Both the position numbers and the translations under genes were made by a program. Positions 1-64,000 of a stretch of 64,000 bases of DNA are shown here, piece after piece. The notes under the pieces were generated by a model. The model made no database searches. It worked only from the letters and a program-made list of their open reading frames with translations, and had not been told where the DNA came from. The stretch is from Candidatus Izemoplasmatales bacterium (lineage in GTDB: Bacteria > Bacillota_I > Bacilli_A > Izemoplasmatales > Hujiaoplasmataceae). The stretch spans positions 34,116-98,115 of the forward strand of contig JBAZNL010000003.1 of the NCBI GenBank assembly GCA_041649275.1. The letters are read 5' to 3'. Numbering within the stretch: the first letter of the stretch is position 1; each line of letters starts with the position of its first letter.

Positions 1-123
1 TACCGCATGTCGCTTTCGAAGGCGGAGGCCGTCGAACGCATGCGCGAAGGCCGCGGCACGCAGTTCGATCCCGAACTCGACGACCTCTTCCTGAATGTCG
101 TCCTGCCGGGCGGCGACTTCTAG
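1..123 (+). CDS. C-terminal fragment of an HD-GYP/HD-domain protein; the 5' end lies outside the window
   Basis: Frame 1 reads ...EGRGTQFDPELDDLFLNVVLPGG DF and ends at TAG 121-123. The GTQFDPE segment is typical of the C-terminal end of HD-GYP domains. There is no start codon in the window. Confidence 0.45.
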   Translation, partial: YRMSLSKAEAVERMREGRGTQFDPELDDLFLNVVLPGGDF

Positions 124-131
124 GAGGGGCC

Positions 132-839
132 ATGGAAAACAACGAATTCTTCGAACGCCTGTACAACGAACTGGAGGACCTCCTCCGCATCCGCTACCGC
201 CTCGAACCGAACGCGAGCGCGGTCTACTTCCACGAGAACCGCGTCGGCGGCCAGACGGCGAAGAACCTGCGGGCGATCCGCGAGCTGCGCAACTACATCG
301 TCCACGACAAGCGCACCGACACGATCACCACCTGCATCGTGAGCGACGAGGCGATCCGCTTCCTCGAACGCGCGATCGAGGGCCTGAAGCGCCCGCGCCG
401 CGCGATCGACGTCTGCGTGCTGAAGGAACGGATCCTCTTCGCCTGGATCACCTCGCCGGTGAAGCCGCTGCTTGCGGCGATGCTCGAGCGCAACATCTCG
501 CACGTCCCCGTCCTCGACGATTCCGGGCGCATCCTCGGCGTCTTCAGCGGCACGACCCTGTTCGCCCAGGCGGCGGGGACGGAGGTCCTGGCGGTCGGTC
601 CGAAGACGACGATGCGCGACTTCGAACGGTACCTGCCGCTCGCGGCCCACGTCGAGAACTACCTCTTCGTCGACCGCACGACGCCGCTCGAGGAACTCAT
701 CGAACTCTTCGGCGCGACGCCGAAGGGCGGACGCAAGACGAAGATGATCTTCGTCACCGAGCACGGGGTGCCCGAGGAGCGGATCCTCGGTCTGATCACG
801 CCGTGGGACATCCTCGACGGCGACGTCGTCGCCGCCTAG
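132..839 (+). CDS. CBS-domain protein
   Basis: A 235-aa ORF begins 9 nt after the upstream stop and has a GGAGG-like RBS (aggagggg) at 122-129. The C-terminal half carries tandem CBS-like segments (HVPVLDDSGRILGVFSG, GLITPWDIL). Confidence 0.65.
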   Translation: MENNEFFERLYNELEDLLRIRYRLEPNASAVYFHENRVGGQTAKNLRAIRELRNYIVHDKRTDTITTCIVSDEAIRFLERAIEGLKRPRRAIDVCVLKERILFAWITSPVKPLLAAMLERNISHVPVLDDSGRILGVFSGTTLFAQAAGTEVLAVGPKTTMRDFERYLPLAAHVENYLFVDRTTPLEELIELFGATPKGGRKTKMIFVTEHGVPEERILGLITPWDILDGDVVAA

Positions 840-924
840 AAACCGAAAATCAAAAGGGGCTGCATCGAAACGGATCCGAGATGGTCCGAATCGATGCAGC
901 CCCTTTGCGAATGGGCCGGGCGGG

Positions 925-2073
925 TCACTCGGCGACGTCAGCCTCGACCAGCAGGAACACGACCCAGGGATCCTCGTAGGCGGTGACGCAGAAATCGTAA
1001 GCCTGTTCGACTGCGATCGCGAACCTGGCGTCCGCCATCGCGATGGCCGTCCCGTCGGCTCCGACGATGGAGACGGGGATATCGCCGTTCGGCTCGTCGG
1101 CCGTGAGTCCGTAGGCCCCCGCTTCGAGGAAGGAGCGGAAGCACCCGCCGCCGAGGAGCGACGCGTCGAAGAAGACCCAGGAGTTCACGACGACGACCCC
1201 CTGGTTCTCCGGGAAGAACGCGGGATCGCTCGCGACGAAGGGCTCGTCGAACACGCGGTACCGTTCGGCGTAGGAAGTCTCCTCGCCGTCAAGCTGACAG
1301 GTGATCTCGAGCGTCACGACGATCTCGTCGCGTGCCGGATCATAGGCCGGATCGAGGTCGAGGGTGAGCGTGAACGTCAGCCCGACGCAAGCGGATTGAC
1401 TTGACCAGCCTGCCGTGGAGAACAGGAAGGTCGCGGCAATGCCCGAGGATCCCGCCGGATCCAGGTGCGCGAGTTCCTCGGCATACTCCGCTTCCATCGC
1501 GGCGAACACCGGATCCGCAAGGATCGAGCCGACGCCCGCTTCCACCTCGAACTCCCAGTCGGAATCGTCTTTCCGGGTCACCTCGCCGAAATCGTCCCAG
1601 ACGGCGAAGCGGAGGAAGTTCCATCCGTGTTCGCCCATCAGCGCATCCATGGACGTTTCGGCCGGACCGATGTACGTCACGGGGTCGACATGCCGCTGCC
1701 AGGCGAGGACGCCGTCGACCGTACGCCACCGGTTCGGTCGGGTGAGCGCGACCTCTCCGGAGTCGCCGACGTCACGGGCGCCGTCGGCGATGAAGAGTTC
1801 GTCCGGCAGGGACGACGCGTCGGAAAAAACCGCCAGAAACGTCCGCCGTTCCGCCGTCACGGCCGCTTCCGCGTCGGTGACGCGGATCTCGCGGCGAACG
1901 ATCGCGGCGTACCCGTCGGAAAACTCGTCCTGCAGGCCGTTCAGCCGGTCGACGAGGACGTCTTCCGCAAGCCATCCGTCGTACGGAGATCGCGTCGTCA
2001 GGGGCGGGCATCCGGCAAGCGTCGAGACCAGAATCAGGAGAAGCGACGTCAGAAGCAGTCTTCGCATGGCCAT
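925..2073 (-). CDS. hypothetical lipoprotein
   Basis: 382 aa. The N-terminus MAMRRLLLTSLLLILVSTLAGC has a signal peptide and an LAGC lipobox. The codon usage is high-GC like the backbone. Confidence 0.6.
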   Translation of the reverse strand: MAMRRLLLTSLLLILVSTLAGCPPLTTRSPYDGWLAEDVLVDRLNGLQDEFSDGYAAIVRREIRVTDAEAAVTAERRTFLAVFSDASSLPDELFIADGARDVGDSGEVALTRPNRWRTVDGVLAWQRHVDPVTYIGPAETSMDALMGEHGWNFLRFAVWDDFGEVTRKDDSDWEFEVEAGVGSILADPVFAAMEAEYAEELAHLDPAGSSGIAATFLFSTAGWSSQSACVGLTFTLTLDLDPAYDPARDEIVVTLEITCQLDGEETSYAERYRVFDEPFVASDPAFFPENQGVVVVNSWVFFDASLLGGGCFRSFLEAGAYGLTADEPNGDIPVSIVGADGTAIAMADARFAIAVEQAYDFCVTAYEDPWVVFLLVEADVAE

Positions 2074-2335
2074 CCGCCCTTCCGTGAACGGGTCGGATCG
2101 GCCGACGAACGTGCGTTCTTCCGTCTAGAACCATTCCGATGCGGGTCCACTGGATTCATCGTACCACCGATCGGCCGTCCATGCAACGGCTTCCGTGAAA
2201 ATCGAAGGAAGAATCCTCTTTTTTAGATTTCGATCGGCGAGGCGTCGAAGCCGATGCCGGAAGAAGCCGTCGACATCAGGCACCGATATCAAAACGAGCG
2301 CCGCGGACGGATCCGCGGCGCTCCCTTGTGCTTGT

Positions 2336-3525
2336 TCAGACCATGAAGAGGAGCCCCATCAGGACTCCGAGAAACGTGCCGGCGGCATAGCCGATCGACC
2401 CGCAGACGAGTCCGGGGACGGTGAGGGCGTCGTTTTGGAGTTGCTTCGTCACCGCCGGGATGAAGGCGGGACCGTAGAGTCCGGCGGTCGCGGTCACGAT
2501 CGCGCAGTCGGCGTCGATTCCGAGCAGCTTCGAGAAGAGGACGTGGACGGCGAAGATCCCGACGGTGATCACGCCGTAGAAGAGGATGTTCATCCCGAAC
2601 CCGGTCGAGACCTTCGTGAGGTCGAGCGAGGAGGCGAGGGCGAAGGAGAAGACGAGGATCAGGTAGTGGCCGACGACGTTCGTTCCTTCGGTCCTCCGGA
2701 TCTTGCGGTTGAACGAGCCGAGGATCCCGAGGACGGTGACCCCGAGCATCATCGCCGGCACGACGTAGTCCGTCATCCGACCCTGCACGGCGCCGAGAAG
2801 CACCCAGACGAGGATCCCGGCGCCGGCCGAGACGGCCGTCATTGAAAACGCGACCAGGATCACGAGGAACAGCCGCCGGGTCGGCCGGAAGCGCTTCAGA
2901 TCGATCTCCTCGGTGTTCTTCATCGCCGCCGGCGAGTTCATGTACGACGCCAGACGGGACGGCTTCAGGATCTTCGCCACGAGCGGCTTGGCCGCGACCA
3001 GGAGGAAGACGTAGAAGACGGCGCCGACGATCATGTCGGAGAGGTTGGCGAGGCCGAGGGCGGTGGCGTCGAGCCCGAAGATGTTCGCGATCGCGTTCAG
3101 GTTGGGGGTCCCGCCCGTATAGACTCCGACCGACATCGCGGCGAGGACCGCGCCGTTCGCCATCGTCCTTCCGATCGCATAGAACGCGACGGTGGCGACG
3201 AGGAGCGCGGAGACGAGGAGCGAGGCGAAGGAAAGCAGGACGGTCTTCGAGAGCTTGCGCGCCTCGAGCAGGTTCGACGAGAAGAGCAATAGCGGGATTC
3301 CGACGCCGATCGCGGCGTGGCTCCCGATCTCGCCGATCGCGGCGTCCACGACGATGTCGACGCCGAGCTTGCGGAGGGCGAAGACGACGAGGGCGACGGC
3401 GATGCCGGCGAGGTAGGCGGTGCCGATCGTGCCGAAGATCCGCGTCAGCCGGAACTTCGATCCGCGGATGATGAGGATCGGGACGAGGAAGATGAAAACG
3501 AGCTGGACGAGGCTGTAGATCATGG
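2336..3525 (-). CDS. DUF819-family polytopic membrane protein
   Basis: The ORF track extends this frame to 4456 only because there are no stops in GC-rich DNA. The real start is judged to be ATG at 3525 (MIYSLVQLVFIFLV...), which immediately follows the stop of the upstream gene. There are about 10 predicted TM segments and YjcL/DUF819-like sequence character. Confidence 0.6.
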
Positions 3526-4617
3526 GGTCAGGTCCTTTCCGTAGAGCCGGAAGGTCTTGGCGATCCGGCCGCCGAGCTTGAGGAAGGTGGCATACGACTT
3601 GAAGTTCCCGAGGACGATCGTGCCCCCCTCGAGGCGCGTCATCCCGCGCTCGCGCATCCGTTCGAAGACCGCGAAGTACATGCGGAAGACGAGCCCCGTG
3701 TTCTGCATCTCGGGGACGACGTACTGGAGCGTGCCGCGCACCCGCCGGATCCGGTTTCGGAGGATCAGGAAGGCAAGCGGCCGGATCCGGCCGCGGGTCC
3801 GCTTCAGGACCTCGTTGAAGTCGGGCATCACGAAGACGAAGCCGACGGCCTCGCCGGAATCCTCCCGGCGCGCGATCAGGACGAGCTTCGGGTCGAGGAA
3901 GAGGCGGAGGCTTTCCGCGACCGACCGGATCATGTCGAGCGACGGGGCGCGCTGGTAGTTCATCTCGGTGGTGGCGCGCGCAAGGATCGCGTGGACGTCG
4001 TCGAGGTCGCGCTCGAGGTTCCGCCAGGAGAGCGCGTCGATCCGCACGTCGTGCTTCCGGTCGAAGCGTTCGGCGATCGCGGAAAGCGTCCGGTAATTCG
4101 CCGCGGTGCCCTCGGCGGCGACGGCGACGGTGTCGACGGTCTTCGCATATCCGGCGTTTTCGAGGAGACGGGCGTAATAGGGCTTGTTGTAGGAGGTCAG
4201 GAAGGCGGGGTCGTCGTCGAACCCGTCGACGAGGATCCCGCGGCGGGTGTCGGGATCGTGGGGGGCGTAGGTGCCCTCGGCGTGGAGTACGCCGCGGGTC
4301 CGCATGTCGGCCTCCATCTCCCCGAAGAGCGCGTCGGCGACCGCCTGGTCGTCGACGCATTCGAAGTTCGAGAACCAGCAGACTTCGCGGCCGTGCTTCT
4401 CGTCGTGCGCGAACGCGTAGAAGAGGCGTCCCTCGACGCGCCCCTCCGCGGTCCATAGCAGACCGACGGCGCGGCGCGCCTTCAGGATCTCGCGATCCAT
4501 CTCCTTCGTGAAGACGGAAAGGATCGGCGGAACGAAATGGGGATCGAAGCGGTACAGGTCGATCTGGAACCGGACGAAGCGGCGGATGTCGCCGGGGGTC
4601 CGGACGCGTTCGATCAT
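3520..4617 (-). CDS. hypothetical protein, possible acyl-CoA N-acyltransferase-like fold
   Basis: 365-aa ORF (MIERVRTPGDIRRF...) that overlaps the downstream DUF819 gene by a few nt, so the two form an operon. I recognise no clear catalytic motif and the family is unknown. Confidence 0.5.
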   Translation of the reverse strand: MIERVRTPGDIRRFVRFQIDLYRFDPHFVPPILSVFTKEMDREILKARRAVGLLWTAEGRVEGRLFYAFAHDEKHGREVCWFSNFECVDDQAVADALFGEMEADMRTRGVLHAEGTYAPHDPDTRRGILVDGFDDDPAFLTSYNKPYYARLLENAGYAKTVDTVAVAAEGTAANYRTLSAIAERFDRKHDVRIDALSWRNLERDLDDVHAILARATTEMNYQRAPSLDMIRSVAESLRLFLDPKLVLIARREDSGEAVGFVFVMPDFNEVLKRTRGRIRPLAFLILRNRIRRVRGTLQYVVPEMQNTGLVFRMYFAVFERMRERGMTRLEGGTIVLGNFKSYATFLKLGGRIAKTFRLYGKDLTP

Positions 4618-4812
4618 GGGTTTACCTCCGGAAGCGTCGTTACCGTCCCATTATAGCAAAACCTTCGGACCATCACAAGGCTTTGCGGGATCGCGGTTGC
4701 GGCGATTTCGTGAAAAAGGAACGTCCGCGGGAATGCGCAGGCGTGAAAAACGGGGATGGACGGAGGCCGGATCGATGGTATAATACTTGATGGATGAAAG
4801 GCGGGATCGGAC

Positions 4813-5616
4813 ATGATCGAGATCGACAGGAAGGCCATCCGCGAGGAACTGGACCGGAAGAACATGCTGGGGCTGCAATGCGAACTGACGCGTCAGCGCC
4901 GGCTCCGCACGGCGGTGATGGGAGGGCTCTTGCTCGCGCTCCTCACGACCGTCGTCTTCGGCACTCTCGAGGATCCGTTCCTCTACACCTTCTCCAACAT
5001 CGGGAACTTCTTCGATTACCGGCTCTTCTTCATCGTCTGGTCGATCCTCGCCGGAACCGCGATCCAGGCGGCGATCCTCGCCCTCTTCCGCCTCGAGGAC
5101 TATCTCCCCGGGAAGAAGTGGAAGAACGTGCTCCTCTTCCTCGCGGTCGTCCTGCTCGTCGCGACGGCGCTGATCCCGGCGCTCAGGGACGTCTACCCGA
5201 CGTGGCACGTGCTGCACTTCGTCACCGCGATCCTGCACGCGATCTGCGTCTGCGGCGCGTTCGTGCCGTTCTCCCTCTGGGTCAGCCGCGAGAACCCGCG
5301 CCTGCGCCGCGTCATCTACGCGATGATCGCCGCGACCTGGGGCGGATCGCTCCTCGCGCTCGTCTTCTTCGGGAAGAGCGGTCTCTTCGAGATGTGGTTC
5401 TACGTCGGGATGATCGTCTTCCTGCTCTACCTGTCGCTCGTCCTCTTCGAGGAGAAGATCGTCAAGCTGTCGGTCGCCTTCCTGCAGGGCGAGGACAACC
5501 TGAACCTCGCGATCGAGAAGTACTTCATCGACCTCGAGAAGCTTCCTTCGGAAAAGAAAAGACCCGCGGAAACCGCCAGGGCGGCCGCGGGAAGGGACGA
5601 TTCACTCGTCCAGTAG
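4813..5616 (+). CDS. hypothetical integral membrane protein
   Basis: 267 aa with about 6 hydrophobic TM helices and a charged C-terminal tail. No recognisable motif. Confidence 0.5.
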   Translation: MIEIDRKAIREELDRKNMLGLQCELTRQRRLRTAVMGGLLLALLTTVVFGTLEDPFLYTFSNIGNFFDYRLFFIVWSILAGTAIQAAILALFRLEDYLPGKKWKNVLLFLAVVLLVATALIPALRDVYPTWHVLHFVTAILHAICVCGAFVPFSLWVSRENPRLRRVIYAMIAATWGGSLLALVFFGKSGLFEMWFYVGMIVFLLYLSLVLFEEKIVKLSVAFLQGEDNLNLAIEKYFIDLEKLPSEKKRPAETARAAAGRDDSLVQ

Positions 5617-6090
5617 AGCCTTTCTCCAGATCGATAGGAGCTTTTCGTAGGACGTTCCCGCATTCGCGGGGGAGGTCGACGGGAGCGCCACGGACATCGT
5701 CGTACGTTCGGGATGGCCGCGTCGGAACCATTTCGCGGCGGTCCCGCCGTTCAGCAGGATCCGGCCGATCCCCGTACCCGCGAGGATCGCGTCGAGGTCG
5801 GCGTAGACGACGTCTTTGATCGAGGCGTCCGCCGAACCTTCGACGACGCACTCCTCGACGACGTCGTAGAGCGCGATCCCGTGCACCGCCAGAAGCCTGC
5901 GTTTCCCCTCGTTGTCGGCGTTCACGAAATCGTCGCCGTAGACGTCCGAGAGGATCCGCCAGAAGCGGTTCCGCGGATGCATGTAGAAGAAGCCTTCCGC
6001 CCGCGAGCTGACGGATGGGAAACTGCCGAGCACGAGGACGACGCTGTCTTCGTTTGCGACCGGCGGAAAACCGTGCGCGATCCGTTCCAT
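5602..6090 (-). CDS. DNA-deoxyinosine / G:U mismatch glycosylase-like protein (uracil-DNA glycosylase superfamily, Mug/hypoxanthine-DNA glycosylase type)
   Basis: The protein MERIAHGFPPVANEDSVVLVLGSFPSVSS...FWRIL...LNGGTAAKWF matches the pattern of family 2/6 UDG-like glycosylases. ATG at 6090 is preferred over GTG at 6105 because a GGGTGAT RBS sits 6 nt upstream. Confidence 0.65.
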   Translation of the reverse strand: MERIAHGFPPVANEDSVVLVLGSFPSVSSRAEGFFYMHPRNRFWRILSDVYGDDFVNADNEGKRRLLAVHGIALYDVVEECVVEGSADASIKDVVYADLDAILAGTGIGRILLNGGTAAKWFRRGHPERTTMSVALPSTSPANAGTSYEKLLSIWRKALLDE

Positions 6091-6146
6091 CGTATCACCC
6101 GACACCCATTATACCATGATCCGTCCCCGAGATCGAAAGGAGTCCC

Positions 6147-6971
6147 ATGACCGAGATCGAACGCATCCGCGAAGCCGCATCCTTCCTCGACGGACGCCTG
6201 CGCACGAAGGCGAAGGTGGCCGTCGTCCTCGGCTCCGGGCTCGGCGCCTTCGCCGACCGCCTCGCCGACGTCCGCGCCGTCTCCTTCGCCGACATCCCCC
6301 ACTTCCCCGAGATGCGCGTCGCCGGCCACGCCGGCCGGATCGTCGCCGGCCGTTTCGGAACGGTCGAGGCGATCGTCGTCCAGGGCCGGTTCCATCTCTA
6401 CGACGGCTATCCGCTCGCCGACGTCGTCCTGCCGGTCCGGGCGCTCCGCCTGCTCGGCGTCGAGACCCTCGTCCTCACGAACGCCTGCGGCGCCGTCAAC
6501 CCGGCGTTCGCCCCGGGGGAACTGATGGTCCTTTCCGACCATCTGAACCTCACCGGCGGAAATCCGCTCGTCGGGAAGAACGTCGAAGAACTCGGCACGC
6601 GCTTCCCAGACGCCTCGGAGATCTACGACGCCGGCCTGCGCGAGCTCGCGAGGGCGGCCGCCGCCCGCCTCGGGATCGTCCTGCGCGAGGGCGTCTACGC
6701 CTGGTGGACCGGACCATCGTACGAGACCCCCGCGGAGATCCGGATGATCCGCATGCTCGGCGCCGACGCCGTCGGGATGTCGACGGTGCCGGAGGCGCTC
6801 GCCGCCTCGCACATGCGCATGAAGGTGCTCGCGATCGCCTGCCTCACGAACATGGCCACGGGCATCCGCCCCGGCCGGCTCACCCACGAGGAGGTCCTCG
6901 AGGTCGCCGGGACGGCCGCCGGCCGTCTCACCGCGATCCTTTCCGACGTCGTTTCGCGCCTGCATCCATGA
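6147..6971 (+). CDS. punA: purine nucleoside phosphorylase (PNP-I / PunA type)
   Basis: 274 aa. It carries a glycine-rich VVLGSGLG motif and the TGPSYETPAE and GADAVGMSTVPE motifs of trimeric PNP. It is transcribed divergently from the glycosylase gene. Confidence 0.85.
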   Translation: MTEIERIREAASFLDGRLRTKAKVAVVLGSGLGAFADRLADVRAVSFADIPHFPEMRVAGHAGRIVAGRFGTVEAIVVQGRFHLYDGYPLADVVLPVRALRLLGVETLVLTNACGAVNPAFAPGELMVLSDHLNLTGGNPLVGKNVEELGTRFPDASEIYDAGLRELARAAAARLGIVLREGVYAWWTGPSYETPAEIRMIRMLGADAVGMSTVPEALAASHMRMKVLAIACLTNMATGIRPGRLTHEEVLEVAGTAAGRLTAILSDVVSRLHP

Positions 6972-7050
6972 CCCGCCTTTCACGGTGGGTCTTTTTTTTC
7001 GACAGAGGTACGGTTTTTACGGAAAATCGATGAATATTCCCTGGGAAAGG

Positions 7051-7079
7051 TTGACAATTTTCGATATTCAACGTATAAT
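7051..7079 (+). promoter_or_regulatory. sigma-A-type promoter of the hydrogenase operon
   Basis: TTGACA at 7051-7056, a 17-bp spacer and TATAAT at 7074-7079, about 190 nt upstream of hydC. Confidence 0.6.
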
Positions 7080-7182
7080 GCGCGCCAAAGCAAGGCGAAC
7101 AACCTCGAACATCGCACAACCGCATGACATCCCGCATCCGCCCCGGAGAAGCTTTCCTTCGGTGATCGCTCCGGACGCGGAC

Positions 7183-7218
7183 CGGGATCCGAACATCCGT
7201 CGGGATCCCCGCTTTTTT
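7183..7218 (+). terminator. leader hairpin plus U-tract (putative attenuator) in the hyd 5' UTR
   Basis: CGGGATCC (7183-7190) pairs with GGATCCCCG (7202-7210) and is followed by TTTTTT (7213-7218). An alternative pairing partner, GGATCCCCCGG, lies at 7229-7239. Confidence 0.4.
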
Positions 7219-7268
7219 GCGTGCGGAAGGATCCCCCGGAGGCCGCATCGCGGCCGGAAGGGAGCGAC

Positions 7269-7721
7269 ATGCCGCTACGCGAGATCCTCGCGAGGACGCC
7301 GAAGGAGCCCGACCGCCTGATCGGGATCCTGCTCGAACTGCAGGCGGAAAACGACCGGACCTTCGTGTCCGAAGAAGAGGCGCGCGAGATCGCGCGCCAT
7401 CTCGGCGTTACCGAAAGCCGCGTCTGCGCGGTCCTTTCGTTCTATTCGTTCTTTTCGCAGGCGCCGCGCGGGAAGCACGTGATCCGCGTCTGCAAGGACG
7501 TGCCGTGCCACGTCCGCGACGATTTCGACGTGCTCCGCACGATCGAGGAACTGCTCGGCGTCAAGGCCGGGCAGACGACAGCGAACGGGAAGTTCACGGT
7601 CGAGACCTCCTCGTGCCTGGGCTGTTGCGACCGCGGTCCGGCGATGCGGATCGACGGCGAACTCCATGCCGGCCTGACGGCCGAGAAGGTCCGCGCGATC
7701 CTCGCGGACATCCGGGGGTGA
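7269..7721 (+). CDS. hydC: [FeFe]-hydrogenase NuoE-like 2Fe-2S subunit (HydC/HndA)
   Basis: The thioredoxin-like 2Fe-2S ferredoxin signature is present (CKDVPCHVRDD ... SSCLGCCDRGPAM). ATG at 7269 follows a GGAAGGGAG RBS. The ORF track's GTG at 7221 falls inside the leader hairpin and is therefore disfavoured. Confidence 0.8.
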   Translation: MPLREILARTPKEPDRLIGILLELQAENDRTFVSEEEAREIARHLGVTESRVCAVLSFYSFFSQAPRGKHVIRVCKDVPCHVRDDFDVLRTIEELLGVKAGQTTANGKFTVETSSCLGCCDRGPAMRIDGELHAGLTAEKVRAILADIRG

Positions 7722-7725
7722 GACC

Positions 7726-8982
7726 GTGGACGAACTGAAGATCGTATCGAAACGCTGCGGCGTCATCAATCCGCTCTCGATCGACGACTATCTCGCCCAC
7801 GAGGGCTACCAGGCGCTCGAACGGGCGCTTTCGCTCACGCCCGAGGCGATCGTCGCCGAGGTCAAGAAGGCGTATCTCCGCGGTCGCGGCGGCGCCGGAT
7901 TCCCGACGGCGACGAAGATGGCCGCGCTCGCGGCCGAACCGGATCCGGAGAAGTACGTCGTCGTCAACGCCGACGAGGGCGAGCCGGGCAACTTCAAGGA
8001 CCGCTACCTGATGGAGAACGATCCCCATTCGATCCTCGAGGGGATGGCGATCGTCGCCTATGCGACGGGCGCGAAGAAAGGATACATCTACGTCCGCGGC
8101 GAATACGACCTGCCGATCAAGACGCTTCGCTGGAGCGTCGAGCAGGCGCTGGCGCGCGGCTATCTCGGCCGCATGGTCATGGGGGCGGGATTCGACTTCA
8201 CGGTCGAGGTCCGCTCCGGCGCCGGATCGTACGTCTGCGGCGAGGAGTTCGCCCTGATCGAATCGATCGAGGGCAAGCCGGGCAGAACCCGCGTGAAGCC
8301 GCCGTTCCCGACCCAGAAGGGCATCTTCGGGCATCCGACGCTGATCTCGAACGTCGAGACCTTCGCGAACGTGCCGGCGATCCTCGCGATGGGCGGCGCG
8401 GCCTTCGCCAAGATCGGCACGCCGTCGTCCACCGGGACGAAGCTGATCTGCCTTTCGGGCAACGTCAAGCGCCGCGGCGTGTTCGAAATCCCGTTCGGCG
8501 TCTCGATCCGAAGCGTGATCGACGAACTCGGCGGCGGCGTCGAGGGCGGACGGAAGATCCGCATGGTCCAGCTCGGCGGCGCCTGCGGACCGATCATCCC
8601 GCCGCTCATGCTCGACATGCGGATCGACTACGAGCGCTTCGAGGAGTTCGAGTCGAAGACCGGCGCGGGCGCGATCATCGTGATCGACGACCGCTTCGAC
8701 CTGTTCCGGATCCTGCTTCGGATCATCACCTTCTTCGCCCACGAGTCGTGCGGGAAGTGCGTCCCGTGCCGCGAGGGCAACGCCCAGCTGATGGTCATGC
8801 TCGAGAAGTTCATCGATCGGCGCGCGACCACGGCCGACCTCGTCAGCCTCGAGTCGCTCGCCCGGGTCATGCACCAGACGTCGCTCTGCGGCCTCGGGCA
8901 GACCTGCCCGACCTCGATCATCGCCGCCCTCAGGTATTTCCGCGAGGACTTCCTCGAGCGGATCGAATACCCGGGCATCTAG
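7726..8982 (+). CDS. hydB: [FeFe]-hydrogenase NuoF-like NADH/FMN-binding subunit (HydB), minimal form
   Basis: A glycine-rich GRGGAGFPT motif, the FMN/NADH-binding core and the N3 cluster motif ESCGKCVPCREG ... CGLGQTCP are all present. The product is only 418 aa and has no extra N- or C-terminal ferredoxin domains. Confidence 0.85.
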   Translation: MDELKIVSKRCGVINPLSIDDYLAHEGYQALERALSLTPEAIVAEVKKAYLRGRGGAGFPTATKMAALAAEPDPEKYVVVNADEGEPGNFKDRYLMENDPHSILEGMAIVAYATGAKKGYIYVRGEYDLPIKTLRWSVEQALARGYLGRMVMGAGFDFTVEVRSGAGSYVCGEEFALIESIEGKPGRTRVKPPFPTQKGIFGHPTLISNVETFANVPAILAMGGAAFAKIGTPSSTGTKLICLSGNVKRRGVFEIPFGVSIRSVIDELGGGVEGGRKIRMVQLGGACGPIIPPLMLDMRIDYERFEEFESKTGAGAIIVIDDRFDLFRILLRIITFFAHESCGKCVPCREGNAQLMVMLEKFIDRRATTADLVSLESLARVMHQTSLCGLGQTCPTSIIAALRYFREDFLERIEYPGI

Positions 8983-8992
8983 GAGGAACCCC

Positions 8993-10726
8993 ATGATATC
9001 CTTCAAGATCAACGACGTTTCCGTCCAGTGCGAACCGAACACCACGATCCTCGCCGCCGCCAAGGCGTACCACGTCGACATCCCGACGCTCTGCTACTAC
9101 CCCGACCTCGACATCAAGTCCGACTGCCGCGTCTGCTCGGTCGAGATCGTCGGTCAGAAGGGGCTCTCGACCGCCTGCTCGACGATCGCGCGGCAGGACA
9201 TGCACGTGCTTACCAATTCGCCGCGCGTCCTGAACGCCCGGCGGACGATCGTCGAGCTCATCCTCGCCGACCACGACGCCAACTGCACCGCCTGCGCGAA
9301 GAACCTGAAGTGCGAACTGCAGGACCTCGCGCGCAAGCTCGGCATCGACTCCAACCGCTTCCCGCCGATCCTCCGCCACCGTCCCGTGGACGACCGGAAC
9401 CCGGCGCTCCTGCGCATCCCCGACCGCTGCATCAAGTGCGGCCGCTGCGTCGACGTCTGCAAGAACGTCCAGGGCATCGGCGTCCTCGAGGGGATGGGCC
9501 GCGGCCGCGACGTCGTCATCGGTCCCGCCTTCGGCCGGCCGCTCGGCGACGCCTTCTGCACCTACTGCGGCCAGTGTTCGAGCGTCTGCCCCGTCGGCGC
9601 GATCCTCGAACACGACGACACCGAACTCGTCTGGCGGGCGCTCCACGACCCGCGCAAGCACGTCGTCGTCCAGACCGCCCCGGCGGTCCGCGTCACCCTC
9701 GGCGAGGAGTCGGGCGACAAGCCCGGCGGGATCGTCACCGGCAAGCTCGTCGCCGCCCTCCGCCTGCTCGGCTTCGAAAAGGTCTTCGACACCGACTTCA
9801 CCGCCGACCTGACGATCATCGAGGAGGGCAACGAACTGCTCGAGCGCATCTCGAAGAAGGGCGTGCTCCCGATGATGACGTCCTGCTGCCCCGGATGGGT
9901 CAACTTCGCCGAGCAGCAGTACCCCGAGATCCTGCCCCACGTCTCGACCTGCAAGTCGCCCCAGCAGATGTTCGGCGCGCTCGTGAAGACCTACTACGCC
10001 GAACGCGAGCATCTGAATCCCGAGGACATCTTCGTCGTCTCGGTGATGCCGTGCACGGCGAAGAAGTACGAGGCCAAGCGTCCCGAGATGTCCGCCGACG
10101 GGATCCATCCCGACGTCGACGTCGTGCTCACGACGCGCGAACTCGGGAAGATGATGAAGCAGATGGGGATCGATTTCGACGAACTGTCCGATTCCGACTA
10201 CGACAAGCCGTTCGGCGAGACCACCGGCGCGGCCGTCATCTTCGGCGCCACCGGCGGCGTGATGGAGGCGGCGCTCCGCACCGTCTCGGTCCTGCGCGGC
10301 GAGGACAAGGACATCGACGTCGACTTCGATGCCGTCCGCGGCCTCTCCGGCATCAAGGAAGCCGTCGTCGAACTCGGCGGGATCCCCGTCCGGGTCGCCG
10401 TCGCGCACTCGCTCAAGAACGCCCGCATCCTCGCCGAGCAGGTGAAGGACGGGACCTCCCCCTACGACTTCATCGAGGTCATGTGCTGTCCCGGCGGCTG
10501 CATCGGCGGCGGCGGCCAGCCGTACGGCACGATCGCCAAGACGCGCGCCGACCGGCTCGACGCGGCCTATCGCGTCGACCGCTCGATGGCCGTCCGCAAG
10601 TCGCACGAGAACCCGGCGATCACCGCGATCTACGGCGAGTACCTCGTCAACCCGCTCGGTGAACGCGCCCACAGGCTCCTGCATACCCATTACCACAAGC
10701 GCTCGGAGACGGGCGTCCGGCCCTGA
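8993..10726 (+). CDS. hydA: [FeFe]-hydrogenase catalytic subunit HydA (M3-type)
   Basis: The N-terminal 2Fe-2S motif (CYYPD...CRVCSV) is present. There are two 4Fe-4S ferredoxin motifs (CIKCGRCVDVC, CTYCGQCSSVCP). The H-cluster motifs are present: L1 TSCCPGW, L2 MPCTAKKYE and L3 EVMCCPGGCIGGGGQP. Confidence 0.9.
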   Translation: MISFKINDVSVQCEPNTTILAAAKAYHVDIPTLCYYPDLDIKSDCRVCSVEIVGQKGLSTACSTIARQDMHVLTNSPRVLNARRTIVELILADHDANCTACAKNLKCELQDLARKLGIDSNRFPPILRHRPVDDRNPALLRIPDRCIKCGRCVDVCKNVQGIGVLEGMGRGRDVVIGPAFGRPLGDAFCTYCGQCSSVCPVGAILEHDDTELVWRALHDPRKHVVVQTAPAVRVTLGEESGDKPGGIVTGKLVAALRLLGFEKVFDTDFTADLTIIEEGNELLERISKKGVLPMMTSCCPGWVNFAEQQYPEILPHVSTCKSPQQMFGALVKTYYAEREHLNPEDIFVVSVMPCTAKKYEAKRPEMSADGIHPDVDVVLTTRELGKMMKQMGIDFDELSDSDYDKPFGETTGAAVIFGATGGVMEAALRTVSVLRGEDKDIDVDFDAVRGLSGIKEAVVELGGIPVRVAVAHSLKNARILAEQVKDGTSPYDFIEVMCCPGGCIGGGGQPYGTIAKTRADRLDAAYRVDRSMAVRKSHENPAITAIYGEYLVNPLGERAHRLLHTHYHKRSETGVRP

Positions 10727-10810
10727 TACAGACTTCGTTTCCGCGAACCCGTTGAAATTCCGACGGGTTTTGCATATAATGGGGCCGAGACGACACCTTG
10801 GGAGGATCAT

Positions 10811-11797
10811 ATGAGACTCGAAGAACTGAAACATCGTTACGAACTCAGGAATCTTCCGGTCGCGGATTACGAGATCGCCGCGGCGACCCTAACCGCCTTC
10901 GACGCCTTCGCCCGCGGGGAAGGAACCGACGCCGACGGGGCATCCGTCCCGGCGCTCGACCGCTTCCTCTCGACGCTGGTCGCCTCGGGCGAAAACTCCG
11001 CGGCGGCGGTCTACGGCCTGGCGCGCTACTATTACGTCATCGGCCGTTCCGACCTCTACATCCGCCTGACCCAGTACACCGGCGGCGTCGGCGTGATCGA
11101 GACGATCATCGACCGCCTCGAGCGCGTCTCCGGCCACGAGGCGAAAAAGCGCGTCGAGGCCGGCCTGACGATTCCGCCGCTCGGCACGCCGCCCGAGGCG
11201 ATGCCCGTCTTCACCGCGGCGTTCATGGCGGCGCTCCGCCGCGAACTCTCCGGCGCCAAGCTCGAACGCGTCCTCTCCGGCAACAACCACGGCATCCCCG
11301 ACCTCGCCTTCGACAGGGAGAAGGAGGCGTACGCCGCCGCGCCGACCTTCGAAGACTATCTGCGCGATTACCACGTTCGCCAGGTCGAGGAACTCCGCGG
11401 CCATGCGAAATCCGGAATCCCCTGGTTCGAGCAGCACATCACCGACGAGGTCGTCGACTTCGTCGCCTCGCAGCCCGAGATCCAGGGCGGCGTGCTACGG
11501 GACGGCAAGGTCTACGAGACCAAGATCCCCTACGACATCGAACGCTGGCTCCATGCGGAAACGCCTGAGGAGAAGCGCTACTACGCCTGCCACTGTCCGT
11601 TCGCGCGGGAAAGCGTGAAGGCGGGCGAACGCGTCGTCGACCCGCTCTGGTGCCACTGCAGCGGCGGCTTCGTGAAGCGCCGCTACGAGGTCCTCTTCGG
11701 CCGCGAGCTGAGGGCGAGATGCCTCCGCAACGCGCTCGCCGGCGACACGCTCTGCCGCTTCGAGATCGACCTTTCCGACGTCCCCTACAAGCGCTGA
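10811..11797 (+). CDS. hypothetical protein with a C-terminal paired-CHC cysteine motif
   Basis: 328 aa. The C-terminus reads YYACHCPFARE...WCHCSGGF...C, a probable metal-binding module. A good RBS (GGGAGGATCAT-ATG) precedes it. The gene lies between a hairpin after hydA and a strong terminator at 11798-11832. Confidence 0.5.
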   Translation: MRLEELKHRYELRNLPVADYEIAAATLTAFDAFARGEGTDADGASVPALDRFLSTLVASGENSAAAVYGLARYYYVIGRSDLYIRLTQYTGGVGVIETIIDRLERVSGHEAKKRVEAGLTIPPLGTPPEAMPVFTAAFMAALRRELSGAKLERVLSGNNHGIPDLAFDREKEAYAAAPTFEDYLRDYHVRQVEELRGHAKSGIPWFEQHITDEVVDFVASQPEIQGGVLRDGKVYETKIPYDIERWLHAETPEEKRYYACHCPFARESVKAGERVVDPLWCHCSGGFVKRRYEVLFGRELRARCLRNALAGDTLCRFEIDLSDVPYKR

Positions 11798-11832
11798 AGC
11801 CTCCGCCTCCCACGACCGGGAGGCGGTTTTTC
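11798..11832 (+). terminator. rho-independent terminator
   Basis: The stem GCCTCCGCCTCCC pairs with GGGAGGCGG across loop acgacc and is followed by TTTTT. Confidence 0.7.
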
Positions 11833-11939
11833 CGTCGCCGATGCGGCGTTTTCATCGGCCGTGCCTTCGGTTGGGTGTGGCGGAATCCGGCCGAAGTGGT
11901 ATAATAGTCTATACGCAACCGTGAATCCGGAGGACGACG

Positions 11940-12407
11940 ATGAAGGAACTTTGGGGTTTGCTGATCCGCTTCAGACTCAGGGAACTGTTCCTCGCACCGA
12001 CCCGAAACGAGTGGGTCCGGATGTTCCGCTACCTCTTCGTGGGCGGCGTCGCCTTCCTCTTCGACTATGGAACGTTCGTCCTGACGGGACTCTGGCTCGG
12101 GGACGGATCGTGGGCGATCGCGCTCGAGACGGCGGCCGGGTTCATGGTCGGGCTTTCCGTCAACTTCCTGCTTTCGAAGCGCTTCGTCTTCGTCGAGAAG
12201 CCGAAGGGCGTCGGCGCCGGCGGCGAATTCCTCGTCTACGGCGCGATCGGCGCCGTCGGACTCGCCTTGTCGACGGGACTGACCGTCCTCGGGGCGCTGG
12301 TGATGGTCAAATACCTCGCCCGGGCGATCGTCGCCGTCCTCGTCCTCTTCTACAACTATTTCGCGCGGAAGTTCCTGCTCTACCGCACAAAGGAGAAGCA
12401 CGCATGA
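11940..12407 (+). CDS. GtrA-family membrane protein
   Basis: 155 aa with 4 TM helices. The [15 protein letters not shown] and [10 protein letters not shown] motifs are typical of GtrA. A TATAAT at about 11902 and a GGAGGA RBS precede it. Its 3' end overlaps the next gene by 4 nt. Confidence 0.7.
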
Positions 12408-13960
12408 ACAAGAAGATCGTCGTCATCGGCGCCGGCCCAGCGGGCCTGACCGCCGCCTACGAACTGCTCAAGCTCGGACACGGCTACGAGGTCGTCGTCC
12501 TCGAGGCGACCGGCCGCATCGGCGGGATCGCCCAGACGATCGAACATCACGGCAACCGCATCGACATCGGCGGCCATCGCTTCTTCTCTAAGGATCCCGC
12601 GGTGAACGCCTGGTGGGAGGCGGCGATGCCCAGACAGGGCGCGCCCGCACTCGACGACCGGATCCTCGGCCGTCAGGTCGAGACCGTCGCCGGCGGTCCC
12701 GACCCGGAGAAGGAAGATCGGGTCATGCTCAAGCGGCGGCGCGTGTCGCGCATCTACTACCTGAAGAAGTTCTTCGACTATCCGGTGACGATGTCGGGGA
12801 AGACGATCAGAAACCTCGGACTGTTCCGCACCTTCCGGGCCGGCATGAGCTATCTGTGGGCGAGCGTCTTCAAGAAGAAGGAGGACTCGCTTGAGAACTT
12901 CTACGTCAACCGCTTCGGCCGCGTCCTCTACGGGATGTTCTTCGAGGACTACACGACCAAGGTCTGGGGACGCGCGCCGAAGGACATCTCCGCCGACTGG
13001 GGCGCCCAGCGGGTCAAGGGGCTCTCGATCCTCGCGCTCCTCAGAAACATCTTCGGGAAGAAGAAGGGCAAGGTCGAGACCTCGCTCATCACCGAGTTCC
13101 TCTATCCGAAGCTCGGTCCCGGCCAGCTCTGGGAATGCGTCGCCGCCGACGTCGCGGCGATGGGCGGGACGATCGTGATGGACGCCCGCGTCGAGAAGAT
13201 CGAAGTGAAGGACGGCCGGATCGCGTCCGTGACCTATGCGAAGGACGGGGCGGAGATCGTCGTCGAAGCCGACGAGTTCATCTCCTCGATGCCCCTCAAG
13301 GACCTCGTCGCCGCGATCGGGGAGGCCGCTCCCGCGGCCGTCCGCGAGATCGCGGGCGGACTGCCGTACCGCGACTTCGTCACCGTCGGCCTCCTGCTTC
13401 CGAAACTCAACCTGAAGAACGAGACCGACCTCGCCACCCTCGGCGACATCGTCCCCGACTGCTGGATCTACGTCCAGGAGACCGAGGTCCGGCTCGGACG
13501 CATCCAGGTCTTCAACAACTGGTCTCCCTACATGGTGAAGGATCCGCTCCATACCGTCTGGGTCGGCCTCGAGTACTTCTGCCAGGAAGGCGACGACTTC
13601 TGGAACCTTTCCGAGGCCGAGACGATCGAACTCGCGCGGAAGGAACTCGCGAAGATGGGCGTGATCGACGAGACCGCGCCAGTCCTCGACGCCGTCCGCG
13701 CCCGCATCCCGAAGGCCTATCCCGCCTATTTCGATTCCTACGCGCGGATCGGCGAGATCGTCCCCTTCCTCGATTCCTTCGACAACCTCTGGTGCGTCGG
13801 CCGCAACGGCCAGCACCGCTACAACAACATGGACCACTCGATGGTGACGGCGTTCCGCGCCGTCGAGGCGATCGACTGCGGCTCGACCGACAAGCGTCCC
13901 GTCTGGGAAGTCAACACCGAGGTCGAATACCACGAGGAGAAGCAGAACGATGGCAGATAG
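12404..13960 (+). CDS. NAD(P)/FAD-dependent oxidoreductase (amine-oxidase / UDP-galactopyranose-mutase-like fold)
   Basis: [21 protein letters not shown] is a Rossmann GxGxxG dinucleotide-binding N-terminus. The product is 518 aa. The start overlaps the gtrA stop (ATGA) and the end overlaps the next gene by 11 nt. Confidence 0.7.
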
Positions 13961-15542
13961 GGTTCGTCGGATCGTCCGCTTCGCGGCCGCGGCGCTTGTG
14001 TTCGCGCTCTCGCTTGCGGTCGTCGTCTACTACGTCCTCGGTCCGGCGGAGGGCTACTTCCACTCCGATTCGACCGACACGATCTTCTGGGCGGAGGCGT
14101 CCTACGTCTCCGGCATGGCCGTCAACCCCGACTTCAACTACGCCGCCATCCTCCCGATCGGCGGCAACCTCCTGATGGGGATCTGGATGCCGTTCTTCGG
14201 CACCTCGATGACGACCCAGGCGCTCGGGATGCTCTCGTTCCTCGTCGTCCTGGCCGCGGCGCTGCTTTTCTTCTTCCGGAGCATGCGCTTCGGCTGGACC
14301 GGAACGCTCTTCTACGCCGGCCTGGTCCTGCTCGCGCTGTCCGCCACCGACAAGCTGCGCGAGATGTTCTGGGGGCACGTGATCTACTACTCCATCTACG
14401 TCGTCTTCCTGCTCGTCGGCTTCGGTCTCCTCGCCCGCCTCGAGCGGACCGGGGCGGTCCGATCGTGGAAGACGTGGGTCCTGCTCGGCGCGCTCTTCGC
14501 CTATGCGGCACTGGTCGCGATCGACGGCCTGCAGCTCGTCTTCATCGTCCTCGTCCCGATCGGCGGCGCGATCGCCGCGGAACGGTATTTCGATTACCGC
14601 CGGCCTTTGGCCGCGAAGGCGAACCTGCCCGTCTGGATCGTCCTCGCGACGATCGCCGTCGGCGCCCTGACCGGACTCCGGATCCTCGCCGCGCTCAAGC
14701 ACGGCCAGGTCGCCGGCTACGCCGACGCCTGGTACGCCATCACCCCGATCTCCACCTGGCGGGAACACCTCGAAAAGATCCCCGAGCACTGGATCACGCT
14801 CCTGGGGGGCGGCGTCCCGACCGATCCGGCGGCGACCTTCATCGTCGCCGAGAACTTCGCGAGCCTCGGCTTCTCGCTCTTCCTCGCCGTCTTCCCGCTT
14901 CTCTCGCTGGTCGTCTTCCGCAAGGCCGGAACGCTCTTCAAGGTGTTCGCCGTGCAGCATTTCGCGCTTTCGGTCCTGATCTTCCTCGCCTGCGTCTTCG
15001 GGTCGCTCGGCGCCGCCAACTGGCGCTGGATCCCGGTCGTGGCGAGCGCCCTGATCCTCACGGTTCTGACGATCCGCGAACTGTCCGCGCAGTTCTCCGC
15101 ACCCCGTTTCGCCGTGCCGTTCGCGCTCGTCCTCTTGGCGTTCGCGGCGCTGAACGCGATCGAGATCGCGAGGATGGACGCCGACTACGGGCGCGACAAC
15201 CGCTACCACGTCCTCGCCGCGGAACTCGCGGAGCGGGGACTCACGTACGGTTACGCCGACTTCTGGATCGCCCAGGCGGTGACGGTCGTCTCCGACGGCG
15301 AGGTCCGGGTCCGCTCCGTCAACGTCGACGCGACGAACGGGCTCACCCCGTACTACTACCAGAGCGCCTTCTCGTGGTACGAAGCGCAGGAAGGCGTCGA
15401 CCGCTACTTCGTCGTGATGACGACCGCCGGCTACAACCAGTTGCGCGCGAGCGACATGTACGACGAGATCGTCCCCCACTGGGTCGAGACCTTCTCGGTC
15501 GAGGGCTATTCGATCCTCGTCTTCAACGAGAACGTGTTCTGA
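13950..15542 (+). CDS. polytopic membrane protein with a C-terminal soluble domain, putative GT-C-type glycosyltransferase
   Basis: 530 aa with about 11 TM helices followed by an approximately 130-aa hydrophilic domain. It is translationally coupled to the oxidoreductase. No family-specific motif was recognised. Confidence 0.55.
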
Positions 15543-15658
15543 TCGATGCCGATTCCGCCGGCGGCAGCGCCGGCGGGACTGCCGCGTTCGCGAAAATGCA
15601 TTTTCCGATCATTTTCCCTTTGCAAAATCGAAGTCTTGTATTATAATATTGTTTGCTT

Positions 15659-15743
15659 GCGGTTGTGGCGAAACTGGCAGACGCGCTACTTTGAGGGGGT
15701 AGTGCCTAACGGCGTGTGGGTTCAAATCCCATCAACCGCACCA
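15659..15743 (+). tRNA. tRNA-Leu (anticodon GAG), type II with long variable arm
   Basis: The 85-nt sequence GCGGTTGTGGCGAAACTGGCAGACGCGCTACTTTGAGGGGGTAGTGCCTAACGGCGTGTGGGTTCAAATCCCATCAACCGCACCA folds as a cloverleaf. The anticodon loop is TTGAGGG with GAG at positions 34-36. There is a long variable arm, GGTTCAAAT in the T-loop and an encoded CCA. An upstream -10 lies at about 15640. Confidence 0.8.
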
Positions 15744-15756
15744 TATTTCAATCATA

Positions 15757-15787
15757 GGTTTGATACAATCGTATCGAACCTTTTTTT
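15757..15787 (+). terminator. rho-independent terminator after tRNA-Leu (repeat copy 1)
   Basis: The stem GGTTTGATAC pairs with GTATCGAACC across loop aatc and is followed by TTTTTTT. Confidence 0.65.
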
Positions 15788-15896
15788 GTCGGCAGAAAGG
15801 GGGGATTTTCCCCCAACTCCAAAATTCCATTTTTCCGGAGGAGAAAGAAGAATCGTCTTTCCTTCTTGTTTATCGGAGTGATCGTTCAACCTTAAT

Positions 15897-15950
15897 ACGA
15901 TTACCTGACGATTTACACGATTACCTGACGTTTACCGATTACACCTGATG
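15897..15950. repeat. three tandem imperfect 20-bp repeats (ACGATTACCTGACG core)
   Basis: The core ACGATTACCTGACG occurs at 15897-15910 and 15917-15930. A degenerate copy, CGATTACACCTGATG, lies at 15937-15950. The period is 20 bp, in the intergenic region upstream of the first AraC gene. Confidence 0.55.
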
Positions 15951-16283
15951 ATATAGATGAATATGAATGCATTCTCAACAATAGAGACCGATGATTGTAA
16001 TAATGTCAATATCGATGCCATATGGAACGAAGATTTGGTGACGGATGGTGTGACGAATAATGACAGAAAAACACAACAATGATATGGGGTTCGCATGAGT
16101 TATGTTCAATGCAATGCGATACTGTTTTCAGTAATTCAAGCATATGCTGCAGGCGAAAGATATGACCCAATATCATTCGCCTTTCGCATGATTATTATCG
16201 AGAAATGAACACTTCAGCAATACAGTGCAATTAATTTGCTTTTGTATATGTTAAAATATCATTGCGATGAGTGAGGTGACATT

Positions 16284-17045
16284 ATGTCTGAGATGATTCA
16301 ACGAATAATCGAATACGTTGAAGACAGACTGTCAAGCAACTTGGACTTTGACGAATTGTACAGAGACATCGGATATTCAAAGTTCCATCTATCAAGAGCA
16401 TTTAAAACGAAAACCGGTTTTACCATCAGCGAGTATTATTTGAAAAGAAGATTATCGGAAGCGGCCTTGGAAATATTGAATTCAAAGAATCGAATCATGG
16501 ATATTTCATATAAATATGGCTTTAATTCGGATTCGTATTTTTGTAGGAAGTTCAAACACGAATTTGACACAAATCCCTATAAGTATCGAAAAAGAAGTAG
16601 ATATATTGTACTTACGAACAAAATAGTCATTAAGGAAGGGGAAACGATGAGATACACCCATGAAGAAGATCTGATTCATGATCTGCTTTTGTGTTCCTCT
16701 TCTGAGGAACTGAAAGGTTTCTTTGCAAAAACCGAAAACTGCGTCTTGACGAAACAAAACAATAGCCAGCTCGAAATCGTGTACGTCCAGTACTCCGAAA
16801 CTGGTTTAGGGAAGCAACTGTTGACCGTACACCTCAACATGATTACGGGACATGTAAGTGTCGTCCCCATCTACAAAATCACGGATCAAGATGGGCCTTT
16901 GGTTGAGATGCAGGATCTATCTTTTGAAAATGATACTTTGTATGTTTCCTTTATCGATCACGAGTCAAACAAAACATCTCGGGCAAGACTAGAAAGGATT
17001 CCCGAGAAAAGAATTTATTGTAGCTATTCATGGAGGAGCAGATGA
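16284..17045 (+). CDS. AraC/XylS-family regulator with N-terminal HTH (MarA/Rob-like arrangement) and an unknown C-terminal domain
   Basis: The first 100 aa carry the two-helix AraC HTH signature (YSKFHLSRAFK..., ISYKYGFNSDSYFCRKFK). The gene is low-GC (about 38%). Confidence 0.7.
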   Translation: MSEMIQRIIEYVEDRLSSNLDFDELYRDIGYSKFHLSRAFKTKTGFTISEYYLKRRLSEAALEILNSKNRIMDISYKYGFNSDSYFCRKFKHEFDTNPYKYRKRSRYIVLTNKIVIKEGETMRYTHEEDLIHDLLLCSSSEELKGFFAKTENCVLTKQNNSQLEIVYVQYSETGLGKQLLTVHLNMITGHVSVVPIYKITDQDGPLVEMQDLSFENDTLYVSFIDHESNKTSRARLERIPEKRIYCSYSWRSR

Positions 17046-17046
17046 T

Positions 17047-17463
17047 ATGAAAAACCAACTTGAAAAATACGCTACGAAACTGTTGCAATGTGTCAACTCG
17101 AAAGAAGTAATGGATTCGGTTGGAAATGACCATACGGCGGTGATTATGAAACAATTCGGATGCGAATATGTCGTCCTTAAGTATGTGGAAGATGATGAAT
17201 ACCGAATGATATCGCCGATATATATCAATTTTGAAGACTCATCATATCATATCGATGATTTCATCAAACAAAACAAATATAACACCTTCCAGAGACTTGT
17301 CAATCTGGGTAACGGAAAAGCATTGGTCCAATACGACGATTTGCAGGCTGAGATCAGTGTGATTTATAACTATCCAAAAGGATTATCATATCAACTTGTT
17401 TTGGATACCGGTACTTCTGGAGGAGGGGCAGGCTGGGGCAAAGTCGCGTTGGGTCTCGACTGA
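17047..17463 (+). CDS. hypothetical protein
   Basis: 138 aa. The ATG lies 1 nt after the AraC stop, so it is co-transcribed. The C-terminus ends with a glycine-rich TGTSGGGAGWG. No recognisable domain. Confidence 0.45.
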   Translation: MKNQLEKYATKLLQCVNSKEVMDSVGNDHTAVIMKQFGCEYVVLKYVEDDEYRMISPIYINFEDSSYHIDDFIKQNKYNTFQRLVNLGNGKALVQYDDLQAEISVIYNYPKGLSYQLVLDTGTSGGGAGWGKVALGLD

Positions 17464-17676
17464 TTGCGGTTGAAATCCGATTTTCTAGAATTTCATAGGA
17501 TAGAGCCCATAGCTTATTGTCTTTTTGATTGGTATGATTTCCGGGCAGAAGTCAGTAGTCCCATGCATATGGAACGGGATGGATTCGCAACTTTTTTTGT
17601 GGGGATGCAAAAAATGCTCCGCGGGGTGCGATTATGTATCTACACCATTTTCAGCCCTACATATCTGACAATCATC

Positions 17677-17707
17677 GGTTTGATACGTCCGTATCAAGCC
17701 TTTTTTT
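17677..17707 (+). terminator. rho-independent terminator (repeat copy 2, near-identical to 15757-15787)
   Basis: The stem GGTTTGATAC pairs with GTATCAAGCC across loop gtcc and is followed by TTTTTTT. The preceding CAATCAT is also shared with copy 1. Confidence 0.6.
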
Positions 17708-17902
17708 CACCAACGGGGTGTTCTTGATCATAACCCCTTCAGGAAATTGCCATCAACGGGAGTCAAGAATCGATGTGACAACAGGAAGAAAAGACGCCAC
17801 CAAAAAAAAGAATGTGAGAAATCCACATCACAATTATTTAAACCCGCAAACAGATTGCGATGATAGAATATAGGTGTGGATCAATCTGGCGGGAGAGACA
17901 AG

Positions 17903-18433
17903 ATGCTGGAAGTCGTGAATGCAATTCTTGATTATATTGAAAATCACCTATTTGAGGAAATCACGCTTGAAGACCTGTCGGCATATTCCCATTACTCAAA
18001 GTTTCATCTGAGTCGGGAGTTCAATAAAATGGTCGGGACCTCCATACCGGAATACATCACAAGGCGACGACTTTCGAATGCCGCCATCATGATTTTTGAA
18101 ACGGACAAAACCATAAGCTATATTGCAAATACTCATGGCTATAACTCGGACAAGTATTTTAGCACCGTATTCAAGAAGAATTTCGGAGTATCTCCAAGTG
18201 CCTATCGAAACAACCCGGGAATGATCTATCTGTACCCAAAAAGAATGATGAAAGGAGGAGAACAAAAAACCATGAGGAGACTGGATGATATCGTTTGTGA
18301 AGTCAATGTTTCGTCCAAAGACGACAATGAAGTTCGAGTGACCCTAAGCAACATTGAAGTCAATGGAAAAGACGTTACTTCATCCATCGAACTTCAAGAT
18401 AACGGGAACGTGAAAGTCACTTTCTTGGAATGA
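17903..18433 (+). CDS. AraC-family regulator with N-terminal HTH, paralog of 16284-17045
   Basis: The AraC HTH signature is present (YSKFHLSREFNK..., ANTHGYNSDKYFSTVFKK). ATG at 17903 has a GGGAGAG RBS. GTG at 17876 is an alternative start. There is a short C-terminal beta-rich domain. Confidence 0.7.
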   Translation: MLEVVNAILDYIENHLFEEITLEDLSAYSHYSKFHLSREFNKMVGTSIPEYITRRRLSNAAIMIFETDKTISYIANTHGYNSDKYFSTVFKKNFGVSPSAYRNNPGMIYLYPKRMMKGGEQKTMRRLDDIVCEVNVSSKDDNEVRVTLSNIEVNGKDVTSSIELQDNGNVKVTFLE

Positions 18434-18837
18434 ATCCATATCCGATCAAGTAGTCAAAGACGTTTGGCTACTTTTTCTTTTTATATATCCCAACCAGTAT
18501 ATGTGCATCGAGAGAAACACGGATAAGGGCGAGGTGCGGCCGACAAAGGTCGTTTGAATTGATTGCGGCACGCCGACCGAATGACTCAATGGTTCAACGG
18601 CTCCTCCTCACGAATCGATGCATCGATGATATCCACGCACGTCAGGAATGTCGAACAGCCCGCTCCTCCTCGAAACCAAGCATGGTTGCCTCATAGGCCA
18701 AATCTTGATGATCCAACCAAGAGACGTTCATGAAGCCGTTTGACCAATTCGAAGTGTGTCGAATGGCGTTTGATGTTTCTCTTTTTCCATGTTATCGGCT
18801 TTACATTTTTGATGAGACATAGTACAATATGAACATC

Positions 18838-18853
18838 GACTACATTTGTAGTC
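18838..18853. promoter_or_regulatory. perfect 16-bp palindrome GACTACATTTGTAGTC, candidate BlaI/MecI-type operator
   Basis: TACA-N-TGTA dyads are the recognised core of BlaI/MecI/CopY operators. This one sits 22 nt upstream of the BlaI-like gene start and overlaps a TACAAT -10-like element. Confidence 0.55.
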
Positions 18854-18875
18854 AGAAATAGAGAGGCTATCAAAC

Positions 18876-19811
18876 ATGATCAAGCTTACCGACGCCGAAT
18901 GGCAGGTCATGCGTATTGTTTGGGAAAGACAACCGGTAACGGCAAATGAAGCGACCCAGGATTTGTATGAATCCCAGGCCTGGACCATCAGCACCGTCAA
19001 GACGCTGTTGTCAAGACTCGTGGATAAAGGATTGATCCAGGCTGAACCTCAAGGAAAGAAGTACCTCTACCAAGCGATTTGGACCGAACGCGAATGCGTC
19101 ATATCGGAAATGAAACAGGCGTTGCATCGAATCTATGGCGGACATCTGCGATATCAATCCAACCGATTTGCTTTCTTTGGTGCGCAATTGAACACGGATT
19201 TGAAGGATTTCGCTTCGTTTCTGGAAGACAGGACGGATCGAATCGAAAATCGATACGCGTTCAAGATGGATGAGAGACAAGAAATCATCATGTATCGGAC
19301 GAAAGCACGAATGCATTCGGCATTGGGTCTGGCAGACGCACCGGAATGGCTCCGTGCCGCCTGGGTATGGGACATCATCCATTTGGCTCCCGAAGACAGC
19401 TTTGACGACATCCAATTCAAGGCCGCCGCATTGTTCGTGTGGATGCAAAGAGTCATTTTCAGTGTGAACTCATCCGCACCCTACTGGTTATCTCAAGGAA
19501 TTGCGGCATTTGAGAGCGACCTTATCAATCCTTCTCGCCTTGCGAAGACGATGGAATCGCTGCTGCCAACTCTCCGTCAAGATGCCGTGCTGAATCTTGG
19601 CAATCATTATGAACTGTTCCGTCTTCAGGGGGGTTATGAGTTGACGACGACGGCTGTTCAATTCATCGTCAGGACATTTGGATGGGACAGACTCGTAGAA
19701 TTCGTGAAACATCCGGATGCATATGAGGAATTGTTCCATCTTTCTCAGGACGATTTCTGGCATGAATGGTTCAAGCAAGTCGACACAGAGTATTCAGGGA
19801 AGGAATCCTAA
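18876..19811 (+). CDS. BlaI/MecI/CopY-family winged-helix repressor fused to an approximately 190-aa C-terminal domain of unknown function
   Basis: The N-terminus MIKLTDAEWQVMRIVWERQPVTANEATQDL...WTISTVKTLLSRLVDKGLI is the penicillinase-repressor DNA-binding domain. The total length is 311 aa, whereas canonical BlaI is about 125 aa. Confidence 0.7.
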   Translation: MIKLTDAEWQVMRIVWERQPVTANEATQDLYESQAWTISTVKTLLSRLVDKGLIQAEPQGKKYLYQAIWTERECVISEMKQALHRIYGGHLRYQSNRFAFFGAQLNTDLKDFASFLEDRTDRIENRYAFKMDERQEIIMYRTKARMHSALGLADAPEWLRAAWVWDIIHLAPEDSFDDIQFKAAALFVWMQRVIFSVNSSAPYWLSQGIAAFESDLINPSRLAKTMESLLPTLRQDAVLNLGNHYELFRLQGGYELTTTAVQFIVRTFGWDRLVEFVKHPDAYEELFHLSQDDFWHEWFKQVDTEYSGKES

Positions 19812-19813
19812 CC

Positions 19814-21307
19814 ATGATCACAAGAACGCTCAGAATGATCGTGATTTATGCGATTTGTATCTTTGCGATGGGTTGTACGGCCATTTCTACGACATCCACT
19901 GCCTCGATGACGAATTCCACCACCTCGACCACGACATCGTCAACCACCACCTCAACCACGACAGCGCCGACCACGGCGACGACTACGACAACGCCGACCA
20001 CCACCTCATCCACGACAACGTCATCCATCACGACGACCGGAACGACTACGGTTGCGACGACTTCGGTTGTGACATTGGAGCCTGGTCATTTCCCGCTATC
20101 GAAACTACAAACTGATTACGATCAATTTGTTCGATATTTGTCATACAATCCGCAGATTTTCACCAATCGGGTCGAACTGGAGGAGGTCATCGAAAGCCAG
20201 CGGGAGTTGCTTGCGGATGGAATGACCAGCCTGGAATTCTTCCGAGTGATTACCGTGGTGATGTCAGCGATTCGGTGCGGTCATTCTTTCGTCATCATCC
20301 CGTCTGCCATTATCGGAGAAGTGTTTGACGCCGAGTCGGCGTATCCGATTGATGTACGCCTGATCGAAGGGAAACTATATGTTGTCGGGATTGATGGAGA
20401 TACTCAATTGGAATTCGGGGATGAAATTGTGTCCATTGACGGTATCAGCACACAAGATGTTACGGCGGACATGATGCGATATTTGAGTGCTGACGGCGAA
20501 GGAACTGCGTACAAGACGATTGTTTTTAGCCAATACTACCTCTATTATTATCAGCTTTATCTCGCAACCGAAGAAGCTATCGATGTGGAATACATCGATG
20601 ACAGTACAGGTGCCAGCCAATCGGAGACACTCACGAGAAATTGTCCGAACGTGCACGGTTGGGTTCAAGAGGAACCGTTTGAAGCAACGTACGAAGATGA
20701 TGTCGCGATCATGACCTTACGGACCTTTTATCCAGAATATCCGTACACCTTGACGGATTTCTACCTGTTCTTTGAGGAATTCTTTCAAACGGTTGCGTCT
20801 CAGGGCATTCATAAAATGATTCTGGACATCCGTGGAAACGGAGGCGGAGATCCGCGAGTTGCCAGTCGGCTGCTTTCGTATCTGCTGCCTGAACCGGCAC
20901 CCTACTTCGCACCGGAAAGCCCGAATTACTATACTGGGCTCAAAGACCGCGTTCCCCTTTCTGAACCACATTATGATGGAAGACTCGCCACGCTTGCAGA
21001 CGCGTTTTGTTTTTCTACCTGTGGACATTTCGCCTCGTTATTACAATTTCACCAGGTGGGAGTCATCATCGGCGAGGAAACCGGCGGTGGATACACCTGT
21101 TCCGATACCTCAAGGAATTTTACCCTGTCGAACACGATGATGCAAATACGAACGTCGACAACTCAATGGACCGTCGCCGTGGAAGACATGACGAAGGGAA
21201 GGGGAGCCCTTCCAAGCATCCATGCCTATATGAGCCTTGAAGATTACCGAGATGAAGTCGATCGTGTTTACCTTACGGGAATCGAGTGGCTGAACGAGCA
21301 GGAATGA
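19814..21307 (+). CDS. S41-family (C-terminal processing / tail-specific) peptidase lipoprotein with Thr/Ser-rich linker
   Basis: The N-terminus CIFAMGC is a lipobox. A 70-aa T/S-rich low-complexity linker follows. The S41 motif MILDIRGNGGGD is present. The ATG lies 3 nt after the BlaI-like stop. Confidence 0.7.
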   Translation: MITRTLRMIVIYAICIFAMGCTAISTTSTASMTNSTTSTTTSSTTTSTTTAPTTATTTTTPTTTSSTTTSSITTTGTTTVATTSVVTLEPGHFPLSKLQTDYDQFVRYLSYNPQIFTNRVELEEVIESQRELLADGMTSLEFFRVITVVMSAIRCGHSFVIIPSAIIGEVFDAESAYPIDVRLIEGKLYVVGIDGDTQLEFGDEIVSIDGISTQDVTADMMRYLSADGEGTAYKTIVFSQYYLYYYQLYLATEEAIDVEYIDDSTGASQSETLTRNCPNVHGWVQEEPFEATYEDDVAIMTLRTFYPEYPYTLTDFYLFFEEFFQTVASQGIHKMILDIRGNGGGDPRVASRLLSYLLPEPAPYFAPESPNYYTGLKDRVPLSEPHYDGRLATLADAFCFSTCGHFASLLQFHQVGVIIGEETGGGYTCSDTSRNFTLSNTMMQIRTSTTQWTVAVEDMTKGRGALPSIHAYMSLEDYRDEVDRVYLTGIEWLNEQE

Positions 21308-21345
21308 TTACGAAATTCACGACAATATTACAAAAGGAGAATGAA

Positions 21346-22113
21346 ATGAATGAAGTAACGAATAACATTGAAAAGTACTACCACATTTTCAATACATTTG
21401 AACCGTTCAACAATTTCGTCAAGTATGCGATTAGGGATCATCGACCACAAATATTCGTTGACGATGAAGAACATTGCAAATGCGCAATCCTATATTTGAA
21501 GCCCGCCTATTTCATAATTGGAGAGCCGCGCGTTGAATATGCTGAAGGTGTCTTCAACCTGTTTCATAAAGACTCGTGGATCATTGCACAGTCGGAGCTT
21601 TGGAAGCAGGCCATAGAAGCATATTTCAAAGATCATGTCGCGACACACCCTAGAGTGCTTTTCAACTCCAGTTCACTGAACGTGGACCATATCATCAAGC
21701 AAAGAAAAGAAATGCCATCGGGGCTTTCGATCGTTCCGATTGAAAAGAAACACATCGAATCAGGCATGATTAATCATGATGTAATTCAAAGATTCTTTAC
21801 AAAGAGCGATTTTTTGGAAAACGGTTTTGGCTTTGCCCTCGTGGGTGAAGATGGGAAATGTGAAGGATTCTCTTTGACGAATTATCCGGTGATTGGAAAG
21901 GATATCGAACTGTATTTCAGAGTCGGGTATGATACATATCCCGACTATCGCTCGAAAGGGATGGGAACCAACCTGTGTACCTATTTCATCGAAGAAGCAT
22001 TCAGGCGTGGGTATAATCCGGTCTGGGATTCCGCAAACGATATATCATCCCACATCGCCAAAAAACTCGGGTACATCGCGGAAAAGGAATGGTATATGTA
22101 TCATATTCTATAA
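21346..22113 (+). CDS. GNAT-family N-acetyltransferase
   Basis: The C-terminal domain has the GNAT motif-A-like RSKGMGTNL and YNPVWDS. The start at 21346 has an AAAGGAGA RBS; the track's 21286 start would overlap the S41 gene. Confidence 0.6.
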   Translation: MNEVTNNIEKYYHIFNTFEPFNNFVKYAIRDHRPQIFVDDEEHCKCAILYLKPAYFIIGEPRVEYAEGVFNLFHKDSWIIAQSELWKQAIEAYFKDHVATHPRVLFNSSSLNVDHIIKQRKEMPSGLSIVPIEKKHIESGMINHDVIQRFFTKSDFLENGFGFALVGEDGKCEGFSLTNYPVIGKDIELYFRVGYDTYPDYRSKGMGTNLCTYFIEEAFRRGYNPVWDSANDISSHIAKKLGYIAEKEWYMYHIL

Positions 22114-22163
22114 CCGGTTGAGAAAAAGCGGATTGCTGCCGAAAATCCAAGGGAGTAAGTGGA

Positions 22164-23102
22164 ATGAAGAAATTGATTCTGTTCGTTTGTATGATCTGCT
22201 TATCATTTCTACATGGATGTTTTGAAATCTCCACACACATGGATACTCTAGACACAAGCACTACCGTAATCAGCACATCATCAATGACGACAAGTTTTGC
22301 GACTACTCAGAGTTCCGAAATCACGACTACGTTCATGAAAGCTGCTCTATTTGGCGAACCAGGCGTGACTCCGGAAATCTTCGCGCCCGGGTTCATCAGC
22401 ACCGAAACGAACTTCGAATTTGCTGGTACATTTTCACCAGATTATCGATATTACTTCTTTACGCGAAGAGCTCCCGAAGGTGCAAATCGGATTTTTTACT
22501 CAGAGTATATTGACGGACAGTGGTCACATGCGGAGCTATCACCGATCAGCGAAGATGTCGATGAATTTGAACCATTCATCACCCCCGACGGGAAAATGGT
22601 GTATTTCGGATCAATGCGTGATAATCGAAGCGATTATGCCATCTATCAAAGCGAATTTGCTAATGGCGCTTGGCAAACCCCTACATATTGTGATAATGGA
22701 TTGAATTCTGGATTCTCCATGTATGTTACTGTCTCAACATATGGGAATATCTATTTCACCGGTTTGAATGGCATTTACGTCATCAAGAATATGGAAGGGG
22801 AATTTCAATCAAGAGTATCTACGGGGATCGCAGGGGCGCATCCCTACATTTCACCAGATGAATCGTATATGTTGTTTGATAGGGAATCCGGATCAAGCAG
22901 ATACATATACATTACCATTCAGAATAATGGTCATTGGAGCACTCCCGTAAAACTGGGATCCGACATCAATCAATCCGGAGCTGAACAATTATGCCCATCG
23001 GTAACCACAGATGGAAAGTACTTTTTCTTCAGTCGTTTTATTGAAGGTGTCAGCAATATTTACTGGGTTGATGCATCGTGTCTGGATCAGTATCTCGATT
23101 GA
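22164..23102 (+). CDS. lipoprotein with WD40-like (PD40/TolB-type) beta-propeller repeats
   Basis: The N-terminus has a signal peptide and an LHGC lipobox, followed by a T/S-rich linker. Repeated segments (DGKMVYFGS, PYISPDESYMLFD, DGKYFFFSR) are typical of PD40 blades. Confidence 0.6.
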   Translation: MKKLILFVCMICLSFLHGCFEISTHMDTLDTSTTVISTSSMTTSFATTQSSEITTTFMKAALFGEPGVTPEIFAPGFISTETNFEFAGTFSPDYRYYFFTRRAPEGANRIFYSEYIDGQWSHAELSPISEDVDEFEPFITPDGKMVYFGSMRDNRSDYAIYQSEFANGAWQTPTYCDNGLNSGFSMYVTVSTYGNIYFTGLNGIYVIKNMEGEFQSRVSTGIAGAHPYISPDESYMLFDRESGSSRYIYITIQNNGHWSTPVKLGSDINQSGAEQLCPSVTTDGKYFFFSRFIEGVSNIYWVDASCLDQYLD

Positions 23103-23421
23103 TTGTCGTAACGCACCCAATCGCGCGTGATGAACCCCTGCAGAGCGGTTTTTTTTTGATTGTTCGAAGGGAGCTTCCCCTGATCCGCAATCTCGCATGT
23201 CCAGACGGCGGTAGCGCCCCGACGCAATCGTGACGAAGGGACCAAACCAAAACGAATCATAAATGATGATTGTTTTGTGAAACCTGAAATGCTATGATGG
23301 AAGTGGTTTTCATTCATCATTGGGTCGGATTCGTCAGGATGGGTCATTCAACGATTCGTTGATGTCTTGTTGATAGGAACTTCGTCGCTTTGGCGGTATT
23401 GTATGACTGGGAGGGTTGCCA

Positions 23422-24726
23422 ATGGAAATCGGACTGATGATCTCGAAACGAAGAAAAGAACTCGGCATGACCCAGCAGCAGCTTTCGGACCGACTCTACG
23501 TGACGGTCCAGGCGGTCAGCAAGTGGGAGACGGGAGCGGGGAATCCGGACATCCACATGATTCCGCAGATCGCGAGCGTCCTGAATCTCGAGATCGCCCG
23601 CCTGTTCGAGAACGGTGATGGAAAGGCGGATCGCGATCAAGCCGATATCGTCGAGAAGGATCCGATCGCGGAGAGGTATGTCGCATATCGGAAATACATC
23701 ATCCTGTCCGGATTGTTCCTCATGATCGCGTTTCTGTTCTTCGGACTGTTGTATGCGGACAAACTGGACCATCACGCCTACTTGTACGATTGGGTGATCT
23801 ACGGCGGCTTCATCGTCTGCGGAATCGTCTGCTTCGGGCTGTTCTTCCTTCTGACGGCGCCCTCTCCCAGGACCGACCGGGAAGACGATCCGAAAAGGAT
23901 TCAGGAAAGGCGGAACACCAGAATCCTGGCGACCTTTCCCATCGTTCTCGTCCTCGGGGAGTACTTGTTCTTCCTGATCATGAACGACGATTTCTATTCC
24001 CCCGTGATCGCGACGGACTTCTTCAGCTTCTTCGTGTTCACATGCGCCCTGGTTTATTATCTTCTGCCGGCGGCGATCCCGATCTTCCTCGTGTATCGCC
24101 ATCCCGCGAATCGGCAGCTGCTCGTGCCGTTCTCGGTCGTCGCGCTGTTCATCCTGTGCCAGTTGGTCGACCTGAAGGTCTTCCAGAATGTCGCCGTCGT
24201 CTCCGGCACCATCCTCACGTTCGTCTGGGGCCTCCAGCTGGTGTCGCGAATGATCTTCCAGTCGATGAAGCATGCGGAACGGCGACGGATCCGGCGGCTC
24301 CCGTTCGACCTTTTCCTGACGGTCGTCGCATTTCTTCTGGTCGTCCTGCTGTTTGCCGGAATGTTCATGAACCTTTCCGCGAGGACCGACACGATGCTGG
24401 ACGAAGTGTTGTCCGCATACACCCTGTTCAGCGTCTTCTATGTCGCCCTGTACGTCGTCACGCTTCTGTTCCATTCTTCCGATTCGCTGTTCGGACGGCT
24501 TTTCAAGAAGTCGCTCCCCGCTTCACTCCCAGAAGGAAAGGCCGTGGAATGGTTTTCGCGCCATCGAAGCATCCTGGGCTTCGCCTTCCTGACCCTCGTC
24601 GTCGTCGTCTACGTCATCCTGAGGATGCAGATCGACTTGACGAGAGCCGACGGCATCATCTGGATCGGGATCGCCTCGCTGATGGCGACGATCCTGATCG
24701 ACGCCCGGCTCGGTCCGACACGGTGA
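23422..24726 (+). CDS. membrane-bound XRE-family (Cro/C1-type HTH) regulator
   Basis: The N-terminal HTH reads LGMTQQQLSDRLYVTVQAVSKWETG. About 8 TM helices follow. The start at 23422 has a GGGAGGG RBS. This is the first gene after GC content returns to about 65%. Confidence 0.65.
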   Translation: MEIGLMISKRRKELGMTQQQLSDRLYVTVQAVSKWETGAGNPDIHMIPQIASVLNLEIARLFENGDGKADRDQADIVEKDPIAERYVAYRKYIILSGLFLMIAFLFFGLLYADKLDHHAYLYDWVIYGGFIVCGIVCFGLFFLLTAPSPRTDREDDPKRIQERRNTRILATFPIVLVLGEYLFFLIMNDDFYSPVIATDFFSFFVFTCALVYYLLPAAIPIFLVYRHPANRQLLVPFSVVALFILCQLVDLKVFQNVAVVSGTILTFVWGLQLVSRMIFQSMKHAERRRIRRLPFDLFLTVVAFLLVVLLFAGMFMNLSARTDTMLDEVLSAYTLFSVFYVALYVVTLLFHSSDSLFGRLFKKSLPASLPEGKAVEWFSRHRSILGFAFLTLVVVVYVILRMQIDLTRADGIIWIGIASLMATILIDARLGPTR

Positions 24727-24769
24727 ACGCACAAACGAAGACCGACACATCGCTCGAAGGAGGAGTCAA

Positions 24770-26101
24770 ATGGGAAATCATTCGTTAAGAAGATTCGCAT
24801 GGGCCGTGGCAATCGTCTCCTTGGGATTCCTGATGTCGTCGTGCGACCTGATGCTGCTGGATCCGGTCGCCACCGCCACGACGCTGTTCCCCATCGATGA
24901 ACTCGAAGCGCCTCAAATGACCTACAACACGATCGACCAGACATTCCGTTGGGAAGCCGTCGAGAATGCGTCCGAGTATCAGATCTATGTCGACAACGTC
25001 CTGCGGATGACGACCACGGAACTGACGTGTTCGATCGACTTCAACGACTATCTGGTTTCGCATCTGGTCGGCATTCGTGCGATACCGACGGATTTCGACC
25101 TTCATGCGCCTTCGATCGTCCGAACCATCTCGTTTTCATCTCCGTTATCCTCCTACGACCACATATGGGTGAGCACCGACCCCTGGACGACCAATACGAT
25201 TCCGGCGGACGCGTATGGCAATTGCGTCTACCTGTTCACGCCGGAATACGAATCCGATTACCACCTTACGCTACGGTTCGTCTCGGCTCCGGAGGGATGG
25301 ACCGGGTTGCCGCTTCATTGGAACAATCCGGAAACCCAGCGACCGGAACAACTCGACGCGAACGACGACGGCACCTACGATGTCCACCTCTATCCGGACA
25401 CGACGTACCTGTTCGTCCTCTACGACGTGCCGTCTCCGATGACGGCGAAACTCGAAGTGGATTATCGTTTCGCGTATTCGGAGAATGAATCGGAGATCTT
25501 TTCGCTCGCTCCCGAAGAGCGGCAGGTGCTCAAACTGGATGCCCGTGACGTCGGGTTCTATGCGTATGTGAGCGAAGACAATGTCCAGGTGATCATGCAG
25601 GCTTATGATCCCGCCGGAAACCAACTCGGCGGGTGGTACGGGTATGCATTCTTCGAGATCAGGGAGCATGATGTGCTGCCCGACGCTCCGTATGAACTTC
25701 ATCTCTGGAATCCCGCAGATGTCGCCGTCGAATTCCGCATCCTGAAGTTGGACATGTCGCATCGGACTTTGGAACCGAACCGGGAATTCGAGTTTCAAAC
25801 GTCGAATCACGTGGAGGTTTTGGCGATTCCGACCGGTTTTGCCGGTTATTCGGCTTCCATCAAATACATTTATTTCAGATTCTCGGATCTCCATCAAAGC
25901 ATCGAATTCGTCAATTGGCAGAATCACTACACATATCCGGAAGGGAACCAACGGTCGCCGAATGACGGCGAACGGCTTTACGAACTGATGATCAACTGCG
26001 GGTACACGACATATATCATCATTCAACCTTGGAACAATTACCTTCCGGAATACAACGGTACGGTTTTTGTGACCATCACACTGACCGACCCGATTGGATA
26101 G
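24770..26101 (+). CDS. hypothetical lipoprotein
   Basis: 443 aa. The N-terminus has a signal peptide and an LMSSC lipobox, and the product is beta-rich. It lies immediately downstream of the membrane-bound XRE regulator. Confidence 0.55.
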   Translation: MGNHSLRRFAWAVAIVSLGFLMSSCDLMLLDPVATATTLFPIDELEAPQMTYNTIDQTFRWEAVENASEYQIYVDNVLRMTTTELTCSIDFNDYLVSHLVGIRAIPTDFDLHAPSIVRTISFSSPLSSYDHIWVSTDPWTTNTIPADAYGNCVYLFTPEYESDYHLTLRFVSAPEGWTGLPLHWNNPETQRPEQLDANDDGTYDVHLYPDTTYLFVLYDVPSPMTAKLEVDYRFAYSENESEIFSLAPEERQVLKLDARDVGFYAYVSEDNVQVIMQAYDPAGNQLGGWYGYAFFEIREHDVLPDAPYELHLWNPADVAVEFRILKLDMSHRTLEPNREFEFQTSNHVEVLAIPTGFAGYSASIKYIYFRFSDLHQSIEFVNWQNHYTYPEGNQRSPNDGERLYELMINCGYTTYIIIQPWNNYLPEYNGTVFVTITLTDPIG

Positions 26102-26329
26102 GCCGTTTCATCGGGTCAACCGGCGAAGCAGGTCAAAGGGCGCGAAAATCGGACCCGGCCGCTTCCTCGCGTTCGATCCGGATCGCGGTTGAATCGTCAC
26201 CCTTGCTGAGCGACCATTCCACTTGTTTTCCATCCCCGGGCATTCCCTTTTCCGCCGAAACGCGGTATAATATCCTTGAACCGCGGCCGTGACGGCCGTC
26301 GGCATCGCAGGACAAAGGAAGTGACGATC

Positions 26330-26479
26330 GTGGACAAGAACGACAAGGCGAAAAACGACAAGCTGACGATGAAGAAGAAGGCCGACAAGAACAACCCCAA
26401 GCTGAAGAAGCCCTTCATCGCCGGCGTTTCCGAGCCTGAACAGTCGCACAGCAAGAAGCCGAAGAAGACCTATGAATGA
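26330..26479 (+). CDS. possible small lysine-rich basic protein (49 aa)
   Basis: GTG at 26330 sits 10 nt after an AAGGAAG RBS. The product is VDKNDKAKNDKLTMKKKADKNNPKLKKPF... The composition is coding-like but it is short and has no homology signal. Confidence 0.3.
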   Translation: MDKNDKAKNDKLTMKKKADKNNPKLKKPFIAGVSEPEQSHSKKPKKTYE

Positions 26480-26538
26480 ACCCGATCGAACAAGCGTCCC
26501 TTCCCATCGAGGAAAGGACGCTTTCTATTTGATGGAAA

Positions 26539-26567
26539 AGCCGTCCGGTCGAGTCGACCGGACGGCT
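26539..26567. terminator. 29-bp perfect palindrome between convergent genes (putative bidirectional terminator)
   Basis: The sequence is AGCCGTCCGGTCGA-G-TCGACCGGACGGCT. It lies 20 nt past the stop of the minus-strand GGDEF gene, with a T-run on the minus-strand side. Confidence 0.5.
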
Positions 26568-26586
26568 GATGGAAGGAAGGTTCGTC

Positions 26587-27459
26587 TCAGGAACCCCGGA
26601 CGAGGTTCTTGCCTTCCTTCTTGGCGAGATAGAGGTTGTTATCGGCGGTGCAGACGAGTTCTTCGAGCGAGGTTTCCTCGGCGCGCGTCCGGATTCCGAC
26701 GCTCACCGTGAGATGGAGCGGCCCCTCGTCGGAAAGCGGGAGCGACTTTCCGGCGACGGCGGCTTGGATCCGTCGCGCGACGAAGGCGGCGGCCTCGAAG
26801 CCGGAACCGACGAGACCGATGACGAATTCGTCGCCGCCGTAGCGGCCGATCACGTCGCGCGCGCCGAGCTGGTCGCGGATCGTCCCGGCGACACTCTTCA
26901 GGACGGCGTCGCCCGCGGCGTGGCCGAAGCGGTCGTTGATCGCCTTGAAGTCGTCAACGTCGATCATCAGGATCGAGAGCGCGTCGCCGTGCTCGTTCGC
27001 CTGGCGAAGCAGCTCGTCGAGCAGCTGGAAGGCGTACTGGCGGTTGTAGGTGTTGCAGAGGAAGTCGTTCTGCGCCATGTTCATGAGCAGCCTGCCTTCG
27101 ACCTTCTCGGATACATCCATGCAGCTGCCGATGAAACCGACGAAGGCCCCCTTGCGGTCGAAGACAGGAACGCCGCGGTCGTTGATCCAGCGGTATTCGC
27201 CGTCATGACGGCGGAGCCGGTAGTCCATCTCGAACGGCTGGTGCGCGTGGAAATGGTCGAGGTAGATCTTGACGCAGCGGTCGAAGTCGTCGGGATGGAC
27301 GCCGGATGCCCAGCCGAAGCCGCGCTCCTCTTCGGCGCTCCTTCCCGTGAAGGCGAGCCAGGTGCGGTTGAAGTAATCGCACTCGGTCGACAGGTTCGAA
27401 CGCCAGATCATGTTCGGCGACGATTCGACGATCAGCCGGTATTCCTCTTTCTTCAGCAT
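26587..27459 (-). CDS. PAS-domain diguanylate cyclase (GGDEF)
   Basis: The N-terminal PAS reads IVESSPNMIWRS...DGEYRWINDRGVPVFD. The C-terminal GGDEF domain carries the intact active site RYGGDEF. The start at 27459 has a GGGGGAGG RBS. Confidence 0.8.
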   Translation of the reverse strand: MLKKEEYRLIVESSPNMIWRSNLSTECDYFNRTWLAFTGRSAEEERGFGWASGVHPDDFDRCVKIYLDHFHAHQPFEMDYRLRRHDGEYRWINDRGVPVFDRKGAFVGFIGSCMDVSEKVEGRLLMNMAQNDFLCNTYNRQYAFQLLDELLRQANEHGDALSILMIDVDDFKAINDRFGHAAGDAVLKSVAGTIRDQLGARDVIGRYGGDEFVIGLVGSGFEAAAFVARRIQAAVAGKSLPLSDEGPLHLTVSVGIRTRAEETSLEELVCTADNNLYLAKKEGKNLVRGS

Positions 27460-27742
27460 TCCATGCCTCCCCCGCCCGAAATCCGGCGTGCCTGAATCCC
27501 ATTTTACTATGATGTTCAAAATAAATCAAGAAAGATGGGAATCTTGACCGACGAACCGGCCGCGGAACCGGCGGGAGATCGGGATGGTCGGGAGCGTGGA
27601 CGACGTTCTCGGCCTTTCTGCATCCCATCCTCATCGAATTTCATTTTTTTGCATCACGGGTCGCTTCCCGCGGTATAATGGATATGAAGTGCGCCGAGTC
27701 CGCTGATTCGCCGCACCGTGTCGTCCCAGCCCGGAGGAGCCT

Positions 27743-29224
27743 ATGAGAAGAGCCTGCCTGTTCTGTCTGTCCGCCCTCGCCGCCTTGACGGCGATCGCTT
27801 GCGGAAAATCCGCCACGACGGTCGCGACCACGTCCGTTCCGCTCCCGTTCGACGCCGGCACGCTCCTGACGCCGATCGATCCGCCGGATTCGTTCCGCGA
27901 CATTCTGGCGAACGGGGACCGGATCCTGCACCTCGACGAGAGCATGGTCGTCTTTCGGGAGGACGGCGGGACGACCGTCATCGCCGACGGCGAGACCTAC
28001 CGCTTCCCTTCCGTCGCCTTCGTCGCCGACGATCAAAGCCGGTGGTTCCTCGGTTTCGATTCCGTCACGCGGACGTTGTATTATTACGAAGACGTCAATA
28101 CCAGGTACACCAGCCTCGAATTCGTCTCGCTTTCCGGCATCGACGACGAGGATCCCGCGTTCATCGGTTATTCCGAAACGCTCAAGTTCCGTTCCCCGTC
28201 CTTCACCGTGACCGGCAACACGATCCGCGACTTCCGCGGCGCGACGCTTTTCCAGAACGGCGAGACGATCGCGTTCCCCGGGTCGATCCCCGGTGATCCA
28301 CTCCGGTTCTACACCTACCATCGCGCCTACGATGCGGCCGATCGGGGCTGCACGATCGAGACTTACGACGGTTTCGACGCCGAGCCGTCCGCCGTCCAGC
28401 CGGTGCATGACACCTACACCTGCGGCGATGTCGCCGCGCGGACGCGGACCCAGGTCGCGATCGAGATCCTGCGATATTCGACGGTGAAGGGTTATGCCCT
28501 GATCGACGCCGCCGGAACGGTCCACACCTTCCTGTTCGAGGACTACCTTCCGGCCGGCGCGACCGTCGCGTTCGATTCGGTCAACATCGATGCATCGATT
28601 CCCGGCTTCGAATCGCCACGCTTCAAGTACGAGGATGCGGAGGACGAAATGCATACGGTCTTCACCGACATGGACTTCTCGTTCGTCGCGGACGTCGTCG
28701 GCGGCAACCGGTACCTGTTTGCGGACGACCGCATCCGCGTCTTCCGCGATTACGGCATCTTCGATCCGGATCTGGTCAGGATCGCGACCTATGCGGCGCA
28801 CTTCGAACACCCCATGGGGACGTATCTCGAGGCGATCGACGATTTCCTGCTTATCATCGAAACGAACCTCGTCGACGAGGAGTTCTACGCCTACACCACG
28901 GTGCTGAATCGCTCGACCGCGTCGACCGCCGGATTCGACGGGATGGTCTATGAGATCGAAGGTGACCTCGCCGTCGTCGACACCGGGGACGACCTCGTCG
29001 TCTACGACAAGACGACCTGGACCGTGCTTCGGACCATCTCCGACGCCGACTACGAACTGCTTCAGGACGGGTTTCTGGTCTATCGAGGCGCATCCGGGAT
29101 GACGATCCTCGACGTCGCGACAGGAGTGGACGCGACGTTCGCGATCGTCTGCGAGTTCCCCTACGCCTGGACCGTCTACGGGTATCTGCTCGAGCGTGAG
29201 GGCGCATACTTCGTGTTTGGCTGA
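27743..29224 (+). CDS. hypothetical lipoprotein
   Basis: 493 aa. The N-terminus MRRACLFCLSALAALTAIAC has a signal peptide and a lipobox. The product is beta-rich with no recognised domain. Confidence 0.55.
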   Translation: MRRACLFCLSALAALTAIACGKSATTVATTSVPLPFDAGTLLTPIDPPDSFRDILANGDRILHLDESMVVFREDGGTTVIADGETYRFPSVAFVADDQSRWFLGFDSVTRTLYYYEDVNTRYTSLEFVSLSGIDDEDPAFIGYSETLKFRSPSFTVTGNTIRDFRGATLFQNGETIAFPGSIPGDPLRFYTYHRAYDAADRGCTIETYDGFDAEPSAVQPVHDTYTCGDVAARTRTQVAIEILRYSTVKGYALIDAAGTVHTFLFEDYLPAGATVAFDSVNIDASIPGFESPRFKYEDAEDEMHTVFTDMDFSFVADVVGGNRYLFADDRIRVFRDYGIFDPDLVRIATYAAHFEHPMGTYLEAIDDFLLIIETNLVDEEFYAYTTVLNRSTASTAGFDGMVYEIEGDLAVVDTGDDLVVYDKTTWTVLRTISDADYELLQDGFLVYRGASGMTILDVATGVDATFAIVCEFPYAWTVYGYLLEREGAYFVFG

Positions 29225-29358
29225 CGTGCCGGCGATTTTTACGGTTTCACAAGATTCCCCCTTGGAACGCATTTACTTTTCGCGCGTTTGTGCTATAATA
29301 CGACTTGAAATGGGCGTCGCCCGCCCCCAAGTCGCCCCGCGATTGAAAGGAATCCACC

Positions 29359-29790
29359 ATGCAGATCGAACTCGTGAACCTCGACCCGAAATCCATCGCC
29401 TTCGCCAACGACCGCGACGAAACGCTCGCGAACGCGAAGCTCGAAGCGTTCCTCGCCAATGCCGGGATCGTCCCCGAACACCGTTTCCAGAACGAACTCG
29501 TGATCAAGAAGGACGGCAAGCGCCTCGCCGTCTACATCAAGTACGCCTCGGTCCCCCGCGGCACGCCGAAGACGAAGGACGTGAACGTCGCCGACATGGC
29601 CGGCGGACCCGCGCTCAAGATCCGGATCTCGCCGGAGGAATACGTGCCCTTCACCGACGGCGACCTGATGCCCCGGATCCGCGAATATCTCGATGAGAAC
29701 CGTCTCGGCATCGACAACCGGCAGGCGAACGCGCTCGCCGAACCGCACGGCGACGGCTACGATGTCTATCTCCCCGTCAAGGGGAAATGA
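29359..29790 (+). CDS. hypothetical protein, co-transcribed with the downstream nucleotidyltransferase
   Basis: 143 aa. It ends 1 nt before the NTase start codon. No motif recognised. Confidence 0.5.
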   Translation: MQIELVNLDPKSIAFANDRDETLANAKLEAFLANAGIVPEHRFQNELVIKKDGKRLAVYIKYASVPRGTPKTKDVNVADMAGGPALKIRISPEEYVPFTDGDLMPRIREYLDENRLGIDNRQANALAEPHGDGYDVYLPVKGK

Positions 29791-29791
29791 G

Positions 29792-30556
29792 ATGGACGGA
29801 ATCCCCGAACTGCGCAAGTTCCTCGAGCCGCGGCTGCGCGCCTGCCCGGGCGTGCTTGCGGCCCATGAGGGCGGATCCGCCGCGACCGGCTTCTCCGACC
29901 GGTATTCCGACCTCGACCTCGAGGTCGTCTGCGAGGACGACGCCGTCGAGACGGTGATCGCGCTCGTCCGCGCGGCGCTCGACGAACGTTACGGCATCGA
30001 ACGCGAGTATCGCGTCCCCGAACCCGCCTGGCACGGCTTCTCGCAGGCATTCTACAAGCTGAAGGGGCTCGCTCCCTTCGTCTACGTCGACCTCGCCGTG
30101 ATCAAGGTCTCGATCCCCGACAAGTTCGAGGAAACCGACCGCCATGGCCGCGCCGTCGTGTGGTTCGAGAAGGAATCCGTGCTTTCCGAACGGATCTCGT
30201 CCGCGGAAGCGATCGACGCGCGCGGAAGACGGCTCTTCCGCCAGGCGACCGCGACCGACTTCCTGATGCTTCTCGAAGCCCGCAAGAACATTGCGCGCGG
30301 CCGCTTCGTCGAAGCGTTTCCCAACTTCTTCCGATATCTTGTCGCCCACGTGGGCGTCCTCCTCAATCTGAAGCATCGTCCCGCCAAGGCCGACTTCGGC
30401 GTCCGGTACGCCTACCGCGACTATCCCGAAGCGGACCGCCTCCTCGTCGAAGACGCGATGAAGGTCTCGAGCCTCGCCGAACTGTCGGCGATGCTCGACC
30501 GCCTCGAAGCGCGCTTCGAAGAGCTGAAGGCCGAGCTCTCCGGCCGCTGGAGCTGA
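29792..30556 (+). CDS. Pol-beta-superfamily nucleotidyltransferase (ANT/LinB-like minimal NTase core with a C-terminal helical domain)
   Basis: The NTase signature GGSAATGFSDRYSDLDLEVV (hG[GS]x9-13DhD) is present. The product is 254 aa. The start is translationally coupled to the upstream ORF. Confidence 0.65.
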   Translation: MDGIPELRKFLEPRLRACPGVLAAHEGGSAATGFSDRYSDLDLEVVCEDDAVETVIALVRAALDERYGIEREYRVPEPAWHGFSQAFYKLKGLAPFVYVDLAVIKVSIPDKFEETDRHGRAVVWFEKESVLSERISSAEAIDARGRRLFRQATATDFLMLLEARKNIARGRFVEAFPNFFRYLVAHVGVLLNLKHRPAKADFGVRYAYRDYPEADRLLVEDAMKVSSLAELSAMLDRLEARFEELKAELSGRWS

Positions 30557-30628
30557 TGCCCGAAAAGCCGCACGGAACGTCCTGAACCGTTTCAGCCATC
30601 CAGAATCCATACTCCAGGAGGTCCATCC

Positions 30629-31246
30629 ATGTCCCAGTGGTGGGAAGCATTGTCCGGTTTCCAGCAGGCCATGTTCGTCGTCGCGGCAATCGCGACCGCG
30701 ATCATGGCGATCTTCCTGATCCTCATGCTCTTCGGCATCGAAGGCGGCGAAGCCTCCGCCTATGGCGGCGACGTCGACGTGCCCGATGTCGACGCCGACG
30801 TTGACGTCGACGAGATCAACGACGAACCGCTCTCCGCAATCGGCGGCCTCAAGATCATCACGATCCGCGGCGTCCTCGCGTTCCTCGCGATCGGCGGCTG
30901 GACCGCCTTCTCGCTCGGCGACTTGATCCATCCGCTTCTCGCTTCGCTCTGCGGCCTCGCGTCCGGTTCGCTTGCGGCGATTCTGCTCGCGATCGGTCTC
31001 CGTGCGGCGATGAAACTCGAGTCCGAGGGCAACCTCGACCTCAAGAACGCCGTCGGCAAGATCGCGACCGTCTACCTCCGCGTCCCGAAGGACCGCACCG
31101 CCAAGGGCAAGGTCACGCTCACCGTCCAGGAACGCTACGTCGAAGCCGACGCCGTCACCGACGAGCATGAGGACCTGCCCACGGGCGTCGAGGTCGAGAT
31201 CGTCGACGAAGCCGACGAGAACACGCTCGTCGTCCGCCGCAAATAG
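30629..31246 (+). CDS. NfeD-like (YuaF-type) membrane protein, flotillin partner
   Basis: There are two TM segments, an acidic linker and a C-terminal OB-fold-like beta domain (KGKVTLTVQERYVEA...VEIVDEADENTLVVRR). It lies immediately upstream of the flotillin gene, as in B. subtilis yuaF-floT. Confidence 0.7.
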   Translation: MSQWWEALSGFQQAMFVVAAIATAIMAIFLILMLFGIEGGEASAYGGDVDVPDVDADVDVDEINDEPLSAIGGLKIITIRGVLAFLAIGGWTAFSLGDLIHPLLASLCGLASGSLAAILLAIGLRAAMKLESEGNLDLKNAVGKIATVYLRVPKDRTAKGKVTLTVQERYVEADAVTDEHEDLPTGVEVEIVDEADENTLVVRRK

Positions 31247-31300
31247 CGCCATCGTCCCCCTAGTCCTTCAAAAATCCACAGATAGAAAAGGAGATTTCCC

Positions 31301-32701
31301 ATGACACCCCTGTTCCTCGAATTTCCCATCGGTCTCGTCGTCACGATCATCCTGCTCTTCTTCACCGGCATCATCTTCATCGTCTCGCGCTACAAGAAGT
31401 GCCCGGCGGACAAGATCATGGTCGTCTACGGCAAGGTCGGACGCAACAACGACGGTTCCAACAAATCCGCCCACTGCATCCACGGCGGCGCCAAGTTCAT
31501 CTGGCCGATCTTCCAGGCATACCAGTTCCTCGACCTCACGCCGATGTCGATCCAGGTCGACCTCAAGAACGCCCTCTCCCGCCAGAACATCCGCATCGAC
31601 GTCCCTTCGCGCTTCACCGTCGGCATCTCGACGGAGGTCGGGATCATGCAGAACGCGGCCGAGCGCATCCTCGGGCTCGGCCTCTCCGAGATCCAGGAAC
31701 TCGCCAAGGACATCATCTTCGGACAGCTCCGTCTCGTCATCGCGACGATGGACATCGAGGAGATCAACACCGACCGCGACAAGTTCCTCGAAGCCGTCTC
31801 CCGCAACGTCGAGACCGAGCTGAAGAAGATCGGCCTCCGCCTCATCAACGTCAACGTCACCGACATCAACGACGAATCCGGCTACATCCAGGCCCTCGGC
31901 AAGGAAGCCGCCGCGAAGGCGATCAACGACGCCAAGAAGTCCGTCGCCGAGAAGAACCGCGACGGTTCGATCGGCGAGGCGAACGCCGTCAAGGACCAGC
32001 GCATCCAGGTCGCCTCGGCGAACTCGACCGCGATCAAGGGCGAGAACGAATCGCTCGGACTCATCTCCCAGTCCAACGCCAGCCGCCGCGAGATCGAGGC
32101 AGAGGCGCTCCGCCGCGCCATCGCCGCCGAGAAGATCGCCGCCGCCAAGGCCCTCGAGGAATCCTACGTCGCCGAACAGAACGCCGAGACGGCCCGCGCC
32201 GCCCGCGAGAAGGCGACGCTCGAGGCCGACGTCATCGTCAAGACCGAGATCGAGAAGCAGAAGCGCGTCCTCGAGGCCGAGGCCGAAGCCGAACAGATCC
32301 GCCGCCGCGCGAAGGGCGAGGCGGACGGCATCTACTCGAAGATGGAAGCCCAGGCGCGAGGCAACCAGGAACTTCTGACGAAACAGGCCGAAGGCTTCGC
32401 CGAGATCGTCAGAGCCGCCGGCGGAAGCCCCGACGCCGCCATCAAGATGCTCATCACCGACAAGCTCGAAACGCTCGTCAAGACCCAGGTCGAGGCGATC
32501 AAGAACCTCAAGTTCGACAGGATCACCGTCTGGGACGGCGGCGCGAAGGACGGCTCGTCGACGACGGCGAACTTCGCCTCGTCGCTCATGAAGTCGATCC
32601 CGCCGATGAACGACCTGTTCAAGATGGCGGGCATGGATCTGCCCAAGTATCTCGGCGAGGAGACGCCCGCCCCCGAGGCGAAGCCCGAACCGAAGAAGTA
32701 A
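31301..32701 (+). CDS. floT: flotillin (SPFH/band-7 domain, FloT/YuaG-like)
   Basis: There is an N-terminal membrane hairpin and an SPFH domain. A long Ala/Glu-rich coiled-coil (EA repeats) follows. The C-terminal tail is also present. The product is 466 aa. Confidence 0.85.
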   Translation: MTPLFLEFPIGLVVTIILLFFTGIIFIVSRYKKCPADKIMVVYGKVGRNNDGSNKSAHCIHGGAKFIWPIFQAYQFLDLTPMSIQVDLKNALSRQNIRIDVPSRFTVGISTEVGIMQNAAERILGLGLSEIQELAKDIIFGQLRLVIATMDIEEINTDRDKFLEAVSRNVETELKKIGLRLINVNVTDINDESGYIQALGKEAAAKAINDAKKSVAEKNRDGSIGEANAVKDQRIQVASANSTAIKGENESLGLISQSNASRREIEAEALRRAIAAEKIAAAKALEESYVAEQNAETARAAREKATLEADVIVKTEIEKQKRVLEAEAEAEQIRRRAKGEADGIYSKMEAQARGNQELLTKQAEGFAEIVRAAGGSPDAAIKMLITDKLETLVKTQVEAIKNLKFDRITVWDGGAKDGSSTTANFASSLMKSIPPMNDLFKMAGMDLPKYLGEETPAPEAKPEPKK

Positions 32702-32757
32702 TCCGAATGAAAACGACGCGCGGTCCCTCGCAGGACCGCGCGTCTCGTATTTTCGAT

Positions 32758-33594
32758 TCAGTATTTCGCCAGGTCCGGATGGCTGCCGAAGCGGCCGATT
32801 CCGGAAAGCGTCGCGATCTTCGCCTCGTCCTCGTCGTCGAGCGTGAAGGAGAAGACGTCGAGGTTCTCTTTGATCCTTGCCGGCGTGACCGATTTGGTAA
32901 GCGGATGGATCCCGCGATCGAGGATCCAGCGCAAGACGACCTGGGGGACGGTGCGGGCGTGCTTCGAAGCGATCTCTGCGAGGACCGGGTAGTCGAAGAC
33001 GTGGCCGCGCATCATCGGACTCCATGCCTGGACGAGGATTCCCCGGGCGCGGCACCAGGCGACGACGTCGTCGGCGGGATTTCCGGGATGGAGTTCGACC
33101 TGGTCGACCATGGGCTTGACCTCGGCGGCGTTCCAGAGCGGTTCGAGGTGGTGGGGAAGGAAGTTCGAGACGCCGATCGCGCGGACCTTGCCCTCGCGGT
33201 AGAGGCGTTCCATCGCCCGCCAGGTCTCGAGGTTCGTCGCCCTGTGGTCCGGGAAGCGGTTGACCGCCGGCCAGTGGATCAGGTAGAGGTCGACATACTC
33301 CACGCCGAGCTTGGCGCGGCTCGCCCCGAAGGCGCGCAGGGTCGATTCGTAGCCCTGGTCGTCGTTCCACACCTTGGTGGTGAGGAAGACCTCGGAGCGG
33401 GGGATGCCCGCATCGCGGATCGCGGCGCCGACGCCGGTCTCGTTTCCGTAGACCGCGGCGGTGTCGATCGCGCGGTATCCGGCCGACAGGGCGGCGCGGA
33501 CGGCGTTGTAGACGACGTCGCCGTCGGGGATCTGCCAGGTTCCGAAGCCGATCGGGGGGATCGCGACGCCGTTGGATAGGGTGAATGGTTTCAT
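32758..33594 (-). CDS. aldo/keto reductase (2,5-diketo-D-gluconate reductase-like AKR)
   Basis: The protein begins MKPFTLSNGVAIPPIGFGTWQ. DTAAVYGNE provides the catalytic Tyr. LIHWP and IGVSNF are classic AKR motifs. Confidence 0.85.
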   Translation of the reverse strand: MKPFTLSNGVAIPPIGFGTWQIPDGDVVYNAVRAALSAGYRAIDTAAVYGNETGVGAAIRDAGIPRSEVFLTTKVWNDDQGYESTLRAFGASRAKLGVEYVDLYLIHWPAVNRFPDHRATNLETWRAMERLYREGKVRAIGVSNFLPHHLEPLWNAAEVKPMVDQVELHPGNPADDVVAWCRARGILVQAWSPMMRGHVFDYPVLAEIASKHARTVPQVVLRWILDRGIHPLTKSVTPARIKENLDVFSFTLDDEDEAKIATLSGIGRFGSHPDLAKY

Positions 33595-33631
33595 GGGATG
33601 CTCCTTCGAAGGATGTCTTGGGGCAAGCGGG

Positions 33632-34234
33632 TCATTCGCCGTTCCATTCGGCGAGGAAACGGCCGAGATAGGCCGAGAGGAAGCGGTGGCGTCGAATCGC
33701 GATCCGTTTCGCCGTCTTCGTGTTCATCAGGTTCCGGAGATTAAGGAGCTTCTGCCCGAAGTGGGCGAGCGAGGAGTCGTCGTCCATCGAACCGGCGTAG
33801 ATCGGCCGGCCCTTGCGCCCCCCGTATGCGAAGGCGCGCGCGATCCCGATCGCACCGATCGCGTCGAGCCGGTCGGCGTCCTGGACGATCATGCCCTCGA
33901 TCGAAGAGACCGCCTTGCCTTCCATATGGGCGGTGTACGACATTGACGCGATGATCTCGAGAACCGCCTCGCGGGTCGCGGCCGGAACGTCCTGTTCGCG
34001 CAGGAAGCGTTCGGCGCGGTCGCCGGGACCGCCGAGCTTCTTGTCGTCGACGTCGTGGAGGATCGCCGCGAGGACGACGACGAAGCCGTCGGCCCGTTCG
34101 TGCGCGAGGATCCGCTCCGCCATCCGGCGGACCCGCTTCACATGCTCGTAGTCGTGTCCGGAGGCGTCGTCCTTCATCACCGTGTGGGCGAAGGCCTCGG
34201 CCTTCGCGACCACATGTCTTTCGAATCCGTCCAT
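33632..34234 (-). CDS. HD-domain phosphohydrolase
   Basis: The product is about 200 aa from ATG at 34234 (MDGFERHVV...). The H...HD motif (AAILHDVDD) and a second DADRLDAIG motif are present. The track's longer ORF extension runs antisense over the tRNA-Ala gene and is rejected. Confidence 0.7.
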   Translation of the reverse strand: MDGFERHVVAKAEAFAHTVMKDDASGHDYEHVKRVRRMAERILAHERADGFVVVLAAILHDVDDKKLGGPGDRAERFLREQDVPAATREAVLEIIASMSYTAHMEGKAVSSIEGMIVQDADRLDAIGAIGIARAFAYGGRKGRPIYAGSMDDDSSLAHFGQKLLNLRNLMNTKTAKRIAIRRHRFLSAYLGRFLAEWNGE

Positions 34235-34360
34235 CGTGCGCCTCCCGAATGATTCCTCACGACCATTATACCATGAGCGGGTGCACGATGCGAATCGGAC
34301 GCGTTTTCCGGAAGATGTCCGGAAACCGTCTCCGAGGAAGCGAAAGCAAGCATATTTCGC

Positions 34361-34389
34361 TTGCCAAATCGGACGATTTCGTGTAAAAT
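34361..34389 (+). promoter_or_regulatory. promoter of tRNA-Ala
   Basis: TTGCCA is followed by a 17-bp spacer and an extended -10 TGTAAAAT, ending about 22 nt before the tRNA 5' end. Confidence 0.6.
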
Positions 34390-34411
34390 CTTTCTTGGCG
34401 GCAAAATCAGT

Positions 34412-34487
34412 GGGACTGTAGCTCAATTGGGAGAGCACCAGCATGGCATGTTGGGGGTCGCGAGTTCGAGCCTCGTCAGTTCCACCA
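34412..34487 (+). tRNA. tRNA-Ala (anticodon GGC)
   Basis: The 76-nt sequence GGGACTGTAGCTCAATTGGGAGAGCACCAGCATGGCATGTTGGGGGTCGCGAGTTCGAGCCTCGTCAGTTCCACCA folds as a cloverleaf. It carries the G3:U70 Ala identity pair, the anticodon loop ATGGCAT and an encoded CCA. Confidence 0.85.
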
Positions 34488-34496
34488 CCTGATACA

Positions 34497-34528
34497 TCAG
34501 GCATCCAAGTTTGGATGCCTTTTTGTTT
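34497..34528 (+). terminator. rho-independent terminator after tRNA-Ala
   Basis: The stem GGCATCCAA pairs with TTGGATGCC across loop gt and is followed by TTTTTGTTT. Confidence 0.7.
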
Positions 34529-34611
34529 AATGCTTCAATGAGAATATTTGACCCAAAATGGTTGAATATGTCCCAGAACGTGCTATAATATAAATATAAA
34601 GGGTGGGCGCG

Positions 34612-35661
34612 ATGAAAAAAAAGAATATTCTTAACTTAATAAAATACTATAGTGAGAAGAATGATATCCAGTTTCGCAACGAAGCATATGATATTGCACG
34701 GGACTTTGATTCGGCCGGTGACTATCAATTGGCTGAATACATTATGTCGCTTTTGTCAAAAAATAACGTGTTCTATCCTCAAGTTAATGATGATAAGGAG
34801 TCATTCTTCAAAAAAGTGGATGTAGGAAATGAGTCTTTACCACTACCGAAGGCGATCAGCGATGACATCGTGGGTATGATCAACGCCATTAATCACAATG
34901 CTGGGATTAATAAGTTTATGTTTATTGGCGCACCGGGTACAGGTAAAACCGAAACTGTAAAGCAAGTCGCAAGATTACTTGAAAGACAACTTTTTATGAT
35001 TGACACTAGCGAACTCATTGATAGTAAACTTGGTCAGACAGCCAAAAATATCAGTGATGCATTTGCCGAGATAAACACTTTACCCTATCCCGCTAAGGTG
35101 CTCATCTTAATTGACGAACTAGATTCTATTGCTTTGGATCGAATCAACAACAATGATTTACGAGAAATGGGTAGAGTAACTTCAGCCTTCTTTAAGGAGT
35201 TGGACAATTTGAACGAAAATATAGTATTGGTTGCAACAACCAATCTTTTTGAGCGTTTTGATAAAGCCTTAACAAGGAGATTCGATTCCATCATTGATTT
35301 TAATAGATATACAAAAGAAGATTTAGTTGAGGTTGCAGAGAGCATCCTAAACACTCAACTTAAACGTTTCAAGACGGCTGGACATGACATGAAATTGTTC
35401 AAAAAAATTATCAATTGCATGACGATAATTCCTTACCCTGGTGAATTAAAAAATTTAATACGCTCTTCGATAGCTTTTAGCAATCCGAATAACGAATTTG
35501 ATTATCTTCGTAGAATGATAAGGAACGTTATACCGAATATTGGCGAAATATCTCCTAATAATTTGCAAAAAAGAGGATTCACAATACGAGAAATCGAAGT
35601 GTTGACTGGCGTTTCAAAAAGCTCCGTACAACGTGAACTGAAAGGTGAAAACCATGAATGA
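34612..35661 (+). CDS. AAA+ ATPase (classic-clade, SpoVK/CbbX-like) with C-terminal HTH; candidate antiphage ATPase (IetA-like)
   Basis: Walker A is GAPGTGKT and Walker B is ILIDELD. Sensor-1 is VATTN and the arginine finger region is ALTRRFD. The C-terminal approximately 40 aa (GFTIREIEVLTGVSKSSVQRELK) is HTH-like. GC is about 36%. Its own TATAAT -10 (34584-34589) and an AAGGGTGGG RBS precede the ATG. Confidence 0.75.
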   Translation: MKKKNILNLIKYYSEKNDIQFRNEAYDIARDFDSAGDYQLAEYIMSLLSKNNVFYPQVNDDKESFFKKVDVGNESLPLPKAISDDIVGMINAINHNAGINKFMFIGAPGTGKTETVKQVARLLERQLFMIDTSELIDSKLGQTAKNISDAFAEINTLPYPAKVLILIDELDSIALDRINNNDLREMGRVTSAFFKELDNLNENIVLVATTNLFERFDKALTRRFDSIIDFNRYTKEDLVEVAESILNTQLKRFKTAGHDMKLFKKIINCMTIIPYPGELKNLIRSSIAFSNPNNEFDYLRRMIRNVIPNIGEISPNNLQKRGFTIREIEVLTGVSKSSVQRELKGENHE

Positions 35662-37891
35662 TATTCTGCAGTTAAAAGGCCCGTTCGAAAGTAGAAAAAA
35701 CCCAAATAGACCCGCAGCTCCTACATTGCCAAGCAATCAATCTGTATGTAGCAATCATATTCGCAAACTAGGTCAAGACCTTCTGGATATTGCTGCTTTT
35801 TGGCGCGCTGAGAATTTTCTTCCTGATGTGTTGCTGAGCGCCCATTATCGAAAAGTTGCTGCCAAAAGCAATCGAATAGATAGTTTCCTTTCATATAAAG
35901 ATGTTACTGCCGAACAAACAATAGTAGGAGCGAAGTATGGTGGTACTCCATCTGACCCATATCATATCATCACGCATTATGTTTCAATCGACGCCATTGT
36001 ATCATCCGTTGAAAAAGCAAATGAAACCGCTAAAATTCTTGACGAATATTTCACTGGAGTTGCCACTACATCTAGTTTTAATAGTGCCGAACGTATTTCA
36101 TTGATTGATTTCTCTCGCTATTCAATATCAAAGACAACGTTTCAACGAATGGTTGTTGATGCGTCATTTATTACTAAATTCGCAATCGATAAGTCAGAAT
36201 TCCTCACCAATGAAACAGCGATCATTTCATTTTTTGATGTAAAGATGAAGATTGATGATCTCCTTCGGAAATTTGGCATTAACCCGACTGTGATTCGCGC
36301 ACTTGATAATACATCAGTTTTATTAGGCCGAGAAGAAATCGAACTGATCCTGCGGAAGGCGCCATATTTAGTTGCTATGGCAACGGTAGATTTTTCGCGA
36401 TTGTTACCAACCGATTTCGCTCCCTCAAGCGAGTCAACTCCAGGCGTTATTCCTTCCCCAAAAAACGAGCCAATTATTGGAGTGATTGACACTCTATTTG
36501 ATTCATCGGTTTACTTCTCTGATTGGGTCGAACACCATAACGACATCTCATCAGAGATTCCTGCGCAATCATCAGATTATCAACATGGCACTTCGGTGTG
36601 CTCGCTCCTTGTTGATGGGCCTTCACTCAATCCTGAATTGAATGATGGGTGTGGTCGTTTTCGTGTTCGACACTTTGGGATCGCGCTGCATGCAGGTTTT
36701 AGTTCTTTCACAATAATAAATCAAATTAAGACGATAATTTCAAAGAACACGGAAATACATGTATGGAACATCTCGTTGGGATCAGATCAAGAAGTGAATA
36801 GGAACTTTATATCCGCTGAAGCATCCGTGCTTGATCAAATTCAATATGAAAACGACATAACATTCATAATTTCAGGAACCAATAAACGGGCAGATGAACC
36901 CAAAAAACGTATTGGCGCCCCTGCTGATTCCGTGAATGCGATTGTAGTGAACTCTGTGGACTCTCAGAATAATCCTGTGAATTACTCGCGTTCCGGTCCG
37001 GTATTATCATTCTTTACAAAACCTGATGTCAGTTACTATGGCGGTGATTCACACAAACGAATACGTGTTTGCGATCATCTCGGATTGTCATATGTCTGTG
37101 GCACATCCTATGCCGCTCCATGGATATCTAGGAAGATGGCATTTCTTGTGGATGTTCTCGGTTTCCCACGTGAAATTGCTAAAGCATTATTAATTGATGC
37201 CGCGATAGGGTGGAACGAAACGCACTCATTTGAGGAACGTTCTTTGAAAGGTCATGGTGTCGTACCCGTTCGTATCGATGACATTGTCAAATCAGAAGAT
37301 GATGAAATCAAGTTTGTCGTTTCGGGCGTATCTGAACAATATGAGACCTATAGTTATCAATTTGCGGTGCCAAAGTATAAAAACGAATACCCCTTTCTTA
37401 CCAAAGCGACGTTATGTTATTTTCCACGGTGTTCTAGAAATCAAGGCGTAGATTACACTAACACTGAACTTGACTTATACTTTGGCAGAATCGATGAAGA
37501 TAACCATATCAAATCAATTAACAATAACAAACAGTGTATAGAAGACAATGATATTCATCCAGTATATGAGGCTGATGCAAGAAAATATTATCGGAAATGG
37601 GACAACATCAAGCATATCACAGACGAAATAAAGGAACGTCTTATCCCTAGGAAAGCATATCAGGGTAAACTTTGGGGGATGAAGGTTGTCACGAAGGAAC
37701 GACTGAAATCTCGAGATGGAATTGGTATTCGATTCGGCGTAGTTGTCACACTAAAAGAAATTCATGGAGTGAATCGAATTCAAGATTTCATCTCTGAATG
37801 CTCACTTAGAGGTTGGCTTGTTAACCGAATCAATGTTGAAAGCAGAATACAAGTCTATAATAAAGCTAGCGAAGAAATCAAATTCGATTAA
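35654..37891 (+). CDS. intracellular multi-domain subtilisin-like S8 serine peptidase; candidate antiphage protease (IetS-like)
   Basis: There is no signal peptide. The S8 catalytic triad motifs are present in the central domain: Asp in IIGVIDTLFD, His in YQHGTSVCSLL and Ser in CGTSYAAPWI. An approximately 265-aa N-terminal domain and an approximately 220-aa C-terminal domain are of unknown function. The start overlaps the ATPase stop, indicating translational coupling. Confidence 0.75.
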   Translation: MNDILQLKGPFESRKNPNRPAAPTLPSNQSVCSNHIRKLGQDLLDIAAFWRAENFLPDVLLSAHYRKVAAKSNRIDSFLSYKDVTAEQTIVGAKYGGTPSDPYHIITHYVSIDAIVSSVEKANETAKILDEYFTGVATTSSFNSAERISLIDFSRYSISKTTFQRMVVDASFITKFAIDKSEFLTNETAIISFFDVKMKIDDLLRKFGINPTVIRALDNTSVLLGREEIELILRKAPYLVAMATVDFSRLLPTDFAPSSESTPGVIPSPKNEPIIGVIDTLFDSSVYFSDWVEHHNDISSEIPAQSSDYQHGTSVCSLLVDGPSLNPELNDGCGRFRVRHFGIALHAGFSSFTIINQIKTIISKNTEIHVWNISLGSDQEVNRNFISAEASVLDQIQYENDITFIISGTNKRADEPKKRIGAPADSVNAIVVNSVDSQNNPVNYSRSGPVLSFFTKPDVSYYGGDSHKRIRVCDHLGLSYVCGTSYAAPWISRKMAFLVDVLGFPREIAKALLIDAAIGWNETHSFEERSLKGHGVVPVRIDDIVKSEDDEIKFVVSGVSEQYETYSYQFAVPKYKNEYPFLTKATLCYFPRCSRNQGVDYTNTELDLYFGRIDEDNHIKSINNNKQCIEDNDIHPVYEADARKYYRKWDNIKHITDEIKERLIPRKAYQGKLWGMKVVTKERLKSRDGIGIRFGVVVTLKEIHGVNRIQDFISECSLRGWLVNRINVESRIQVYNKASEEIKFD

Positions 37892-38337
37892 TCATCTCCA
37901 ACTCTCGATGATGGTAGGTTGATTTATTAATATTGGTTGAGTTGAGTATATCCTATTACTCCTAGGGACCTTGACGAAGTGTACAATTGAAGCTCATGCA
38001 TAATCGTCGAGTGAATTTTCAAGCGTTCTTAGGCCTATAGGTGAAACGAACGTACAGTGAAGTAATCATTTACAATAAATTCAGCTACAAAAAAATAGTC
38101 ATAGTGCTGTCACATTAAAAAAACATAATGGGAGAGATGACAAAGTAGTTTTAGAGCGGCCTTGATAATCCAATTTCTATACTATTTACGATAAGTGTGA
38201 ATATGCTTTTTGTCTTCAACAACATGTGGCATCCACATCCTGGGTGCCTTAATCATCATTCCTACAGGCGAGATGGTAAAATTTCAGCGATTCCCTTATA
38301 ATGGAAACAGACTGCATCAATGACTAGGAGACACGAT

Positions 38338-39741
38338 ATGACCCGATCCGCACTTGGCAAGAAACTCGCGTTCGCTTCCGCCGACATCTTCGGCGGCGGC
38401 TCCTTCAACATCATCAACTTCCTGCTTCCCGGCTTTCTCGCGCTCACGGTCGGGATCAGCCCCTACTGGATCAGCTTCATCATGCTGATCGCGCGCTTCT
38501 GGGACGCGATCACCGACCCGCTCATGGGATACCTTTCCGACCACACGAAGTCGCGGCTCGGGAAGCGCCGGATCTATCTCGTGATCTCGGCGCCGCTCGT
38601 CCTCGCCGGGATGTACTTCCTGTTCTTCCCGTTCGCCTTCCCGAGCCATACCCTCCGCGTCATCGCGGCGCTCACCGCGTACCTCGTCTTCACGATGATC
38701 CAGACCTCGGTGATGATCCCCTACTATTCGCTCTCGAGCGAGATCTCGAGCGACTACCAGGAACGGGCCTCGTACAATTCCTATCGTCTCGGCTTCAGCA
38801 TCTTTTCCTCGATCCTCTGCGTCGCCGTCCCCGGCATCATCGTCTCGCTCTTCCCCGACGACCGCGTCGGCTACCAGGTGATGAGCCTGATCTTCGGCAC
38901 CTTCTTCGGCCTCAGCGTGCTCTTCACCGGCCTCTTCGCGAAGGAGGAGATCACGACGCCGGCGGTCACCTCGAAGCTCTCCCTCAGGGAGCTCGTCAAG
39001 CCGCTCGGCCTCCGACCCTTCCGCCAGTACCTCGGGATGTTCCTGTTCCTGCAGATGTCGATGGCGGTCATGAGCGGACTGTTCTTCTTCTACGTCGACT
39101 TCTACATCGTCAAGGACGTCACCGCCGCCGGGGAATCCTCGATGGTCGGCATGATCGCCGCGGCGTTGATGTTCGCGATGCAGATCGTCGCCCTGCCCGT
39201 CTACATCCGGATGATCGGGAAGAAGGGGAAGACCTACGCCTACCGCTTCGGCGCGATCGTCTGGATCGTCACCGCGCTCACGCTCCTCGTGATCCCCGCG
39301 AACGTGAACCCGGTCGTGATCTACGTCGTCGGCGCGCTGATGGGCTTCGGGATCAGCGGTCCCGGCCTCGTCCCGCACACGATGTACGGCGACGTCGTCG
39401 ACGCCGGCCAGCTCAGGTTCAGGGACCGCCTCGACGGACAGATGAGCGGCTTCACCAACTTCATCAACAAGGTCGCGCAGGCCGTCGGCCTCGCCGCCGT
39501 GATGGCCCTGATCGGCCTCGCCGGCTTTCAGTCGCAGGATCTGACGCAGCCGCCGCTCACCGAACAGCCGCCGGAAGCGATGCTCGCGATCCGGCTCATC
39601 ATGGCCCTCGTCCCGCTCGTCTTCATGGGCGTCGGGATTCTCATCTCGACCCGCTACCGGATCGATGCGGCGACCCAGAAGAAGATCGCCGAGACCATCC
39701 GCGACGGCGCGGACGCCGAAGAATTGATCCGGAACCTCTGA
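38338..39741 (+). CDS. MFS transporter of the GPH (glycoside-pentoside-hexuronide:cation symporter, MFS_2) type
   Basis: There are 12 predicted TM helices. The N-terminal region ASADIFGGGSFNIINFLLPGFL...DAITDPLMGYLSDHTKSRLGKRR is the hallmark of MelB/GPH-like carriers. TATAAT at 38299 and an AGGAGA RBS precede it. Confidence 0.75.
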   Translation: MTRSALGKKLAFASADIFGGGSFNIINFLLPGFLALTVGISPYWISFIMLIARFWDAITDPLMGYLSDHTKSRLGKRRIYLVISAPLVLAGMYFLFFPFAFPSHTLRVIAALTAYLVFTMIQTSVMIPYYSLSSEISSDYQERASYNSYRLGFSIFSSILCVAVPGIIVSLFPDDRVGYQVMSLIFGTFFGLSVLFTGLFAKEEITTPAVTSKLSLRELVKPLGLRPFRQYLGMFLFLQMSMAVMSGLFFFYVDFYIVKDVTAAGESSMVGMIAAALMFAMQIVALPVYIRMIGKKGKTYAYRFGAIVWIVTALTLLVIPANVNPVVIYVVGALMGFGISGPGLVPHTMYGDVVDAGQLRFRDRLDGQMSGFTNFINKVAQAVGLAAVMALIGLAGFQSQDLTQPPLTEQPPEAMLAIRLIMALVPLVFMGVGILISTRYRIDAATQKKIAETIRDGADAEELIRNL

Positions 39742-39743
39742 AG

Positions 39744-40904
39744 ATGAAGCGTCCGAATCCGCTCCTGTACGCGACGCTCGGCTTCCTGCTTCGGATCTAC
39801 GCCTTCTTCAAGGGGCAGCGGATCCGCCGCCACGCGAAGATCAAGGGGCCGGCGATCGTCCTCTCCAACCACACGTCCTTCTACGACTTCATCTACACCA
39901 CCGCGGCGGTCTATCCGAAGCGCGTCAGCTACATGGCCGCCGGGAAGATGTTCTACGACCCCCTCCTCGGCTTCTTCCTCCGGATGGCGCGGGCGTTCCC
40001 CAAATGCCTCTTCCAGGCCGACCCGGTCGCGACCATGAACGTCTTCCGGATCCTCCGGCGGAAGGGGATCGTCTCGATCTTCCCCGAGGGGCAGATCTCG
40101 CCGATCGGCGTCACCCAGCCGATCGCGCCGTCGATCGCCAAGCTGCTCAAGAAGGCCAAGGTCGACGTCTTCGCCGTCCGCCACCAGGGCGCCTACCTCG
40201 TCAACCCGCCGTGGTCGAAGAAGAACTTCCCCGGACGGATCCAGACCGACGTCGAACTCGTCCTGACGAAGGAACGGCTGGCTTCGCTTACGGAAGAAGA
40301 GGTCCTCGCGGCCGTCGTCGAGGCGCTCCGCTTCAACGTCTCCTCCTTCGATCCCGAAGGCAGGTACCGTTACCGCATCAACGACATCGAGAACCTCGAA
40401 AGCGTCCTCTACCGCTGCCCGCGATGCGGCGGCGAGACGCTTCATGCGGACGGACGCGACCTCGTCTGCCCGGCGTGCGGGAACCGCCTTTCCTACGATC
40501 CCCACGGAAAAGTCGGCGGACTCCGGATCGACGACCTCTATCACGTGCAGGAGGCGGAGATGCGCATGCGGATCGAATCCGACCCGGCGTTCCGCCTCGA
40601 AGCCGACGTCCGGCTCGAGAGTTTCCGGGACGAGCGGCTCGTCGAGGTCGGCCGCGGCCGACTCTCCCTGACCCATGACGGATACCGCTACGAGGGCACC
40701 GTCGACGGCAGGGAAACCGTCCTCGCGTTCGATCCCAAGAACGTCCCGACGCTGCCGAGCGACCTCGGCAGAAACGTCCAGATCTACGAAGGCTACCTGA
40801 TCTACCAGTTCGCGATGGACGTCCCGACGATCCCGACGAAGTTCGTCATCGCCGCCGAAATCCTGCACGCGCGCAGCCTTTCCGGCGCGGCCGACGCGGC
40901 CTAG
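39744..40904 (+). CDS. lysophospholipid (1-acyl-glycerol-3-phosphate type, PlsC-family) acyltransferase with C-terminal zinc-ribbon domain
   Basis: The HX4D motif (NHTSFYD) and the FPEG motif are present. CPRCGG...CPACGN forms a Cys4 ribbon in the C-terminal 150 aa. The start is 3 nt after the MFS stop. Confidence 0.7.
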   Translation: MKRPNPLLYATLGFLLRIYAFFKGQRIRRHAKIKGPAIVLSNHTSFYDFIYTTAAVYPKRVSYMAAGKMFYDPLLGFFLRMARAFPKCLFQADPVATMNVFRILRRKGIVSIFPEGQISPIGVTQPIAPSIAKLLKKAKVDVFAVRHQGAYLVNPPWSKKNFPGRIQTDVELVLTKERLASLTEEEVLAAVVEALRFNVSSFDPEGRYRYRINDIENLESVLYRCPRCGGETLHADGRDLVCPACGNRLSYDPHGKVGGLRIDDLYHVQEAEMRMRIESDPAFRLEADVRLESFRDERLVEVGRGRLSLTHDGYRYEGTVDGRETVLAFDPKNVPTLPSDLGRNVQIYEGYLIYQFAMDVPTIPTKFVIAAEILHARSLSGAADAA

Positions 40905-41028
40905 ACGACCGATCGACCGCGCATGATTTCGCAAATTCGACCGAAATATGACGGAAAATCGCCCGATTGCCATATACAAGGGCATGAAATGGTGTTATAA
41001 TCGACATCAAAAAGGGGGCATTGAAAAG

Positions 41029-41352
41029 ATGGATAAGTACGTCAAGCTCTACAAGCAGATGTGGATCGACTGGAAGAACTACGAAGGCAAGATCAACCTG
41101 AACGACTTCTGGACCAACATCGTCGTCCATATCATCGTCCAGTTCCTGATCGGCCTCATCATCGGCCTCATCAACATCCCGGTCCTCACCTCGCTCGTCA
41201 GCCTCGTCCTGCTCGTGCCGGTGATCGCCATGGGCGTCCGCCGTCTGCACGACGTCGGCGAGAAGGGTACCTACATGCTGTGGTGGCTCCTCCCGCTCGT
41301 CGGCTGGATCTTCGTGATCCTGAAGTGGGTCAAGCCGAGCGTCGCCGCCTGA
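41029..41352 (+). CDS. DUF805-family small membrane protein
   Basis: The RRLHDVGEKGTYMLWWLLP motif is typical of DUF805 (YhaH-like). An extended -10 TGTTATAAT (40992-41000) and a GGGGG RBS precede ATG 41029. Confidence 0.6.
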   Translation: MDKYVKLYKQMWIDWKNYEGKINLNDFWTNIVVHIIVQFLIGLIIGLINIPVLTSLVSLVLLVPVIAMGVRRLHDVGEKGTYMLWWLLPLVGWIFVILKWVKPSVAA

Positions 41353-41473
41353 GCCCAAGCGCAACGAACAAGACACGGTCCGTCCGTGTCTTTTTCTTTA
41401 CCGGAATACCGCTTGACGGAAGCGGCGTGCGATTGTACAATGAATGAGCGAATCATGAAGGACGGGGAACACC

Positions 41474-42847
41474 ATGGACAAGAAAACGCTGATCTTCGAG
41501 AAACTGCCGATCTGGAAGGCCGTCGCGACGCTCGCGATTCCTTCCATTCTCTCGCAGTTCGTGACGATGATCTACAACCTCGCCGACACCTTCTACATCG
41601 GTCAGACGAACGACCCCTACATGGTCGCCGCGATCTCCTATTCGTTCGGCGCCTTCGCGCTCCTCGCCGCCTTCGGGAACCTCTTCGGGATCGGCGGCGG
41701 CAGCCTGATGGCGCGGATGATGGGCGCCAAGCGCCCCGAGGACGCGAAGAAGGTCGCCACCTTCAGCGTCTACGGCGCGAACGTCTTCTCGCTCCTCTAT
41801 TCCGTCCTCCTCTGGATCTTCATGACGCCGATCCTCGAACTGCTCGGCGCCAGCGCGATGACGATCGGCTACGGCAGAGACTACCTGTTCTGGACCACCG
41901 TCGTCGGCGGTCTTCCGACGACCCTCGGGATCGTCCTCGGCCATCTCCTCCGCTCCGAGGGCGAGGCGAAGCTGGGCGCCGCCGGAATCGCCTTCGGCGG
42001 CATCCTCAACATCATCCTCGACCCGATCTTCATCTTCGTGCTCGACCTCGACGTCGCCGGCGCGGCGATGGCGACGATGATCGCCAACGTCGCCGTGGTC
42101 GGATTCTACCTGATGACCGTCTTCTCCATCGGTCACCGTTCGAACGTCGGTTTCTCACCGTCCCGGCTCTCCGGGGCGAAGCAGGTCGCCGGTCCGGTCT
42201 TCGCGGTCGGTCTGCCCGCGGCGGCCGCCGTCGTCTTCAACGTCCTCGTCAACGCCGCCGTCTTCAAGGTGCTCTCGGGTTACGGCGACCTCGCCGTCGC
42301 CGCGATGGGGATCGTCAAGAAGATCGACTCGATCCCGCTCAACATCGCCCTCGGTCTCGGCCAGGGCGTCCTCCCGCTCGTCGCCTACAACTACGCCGCC
42401 AAGGACTTCGACCGCATGAAGGGTTCCTCGCGGTTCGCCCGATTCGCGGCGGTCGGGATCGCGAGCCTCTGCATCGTCTTCTTCGAGGTCTTCTCCGAAC
42501 CGATCGTGACCTTCTTCATCCGGGAACCGGAGACCGTCGCGCTCGGCGCGCGGTTCCTCCGGATCGCCTGCCTCGGTACGATCCCGATGGCGCTTTTCTT
42601 CCTCTACAACACGACCTTCCAGGCGATGGGACACGGGAAGCAGTCGTTCTTCCTGGTGTTCATGCGCCAGGTGGTGATCAACCTCGGGATCCTCTTCCTG
42701 TTCGAAACGCTCTTCGGGATCGACGGCGTCGTCTGGACCCAACCCGTCGGCGACCTGCTCTCCGCGCTGATCGCATGGGTGCTCTTCGAACGCGTCGTCG
42801 TCTCGCTCAAGAAGGAACAATCGGGACTCGACCGGCGCTCCGCATGA
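41474..42847 (+). CDS. MATE-family efflux transporter
   Basis: 457 aa with 12 TM helices. The N-terminal region SILSQFVTMIYNLADTFYIGQ matches the MATE pattern, and the protein shows an internal duplication. Confidence 0.8.
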   Translation: MDKKTLIFEKLPIWKAVATLAIPSILSQFVTMIYNLADTFYIGQTNDPYMVAAISYSFGAFALLAAFGNLFGIGGGSLMARMMGAKRPEDAKKVATFSVYGANVFSLLYSVLLWIFMTPILELLGASAMTIGYGRDYLFWTTVVGGLPTTLGIVLGHLLRSEGEAKLGAAGIAFGGILNIILDPIFIFVLDLDVAGAAMATMIANVAVVGFYLMTVFSIGHRSNVGFSPSRLSGAKQVAGPVFAVGLPAAAAVVFNVLVNAAVFKVLSGYGDLAVAAMGIVKKIDSIPLNIALGLGQGVLPLVAYNYAAKDFDRMKGSSRFARFAAVGIASLCIVFFEVFSEPIVTFFIREPETVALGARFLRIACLGTIPMALFFLYNTTFQAMGHGKQSFFLVFMRQVVINLGILFLFETLFGIDGVVWTQPVGDLLSALIAWVLFERVVVSLKKEQSGLDRRSA

Positions 42848-42948
42848 TGGAGCGCTTTTCCTTTTTGATAGAAATGAACAAACGTTCATTGATACACTGT
42901 TCAAAGGGGATCCGCAGTGGTAGAATGGATACGAAGGAAGGTGTTCGG

Positions 42949-43809
42949 ATGAAGACGATCGTGGTCACCGGCGCGACCGACGGGATCGGCCGTGCCGCGG
43001 CAGAAGGATTCCTGAAGGCGGGCTGCCGCGTCGTCGGCGTCGCCCGCAACCGGAAGAAGGCGGCGGCCATGGAAGCGGATTTGCGCGAAGCGCGGCTCTC
43101 CTTCCAATTCGCCGACCTGTCGAGCGTGCGCGAGGTCGACGCGCTCGCCACCCGCCTGGCGGAGAGCTGCCCTGACGGCATCGACGCGCTCGTCCACGTC
43201 GCCGGGACGGTCTCGACGCATCGCGAACTCACCGTCGACGGCTACGAGAAGACGTTCGCGGTGAACCACCTCGCCGTCCACCACCTGACGATTCGGTGCC
43301 TCCCGCTGCTGGAGCGCCGTCCCGGCGCCCGCGTTCTCGTCGTCAGTTCGCGCGCCCACCGCTGGGGGCGGATTTTCTTCCGGGACGTTTCGCTGCGCGG
43401 CTTCTACTGGCTTCTGACGGCCTACGCCCAATCGAAGCTGATGAACGTCCTCTTCGTCCGCGACATGGCGCGGCGGATCGATCCCAAACTGGTTTCGTTC
43501 TACGCGATCGATCCGGGTCTCGTCGACACCGGCATCGTCGCGAAGACGACGAAGGGACTCGAACGGTGGATCTGGAGCTGGCGGCGGAAGGCCGGCACTC
43601 CGCCATCGGTCCCGGCCGCGGCGATGGTCCGGATCGCGCTCGAGGACGCCTATGCGGGACGATCCGGTCTGTTCTGGATGGAAGGCGTCGAGAAGGCGCC
43701 CGCGCGCCGGTCCGGAACCGTCCGCACGATGGATCGGCTCCATGCGCTCTCGGACGCGATGGTCGACGTCGCGCTCGGCGGATCTTCGCGTTTTTCCGCG
43801 AAGAAGTGA
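42949..43809 (+). CDS. SDR-family short-chain dehydrogenase/reductase
   Basis: The N-terminal TGATDGIGRAAA is a Rossmann fold. The catalytic YAQSK is present. The track's ORF 41386-43809 is an upstream read-through artefact, and the ATG at 42949 is the start. Confidence 0.75.
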   Translation: MKTIVVTGATDGIGRAAAEGFLKAGCRVVGVARNRKKAAAMEADLREARLSFQFADLSSVREVDALATRLAESCPDGIDALVHVAGTVSTHRELTVDGYEKTFAVNHLAVHHLTIRCLPLLERRPGARVLVVSSRAHRWGRIFFRDVSLRGFYWLLTAYAQSKLMNVLFVRDMARRIDPKLVSFYAIDPGLVDTGIVAKTTKGLERWIWSWRRKAGTPPSVPAAAMVRIALEDAYAGRSGLFWMEGVEKAPARRSGTVRTMDRLHALSDAMVDVALGGSSRFSAKK

Positions 43810-43931
43810 AATCGCGGGAATCGCCACCTCCGGCGATCGCTTTCTTCCGCGATATGCTCGCACCGTCTTGAAATAATGCGGCGATGGTGCTATCATCAAG
43901 GAAAAGAAGCATCCGTCATAGGGGGATTTCC

Positions 43932-44888
43932 ATGGCACAGATCCGTCGTTTCCTCGGCAAAGTCCGGATCGAGTTCATCGCGATCGGGCTGTTTTTCCTG
44001 ACTCTCGTCGTCTTCTCCGCGCGCCTCTACGTCTGTCGCTTCGACGGCATCGTCGTCGCGCAGCTGTTCCTGTTCGCGTTTCCGCCGTTCTTCGGGCCCT
44101 TCGCGCGGGCGGTCGTTCTCGACGCCTGCTTCGCGACGATCGGCTTCATGGCGTTCGAGGGCGGTTTCACGAAACGTGCCAGACTCGCGTTCCGCGTCGG
44201 CTTCTACGTCGCCGCGGCGCTGTTTCTCGTCAACCTCGCGCTCGTCCTCCTCGGCGCCGGATCGGATCCGGCGACCGCGAACCTGTTCTTCGGGAGAGAG
44301 GAGTTCTCCGGCGGGGAATCCGTCCTCGTCGGCGGCTTCGGACTCGGGTTCTATCTCTACATCCTCTTTCTCGCCGTTTACGGCGTCGCCGTCTTCCTCC
44401 ATCCCGGATACGCCGGGACGGATGAGCCGACGCTGTGGCGCTGGATCCTGCGCAAGCTGAACCGGAAGGACCCGCTCGTCGCGCTCGATCCCGTCGGCGA
44501 CGCACAGATCGTCCGGAGCGTCCCGCTTCACGTCTTCTACACCGTCATCACCTTCGGCGTCTGGTACTACATCTGGATGTACCGGATGATCCGCGGGATC
44601 CACAAGCTGGTCGGCGGACCCGCCGACCTCACGAAGGATTTCCTCCTCTCCGCGCTCGTCCTCCCGGGGATTCAGGTGATGTACGGCCTCAACCTGAAGA
44701 AGTGGGAGACCTTCCTCTTCCAGAACCGCGACCGGTTCGGCGTCAAGAAGCCCGACTTTTCGATCGCTTACCTCGTCCTTTCGATCCTCGGTCTCGGCGT
44801 CGTCGCCACGGCGATGATGCAGCTCGACCTGAACAAGGCCGCCACCGTCGCCAACGCCACGCTCCAGAACGAAGAAGCGCGTGCCTGA
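43932..44888 (+). CDS. hypothetical integral membrane protein
   Basis: About 7 TM helices. Trp/Tyr-rich loops (FGVWYYIWMYRM) are present. The family is uncertain. The TTGAAA-17-TATCAT promoter at about 43868-43896 precedes it. Confidence 0.5.
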   Translation: MAQIRRFLGKVRIEFIAIGLFFLTLVVFSARLYVCRFDGIVVAQLFLFAFPPFFGPFARAVVLDACFATIGFMAFEGGFTKRARLAFRVGFYVAAALFLVNLALVLLGAGSDPATANLFFGREEFSGGESVLVGGFGLGFYLYILFLAVYGVAVFLHPGYAGTDEPTLWRWILRKLNRKDPLVALDPVGDAQIVRSVPLHVFYTVITFGVWYYIWMYRMIRGIHKLVGGPADLTKDFLLSALVLPGIQVMYGLNLKKWETFLFQNRDRFGVKKPDFSIAYLVLSILGLGVVATAMMQLDLNKAATVANATLQNEEARA

Positions 44889-45002
44889 CCGAAACGATTT
44901 CGACAACGCGTCCGATCGGACGCGTTTTGTCGTTTCAAGGACGATTTCCGATCCTCTTCTTCGCCGCTCGTGCTATGATGGTACCATAGCGAGGTGCCTG
45001 CC

Positions 45003-47729
45003 ATGACGAAACGCCTGACCACGATCCTGATGATCTTCCTATTCCTGTGCACGGCGGTCGCCGCGGGCGCCGCGCCGGTCGTGACGGCCGAGACCCCGGA
45101 GGCGAATCCGCGCTTATCTGCTTCCATGCTCGCCGCCTACGGGTGGCTGTCCGCCCAGCAGGACTCCGCCGTCCTCGACGGCAGCGACGAAATATCCGGT
45201 CTCGTCGACAGTTTCGAGGACTATTCCGGTCCCGACCAGCCGATCACCGAGGCGTTCACGTACGACCAGGCGGTCGCGGCGATCGCCTTCCTCGTGGCCG
45301 GCGACGTCGAACGGGCGACGACCGTGCTCACGACCCTGCAGAACCTGCAGGCGGAGGACGGTTCCTGGTGCAACTCCTACTGGTACGGCGGCTACTGGGG
45401 CGCCGAGCTTAGGAAGCACGTCGGTCCCGCCGTCTGGGTCTCGCTCGCGGTGATGAACTACGAACGGATCACCGGCGATGCGGAGACCTTCCACGCGATG
45501 GCCGTCGCCGCTCTCGACTGGGCCCTCGGATACCAGCGGCCCAACGGCGGGATCGCCGGCGGCGAGACCACCTGGGACGTGCCCGGCGTCTGGACCGAGG
45601 AGGTCTGGACCGGCACCGAACACAACATCGACGCCTATCCCGCGCTCCTCTATTTCGCCGACACCACGCCCGCAAGACGCGACGAATACAACGCCGCCGT
45701 GGCGGACGTGCTCGCGTTCCTCACCGATGTCGTCTGGGACGACGCCGAGGGCCGCTTCTTCGGCGGCTTCAAGAACGACACGCAGCTCGTCGACCCGTGG
45801 GTCCCGCTCGACGTCAACCCGTGGGCGGTGCTCGCCCTCGGTACGGACTACGCCGAGGTCCTCGATTACGTCGAGGACGCCGTCGGCGACCCCGTCACCG
45901 GCGTCGGCACGCTCGCGCATCCGAAATACGTTCAGACCCTGACCTACGACGACGAGGGAAGCCTCATGACCGGCTACGACTTCGACTGGCAGGACGACGG
46001 CGCCGCCGCCGACCCGGCCAAGGGCGGCGGGACCTACGCCGCCGACATCTGGATCGAAGGCACGGTCTTCATGGCGTGCGCCTACTACGCCGTCGGCGAC
46101 GAAGCGAAGGGCGACGCGATCCTGTCCGAGGTCGAGAAGAAGATGGGTGCCGGCGGGTCGATGGCCGGCGGCCTGCCCTATTCGCTCAAGGCCTCCAACA
46201 ACCACTACTGGCGCATGCTGCAGCAGAACTGCGTCTCCTCGACCGGCTGGTTCGTGATCGCCGCCGCCGGCTGGAATCCGTTCCAGGGCGAGGAACTCGA
46301 CCCGCTCGAACGGGTCCAGGCACCGACGGTCGACGTCCCGGCCGGCCAGTACGCCGACGCCGTGACGGTCGCGCTTGCCTCCGCGACCCCGGGCGCGACG
46401 ATCCGCTTCACCCTCGACGGTTCGGTTCCCGACGAGACATCGCCTTCCTATGCCGATCCGATCCGGATCGATTCCTCGACCGTCCTCACCGTCCGCGCCT
46501 TCGCGGAAGGATTGCGTCCCTCCGAGACGGCGGTCTTCGACTACGTCGTCGACGACCGGGCGCAAATGCCCGTCTTCAGCCTCGATTCCGGAACCTACGC
46601 CGGTCCTCAGACCGTCTCGATCGCCACCGCGACCGACGGCGGCGAGATCCGCTATACCCTCGACGGCACGGTCCCGACGGCGGATTCCCCCCTATATGGG
46701 GGACCGCTCGAGATCAATTCAGACGCCGTCGTCACCGCGGTCGTCTTCCGAAGCGGCCTCGAGCCCTCGCCCGTGATCCGCGTCCGTTACGTCATCCTCG
46801 CCGTGACCGCGTCGCCGACGCTCTCCGTCCCTTCCGGGACGTACGACGAACCGGTCGAGGTGTCGATCACCCATCCGGATGCGGACGCGGTGATCCGGTA
46901 CACCCTCGACGGAAGCGCCCCGACCGCGCATTCGCCGGCCTACGACGGACCGATCACGATCGTCGCCGACGTGACCGTCCGCGCCGTCGCGATCGTCGCG
47001 GGTGGCGCTCCCTCCGCCGTGGTCGAAGCGACCTACGAGGTCGCCTTCTCGGAAACCCCCTACTCCCTGACGGAAGGTTCCTCGTCTGCGACGATCACCT
47101 GGCTCACGGACTGCGTCTACGTCGACATCCATTACGTCAAGAACGGCGGCGGGCAGCAGAACGTCCGCATGGTCGAAAACGGAGCGACCGGACATCCGGA
47201 GATCACGATCAACGGGCTTGCGGCCGACGACGAACTCGTCTTCTGGTTCACGGTGATGGTCGCCGTCCAGAACGACACGGAACATTTCACCCACGTCTTC
47301 GGGACGTCCGAACCTGAGATCGGAACGGTCTCTACCCCGACCGCGGAGGTCGCCGGTGGCGACGTCGGTCCGCGGACGGTGACGCTGTCCTGCGTTACCG
47401 CGGGCGCCGAGATCCGCTATGCGCTCGGCGTCGGGGCCGATGTCGCCTTCGTCGTGTACCAAGGACCGATCACCATCGAGGAGGATGCCGTCCTCTCGTT
47501 CTACGCCGTCAAGGACGGGATGGCCGATTCGGCCGCCGTGACCGAGACCGTCGAAGTCGATCTCGCCGATGAACCCGGTCCCGATCCGTTCGAGGTGATC
47601 GAACCCGAACCGACCGCTTCCGGCCTTTCGACCCTCGCGACGATCCTGATCGCGACCGGCGGCACGATCGCCGCCGGCGGCACCGTCGTCCTTATCCTCC
47701 TGATCCGCCGCCGCCGGATCCTCGGCTGA
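45003..47729 (+). CDS. large cell-surface protein with an N-terminal (alpha/alpha)-barrel-like glycoside-hydrolase-type domain, tandem approximately 82-aa repeats and a C-terminal TM anchor
   Basis: A signal peptide is present (MTKRLTTILMIFLFLCTAVAAGAA). At least 4 repeats have the pattern (A/E)IR(F/Y)TLDG(S/T)xP...SP.Y..PI.I..., resembling chitobiase/hexosaminidase C-terminal (CHB_HEX_C) or Fn3-like modules. The C-terminus ends with a hydrophobic helix plus RRRRILG. Confidence 0.65.
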   Translation: MTKRLTTILMIFLFLCTAVAAGAAPVVTAETPEANPRLSASMLAAYGWLSAQQDSAVLDGSDEISGLVDSFEDYSGPDQPITEAFTYDQAVAAIAFLVAGDVERATTVLTTLQNLQAEDGSWCNSYWYGGYWGAELRKHVGPAVWVSLAVMNYERITGDAETFHAMAVAALDWALGYQRPNGGIAGGETTWDVPGVWTEEVWTGTEHNIDAYPALLYFADTTPARRDEYNAAVADVLAFLTDVVWDDAEGRFFGGFKNDTQLVDPWVPLDVNPWAVLALGTDYAEVLDYVEDAVGDPVTGVGTLAHPKYVQTLTYDDEGSLMTGYDFDWQDDGAAADPAKGGGTYAADIWIEGTVFMACAYYAVGDEAKGDAILSEVEKKMGAGGSMAGGLPYSLKASNNHYWRMLQQNCVSSTGWFVIAAAGWNPFQGEELDPLERVQAPTVDVPAGQYADAVTVALASATPGATIRFTLDGSVPDETSPSYADPIRIDSSTVLTVRAFAEGLRPSETAVFDYVVDDRAQMPVFSLDSGTYAGPQTVSIATATDGGEIRYTLDGTVPTADSPLYGGPLEINSDAVVTAVVFRSGLEPSPVIRVRYVILAVTASPTLSVPSGTYDEPVEVSITHPDADAVIRYTLDGSAPTAHSPAYDGPITIVADVTVRAVAIVAGGAPSAVVEATYEVAFSETPYSLTEGSSSATITWLTDCVYVDIHYVKNGGGQQNVRMVENGATGHPEITINGLAADDELVFWFTVMVAVQNDTEHFTHVFGTSEPEIGTVSTPTAEVAGGDVGPRTVTLSCVTAGAEIRYALGVGADVAFVVYQGPITIEEDAVLSFYAVKDGMADSAAVTETVEVDLADEPGPDPFEVIEPEPTASGLSTLATILIATGGTIAAGGTVVLILLIRRRRILG
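46380..47500 (+). repeat. tandem intragenic domain repeats (about 246 nt period) within the surface-protein gene
   Basis: The nucleotide cores GATCCGCT(A/T)(C/T)ACCCTCGACGG recur at 46396, 46640 and 46888, with a degenerate copy at about 47407. Confidence 0.55.
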
Positions 47730-47734
47730 CCGCC

Positions 47735-48268
47735 GTGCGCCTGTTCGTCGGGATCCCGTTTTCCGCCGCGGCGATCGCCGCGGCGGAGGAACGCGCGGAC
47801 TACGTGCGGAAGAACAGCCGGCGCGGGAACTTCACCGCCTGCGGAAACCTGCATCTGACCCTCGCCTTCCTCGGCGAAATCGAAGACGCGGACGTGGTCG
47901 CCCGCGTCCTGAACCAGGTCCGATGGACCGCCTTTTCGATCCGGATCGGCGGTCTCGGATCGTTTCCGTCGCGTGGCTCCTCCACCGTGTTCGCCGTCTG
48001 TGACGGCGGCACGGCGCTGTCCATGCTCGCGGATGCCGCGAGGACCGCGCTTCGGACGGCGGGCGTCGCCTACGACCCGAAGCCGTTTGCGCCCCATCTC
48101 ACGCTCGTCCGCGAATCGGACCTCTCCGCGGCGGCGATCGAACGGGGGTCGTTTCCGCCCGCCGTCGTGTCCGTCGACCGCTTCGTCCTCTTCGAATCGC
48201 TCCGGTCGGACGGCCGTCTCGTCTACCGGCCGCTCGCGACCTTCCCCGCCGAAGGCGTTCCGCGATGA
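47735..48268 (+). CDS. thpR: RNA 2',3'-cyclic phosphodiesterase (2H phosphoesterase, LigT/ThpR)
   Basis: There are two H-x-T-x motifs (HLTLAFLG and HLTLVRES) in a 177-aa protein. The start codon is GTG. Confidence 0.7.
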   Translation: MRLFVGIPFSAAAIAAAEERADYVRKNSRRGNFTACGNLHLTLAFLGEIEDADVVARVLNQVRWTAFSIRIGGLGSFPSRGSSTVFAVCDGGTALSMLADAARTALRTAGVAYDPKPFAPHLTLVRESDLSAAAIERGSFPPAVVSVDRFVLFESLRSDGRLVYRPLATFPAEGVPR

Positions 48269-48357
48269 AAAAATCGCTTCATCCGATTGATTCCACTCGA
48301 CAAATCCGAAAAAAATGATATCATATCATATGGACACGCACGAGTGCGGGTCCCGAT

Positions 48358-48431
48358 TGGGCTATGGCCAAGCGGTAAGGCATTGGACTCTGACTCCAAG
48401 ATCGCTAGTTCGATCCTAGCTAGCCCAGCCA
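48358..48431 (+). tRNA. tRNA-Gln (anticodon CTG)
   Basis: The 74-nt sequence TGGGCTATGGCCAAGCGGTAAGGCATTGGACTCTGACTCCAAGATCGCTAGTTCGATCCTAGCTAGCCCAGCCA folds as a cloverleaf. The anticodon loop is CTCTGAC, with a 3-bp D-stem and an encoded CCA. Confidence 0.8.
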
Positions 48432-48443
48432 ATGAAAACATGC

Positions 48444-48481
48444 GAGCCGCGGATGCGAATCCGCGGCTCTTGCTTTTTTTC
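48444..48481 (+). terminator. rho-independent terminator after tRNA-Gln
   Basis: The stem GAGCCGCGGAT pairs with ATCCGCGGCTC across loop gcga and is followed by TTGCTTTTTTT. Confidence 0.75.
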
Positions 48482-48513
48482 CGCAGCCGCGATGGTATAA
48501 TGGAGTCGAAGGG

Positions 48514-49392
48514 GTGAGAGCCGTGCGCGAAGTGAAGGCGAAGACGCTGATCCTCGGACCCTATCACAACTACAACGTCTACCGCGGCTGCACCCACGGG
48601 TGCATCTACTGCGACTCGCGCAGCGCCTGCTACGAGATCGAGCCGCCGTTCGAGGACATCGTCGTCAAGACGAACGCACCCGAACTCGCCGCGTCCGAAC
48701 TCGTGAAGAAGCGGACCAAGATCGTCTGCCGCTCGGGATCGATGTGCGACCCGTACATGCCGATCGAGGAACGCCTCGGTCTCTCGCGGAAGGTCCTCGA
48801 GGTGATCCTCACCCACGGACACGGCGCGGCGTTCCTCACCAAGAACGCGCTCGCCCTCCGCGACCTCGACCTGATGGAAGAACTCTCCCGCCGGACGGCG
48901 GGCATCGCCTGCTTCACCCTCACGACCGTCGACGACGCGCTCGCGAAGCGGATCGAACCGCAGGCGAGTCCGCCTTCGGAACGGCTACGGGCGCTTGCGG
49001 CGTTTTCCGCCCGCGGCGTCGTCGCCGGCGTGTGGATGACGCCGGTTCTGCCGTGGATCACCGATACCGAGGAAAACGTCCTCAAAGTCGTCCGGGCATG
49101 TTCGGACGCCGGGGTGCGGTATGTCGTCGGTTGCACCGGAACGACGATGCGCGACGGCTCGCGGGAGCATTTCTACGCCCGCCTCGACGAGGAGTTCCCC
49201 GGACTGCGGCGGAAGTACGAAGCCCGTTACGGATCCTCCTACGTCTGCAAGTCGCCGATCGCCGACCGCCTCTGGAACGCCTTCACCGACGCCTGCGACG
49301 CCGCCTCGATCAAGTGGCGCGACGAGGACATCGCACCGTTCTTCCGCGTCCGCGACCATGACGTCCAGATCTCGCTGTTCGACGGATCGTGA
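48514..49392 (+). CDS. SPL-family radical SAM protein (spore-photoproduct-lyase / DNA-repair-photolyase-like, COG1533 type)
   Basis: The CTHGCIYC radical-SAM Cys triad (Cx3Cx2C) lies near the N-terminus of a 292-aa protein. The start codon is GTG. Confidence 0.7.
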   Translation: MRAVREVKAKTLILGPYHNYNVYRGCTHGCIYCDSRSACYEIEPPFEDIVVKTNAPELAASELVKKRTKIVCRSGSMCDPYMPIEERLGLSRKVLEVILTHGHGAAFLTKNALALRDLDLMEELSRRTAGIACFTLTTVDDALAKRIEPQASPPSERLRALAAFSARGVVAGVWMTPVLPWITDTEENVLKVVRACSDAGVRYVVGCTGTTMRDGSREHFYARLDEEFPGLRRKYEARYGSSYVCKSPIADRLWNAFTDACDAASIKWRDEDIAPFFRVRDHDVQISLFDGS

Positions 49393-49435
49393 ACGCGACC
49401 GTCATGCAAGGGAATCGAAGAAGGAAGGGGTCTCC

Positions 49436-49780
49436 ATGAAACCGAAACTGATGCTTTCGAGCGCGATCTACCTCACGCTCTACCTGATCGGGGGAACGCT
49501 CTACTACGTGCTCGCCGCCGGCGACATGGGCGAGCGTTTCCCGATCTTCGCCGCGCTCTACGCGCTCTTCGTCGCGATCCACGCCGGAATCGTGCTCGTC
49601 GCCGTCCTCTGCCAGTGGTGGGGATACTTCGGGAACCGCCGCGGTCCCGTCTTCGTTTCCGTGCTGCTCTGCATCGTCGCCGGGATCGAACTCGCGCTCC
49701 TGGTCTACCCGATGGTGGGGATGCTCGTCGCCGTCGTCCTCGGTCTGATCGCGACGCGCCAGCCGAAGACCGCCCGCTGA
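49436..49780 (+). CDS. hypothetical small membrane protein
   Basis: 114 aa with 3-4 TM helices. It has no stand-out RBS and is judged on coding-like composition only. Confidence 0.4.
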   Translation: MKPKLMLSSAIYLTLYLIGGTLYYVLAAGDMGERFPIFAALYALFVAIHAGIVLVAVLCQWWGYFGNRRGPVFVSVLLCIVAGIELALLVYPMVGMLVAVVLGLIATRQPKTAR

Positions 49781-49897
49781 CGGTCGGATCGCCGACGGTT
49801 GACAGCCGACACGGCGCGATGTTATGATGGATCCAAGCTGGCTCCATCCCATCGCGCCTTTTTTCGATCGAGTCTCATGCCAGAAGGAGATGGTCCG

Positions 49898-51286
49898 ATG
49901 CTTGTCAGGATGCTCGACCGCAAGTCCGGCGTTCCCCTCTACGAACAGATCTACCGTCATGTCCTGGACGAGATCGGGCGCGGCGCGCTTCCCGCCGGCG
50001 CACGGATGCCGTCGCGCCGCGAACTCTCCGCCCGGCTCGGATGCAGTCCCGTGACCGTCGATGCCGCCTACGCGCAGCTCGTCGCCGAGGGCTATCTGCA
50101 GGCGCGCGAACGCAGCGGCCATTTCGTCCTGTCGACCGGCTTTCCGGCGCCGGCGCGCCGATCCGCGACCGTCGTCGCGGAAGTCCCCTTCGCCGTTCCG
50201 CGCTACGATCTCGGGACCGCCGCCTTCGACGCCGACCTGTTCCCCTATGCCGTCTGGACCCGGATCGTGCGCGAGACGCTCCGTGAACCGAAGAGCGAAC
50301 TGCTCAACGCCGGCCATCCGCAGGGATCGCGCGCCCTTCGGGAGGCGATCGCGGAACATCTAGCCGCCCAGCGCGGCTTCTCGCCCGACCCGGCGGACAT
50401 CGTCGTCGGCGCCGGTTCCGAATACCTGATCGGGCAGCTCGTCGAGCTGATCGGCCGCGAACCGCTCTACGCGGTCGAGGACCCCGGATATCCGAAGATC
50501 GCGAGGATCGTCGCCTCTCACGGCGCGCGACCGGTCGGAATCCCGCTCGACGGGGCCGGCCTCGATGTCACGGCCCTCCGAACAAGCGGCGCCGACATCG
50601 TCCATGTCACGCCTTCGCACCAGTTTCCGACCGGTGTCGTGATGCCCGTCGGCCGTCGCCGCGAGCTCCTCGCATGGGCGCAGGACGGCGATAGGCTGAT
50701 CCTCGAGGACGACTACGACAGCGAGTTCCGCTTCGCCGGGCAGCCGATCCCGGCGCTCGCCGGCCTCGACGGCGGCGACCGCGTCGTCTACCTGAACTCC
50801 TTCACCAAGAGTCTCGCACCCGCCCTCCGGATCGCCTACATGGTCCTGCCTCCGAGGCTCCTCTCGACCTACCGCGAACGTCTCGGTCATTATTCCTGCA
50901 CGGTATCCAACATCGAACAGGAGACGCTCTCCCGCTTCATGGCCGAAGGACATTTCGAACGTCATCTGGCGCGCGTCCGGAAGACGTGCCGCGACCGTCG
51001 CGACCGCTTCCTCGACCGCCTGCTCGCCTCTCCGATCGGAAACCGACTTTCGGTCCGGTCGGAGGACGCGGGCCTGCACTTCGTGCTTTCCGTCGATCTC
51101 GGCAGGAGCGAGGCGGATCTCGTCGCCGCCGCGGAGCGCCATGGCGTTCGCCTCGCGGGACTCTCGCGATTCGGCCCGCCCCCCTCTTTCGAACCGGTTC
51201 CACGGGTCGTCGTCGGCTATGCCGGGCTCGCCGGCGCGGACGTCGAGGGTGCCGTCGACGCCCTTGTCCGCTCCTGGTCGGAATGA
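49898..51286 (+). CDS. MocR/PdxR-type regulator (GntR HTH fused to class-I aminotransferase-like PLP domain)
   Basis: The N-terminal GntR winged helix reads LYEQIYRHVLDEIGRGALPAGARMPSRRELSARLGCSPVTVDAAYAQL. A fold-type-I aminotransferase-like domain follows. An AGGAGA RBS precedes ATG 49898. Confidence 0.8.
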   Translation: MLVRMLDRKSGVPLYEQIYRHVLDEIGRGALPAGARMPSRRELSARLGCSPVTVDAAYAQLVAEGYLQARERSGHFVLSTGFPAPARRSATVVAEVPFAVPRYDLGTAAFDADLFPYAVWTRIVRETLREPKSELLNAGHPQGSRALREAIAEHLAAQRGFSPDPADIVVGAGSEYLIGQLVELIGREPLYAVEDPGYPKIARIVASHGARPVGIPLDGAGLDVTALRTSGADIVHVTPSHQFPTGVVMPVGRRRELLAWAQDGDRLILEDDYDSEFRFAGQPIPALAGLDGGDRVVYLNSFTKSLAPALRIAYMVLPPRLLSTYRERLGHYSCTVSNIEQETLSRFMAEGHFERHLARVRKTCRDRRDRFLDRLLASPIGNRLSVRSEDAGLHFVLSVDLGRSEADLVAAAERHGVRLAGLSRFGPPPSFEPVPRVVVGYAGLAGADVEGAVDALVRSWSE

Positions 51287-51319
51287 ACGCGAATCTCTCG
51301 TGCGCGCACGCATTTTTAA

Positions 51320-51349
51320 GTGACAAGCGCGGCTCGCGCGTGATATAAT
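51320..51349 (+). promoter_or_regulatory. promoter of the V-type ATPase operon
   Basis: GTGACA is followed by a 17-bp spacer and an extended -10 TGATATAAT. A GGAGGTG RBS and ATG 51383 follow. Confidence 0.55.
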
Positions 51350-51382
51350 GTTAAGGTCGGAAACGAAACGGAGGTGACTGGC

Positions 51383-51687
51383 ATGCCGATATTCGAATCC
51401 ATCCGGACTGCGGAGGAGAAGGCCGAGGCGCTCCGGGCGAAAGCCCAGGAAGAAGCGAAGACGCTTCTGGAACGCGCCCGCATGACCGCGGCCGAAGAAA
51501 CCGCCCGCATCCAGGCCGAAACCGACGCGAAGGTCGCCGCCGTCGAAGCGGAAGCCGCCGCCCGCGCAGAACGCGAGAGCCGGCGGATCGCCGCCGAGGC
51601 CGAAGCGTCCGCGGACGCCGACGCCGCCCGCGCCAAAAACGCGCGGGAACGCGCGCTCGCAGCCGTCATGAAGAAGGTGACGGGCGT

Positions 51688-51691
<4 letters not shown>
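51383..51691 (+). CDS. V/A-type ATPase small peripheral-stalk subunit (G/H-like)
   Basis: 103-aa Ala/Glu-rich helical protein. It is the first gene of the operon and its stop overlaps the start of subunit I. Confidence 0.6.
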
Positions 51692-54079
<2,388 letters not shown>

Positions 54080-54109
54080 TCCACGCATCGCCGCAATCCG
54101 CGGAAGGGA

Positions 54110-54736
54110 ATGATTCCTGTGCCAGCCACCCTCTATGACAAAATCGAACTGAAGGGCGCGGAGGACGCGGCGAAGATCCTCGCCGCGGCCGAAGAGAAGG
54201 CCGCCATGCTCGTCGACGGCGTCATCAAAACCGCCCAAGGCGAGAGCGCGGAGCGCCTCAAGATCGCCGAGCGGGCCGCCGCCGCCGTCGTGCGCAACGC
54301 CGTCACCCAGGCGCGGCAGGCCGCCAAGCGCGTCACCCTCGAACGCCGCAAGGCGGCGATGGACGACGTCTTCGACACCGCCGTCGGCGCCCTCGCCGGC
54401 CTTTCCGACGATGCCTACGCCGCCCTCGTCGCGCGTTTCCTCAAGGACGAAGGCCTGACCGGATCGGAAACGATCCGCGTCTCCGCCCGCGAGCACGCCC
54501 GTTTCGCCCGCCTCTTCTCGAGCAAGGGCGACCTCACCCTCGACCTGCTTTCCCGCCGTCTCGGCCTCAAGGCCGGAACGCTCGCGCTCGATTCCGAGCC
54601 CGCCGCGATCGACGGCGGCCTCTTGGTCGTCGGCCGCGACTTCGACGTCGACCGCTCCTACCGCACCGTGCTTTCCGACCTCCGCGACGGCCTCGAGCCG
54701 GAACTCGCGGAGATCCTCTTCGGCGCGGGTGAGTGA
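54110..54736 (+). CDS. ntpE: V/A-type ATPase subunit E
   Basis: 208 aa. A helical N-terminus (AEDAAKILAAAEEKA) is followed by a C-terminal globular domain. The position in the operon fits subunit E. Confidence 0.7.
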   Translation: MIPVPATLYDKIELKGAEDAAKILAAAEEKAAMLVDGVIKTAQGESAERLKIAERAAAAVVRNAVTQARQAAKRVTLERRKAAMDDVFDTAVGALAGLSDDAYAALVARFLKDEGLTGSETIRVSAREHARFARLFSSKGDLTLDLLSRRLGLKAGTLALDSEPAAIDGGLLVVGRDFDVDRSYRTVLSDLRDGLEPELAEILFGAGE

Positions 54737-55673
54737 CATGAGCTATCCCTACGCGAACGGCGTCGTCAAGGCGCTCGAACCCCGCCTCCTCGACCGGACG
54801 AAGACCGCCAAGCTGGCGCGCGCCGACAAGGGCGCGTTCCTCAAGGGGCTTTCCGACGTCGGCTACGGACGGATCGTTCCCGGGGATACGGTCGAAACCG
54901 CGATCGCGCGCGAACTGCGCGACTACCACGCCCTGCTCGACGGGACCACTCCCGACAAGCGTGCGACCGACCTGTTCTTCCTCGCCGAGGACGCGATGAA
55001 CCTGAAGCTGCTCCTGAAGCGGCGGCTGTTCGGCGCGCCCGCGTTCGACGCGGCCGAGGCCGACGGCGCATTCTTGTTCCCCGGTCTCTCGCGGGCGATC
55101 CTCGACGACGATTTCGAGGAACTCGACCCAAGCGTCGCGGCGTTTCTGCACGGCGTCGTCGAAGCCGTCGCCGGAACCGACGCCGGGTCGCTTTCCGCGG
55201 CCGTCGACAGGGCGATCTACGCCCAGGCGTTCAGATCCCTCGGACTTCTGCCCGACCGGGCGCTCAGAACCTACCTGCAGGCGAAGGTCGACTTCGCCAA
55301 CGTGACCGCGATCTTCCGCATGCGCCGGCTCGGCTGGAAGGCGGAGCGCCTCGCGGCGGTCTTCGTCCCCGGCGGGCGCTACGCCCTCGAGACCCTCGCG
55401 CAGGCGTTCGACGCCGCGCCGGTCGACGCCGCGCGCCTCCTTCAGGACCATTACGACGAGAAGGTGTCGCGGATCGTCCGCGACCAGACCGAGAAGCGCT
55501 CGCTCTCGATCCTCGAATCGCTGTTTTCGGAGCTGCTGCTCGAGACCGCCGGCGAATTCCGAGACGACGGCTTCGGGATCGGACCGATCATCTACTACCA
55601 CCTTGAGAAACGGCGGGAGGCGGACCTGGTCCGCAGCCTTTACGCGCGGGCCGAAGACCGGCCCGCCGTCTGA
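54729..55673 (+). CDS. ntpC: V/A-type ATPase subunit C (d-subunit)
   Basis: 314-aa all-helical protein. It lies between the E and F subunits, and its start overlaps the end of E. Confidence 0.7.
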   Translation: MSDMSYPYANGVVKALEPRLLDRTKTAKLARADKGAFLKGLSDVGYGRIVPGDTVETAIARELRDYHALLDGTTPDKRATDLFFLAEDAMNLKLLLKRRLFGAPAFDAAEADGAFLFPGLSRAILDDDFEELDPSVAAFLHGVVEAVAGTDAGSLSAAVDRAIYAQAFRSLGLLPDRALRTYLQAKVDFANVTAIFRMRRLGWKAERLAAVFVPGGRYALETLAQAFDAAPVDAARLLQDHYDEKVSRIVRDQTEKRSLSILESLFSELLLETAGEFRDDGFGIGPIIYYHLEKRREADLVRSLYARAEDRPAV

Positions 55674-55687
55674 AGGGAGGCACGAAC

Positions 55688-56008
55688 ATGGACAAACAGC
55701 CCATCGAAGTCGCCGCGATCGGTCCGACCGACGCGGTCCTCCTCTACAACGCGGCGGGTTTCATGACCTTCGTCGCGCCGACCCCGGCGGAAGCCGACAG
55801 GATCGTGTTCAAACTCTACGGCGACGGATGCAAGGTGATCCTCGTCGACGAGGATCTCTACGTTGCGATGTCGGAAACGATCCGCAAATACCAGCAGAAG
55901 CCCTTTCCGATCCTGATGCCGGTCCCGATGTCGAAGCCCTCCCTTGGCCTCGGACTGAAGAAAATCCAGGAAAACGTCGAAAAGGCGATCGGCATCAACA
56001 TCTTCTAG
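55688..56008 (+). CDS. ntpF: V/A-type ATPase subunit F
   Basis: 106 aa. The conserved [17 protein letters not shown] and ILVDEDL regions are present. Confidence 0.75.
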
Positions 56009-56024
56009 AAGGAGTCCTGAAACG

Positions 56025-57821
56025 ATGGATAACACGACAATCAAGGAAAACAAGGGCGTCATCGTCAAGGTCTCCGGACCGCTGATCGTCGCCGACAACC
56101 TGCCCGACGTCCAGATGTACGACGTCGTCCGCGTCAGCGAGAAGAAGCTGATCGGCGAGGTCATCGAACTGCGCGGCGGGCGTGCCTCGATCCAGGTGTA
56201 CGAGGAGACCGCCGGCATCGGTCCGGGCGAACCGGTCTATCCCACCGGCGAACCGCTTTCCGTCGAACTGGCCCCCGGTCTCATCGAGGGCATCTTCGAC
56301 GGGATCCAGCGTCCGCTCGACGACATCTACGACATCGCCGGCGACCGCATCCCGCTCGGCATCGACGTCCCGAAACTCGACCGCAAGAAGCTCTGGGAAT
56401 TCGTCCCCGTCGCCAAGAAGGGCGATTCCCTGACTCCGGGCGACGTCCTCGGAACGGTTCGCGAGACCGCCGCCGTCAGCCACAAGGTCATGGTCCCGCC
56501 GGGCGTCTCCGGCGTCCTCAGGTCGATCCACGCCGGACCCGCGACGATCGTCGATCCGATCGCCGTCCTTGCGCATCCGGACGGAACGGAGAAACAGGTG
56601 ACGATGCTGCAGAAGTGGCCCGTGCGCCGTTCCCGTCCCTATCGGACGAAGTTCGCGCCGAGCGCGCCGATGGTCACCGGCCAGCGCGTCATCGACACCC
56701 TCTTCCCGATTGCCATCGGCGGCATCGCCGCGATCCCGGGACCGTTCGGTTCCGGCAAGACGGTGGTCCAGCACCAGCTCGCCAAGTGGGCGGATGCGGA
56801 CATCATCGTCTACGTCGGCTGCGGCGAGCGCGGCAACGAGATGACGGACGTCCTCCTCGAATTCCCCGAACTGCACGACCCGAAGACGGGCGAGTCGCTG
56901 ATGAAGCGCACCGTCCTGATCGCGAACACCTCGAACATGCCGGTCGCCGCCCGCGAAGCCTCGATCTACACCGGCATCACGATCGCCGAATACTTCCGCG
57001 ACATGGGCTACCGCGTCGCGATCATGGCCGACTCGACCTCGCGCTGGGCGGAAGCGCTCCGCGAGATGTCGGGACGTCTCGAGGAGATGCCCGGCGAGGA
57101 AGGCTATCCCGCCTACCTCTCGAGCCGCATCGCCGAGTTCTACGAGCGCGCCGGCATCGTCCAGTGCCTCGGAAGCGAGGGCCGCGTCGGCGCGATCACC
57201 GCGATCGGCGCCGTCTCGCCGCCCGGCGGCGACACCTCCGAGCCGGTCTCGCAGGGCACCCTCCGCATCGTCAAGGTCTTCTGGGGGCTTTCCGCCCAGC
57301 TCGCCTACCGCCGTCACTTCCCGGCGATCGACTGGCTCAAGTCGTACTCGCTCTATTCCGACACGCTCGACGCCCATTTCGATTCGAAGGTGAAGAAGGG
57401 CTGGAGCGCGCAGGTGCACGAGGTGCGCCGCATCCTCCAGGACGAGGCCAAGCTCTCCGAGATCGTCCGCCTCGTCGGCGTCGACTCGCTCGAGTTCGCC
57501 GACCGGCTGACGCTCGAGTGCGCCCGATCGATCCGCGAGGACTACCTCCACCAGATCGCCTTCCACGAAGTCGACACCTACACCTCCCTGAACAAACAGT
57601 ACGGGATGCTCAAGGCGATCCTCGGCTGGTACCATCTGGCCCAAGAGGGAATCCGTTCGAACGTCGCCTACGCGAAGCTCACGTCGATGGACGTCCTGAA
57701 CCGCATCGGTCGCATGAAGTACCTCACCGAGGACCACTTCGAAGCGGAATCCGCCTCGATCATGGCCGCGCTCGAGGCCGAATACCAGAACCTTCTGAAG
57801 GGGGACGACGCCGATGCCTAA
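56025..57821 (+). CDS. ntpA: V/A-type ATPase catalytic subunit A
   Basis: 598 aa. The Walker A motif GPFGSGKT is present. The non-homologous insert region follows the N-terminal beta-barrel. The stop overlaps the B-subunit start. Confidence 0.9.
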
Positions 57822-59190
57822 GGAATACAAGACCATCCGCGAGGTCGTCGGCCCGCTGATGCTCGTCGACAAGGTCGAGGGCGTCAAGTACGACGAACTC
57901 GTCCGCATCCGCCAGGCTTCCGGCGAGGAGCGCGTCGGCAAGGTCCTCGAGGTCGACGGCGACCGCGCCCTCGTGCAGCTCTTCGATTCCTCCCAGGGAC
58001 TGCGCATCTCCGACGCCAAGGCCTCGTTCCTCGGCCACGGGATCGAGATCAAGCTCTCCCCCGAGATCCTCGGCCGCGTCTTCGACGGCATGGGCCGCCC
58101 GCAGGACGGCGCCGGCGAGATCATCCCGACCAAGGTGATGGACATCAACGGCACGCCGCTCAACCCCGTCGCCCGCGACTATCCGCTCGAGTTCATCCAG
58201 ACCGGCGTGTCCGCGATCGACGGCCTCAACACCCTCGTCCGCGGCCAGAAGCTGCCGATCTTCTCCGGCAACGGCCTGCCGCATGCGAAGCTCGCCGCCC
58301 AGATCGCCCGCCAGGCGAAGGTCCGGAACAGCGACGAGAAGTTCGCCGTCGTCTTCGCCGCCGTCGGGATCACCTTCGAGGAGGCCGACTACTTCGTCAC
58401 CGACTTCAAGCGTTCCGGCGCGATCGAGCGCTCGGTGCTGTTCACGAACCTCGCGAACGACCCGGCGATCGAGCGCATCGCGACCCCGCGCATGGCGATC
58501 ACGGCCGCCGAATACCTCGCCTATGAACTCGGCATGCACGTCCTCGTCATCATCACCGACATCACCAACTACGCCGAGGCGCTCCGCGAAGTCTCCGCCG
58601 CCCGCAAGGAAGTTCCCGGCCGCCGCGGCTATCCCGGCTACATGTACACCGACCTCGCCTCGCTCTATGAGCGTGCCGGCCGCATCAAGGGCAAGAAGGG
58701 CTCGATCACCCAGATCCCGATCCTGACGATGCCCGAGGACGACAAGACCCACCCGATCCCGGACCTCACCGGCTACATCACCGAGGGCCAGATCATCCTC
58801 TCTCGCGAACTCAACTTCAAGGGCGTCACCCCGCCCGTCGACGTCCTCCCGTCGCTCTCGCGACTGAAGGACAAGGGCATCGGGAAGGGCCGCACCCGCG
58901 AGGACCACTCGGCGACGATGAACCAGCTGTTCGCCGCCTACGCTCGCGGCAAGGAAGCCAAGGAGCTCTCCACGATCCTCGGCGAGGCCGCCCTCTCCGA
59001 CGTCGACAAGCTCTACTCGCGCTTCGCCACCGAATTCGAGAACCGCTACATCTCCCAGGGCTTCGAAACCGACCGCACGATCGAGGAGACGCTCGACCTC
59101 GGCTGGCAGCTGCTCACGATCCTCCCCAAGACCGAACTGAAGCGCATCTCGCTCGAGATGATCGAGAAGTACTGGCCGAAGGCGAGGTGA
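57814..59190 (+). CDS. ntpB: V/A-type ATPase subunit B
   Basis: 458 aa. The degenerate non-catalytic P-loop region ([10 protein letters not shown]) is present. It is strongly conserved in the B-family. Confidence 0.9.
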
Positions 59191-59840
59191 CCGCGATGAT
59201 GAACGTGAATCCGACCCGGATGGAGCTCACGCGGCTGAAGAGGCTGCTTTCGACCGCCCGGAGGGGACACAAGCTCCTCAAGGACAAGCAGGACGAGATG
59301 ATCCGTCGGTTCATGGACATGATCCGAAGGAACCGCGCCCTCCGCATCGAGGCCGAGGAGGCGCTCGCGCTCCTCTCCCGCGGGTTCGACGAAGCGAAGA
59401 TCAAGATGAGCCGGCAGGGCGTCCTCGAGGCGCTGATGGTGCCGGCGCAGGCCGCGCTCGTCGAAGTCGGCGAGAAGAACGTGATGAACGTCCGGATCCC
59501 CGTCGTCCACGCCGTCGACCAGGGTCCCGTCGATCTCACCTACGGCTTCGCCTTCACCCCCGCCCTGCTCGACAAGACGGTCCTCGACCTCGCGGCGCTC
59601 GCGCCGAAGCTCGTCGAGCTCGCCGGCCTCGAGAAGGCCTGCGACATGCTCTCGGACGAGATCGAGAAGACGCGCCGACGCGTCAACGCGATCGAGTTCA
59701 TCATGATTCCGGATTACGTGGAGACGATCCACTACATCCAGATGAAGCTCGACGACTACGAGCGCTCGAACATCGTGCGGATCATGAAGTCGAAGGAGAT
59801 CATCCTGAACAAGGCCCAGAACAAGACCCAGTATCAATGA
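59187..59840 (+). CDS. ntpD: V/A-type ATPase subunit D (central stalk)
   Basis: 217 aa. It begins [14 protein letters not shown]..., the signature start of subunit D. It overlaps the end of the B subunit. Confidence 0.85.
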
Positions 59841-59880
59841 AAAATCGCTTTTCCGGACACCCGGAAAAGCGATTTTTTTA
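59841..59880 (+). terminator. rho-independent terminator of the V-ATPase operon
   Basis: A 16-bp stem AAAATCGCTTTTCCGG pairs with CCGGAAAAGCGATTTT across loop acac and is followed by TTTTTTT. Confidence 0.8.
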
Positions 59881-59993
59881 CGATGGTTCGTTGTCCATTC
59901 ATCCTTCGATGGAGGAAGCTGCAAGGCGAACACGTCTTGTTTGATGATCCATGGGAAGTCATACAATCTATCGAAGTCAATTTCAAAGCATGA

Positions 59994-60089
59994 AACGAAG
60001 ATGTCTCAAAATATAAAACAAAAATGTCTCAAAATACAAAACGAAAGCGTCACAATATATAAAACAAAATGGTCATATTTTATAAAACG
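59994..60089. repeat. four tandem imperfect approximately 23-24-bp repeats (consensus RAAA-NNGTCWCAWAATAYAAAAC) upstream of the DUF4143 ATPase promoter
   Basis: Four units are found: aacgaagATGTCTCAAAATATAAAAC, aaaaATGTCTCAAAATACAAAAC, gaaaGCGTCACAATATATAAAAC and aaaaTGGTCATATTTTATAAAAC. They are followed by the extended -10 TGTTATAAT at 60113-60121. Confidence 0.6.
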
Positions 60090-60141
60090 AAGTGGACGTG
60101 GGAATCCTCGCGTGTTATAATCTTGAATGAAGGTGATCAGG

Positions 60142-61404
60142 ATGAGATATCGGAAAAGGGTGATGGACGCTCAGCTGGAATTCATGCTGTCGTCGTCGGG
60201 GGCGGTCCTGATCGAAGGACCGAAATGGTGCGGCAAGTCGACGACGGCAAGAATGCGGGCCGCAAGCGTCATCGAGATGGATGAACCGGGTAACATGGAG
60301 AATCTGGCGAACCTGGCCCGCGTCGCTCCGGCGTTGATCCTCGAAGGAGCGACGCCCAGACTGATCGACGAATGGCAAGCCGCACCCGTCCTTTGGGATG
60401 CGGTACGTCACGAGGTCGACCGACGTGGGGTCATGGCACAGTTCATCCTGACCGGATCCTCGACGCCGATGGACAAGAGCGCCATTTTTCATAGCGGGAC
60501 GGGGCGGATCACGAAACTGAAGATGCGGACCATGAGTCTGTATGAATCGGAGGATTCCGACGGCTTCGTGTCGCTTACCGCGATGTTCGGCGGCGAGGCC
60601 CCGAAATCGCATGTCGTACCCATGAATATTCACCGACTCGCATACCTCATCTGTCGCGGTGGCTGGCCGATGTCGCTCGATCTGGAACCCCGTGCCTCGC
60701 TCCAGCAGGCGAAGAATTATCTCAAGGCCGTCGTCGAATCGGACATGTCGGCAGCCGACGGCGTGCGAAAAGATCCCGTCAAGACGTATTCGCTGATTCG
60801 ATCCCTCGCTCGCAACGTATCGACGCGAACACCGCTTTCGACGCTGCTCGACGATCTTCAGGCCGGTGACGGTTCGATGTCGGCTCCGACAGCGACCAGT
60901 TATCTGAACGCGCTCAAAGCAATCCATCTTCTTGACGACCTCGATGCATGGAACCCGAATCTCCGCAGCAAGGCGGCCATTCGGACGAGTCCGACGCGTC
61001 ATTTCGTCGATCCTTCGATCGCCGTCGCCGCCCTCGGCATCGCGCCCGAGGAACTCGTCCGCGACCTGAAAACGATGGGGTTGGTCTTCGAATCGTTGGC
61101 GATTCGCGACCTGCGTGTCTACGCCGACGCGATCGGCGGGCAGGTTTTCCACTATCGGGATTCGAGTGATCTGGAATGCGATGCGATCGTCCGTCTCGAC
61201 AATGGGTCCTGGGGCGCATTCGAAATCAAACTTTCGGAGCATTTCGTCGAGGACGGGGCGAGGACGTTGCGCTCGCTCGCGGAACGGGTCGACACGGAAC
61301 GCATGGGTAACCCATCCTTCCTTGCCGTGTTGACCGGGGACGCATACAGTTATGTAAGGGATGACGGCATCTTCGTCGTCGGCATCGGTTCGCTGAAACC
61401 ATAA
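60142..61404 (+). CDS. AAA-superfamily ATPase of the DUF4143 / COG1373 type
   Basis: The P-loop GPKWCGKST is near the N-terminus. An AAA_14-like domain and a C-terminal DUF4143-like region follow. ATG 60142 is preferred for its GGTGA RBS; ATG 60127 is an alternative. Confidence 0.7.
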   Translation: MRYRKRVMDAQLEFMLSSSGAVLIEGPKWCGKSTTARMRAASVIEMDEPGNMENLANLARVAPALILEGATPRLIDEWQAAPVLWDAVRHEVDRRGVMAQFILTGSSTPMDKSAIFHSGTGRITKLKMRTMSLYESEDSDGFVSLTAMFGGEAPKSHVVPMNIHRLAYLICRGGWPMSLDLEPRASLQQAKNYLKAVVESDMSAADGVRKDPVKTYSLIRSLARNVSTRTPLSTLLDDLQAGDGSMSAPTATSYLNALKAIHLLDDLDAWNPNLRSKAAIRTSPTRHFVDPSIAVAALGIAPEELVRDLKTMGLVFESLAIRDLRVYADAIGGQVFHYRDSSDLECDAIVRLDNGSWGAFEIKLSEHFVEDGARTLRSLAERVDTERMGNPSFLAVLTGDAYSYVRDDGIFVVGIGSLKP

Positions 61405-61457
61405 GGATCGATAAAAAATCCATGCGGCGTCCTTTCATCGGACGGGCATGGATTTTT

Positions 61458-62300
61458 TCAACTGCCGGCGCTCTCGTAGCGCGAGAGGCCCCGGTTCCAG
61501 AGGGCGAGGCCGGCGAGGATGAAGAGGATCGCGGTCACTGCCGCCTGCAGAAGCATCCCGCCCGGCGTCTTCCATAGGATCCAGTCGAGGCCGCCGGAAA
61601 GGACGCCGGCGTCTGCCATCTTCGAGAGCAGGAAGACCGAGGGGAAGTACGAGGTGAAGCCGAACGGAAGCAGGTAGACGAGGACGAAGCGGATTCCCTT
61701 CGGATAGATCTCGATCGGGTTCTTCGTGAAGATCGCGACCTCGTAGGCGGCCGACTGGACGGCCTGCGAGTCCATCGTCCAGAAGGCGACGGAAGCGGTC
61801 AAAAGCTTGATCCCGGTGTAAGTTGCGGCGCCGGCGGCGACGAAGCCGATCAGGAGGACGACGTCGACGAAGGAGAGGACGACCCCGAGCTTCGGGAGCG
61901 CGTAGCCGAGGAGCAGGAAGCCGACGATCAGCTCGCCGAGCGCCTCGAGCTGGAAGCGCTCGATGATCAGGTGGCGGAGGACCGACATCGGCCGGACGAG
62001 GTACTTGTCGAAGAGGCCCTGGCGGATGTAGAAGCCGACGAGCCAGAGGTTGTCGGTGAGGAGGTGGTCGAAGCCGCGCGGGATCTGGAACATGGCGTAG
62101 ATCACGAGCAGCTCGTAGTAGGTCCAGGAGGCGATCCCGGTCGCCTTCACGAGGACGTCGAGGAAGATGATCCCGGCGGCCTGCTGGACGGCGAAGGAGA
62201 GGATCCCGATGGCGAAGTCGGCGCGGTACGCGAGCATCATCTTGAGATGCTGCGCGACGAACTTGAAGTACAGGCGGATTCTACGCTTCATGTCAGCCAC
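61458..62300 (-). CDS. ABC-2-family transporter permease
   Basis: 280 aa with 6 TM helices. Its start overlaps the stop of the upstream permease. Confidence 0.7.
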   Translation of the reverse strand: MADMKRRIRLYFKFVAQHLKMMLAYRADFAIGILSFAVQQAAGIIFLDVLVKATGIASWTYYELLVIYAMFQIPRGFDHLLTDNLWLVGFYIRQGLFDKYLVRPMSVLRHLIIERFQLEALGELIVGFLLLGYALPKLGVVLSFVDVVLLIGFVAAGAATYTGIKLLTASVAFWTMDSQAVQSAAYEVAIFTKNPIEIYPKGIRFVLVYLLPFGFTSYFPSVFLLSKMADAGVLSGGLDWILWKTPGGMLLQAAVTAILFILAGLALWNRGLSRYESAGS

Positions 62301-63153
62301 CCTGCACGACGACGCGGCGGACCGCGCCCTTCCAGGCGAGCGTCGTCGCCAGAAACATCACGAGCACCCAGATTCCCTGCACGGCGAGGGTCCATAGCGC
62401 CGCCGGGAGGTCGCCGTTGTACTGGCCGAGGAAGAAGGTGACGGGGACGTAGCGCGTCTGCGCGAACGGCATGAAGTCGGAGATCCCGCGGAGCCACGCG
62501 GGGAAGAGGGAGATGGGGATCAGGCTGCCGGCGAGCAGGCGCTCGACGGCGCCCTTGAGCTGCCACATCCCGAACGAGTTCAGGGTGAAGAAGATGAGCA
62601 TTCCGAAGAGGAAGCTCGTGAGGAAGTAGATGACCCCGCCCATCAGGATCGAGACGATCCCGAGCAGGATCGAGGGCACATCGGCGACGAAGGGGAGGTC
62701 GACGAAGCCACTCGTGACGATCATCCCGATGGCGAACGCGGAGGAAAAGATGATCGCCGAGACGGCCGCGTAGCCGAGCGACTGGGCGAAGAGCTGGGCG
62801 CGGTAGTCGATCGGCTTGATCAGCCTTAGGGCGATGTTTCCGCCGTGGATGTCGTCGTCGATGAAGTTCTCGGCGGCGAGGGCGGTGAGCGAGCCGACGA
62901 TCTTCTCGAGGAAGACGTAGAGGATCATCATCGTGAAGCCGAAGCCGCCGATCATGACGGTCTCGAAGGCGGTCCCCTCGGCGGCGGCGCGGGCCTCGTA
63001 GACGCCCTTCCAGAGGAAGTAGGCGATGACGATGTAGAGGAATTCGAAGAGCAGCCAGAAGACGAAGCGGAAGCGGTACTGGACGGCCCCGAGCATCACG
63101 CTCCGCGTGAACGGAAGATACCTCCGGAGGAGGGAGCCGAAACGCCTTCTCAT
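62293..63153 (-). CDS. ABC-2-family transporter permease
   Basis: 286 aa from ATG at 63153 (MRRRFGSLLRRYLPF...). It overlaps the ATPase stop in an ATGA arrangement. The track's longer ORF is a read-through into the ATPase gene in another frame. Confidence 0.7.
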   Translation of the reverse strand: MRRRFGSLLRRYLPFTRSVMLGAVQYRFRFVFWLLFEFLYIVIAYFLWKGVYEARAAAEGTAFETVMIGGFGFTMMILYVFLEKIVGSLTALAAENFIDDDIHGGNIALRLIKPIDYRAQLFAQSLGYAAVSAIIFSSAFAIGMIVTSGFVDLPFVADVPSILLGIVSILMGGVIYFLTSFLFGMLIFFTLNSFGMWQLKGAVERLLAGSLIPISLFPAWLRGISDFMPFAQTRYVPVTFFLGQYNGDLPAALWTLAVQGIWVLVMFLATTLAWKGAVRRVVVQGG

Positions 63154-64000
63154 GCGACCACTTCGCCCTTCTCGTAGATGTTGGCGACGAGCGTCTCGAT
63201 CGGCGGTTCGGAGACCGACATGTCGAGGACCTTGTATCTTTGCATCACGAAGCCGGTGATCTCGGAGACGTTCAGGAGGTGCTTGTTGAAGCGGATCTTG
63301 AGGGTCTTGAAGTCGGCCTCGGCGGAGAGGTTCTCGGCGGAAAGGCCGAACGGCGCGAGGTCGGGGAGCTCGACCGCCTCGGCGCATTCGAATTTGACCG
63401 TCTTCATATAGCCGTAGATGTCCTTGATCTCGTCGAGCGAACCCTCGTACATGATCTTGCCCTTGTCGATCATGATGATCCGGCTGCAGAGTTCCTCGAT
63501 GTCGTCGAGGTCGTGCGTCGTCAGGATGACCGTGGTATGGAAGGTCCTGTTCATGTGTCGGATGGCGTCGCGCATCTTCTGCTTGGCGACGACGTCGAGG
63601 CCGATCGTCGGTTCGTCGAGGAAGAGGATCTTGGGGTGGTGGAGGAGCGCGGCGGCGATGTCGGCGCGCATCCGCTGTCCGAGCGAGAGCGTGCGGACCG
63701 GCGACTTGATGAAGGCGTTGATCTCGAGGATGTCGTTGAAGAACGCCATCCGCTCCTTGAAGTCGGCGTCGGAGACGTTGTAGATCTCCTTCAGGATCGT
63801 GAAGCTTTCGTTGAGCGGGAGGTCCCACCAGAGCTGGGTGCGCTGACCGAAGACGACGCCGATGTTGAAGGCGTTCCTGATCCGTTCCTTGTAGGGGACG
63901 ACGCCGTCGACGACGACCGACCCGGAGGTCGGCGTGAGGATCCCGGCGAGCATCTTGATGGTCGTCGACTTGCCGGCGCCGTTCGGGCCGATGTAGCCGA
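63150..64000 (-). CDS. ABC transporter ATP-binding protein; the 5' end is cut off by the window edge
   Basis: The Walker A motif GPNGAGKST is encoded at 63953-64000. The ABC signature LSLGQRMR and Walker B ILFLDEP are present. The gene continues beyond position 64000. Confidence 0.85.
   Translation of the reverse strand, partial: GYIGPNGAGKSTTIKMLAGILTPTSGSVVVDGVVPYKERIRNAFNIGVVFGQRTQLWWDLPLNESFTILKEIYNVSDADFKERMAFFNDILEINAFIKSPVRTLSLGQRMRADIAAALLHHPKILFLDEPTIGLDVVAKQKMRDAIRHMNRTFHTTVILTTHDLDDIEELCSRIIMIDKGKIMYEGSLDEIKDIYGYMKTVKFECAEAVELPDLAPFGLSAENLSAEADFKTLKIRFNKHLLNVSEITGFVMQRYKVLDMSVSEPPIETLVANIYEKGEVVA

What the first reader, a model, noticed from the sequence alone, without database searches (positions are those of the whole stretch)
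15744..23150. 7.4 kb low-GC accessory island directly downstream of tRNA-Leu(GAG), with no integrase
GC drops from about 65% to about 40% exactly after the tRNA-Leu terminator. It returns to backbone values near 23150, just before the XRE regulator gene. The islet encodes two paralogous N-terminal-HTH AraC regulators, a small hypothetical protein, a BlaI-fusion repressor, an S41 peptidase lipoprotein, a GNAT acetyltransferase and a PD40 beta-propeller lipoprotein. All are on the plus strand, and several carry Thr/Ser-rich linkers. A tRNA-adjacent, compositionally foreign region without recombinase genes suggests an old or decayed horizontally acquired island. Alternatively it could have been mobilised in trans.
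Basis: seen in the sequence. Interest (0 to 1): 0.6.

Follow-up and report, generated by a model that had tools for sequence, protein, structure and literature searches.

The report
Foreign low-GC islet beside tRNA-Leu
A 7.4 kb stretch of horizontally acquired, low-GC genes sits directly after a tRNA-Leu gene in a 65% GC bacterial genome, at a site where every related lineage carries different genes; this is a real but ordinary tRNA-side insertion hotspot with no mobility genes of its own.

Summary
GC falls from about 0.65 to 0.37 at the 3' end of tRNA-Leu(GAG) (15659-15743). Third-codon-position GC (GC3) is 0.42-0.55 in the island genes and 0.78-0.94 in backbone genes. The source is an NCBI metagenome-assembled genome labelled Candidatus Izemoplasmatales.

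Four related lineages (61-66% identity in the left-flank protein) keep the same upstream genes and a 100% identical tRNA-Leu. Each has different DNA immediately after it. One lineage goes straight to the orthologue of window 29359-29790. The lineage-specific segment in the window is therefore about 13.5 kb, of which 15744-23102 is the compositionally foreign part.

The island is a mosaic:
- The AraC1+138-aa pair recurs in a low-GC island of another high-GC genome and on a 30% GC contig.
- BlaI-fusion+S41+GNAT is a rare conserved operon. It has native composition in a 57% GC genome, and a variant lacking the GNAT sits in a 38% GC genome.

I found no partial tRNA copy and no phage or plasmid similarity. 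The only scar is a 39-nt duplicate of the tRNA terminator.

Verdict: a new member of a known kind, the integrase-free hotspot island. Interest is low to moderate.

The parts
15659..15743 (+). tRNA-Leu(GAG), the left anchor of the hotspot. It is 100% identical in four lineages, and about 60 nt of its promoter is also conserved.
   Evidence: ARAGORN; Rfam tRNA 49.3 bits; alignment with L008, L009 and L013 shows identity ending at the CCA end.
15749..15787 (+). Intrinsic terminator of the tRNA. This is copy 1 of a 39-nt direct repeat.
   Evidence: Terminator scan; repeat family D3; blastn-short 33/39 matches, E=0.009.
15897..15942 (+). 2.4 tandem copies of a 20-nt unit (ACGATTACCTGACGATTTAC) in the 540-nt non-coding leader. 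It may be a regulator binding site; this was not tested.
   Evidence: Tandem Repeats Finder, 92% matches, score 78; repeat D7.
16284..17045 (+). AraC1: a regulator with a MarA/SoxS/Rob-like N-terminal HTH plus a C-terminal domain of about 140 aa with no known family. GC3 is 0.44.
   Evidence: Pfam HTH_18 6e-18; NCBIfam; only 4 non-self homologues at 57-68% identity.
17047..17463 (+). 138-aa protein with no known family. It is translationally coupled to AraC1, and the pair is conserved in L024, L025 and L052.
   Evidence: No Pfam, NCBIfam, PADLOC or PHROGs hit; 57% identity to L024 and 45% to L052, adjacent to the AraC1 homologue in both.
17669..17707 (+). Copy 2 of the tRNA terminator (85% identical, hairpin preserved by stem-compatible changes). 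With copy 1 it brackets the AraC1+138-aa module.
17903..18433 (+). AraC2, a shorter paralogue of AraC1 (40% identical over 125 aa), followed by its own terminator at 18448-18473. GC3 is 0.47.
   Evidence: Pfam HTH_18 1.6e-19; BLASTP; gene call on the Logan contig; terminator.
18876..19811 (+). BlaI/MecI-type winged-helix repressor fused to a domain of about 200 aa with the gluzincin metallopeptidase fold but no HEXXH motif. It is the first gene of the conserved operon. GC3 is 0.55.
19814..21307 (+). S41-family serine peptidase, probably a lipoprotein (FAMGC lipobox) with a Thr/Ser-rich linker encoded by a 27-nt periodic repeat. Its start follows the BlaI-fusion stop by 2 nt. GC3 is 0.54.
   Evidence: Pfam Peptidase_S41 1.6e-13; translation; repeats; 61-63% identity to the partner gene in L016-L022.
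21346..22113 (+). GNAT acetyltransferase of family PF12746, the third gene of the operon. GC3 is 0.48.
   Evidence: Pfam GNAT_acetyltran 2.5e-33; 35% identity to the gene in the same position in L016, L018 and L020.
22164..23102 (+). PD40 (TolB-like) beta-propeller protein with a signal peptide and a Thr/Ser-rich linker. It is the last low-GC gene (GC3 0.42).
   Evidence: Pfam PD40 1.9e-12; NCBIfam weak TolB and PorE matches; only distant relatives at 37% identity or less in JGI metagenomes.
23422..26101 (+). XRE-HTH membrane protein (23422-24726, GC3 0.80) and a 443-aa lipoprotein (24770-26101, GC3 0.68). Both are lineage-specific at this locus but close to host composition.
   Evidence: Pfam HTH_3 4e-13; GC3; no counterpart in L008, L009 or L013.
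26587..29224 (.). PAS-GGDEF gene (26587-27519, - strand, GC3 0.85) and a 493-aa gene with no family (27743-29224, + strand, GC3 0.83). They have host-like composition but are absent from the corresponding site in L013.
   Evidence: Pfam; GC3; tblastn.
29262..29790 (+). Right anchor: a conserved promoter and a 143-aa gene. In relative L013 the orthologue of this gene lies about 160 nt after tRNA-Leu.
   Evidence: BLASTP 49% identity, 8e-49; DNA alignment of the promoter; synteny of the next five genes up to tRNA-Ala.

Best explanation
Window 15744-23102 is horizontally acquired DNA. It lies at the tRNA-proximal end of a hypervariable site between the invariant tRNA-Leu(GAG) gene and a conserved 143-aa gene (29359-29790).

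Shown:
- The host backbone is about 65% GC (GC3 0.78-0.94). The islet genes have GC3 of 0.42-0.55.
- In each of four related lineages the DNA after the identical tRNA is different.
- The islet is a mosaic of modules that occur separately elsewhere. They are the AraC1+138-aa pair; AraC2; the BlaI-fusion/S41/GNAT operon; and PD40.
- There are no mobility genes or partial tRNA copies.

Inferred:
- The donors were low-GC organisms. Typical Izemoplasmatales or other Bacillota at 30-40% GC are plausible. The closest relatives of the modules sit on 30-38% GC DNA, and the islet's tetranucleotide pattern resembles such genomes more than its host.
- The segment was built in several steps, with the most foreign DNA nearest the tRNA.

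Mechanism I commit to (about 0.45): recombination anchored on the tRNA gene and its promoter, with an illegitimate or short-homology join on the far side. The tRNA region is the only stretch conserved well enough between divergent donors and this host to serve as an anchor. This is the recombination-driven, element-free hotspot type described by Oliveira et al. 2017.

Cargo function (inferred, low certainty): regulators and surface or secreted enzymes.
- Two MarA/Rob-type activators.
- A BlaI-type repressor whose fused protease-fold domain probably senses a ligand or peptide and controls the downstream exported S41 peptidase and acetyltransferase.
- An exported beta-propeller protein.
For: Composition.

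Source and independent assembly: NCBI MAG 'Candidatus Izemoplasmatales bacterium', 147.8 kb contig. A Logan contig is identical over 15717-27436.

Hotspot: L008, L009-12, L013/14 and L023 keep hydrogenase, a 330-aa gene, GtrA, amine oxidase, a 531-aa membrane protein and tRNA-Leu. They diverge right after the CCA end.
- L008 has a different block of about 7 kb with GC3 0.32-0.46 (radical SAM, Fic).
- L009 has a 2025-aa gene plus an IS3 element.
- L013 has backbone genes directly.

Mosaic and low-GC relatives:
- The BlaI-fusion/S41/GNAT operon has native composition in a 57% GC genome (L016-L020, GC3 0.72-0.77).
- A variant without the GNAT (S41, BlaI-fusion, a 342-aa gene, an S41-like gene) sits in a 38% GC genome (L021/22, GC3 0.27-0.36).
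- AraC1+138-aa lies in a 30-39% GC block of another high-GC contig (L024) and on a uniformly 30% GC contig (L052).
- Tetranucleotide r of the islet is 0.42 to L021, 0.39 to L002 and 0.42 to the L024 island, against 0.13-0.17 to its own backbone.

No mobility signals.

Literature:
- Fewer than half of HGT hotspots carry an integrase and 27% carry no mobility protein. Such hotspots show excess homologous recombination at their flanks (PMC5635113).
- Described Izemoplasmatales genomes are 29-32% GC (PMC7761423).
Against: - No closer relative than 61-66% identity in the flank protein exists in the databases searched. The empty-site comparison therefore spans deep divergence, and the timing and direction of gains and losses cannot be resolved.
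- No near-identical donor was found. Module identities to their relatives are only 35-68%.
- The recombination mechanism is inferred from absences, not from a detected recombination tract.
- The 39-nt terminator duplication (and a similar 34-nt one in L009) looks more like a scar of a duplicative, Campbell-type or site-specific insertion than of a double crossover.
- The left junction falls in a tRNA where the independent assembly breaks.
Confidence: 0.75

Rival explanations
1. The islet is a remnant of one or more site-specific integrative elements. In this reading a tyrosine or serine recombinase targeted the tRNA-Leu 3' flank and the integrase and far attachment site were later deleted, or cargo-only satellites were mobilised by an integrase encoded elsewhere.
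For: - tRNA 3' sides are classic integrase targets, and successive integrations push older material inward (10.1101/2020.12.28.424599).
- The sequence starting 6 nt after the tRNA is duplicated 1.9 kb downstream in the window (33/39, E=0.009).
- It is also duplicated 0.3 kb downstream in L009 (30/34, E=3e-5). Both resemble attL/attR-like scars.
- The AraC1+138-aa pair is also bracketed by direct repeats of about 72 nt in L024.
- A 32% GC viral contig has two large serine recombinases next to a tRNA-Leu(GAG)/Gly/Leu(CAG) cluster. The tRNA-Leu(CAG) of that cluster shares the 28-nt 3' end of the window's tRNA-Leu(GAG).
Against: - There is no integrase gene or fragment in the ORFs or in four of the five intergenic stretches translated in six frames.
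- No partial tRNA-Leu was found anywhere in the window.
- No partial tRNA was found in L008, in L009, or after tRNA-Ala in the window and in L013.
- None of the five tRNA-side variable segments examined carries a tyrosine or serine recombinase.
- The bracketing repeats differ in sequence between genomes, which does not fit one conserved attachment core.
Confidence: 0.3
2. The low-GC block is an assembly or binning chimera. DNA from a low-GC organism was joined to a high-GC contig at the shared tRNA sequence.
For: - The tRNA-Leu is identical across lineages and could mislead an assembler.
- The independent Logan contig starts inside the tRNA at 15717.
- The L023 contig also stops just after its tRNA.
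Against: - The Logan contig runs without a break from the low-GC block into host-composition genes up to 27436.
- Both flanks of the segment are syntenic with the two sides of the same tRNA-Leu locus in L013.
- Other contigs show the same pattern: L008 after the same tRNA, and L024 in an internal low-GC to high-GC transition.
- A chimera would need two false joins.
Confidence: 0.04
3. The genes are native and vertically inherited. In this reading the low GC reflects local mutation bias or functional constraint, not transfer.
For: - Homologues of the operon and of the AraC1 pair occur in genomes that look related to the host. L016 and the L024 backbone have tetranucleotide r of 0.72-0.78 to the window backbone.
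- Their identities (54-64%) are similar to backbone divergence.
Against: - None of the relatives has these genes at this locus.
- The GC3 gap of 0.3-0.5 affects synonymous sites of seven consecutive genes and stops at gene boundaries.
- In L024 the orthologous pair is itself in a foreign low-GC block.
Confidence: 0.03

Closest known systems
Integrase-free chromosomal hotspots of horizontal gene transfer (Oliveira, Touchon, Cury & Rocha 2017, PMC5635113)
   Same: - A short interval between conserved genes holds different accessory genes in each lineage.
- It lies next to a tRNA.
- It has no integrase, transposase, phage or conjugation genes.
- Its composition is foreign.
   Different: - The paper's evidence comes from within-species pangenomes with recombination tests on flanking core genes. 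Here only four deeply diverged lineages (61-66% identity in the flank protein) are available and no recombination test was possible.
- The GC contrast (65% against 38-50%) is unusually large.
tRNA-associated genomic islands built by serial site-specific integration (classical genomic islands; Prochlorococcus tycheposon islands, 10.1101/2020.12.28.424599)
   Same: - The position is directly 3' of a tRNA gene.
- The content is a layered mosaic with the most foreign DNA nearest the tRNA.
- The cargo consists of regulators and surface or defence genes.
- A second islet after tRNA-Ala carries a defence system.
   Different: - There is no integrase, excisionase or replication module.
- There are no partial-tRNA direct repeats.
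- The only repeat is the tRNA's terminator, which lies outside the tRNA.
BlaI/MecI-BlaR1 repressor-protease signalling
   Same: - It is physically linked to a metallopeptidase-fold domain and is followed by an exported serine-hydrolase-type enzyme.
   Different: - There is no BlaR1 (M56) membrane sensor.
- The protease-fold domain is fused to the repressor itself, is soluble and lacks HEXXH.
- The downstream genes are an S41 peptidase and a GNAT, not a beta-lactamase or PBP2a.

Membership tests
Horizontally acquired genomic island | Composition and codon usage differ from the host genome. | tested here: met
   GC 0.438 against 0.652 (p=4e-9); GC3 0.42-0.55 against 0.78-0.94; tetranucleotide r 0.13-0.17 to own backbone.
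Horizontally acquired genomic island | Absent from the same locus in related genomes (variable content between conserved flanks). | tested here: met
   L008, L009-12 and L013/14 share the left flank and the tRNA but carry other DNA after it. L013 joins the tRNA directly to the orthologue of window 29359-29790. The relatives are distant (61-66% identity in the flank protein).
Horizontally acquired genomic island | Adjacent to a tRNA gene. | tested here: met
   The low-GC DNA starts within a few nucleotides of the CCA end of tRNA-Leu(GAG).
Integrative mobile element (prophage, ICE/IME, tycheposon-like) | Encodes a tyrosine or serine recombinase. | tested here: not met
   No such Pfam, NCBIfam, PHROGs or PADLOC hit in any ORF of 15744-29224, or in six-frame translations of four of the five intergenic stretches (26102-26586 was not scanned).
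Integrative mobile element (prophage, ICE/IME, tycheposon-like) | Flanked by direct repeats that include the 3' part of the target tRNA (attL/attR). | tested here: not met
   No second copy of the tRNA 3' end at up to 3 mismatches, nor by blastn-short or Rfam. Only the terminator outside the tRNA is repeated (15749-15787 and 17669-17707).
Integrative mobile element (prophage, ICE/IME, tycheposon-like) | Similarity to known phages or plasmids, or phage, conjugation or replication genes. | tested here: not met
   No DNA match in 50,697 phage records. One low-complexity match in plasmids. PHROGs hits are only to HTH domains.
Anti-phage defence island | Contains recognised defence system proteins. 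| tested here: not met
   PADLOC gave nothing for eight proteins of 16284-26101 apart from a weak winged-helix match. The XRE-membrane protein, PAS-GGDEF and the 493-aa protein were not scanned against PADLOC. The separate islet after tRNA-Ala does contain IetA/IetS.
BlaI/BlaR1-type regulatory system | BlaI/MecI-family winged-helix repressor. | tested here: met
   [not shown]
BlaI/BlaR1-type regulatory system | Partner BlaR1/MecR1 membrane sensor with an M56 zinc-protease domain (HEXXH) and a penicillin-binding sensor domain. | tested here: not met
   No such gene in the island or in the homologous operons. The fused protease-fold domain has H169-L-A-P-E173 instead of HEXXH and Gln at the usual third-ligand Glu.

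The most novel reading that the evidence does not exclude
The terminator that starts 6 nt after tRNA-Leu is duplicated in two lineages: 39 nt in the window and 34 nt in L009. Each lineage duplicates its own sequence. The AraC1+138-aa pair is bracketed by direct repeats in two unrelated hosts (the window and L024). Together these could mark an unrecognised way of inserting small recombinase-free gene cassettes, with a long duplication of the target. Candidates are a trans-acting recombinase that recognises tRNA terminators, or a circular cassette intermediate that integrates by short homology. Separately, the BlaI-repressor/pseudo-gluzincin fusion with its S41 peptidase and GNAT could be a new one-component sensor system.
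Probability: 0.1. Interest if true: 0.6.

Novelty: new member of a known kind. Interest (0 to 1): 0.3.

Why it matters
This is a clean, well-bounded example of a tRNA-anchored gene-gain hotspot in a poorly known lineage: high-GC relatives of the normally 29-32% GC Izemoplasmatales. The large GC contrast makes recent gene flow from low-GC organisms easy to see. It also shows that the same site and a neighbouring tRNA-Ala site are refilled independently in each lineage without any resident mobility gene. In practice the block should be annotated as accessory, horizontally acquired DNA. The rare BlaI-fusion/S41/GNAT operon and the AraC1+138-aa pair should be treated as portable modules. None of this changes current understanding of genomic islands.

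Tried and rejected
1. Partial tRNA-Leu duplicate near 23100-23200 or elsewhere. Pattern searches with up to 3 mismatches, blastn-short and Rfam at E<=1 found none.
2. Close relatives with an empty site.
   - The genome-contig scan returned only 36-41% relatives.
   - The 5.8-billion-protein search found nothing between 100% and 66% identity.
   - A 90%-cluster member of the L008 lineage (L023) ends 175 nt after the tRNA.
3. Phage or plasmid origin. There was no DNA similarity.
4. Defence-island reading. PADLOC was negative for the islet.
5. Recombinase pseudogenes. Six-frame translations of four of the five intergenic regions had no Pfam hit even at E<=1.
6. Taxonomic naming of homologues by cluster look-up. 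It gave no organism names.
7. PD40 relatives in JGI metagenomes. Only hits of 37% identity or less were found, which is uninformative.
8. The idea that AraC1's C-terminal domain and the 138-aa protein are related. BLASTP E=10, rejected.
9. Viral contigs carrying the terminator motif or the tRNA 3' end.
   - The 13 terminator-motif matches were not examined.
   - The two exact tRNA-end matches belong to tRNA-Leu(CAG) genes of 32% GC genomes. They are suggestive of element traffic at tRNA-Leu genes but have no direct link to this islet.
10. Exact look-up of the 530-aa flank protein in the look-up of encoding contigs failed, although the protein is in the collection.

Full report
**Observation**

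ARAGORN and Rfam place tRNA-Leu(GAG) at 15659-15743 on the + strand. GC in 500-nt windows falls from 0.67 to 0.38 across the tRNA's 3' end. It stays at 0.35-0.51 until about 23250. The rest of the 64 kb window is 0.60-0.69, apart from a second low-GC block at 34.5-38.5 kb and a dip to 0.55-0.59 at 59-61 kb.

Island 500-nt windows average 0.438 and backbone windows 0.652, with no overlap (Mann-Whitney p=4e-9). GC3 separates the two classes even better. Backbone genes score 0.78-0.94. The island genes score:

| Gene | GC3 |
|---|---|
| AraC1 | 0.44 |
| 138-aa gene | 0.43 |
| AraC2 | 0.47 |
| BlaI-fusion | 0.55 |
| S41 | 0.54 |
| GNAT | 0.48 |
| PD40 | 0.42 |

. The tetranucleotide correlation between the island and its own backbone is 0.13-0.17, whereas the two backbone halves correlate at 0.87.

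The two AraC regulators are 40% identical over 125 residues.

One correction concerns the right edge. The sharp block ends at the PD40 stop (23102), but raw GC stays at 0.51-0.59 until about 26500. The XRE-membrane gene (GC3 0.80) and the 443-aa lipoprotein (0.68) are near-native to intermediate.

**Source and assembly**

The left-flank 530-aa membrane protein is 100% identical to a protein of an NCBI metagenome-assembled genome, 'Candidatus Izemoplasmatales bacterium', on a 147,760-bp contig. A Logan contig from run SRR8542065 is 100% identical to window 15717-27436. It therefore joins the last 27 nt of the tRNA to the island. It also carries the island without a break into host-composition genes.

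A chimera would need two false joins, and it would contradict the synteny described below. I give that rival 0.04.

**The locus in relatives**

The protein search found relatives of the flank protein at 66%, 64% and 61% identity and nothing closer. Their contigs are L008/L023, L009-L012 (Tenericutes bacterium GWF2_57_13) and L013/L014. All keep the same upstream genes and a tRNA-Leu(GAG). The upstream genes are FeFe hydrogenase, a 330-aa gene, GtrA, amine oxidase and the 531-aa membrane protein.

The tRNA and about 60 nt of its promoter are identical in all four lineages. Similarity stops at the CCA end. What follows differs:

- **L008:** another block of about 7 kb at 34-44% GC (GC3 0.32-0.46) with a radical-SAM enzyme, two unknown genes and a Fic protein.
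- **L009:** about 0.8 kb of low-GC non-coding DNA, a 2025-aa surface protein, CsbD and an IS3 element.
- **L013:** backbone-composition genes directly.

The first L013 gene is the orthologue of window 29359-29790 (49% identity). Its promoter is conserved at the DNA level. The next five genes up to tRNA-Ala(GGC) are collinear with window 29787-34504.

Relative to L013 the window therefore has about 13.5 kb of extra DNA (15744 to about 29250). The finding covers the compositionally foreign, tRNA-proximal 7.4 kb of that segment.

**Mosaic structure and likely donors**

The BlaI-fusion has only ten homologue clusters among 5.8 billion proteins.

- In L016-L020 (a 57% GC genome) it heads a three-gene operon, BlaI-fusion, S41, GNAT PF12746, with overlapping stops and starts. 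The operon is embedded among housekeeping genes (CTP synthase, TldD/PmbA, aldolase, lysS/asnS, ftsH, hpt, tilS). Its composition is native there (GC3 0.72-0.77 against 0.80-0.85).
- In L021/L022 (38% GC) a variant with two S41-type genes has native low-GC composition.
- Identities among the three versions form a star: S41 61-64%, BlaI 54-55%.

AraC1 has four non-self homologues.

- In L024/L025 the AraC1+138-aa pair (64% and 57% identity) lies in a 30-39% GC block (GC3 0.25-0.34). The rest of that contig is 50-62% GC (GC3 0.64-0.83). This is a second island in another high-GC host.
- On L052 the pair sits in uniformly 30% GC DNA between an APH-family kinase and two GNATs.

The islet's tetranucleotide pattern correlates at 0.39-0.42 with low-GC genomes and with the L024 island. 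Described Izemoplasmatales are 29-32% GC (PMC7761423). The simplest reading is gene flow from ordinary low-GC relatives or other low-GC Bacillota into an unusual high-GC clade. That is an inference: no near-identical donor was found.

**Mobility signals**

- No recombinase, transposase, phage, conjugation or replication family appears in any ORF of 15744-29224. Six-frame translations of four of the five intergenic regions were also negative.
- There is no similarity to 50,697 phage or 72,556 plasmid records, apart from one low-complexity hit.
- The predicted partial tRNA copy near 23100-23200 is absent, as is any copy elsewhere.
- The same test was negative for the window's tRNA-Ala islet, for L008, for L009 and for the L013 tRNA-Ala islet.

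One repeat stands out. The tRNA's terminator (15749-15787, starting 6 nt after the CCA end) recurs at 17669-17707. The match is 33/39 with the hairpin preserved (E=0.009), and the two copies bracket the AraC1+138-aa module. L009 shows the same kind of event with its own terminator: 3212-3245 and 3529-3562, 30/34, E=3e-5. In L024 the AraC1 pair is bracketed by unrelated direct repeats of about 72 nt. I could not explain these repeats. They are the main argument for a duplicative insertion process.

**Mechanism**

Two routes are compatible with the data.

- **Recombination anchored on the invariant tRNA and its promoter**, with a short-homology or illegitimate join distally. This is the behaviour reported for hotspots that lack mobile elements. 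In that study fewer than half of hotspots have an integrase and 27% have no mobility protein. Such hotspots also show excess recombination at their flanks (PMC5635113).
- **Site-specific integration by elements whose recombinase was lost or acts in trans**, as in tRNA islands built by serial integration (10.1101/2020.12.28.424599).

None of the five independent tRNA-side variable segments I examined has a tyrosine or serine recombinase or a partial tRNA. I therefore favour the first route at about 0.45 and give the second about 0.30. The remainder is undecided. Either way the islet is not self-mobile.

The strong GC3 contrast argues against 'old'. There is no positive evidence for 'decayed'.

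**Cargo**

AraC1 and AraC2 have the MarA/SoxS/Rob arrangement, with the HTH domain at the N terminus.

An AlphaFold2 model of the BlaI-fusion (mean pLDDT 87) matches two kinds of solved structure:

The family has H169 (invariant) followed by L-A-P-E173 (E173 nearly invariant) and W-L-x-Q207-G (Q207 nearly invariant) where active enzymes have HEXXH and a Glu ligand. I read the domain as a sensor derived from a protease rather than an active enzyme. That is an inference.

The S41 gene starts 2 nt after the BlaI-fusion stop. It encodes a signal peptide with a lipobox-like FAMGC and a Thr/Ser-rich linker. The neighbours of the AraC1 pair elsewhere are acetyltransferases, HAD hydrolases and an APH-type kinase. 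The cargo as a whole looks like regulated small-molecule-modifying and surface or secreted enzymes. It is not a defence or mobility module (PADLOC negative).

**Comparison, novelty and score**

The feature meets the tested criteria of a horizontally acquired island in a tRNA-adjacent hotspot. It fails the tested criteria of an integrative mobile element and of a BlaI/BlaR1 system (see the membership table). It is a new member of a known kind.

Three points carry some interest:

- the very large GC contrast in a high-GC Izemoplasmatales-like clade;
- the independent refilling of two neighbouring tRNA sites;
- the rare BlaI-pseudo-protease operon and the unexplained terminator duplications.

I score interest at 0.3. 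The most novel reading still open is a recombinase-free cassette insertion process that duplicates the tRNA terminator. I give it a probability of about 0.1.

Noticed in passing
window 34412-38300: A second low-GC islet (GC 0.36-0.41, GC3 0.34-0.36) starts right after tRNA-Ala(GGC) at 34412-34487. It encodes an IetA/IetS anti-phage defence pair: AAA ATPase at 34603-35661 (PADLOC IetA 2.4e-36) and S8 subtilase at 35645-37891 (IetS 3.4e-62). It has no integrase and no tRNA-Ala 3' end repeat. In relative L013 the same tRNA-Ala is followed by a different lower-GC insert (a trypsin-MORN protein).
   Followed up: partly
window 15749-15787 and 17669-17707; L009 3212-3245 and 3529-3562: In two lineages the terminator that starts 6 nt after tRNA-Leu is duplicated downstream, and each lineage duplicates its own sequence. 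The duplicates bracket 1.9 kb (AraC1+138-aa) in the window and 0.3 kb of non-coding DNA in L009. The cause is unknown.
   Followed up: partly
L024 2699-2770 and 4264-4396: In another high-GC host the orthologous AraC1+138-aa pair lies in a 30-39% GC block and is bracketed by direct repeats of about 72 nt (82-92% identical). The right copy contains two extra units of about 30 nt (GGGGTGCTAAAAT...TACACGAT).
   Followed up: partly
window 15897-15942: There are 2.4 tandem copies of a 20-nt unit (ACGATTACCTGACGATTTAC) in the long non-coding leader upstream of AraC1. A TTTACACGAT-like core also occurs in the L024 repeats. It may be an operator; this was not tested.
   Followed up: no
window 18876-19811: The BlaI-type repressor is fused to a gluzincin-fold domain without HEXXH. 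The family is very rare (10 clusters in 5.8 billion proteins) and is always next to an S41-type peptidase gene in the contexts examined.
   Followed up: partly
whole window (backbone): The backbone is about 65% GC (GC3 up to 0.94), yet the record is labelled Candidatus Izemoplasmatales, whose described genomes are 29-32% GC. Related contigs are 57-63% GC, which suggests a high-GC clade within or near that order, or a loose taxonomic label.
   Followed up: partly
window 60127-61404: A lower-GC stretch (0.55-0.59 at 59-61 kb) contains an AAA_14/DUF4143 ATPase gene between V-type ATPase and ABC-2 transporter genes. No mobility gene was seen there.
   Followed up: partly
L050 3515-7585: An IMG/VR contig of 32% GC has two large serine recombinases next to a tRNA-Leu(GAG)/tRNA-Gly/tRNA-Leu(CAG) cluster. 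The tRNA-Leu(CAG) shares the exact 28-nt 3' end of the window's tRNA-Leu(GAG). This shows that low-GC genomes share that tRNA end and that elements integrate near such tRNA genes.
   Followed up: partly
window 26321-26479: A small lysine-rich ORF (52 aa, KKKADKNNPKLKKP...) lies between the 443-aa lipoprotein gene and the PAS-GGDEF gene. It is called as a gene on the Logan contig, and its function is unknown.
   Followed up: no

What the first reader, a model, noticed from the sequence alone, without database searches (positions are those of the whole stretch)
34497..38300. Low-GC islet at tRNA-Ala carrying a coupled AAA+ ATPase (with HTH tail) and an intracellular multi-domain S8 subtilase: candidate antiphage module
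A 3.8 kb stretch of about 38% GC sits in a 65% GC backbone. It starts right after the tRNA-Ala terminator and ends abruptly at the MFS gene promoter. It has its own TATAAT promoter and two translationally coupled genes. The first is a classic-clade AAA+ ATPase with Walker A GAPGTGKT and Walker B ILIDELD, and a C-terminal helix-turn-helix. The second is a 746-aa subtilase with no signal peptide; its S8 catalytic triad motifs are flanked by an approximately 265-aa N-terminal and an approximately 220-aa C-terminal domain of unknown function. Pairing of an ATPase with an S8 protease is the architecture I recall for the IetAS (Gao_Iet) antiphage system. The HTH on the ATPase and the two extra protease domains are not part of what I remember of that system and could define a distinct variant. 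There is no integrase and no obvious att repeat, which fits a defence islet rather than an intact mobile element.
Basis: partly seen in the sequence, partly recalled or inferred. Interest (0 to 1): 0.8.

Follow-up and report, generated by a model that had tools for sequence, protein, structure and literature searches.

The report
Horizontally acquired IetAS defence/toxin-antitoxin islet

Summary
A 38.6% GC stretch (34531-38268, bounded by an empty site in a related genome) sits in a 61% GC backbone right after tRNA-Ala. GC3 is 0.34-0.36 against 0.89-0.93 in flanking genes. It holds two overlapping genes: ietA (34612-35661, 349 aa) and ietS (35654-37891, 745 aa, no signal peptide). Both hit PADLOC IetA and IetS profiles (E 2e-36 and 3e-62). 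The pair is conserved in all fetched loci with enough sequence, and its neighbours elsewhere are rich in defence genes. It is therefore an IetAS module, but not a distinct variant. The ATPase tail is invariant across the family, and a proteobacterial IetA carries the same motif. About 740-aa three-domain proteases occur in both clades, and the S8 core and C-domain align collinearly between them. Only the N-terminal ~266 aa is clade-specific by sequence. Two additions: an imperfect copy of the tRNA terminator hairpin flanks the islet on both sides, and two GTCCC boxes bracket the -35 in 62 of 81 family promoters, a likely IetA operator. Verdict: new member of a known kind, modest interest.

The parts
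34412..34487 (+). tRNA-Ala (GGC), host gene next to the insertion site
   Evidence: ARAGORN; Rfam tRNA 57.6 bits; identical in L077 and L001
34499..34520 (+). Left copy of the hairpin AGGCATCCAAGTTTGGATGCCT followed by a T-run (tRNA terminator; left member of the flanking repeat)
   Evidence: Terminator scan; the empty-site genome L077 has one such hairpin; pattern unique to the two borders
34531..38268 (.). Inserted low-GC islet as bounded by the empty site in L077, where about 58 bp take its place
   Evidence: blastn of window against L077/L001; junction alignments; GC 0.386 against 0.611. The exact left edge is uncertain between 34531 and about 34545
34547..34558 (+). Box 1 of the candidate IetA operator (TTTGACCCAAAA; core GACCC 34550-34554, one mismatch to GTCCC), just upstream of the -35
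   Evidence: Conserved two-box architecture in 62/81 ietA upstream regions against 51/16450 background windows; expected 0.0065 per islet by shuffling
34562..34589 (+). Sigma-70-type promoter: -35 TTGAAT (34562-67), 16-nt spacer holding box 2 GTCCC (34570-74), extended -10 TGcTATAAT (34581-89)
   Evidence: positionally conserved in homologous loci
34612..35661 (+). ietA: 349-aa classic-clade AAA+ ATPase (antitoxin). N-terminal three-helix bundle (aa 3-48), Walker A 34927-34950 (K112 at 34945-47), Walker B D168/E169, RRFD Arg fingers, C-terminal HTH (aa about 313-344, 35548-35643)
   Evidence: PADLOC IetA PDLC02196 E 2.4e-36 over aa 6-350; Pfam AAA; AF2 model pLDDT 81; Foldseek hits to Rpt/Vps4/p97/Rix7; alignment A4; weak HTH Pfam hits
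35654..37891 (+). ietS: 745-aa cytoplasmic S8 protease (toxin/effector). N-domain aa 1-266 (orphan by sequence), S8 core aa about 270-525 (D279 at 36488-90, H311 at 36584-86, N410 at 36881-83, S485 at 37106-08), C-domain aa about 528-745 (beta-rich)
37892..38227 (.). Non-coding low-GC tail of the islet (36.6% GC over 37892-38268), no recognisable content
   Evidence: No ORF above 37 aa; no Rfam hit; no homology to other ietAS loci
38228..38248 (+). Right, degenerate copy of the hairpin (GGCATCCACATCCTGGGTGCC, no T-run); right member of the flanking repeat. Host homology resumes at 38269 (MFS promoter)

Best explanation
This is a horizontally acquired IetAS module: a two-gene toxin-antitoxin and abortive-infection system inserted into a variable site between tRNA-Ala and an MFS transporter gene. 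The host is a GC-rich Izemoplasmatales/Acholeplasmatales bacterium. Shown here: the insertion, its foreign composition, family membership of both proteins, intact catalytic motifs, the cytoplasmic location of the protease, conserved gene pairing and overlap, and a defence-rich neighbourhood for the clade. Taken from published work on relatives: IetS is a toxic protease, IetA is the ATPase that neutralises it, and phage infection or a single phage protein unleashes toxicity (abortive infection). Inferred: IetA assembles as an AAA+ ring and uses ATP to keep IetS inactive. Through its C-terminal helix-turn-helix it also binds two GTCCC boxes that bracket the -35 of its own promoter and represses the operon, as type II antitoxins do. 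A phage cue that blocks or titrates IetA would free IetS, which then cuts cellular or phage proteins and stops the infected cell. The clade-specific N-domain of IetS is a candidate for IetA docking or trigger sensing.
For: HMM membership: PADLOC IetA 2.4e-36 (full length) and IetS 3.4e-62; NCBIfam IteA/IteS are the top hits. Homologues: 53-58% (IetS) and 61-80% (IetA) identical over 99-100% of the length, always about 345 and about 742 aa. The closest pair, L092, is 80% and 72% identical. Pairing: an ATPase lies directly upstream of the protease in every context read, and an S8 ORF follows ietA in most metagenome loci with enough downstream sequence. Active sites are invariant. AAA+ unfoldase-like fold; subtilase fold. 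Horizontal transfer: GC3 0.34-0.36 against 0.89-0.93; empty site in L077 and different cargo in L001. Defence context: type I R-M (L084), DUF4062 plus AAA_15/21 genes (L086), RT-like gene plus AbiE plus recombinases (L092), type III R-M (L091); PADLOC census 286 against 24 families. Operator. HTH. Literature: protease toxin and ATPase antitoxin, anti-phage mechanism unknown (PMC13069673); Mollicutes AAA/S8 pair of 353 and 757 aa shown to be a functional toxin-antitoxin pair (PMC8562856); B. cereus ietAS acts by abortive infection and is triggered by SPbeta YosG (bioRxiv 10.1101/2022.08.27.505566).
Against: Nothing functional was tested for this locus or, strictly, for this subclade as an anti-phage system. 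The validated B. cereus system has a different IetA N-terminus and no GTCCC boxes. Scores are far below the NCBIfam equivalog cut-offs (107.6 against 510; 152 against 900). The IetS N-domain is not alignable with proteobacterial IetS. The IetA pore-loop position lacks the usual aromatic residue (DSKLGQT), so processive unfolding is uncertain. Box 1 carries a mismatch in this locus. Extreme codon mismatch with the host may limit expression. IetA binding to the boxes is inferred only; the apparent HTH-box covariation rests on one lineage.
Confidence: 0.78

Rival explanations
1. It is only an addiction (post-segregational killing) module that stabilises the mobile DNA it came with, with no role in phage defence in this host.
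For: IetAS was first described as a plasmid-stabilising toxin-antitoxin system (cited in PMC13069673). The Mollicutes relatives were validated only as toxin-antitoxin pairs (PMC8562856). The family occurs on plasmids of Clostridium, Macrococcus and others.
Against: The islet is chromosomal and holds nothing else to stabilise. Neighbours of the clade are strongly enriched in defence genes. Other IetAS systems protect against phage by abortive infection. The two roles do not exclude each other.
Confidence: 0.14
2. It is a recently landed, poorly expressed or silent passenger that will decay, with no current function.
For: GC3 is 0.34 against 0.9 in the host, with no sign of amelioration. There is no mobility gene and a featureless 336-bp tail. 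Box 1 of the operator is mutated. Truncated ietA copies exist in some metagenome loci.
Against: Both ORFs are intact over 3.3 kb, and all invariant catalytic and HTH residues are kept. The promoter, ribosome-binding site and overlap are intact.
Confidence: 0.06
3. It is a housekeeping or secreted subtilase with a dedicated AAA+ chaperone for folding or export.
Against: There is no signal peptide or transmembrane segment. It is absent from the closest relative's genome at this site. Composition is foreign, the best HMM hits are IetA and IetS, and relatives are toxic when expressed alone.
Confidence: 0.02

Closest known systems
IetAS (Gao_Iet) anti-phage system / pTiC58 ietA-ietS toxin-antitoxin pair (proteobacterial type; here represented by the A. 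tumefaciens pAtG3_79a pair, L090)
   Same: Gene order ATPase then S8 protease with overlapping genes. Protease of about 740 aa with an N-region of about 269 aa, an S8 core and a C-domain. The S8 core and C-domain are homologous and collinear (prob 99.3%). AAA+ core is homologous (prob 99.5%). Both ATPases end in an HTH-like motif.
   Different: The N-terminal ~266 aa of IetS is not alignable. The IetA N-terminal ~100 aa and lid region are not aligned. The pore loop is KLG rather than YLG. Scores lie far below the NCBIfam equivalog cut-offs, as they also do for L090 itself. I could not read the founding paper; what I say about it comes from citing papers and my own knowledge.
Mollicutes TA132/133 (AAA-ATPase / subtilisin-like protease toxin-antitoxin pair of Mycoplasma mycoides subsp. 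capri and relatives; PMC8562856)
   Same: Same sizes (353 and 757 aa against 349 and 745), order and overlap; chromosomal; patchy distribution with flanking direct repeats and signs of horizontal transfer. A Mollicutes pair (M. hyorhinis, L091) aligns full length with ours (43% for IetS in the MAFFT alignment; 40.6% by tblastn), N-domain included, and its IetA has the same tail. The host here belongs to a related order.
   Different: Those systems were tested for toxicity and neutralisation only, not for phage defence.
B. cereus m1293 ietAS (abortive infection; triggered by SPbeta YosG; bioRxiv 10.1101/2022.08.27.505566)
   Same: Firmicutes ietAS with its native promoter; a two-gene ATPase plus protease system; the best experimental model for how such a module defends.
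   Different: The IetA N-terminus (MTSSELMKKLF...) lacks this clade's invariant MKKxNxxNLI motif, and the 215 bp upstream have no GTCCC boxes. Only the first ~85 residues were readable, so the degree of relatedness is unknown.
ietHAS (Liu-DS4; PMC13069673)
   Same: IetA plus IetS core.
   Different: ietHAS needs an added SNF2-type helicase, IetH. The islet here has only the two genes.

Membership tests
IetAS (Gao_Iet) | Two adjacent, co-oriented genes: AAA+ ATPase followed by S8 serine protease | tested here: met
   ietA 34612-35661 and ietS 35654-37891, 8-nt overlap; the same arrangement in all homologous loci read
IetAS (Gao_Iet) | ATPase matches IetA profile HMMs | tested here: met
   PADLOC PDLC02196 E 2.4e-36, aa 6-350 against profile 4-372/374; three further IetA models at 1e-14 to 1e-26
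IetAS (Gao_Iet) | Protease matches IetS profile HMMs | tested here: met
   PADLOC PDLC02197 E 3.4e-62, aa 259-737 against 239-749/749; five IetS models in all with E <= 1e-23, and three weaker
IetAS (Gao_Iet) | Equivalog-level identity to the validated proteins (NCBIfam IteA_antiphage / IteS_antiphage cut-offs) | tested here: not met
   107.6 bits against cut-off 510; 152.3 against 900. The A. tumefaciens pair also fails (231 and 104 bits), so these models cover only a narrow subgroup
IetAS (Gao_Iet) | Intact ATPase (Walker A/B, Arg fingers) and protease (Asp/His/Ser) active sites | tested here: met
   GAPGTGKT, DE168-169, RRFD; D279, H311, S485, N410; all invariant in the alignments
IetAS (Gao_Iet) | System-level call by PADLOC or DefenseFinder | not testable with these tools
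   Only the component HMMs could be run
IetAS (Gao_Iet) | Protease toxic, neutralised by the ATPase; protection against phage requiring both activities | not testable with these tools
   Known for relatives only
IetAS (Gao_Iet) | Homologous pairs lie among defence genes | tested here: met
   137 neighbours hit 286 PADLOC families at E <= 1e-10 against 24 for 127 control neighbours. This counts families, not proteins, and the control comes from another genomic context.
Mollicutes TA132/133 clade | Full-length homology, N-domain included, to a Mollicutes AAA/S8 pair | tested here: met
   M. hyorhinis pair: 40.6% by tblastn over 100% of IetS, 43% in the alignment; its IetA has the same N-terminal motif and tail. 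A direct comparison with the tested M. mycoides proteins was not possible
tRNA-linked integrative island | Integrase or recombinase gene in the element | tested here: not met
   Only two ORFs; the tail has no ORF above 37 aa
tRNA-linked integrative island | Direct repeats at both ends, one copy in the empty site | tested here: inconclusive
   An imperfect hairpin repeat lies at 34500 and 38228 only, with one copy in L077. The repeat does not include the tRNA 3' end, is about 70% identical with a gap, and the repeat finder missed it

The most novel reading that the evidence does not exclude
The Firmicutes/Mollicutes-type IetAS may be a mechanistically distinct subtype. In it, IetA would be a DNA-bound AAA+ repressor-antitoxin sitting on two GTCCC boxes at its own promoter, and the clade-specific N-domain of IetS (or IetA's release from DNA) would be the phage sensor. 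Promoter occupancy, ATPase state and protease release would then be coupled. Autoregulation alone seems likely (about 0.55); the coupled sensing model is speculative.
Probability: 0.15. Interest if true: 0.55.

Novelty: new member of a known kind. Interest (0 to 1): 0.3.

Why it matters
For genome annotation, this is a clean textbook case. A known defence/toxin-antitoxin module dropped into a tRNA-adjacent hotspot, with an empty site available in a sister genome, and the two proteins are currently labelled only 'ATP-binding protein' and 'S8 family peptidase'. For IetAS biology, whose mechanism is still reported as unknown, two by-products could help experiments. First, a conserved two-box promoter element (62 of 81 loci) paired with an invariant C-terminal HTH on IetA gives a directly testable autoregulation hypothesis. 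Second, the S8 core and C-domain are conserved across phyla while the equally long N-domain is not alignable, which marks the N-domain as the likely specificity determinant. Neither changes the classification of this locus.

Tried and rejected
- An exact-protein look-up of the flanking MFS gene found nothing on record; the genome-contig scan replaced it.
- The founding pTiC58 paper (PMC2704731) is not held.
- The B. cereus m1293 ietAS sequence is truncated in the stored supplement, so only about 85 residues of IetA and 215 bp upstream could be compared.
- M. hyorhinis genes had to be translated with table 4 after two failed calls.
- The repeat finder did not report the flanking hairpin repeat because the two copies differ by an indel; a regex found it.
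Whether the two N-domains share a fold therefore stays open.
- The N-domain profile gave only noise against PDB (E 0.34 and 0.97), nothing in Pfam at E <= 10, and hhalign probability 0.1% against proteobacterial IetS.
It says nothing about carriage on phages.
- Rfam found nothing credible in the islet apart from the tRNA.
- The secreted-protease reading was rejected: no signal peptide, and the islet is absent from the sister genome.
- An ietHAS-type three-gene variant was rejected because there is no helicase gene.
Full report
**1.

A sliding-window profile shows GC falling from 0.61-0.69 to 0.33-0.43 between about 34400 and 38300 and recovering just as abruptly. The islet as bounded below (34531-38268) is 38.6% GC, and the rest of the window is 61.1%. 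Third-codon-position GC is 0.357 for ietA and 0.338 for ietS, against 0.885-0.928 for four flanking genes.

ARAGORN and Rfam place tRNA-Ala(GGC) at 34412-34487. It is followed by a 9-bp-stem hairpin plus a T-run at 34499-34520.

Two ORFs fill the islet. From the raw sequence the likely starts are:
- ATG 34612, preceded by GGGTGGG, giving a 349-aa IetA.
- ATG 35654, preceded by GGTGA, giving a 745-aa IetS. This start overlaps the ietA stop codon (ATGAATGA, 8 nt).

A TTGAAT-16-TATAAT promoter with a TG extension lies at 34562-34589. As a consensus match it is no better than chance (11 sites found, 12.8 expected), but its position is conserved across homologous loci (section 5).

Walker A GAPGTGKT, Walker B ILIDELD and the S8 residues D279, H311, N410 and S485 are all present. 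IetS has no hydrophobic N-terminus and no transmembrane-grade segment.

**2. Host, insertion site and borders**

A scan of one genome per species with the flanking MFS transporter identified the backbone as an Izemoplasmatales/Acholeplasmatales lineage. The IetS and IetA proteins exist verbatim in NCBI as 'S8 family peptidase' and 'ATP-binding protein' of a Candidatus Izemoplasmatales MAG, on a 147,760-bp contig.

The three closest relatives show what the site looks like without the islet:
- L077 (LaPlata bin-270, 76-85% DNA identity in the three aligned segments) aligns up to window 34530 and resumes at 38269, with only about 58 bp in between. This is an empty site.
- L001 (UBA12489) has a different 1.2-kb insert at the same place, a 295-aa ORF.

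The tRNA-Ala/MFS intergenic region is therefore a variable hotspot.

The junction alignments show that the empty site has one hairpin, GCATCCACAGTGTGGGTGC plus a T-run. The window has two:
- a clean one with a T-run at 34500;
- a degenerate one without a T-run at 38228 (GGCATCCACATCCTGGGTGCC), 20 bp before host homology resumes.

The pattern GGCATCCA-N3-8-TGG[AG]TGCC occurs on the + strand nowhere else in the 64 kb. This looks like the scar of site-specific or repeat-mediated insertion.

The islet carries no recombinase. Its 336-bp tail (37892-38227) has no ORF above 37 aa, no Rfam match and no similarity to other ietAS loci. How it was inserted is unresolved.

**3. What the genes are**

| Library | IetA (ATPase) | IetS (protease) |
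|---|---|---|
| PADLOC | four IetA models; best E 2.4e-36, aa 6-350 on profile 4-372/374 | eight IetS models; best E 3.4e-62, aa 259-737 on 239-749/749 |
| NCBIfam | IteA_antiphage is the top hit, 107.6 bits (cut-off 510) | IteS_antiphage is the top hit, 152.3 bits (cut-off 900) |
| Pfam | AAA, aa 106-234 | Peptidase_S8, aa 274-524 |

Both NCBIfam scores are far below the equivalog cut-offs. A bona fide proteobacterial pair from an Agrobacterium plasmid (L090) also fails them, so those models are narrow.

PDB holds no relative of IetS by sequence. IetA's core is closest to Cdc48/p97-type classic AAA+ modules.

AlphaFold models are confident:
- IetS: pLDDT 82, pTM 0.82.
- IetA: pLDDT 81.

The IetA model shows an N-terminal three-helix bundle, a disordered linker, one AAA cassette and three short C-terminal helices (315-320, 325-332, 336-344).

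**4. Is it a distinct variant? Largely no**

IetS homologues at 49-58% identity cover 100% of the query and are 735-749 aa long. They come from Turicibacter, Enterococcus, Listeria, Staphylococcus, lactobacilli, Clostridium plasmids, Acholeplasma and Mycoplasma. IetA homologues at 61-80% identity cover 99-100% and are mostly 342-356 aa long.

The HTH tail is standard:
- The motif GFTxREIExLTGxSKSxxxREL is invariant or nearly so in 35 sequences.
- It gets weak hits to seven different HTH Pfam families over the same ~25 residues.
- The proteobacterial IetA of L090 ends in a matching motif, LSQHKVSDITGVSRDTIRKY.

The three-domain protease is also standard. Proteobacterial IetS relatives are 735-741 aa. 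A profile-profile comparison of the two clades aligns 269-702 with 270-709 at 99.3% probability. The S8 core and the C-domain are therefore homologous and collinear.

The exception is the N-terminal ~266 aa. It is well folded in the model, but it has no Pfam or PDB match and does not align with the equally long proteobacterial N-region (hhalign probability 0.1%). Either way, the whole large Firmicutes/Mollicutes clade shares it, not this locus alone.

**5. A conserved promoter element**

Aligning the ietA upstream regions of five loci whose flanks are otherwise unrelated revealed two GTCCC boxes 20-21 bp apart. The first abuts the -35 and the second lies in the spacer before an extended -10.

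I then fetched 80 metagenome loci with the IetA alignment:
- 62 of 81 upstream regions carry GTCCC-N14-17-GTCCC, against 51 of 16,450 background 120-nt windows from the same loci.
- In the window the boxes are GACCC (34550) and GTCCC (34570). Within the AT-rich islet, 0.0065 such pairs are expected by shuffling.
- Three related loci with GTCTC boxes have a different putative recognition helix, SRSTIARTL instead of SKS[QS]V[SA]REL. This is a single lineage, so it is only suggestive.

Together with the invariant HTH, this points to IetA repressing its own promoter, as type II antitoxins commonly do. I found no paper describing this, although the library is incomplete.

**6. Context of relatives**

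| Locus | Source | Neighbours of the ietAS pair |
|---|---|---|
| L092 | metagenome; closest pair (IetA 80%, IetS 72%) | 995-aa RT-like gene, split serine recombinase, AbiEii, tyrosine integrase, Bro/ANT genes |
| L084 | Acholeplasmataceae MAG | type I R-M system, a protein kinase, Macro-domain and YobI-ATPase genes |
| L086 | E. faecium | DUF4062, DUF3427 and AAA_15/21 genes |
| L091 | M. hyorhinis | type III R-M genes |
| L081 | Turicibacter | agr and bacteriocin genes, transposases |

DNA homology between the window and L092 runs exactly from the ietA ATG to the ietS stop codon.

As a census, 137 neighbour ORFs from 50 loci hit 286 PADLOC families at E <= 1e-10, including SIR2, CBASS cyclases, type II methyltransferases, AriA, AbiLi and WYL. 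The 127 neighbours of the MFS gene in low-GC Acholeplasmatales genomes hit 24. This counts families rather than proteins and uses a single control, so it is semi-quantitative.

**7. Mechanism**

Published work on relatives shows the following:
- The protease is the toxin and the ATPase is the antitoxin. ietA-null constructs cannot be made, protease activity is needed for defence, and the anti-phage mechanism is unknown (PMC13069673).
- A Mollicutes AAA/S8 pair of 353 and 757 aa is toxic in E. coli (a 3-log drop) and fully neutralised by its ATPase. Homologues from three other mycoplasmas also work (PMC8562856).
- A B. cereus ietAS defends by abortive infection and becomes toxic when the SPbeta protein YosG is expressed (bioRxiv 10.1101/2022.08.27.505566). 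By its IetA N-terminus and promoter, that system belongs to a different subclade.

My inference for this locus is that IetA, as an ATP-driven ring, keeps cytoplasmic IetS inactive and represses the operon through its HTH. A phage cue would disable IetA, and IetS would then arrest the cell.

Two caveats apply. The pore-loop-1 position in this clade is DSK[LM]GQT, without the usual aromatic residue, whereas the proteobacterial IetA has YLG. Threading may therefore not be the mode of control. Nothing here was tested experimentally.

**8. Verdict**

This is a genuine, recently acquired IetAS module, and a new member of a known kind. The suggestion of a distinct variant was not, apart from the clade-wide orphan N-domain. 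The 'no att repeat' statement needs correcting. Interest is modest. The conserved operator and the contrast between the conserved C-domain and the unalignable N-domain are useful leads for IetAS biology rather than discoveries about this locus.

Noticed in passing
window 15500-23100: A second low-GC island (GC 0.34-0.47) lies directly after tRNA-Leu(GAG) at 15659-15743. It encodes two AraC-type regulators, a BlaI/MecI-like repressor, an S41 peptidase, a GNAT acetyltransferase and a PD40-repeat protein, with no integrase. tRNA-adjacent AT-rich insertions therefore recur in this genome.
   Followed up: partly
whole window; L001-L080: The backbone is 61% GC with GC3 of about 0.9. Yet its relatives by the MFS gene are Izemoplasmatales/Acholeplasmatales genomes of mostly 31-40% GC. 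Only a few (L001 57%, L057/L077 60-61%, L010/L014 50-52%) are GC-rich, so this is a GC-rich lineage inside a low-GC order.
   Followed up: no
L001 8710-9940: The same tRNA-Ala/MFS intergenic site holds a different 1.2-kb cargo in MAG UBA12489: a 295-aa ORF at 8920-9807 with a hydrophobic N-terminus. It is followed by the same GGCATCCA...TGGATGCC hairpin, so the site is a variable hotspot.
   Followed up: partly
L092 2389-16582: The closest ietAS relative sits in an integrative element. A 995-aa reverse-transcriptase-like gene lies directly upstream, and a split serine recombinase, an AbiEii gene (with an adjacent 252-aa ORF upstream), a tyrosine integrase and Bro/ANT genes lie downstream. The RT-like gene next to ietAS was not examined.
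   Followed up: no
window 35014-35046 (IetA aa 135-145): The pore-loop-1 position of this IetA clade reads DSK[LM]GQT, invariant but without the aromatic residue typical of AAA+ translocases. The proteobacterial IetA (L090) has YLG. The N-terminal three-helix bundle, linker and single AAA cassette with an RRFD motif resemble the Vps4/spastin layout.
   Followed up: partly
L158, L159, L167 upstream of ietA: These loci have GTCTC boxes in place of the GTCCC boxes, and a different putative recognition helix (SRSTIARTL). This may be co-variation of operator and HTH, but it rests on one lineage only.
   Followed up: partly
L163, L169, L171, L173: ietA is truncated in these metagenome loci (87, 181, 234 and 74 aa). 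They are either decaying copies or assembly errors.
   Followed up: no
window 31268-33370 (-), 38317-39378 (-), 39654-40985 (-): Long ORFs antisense to real genes in the GC-rich backbone have Arg/Asp/Glu/Gly/Pro-rich low-complexity translations. They are artefacts of high GC, not genes.
   Followed up: no
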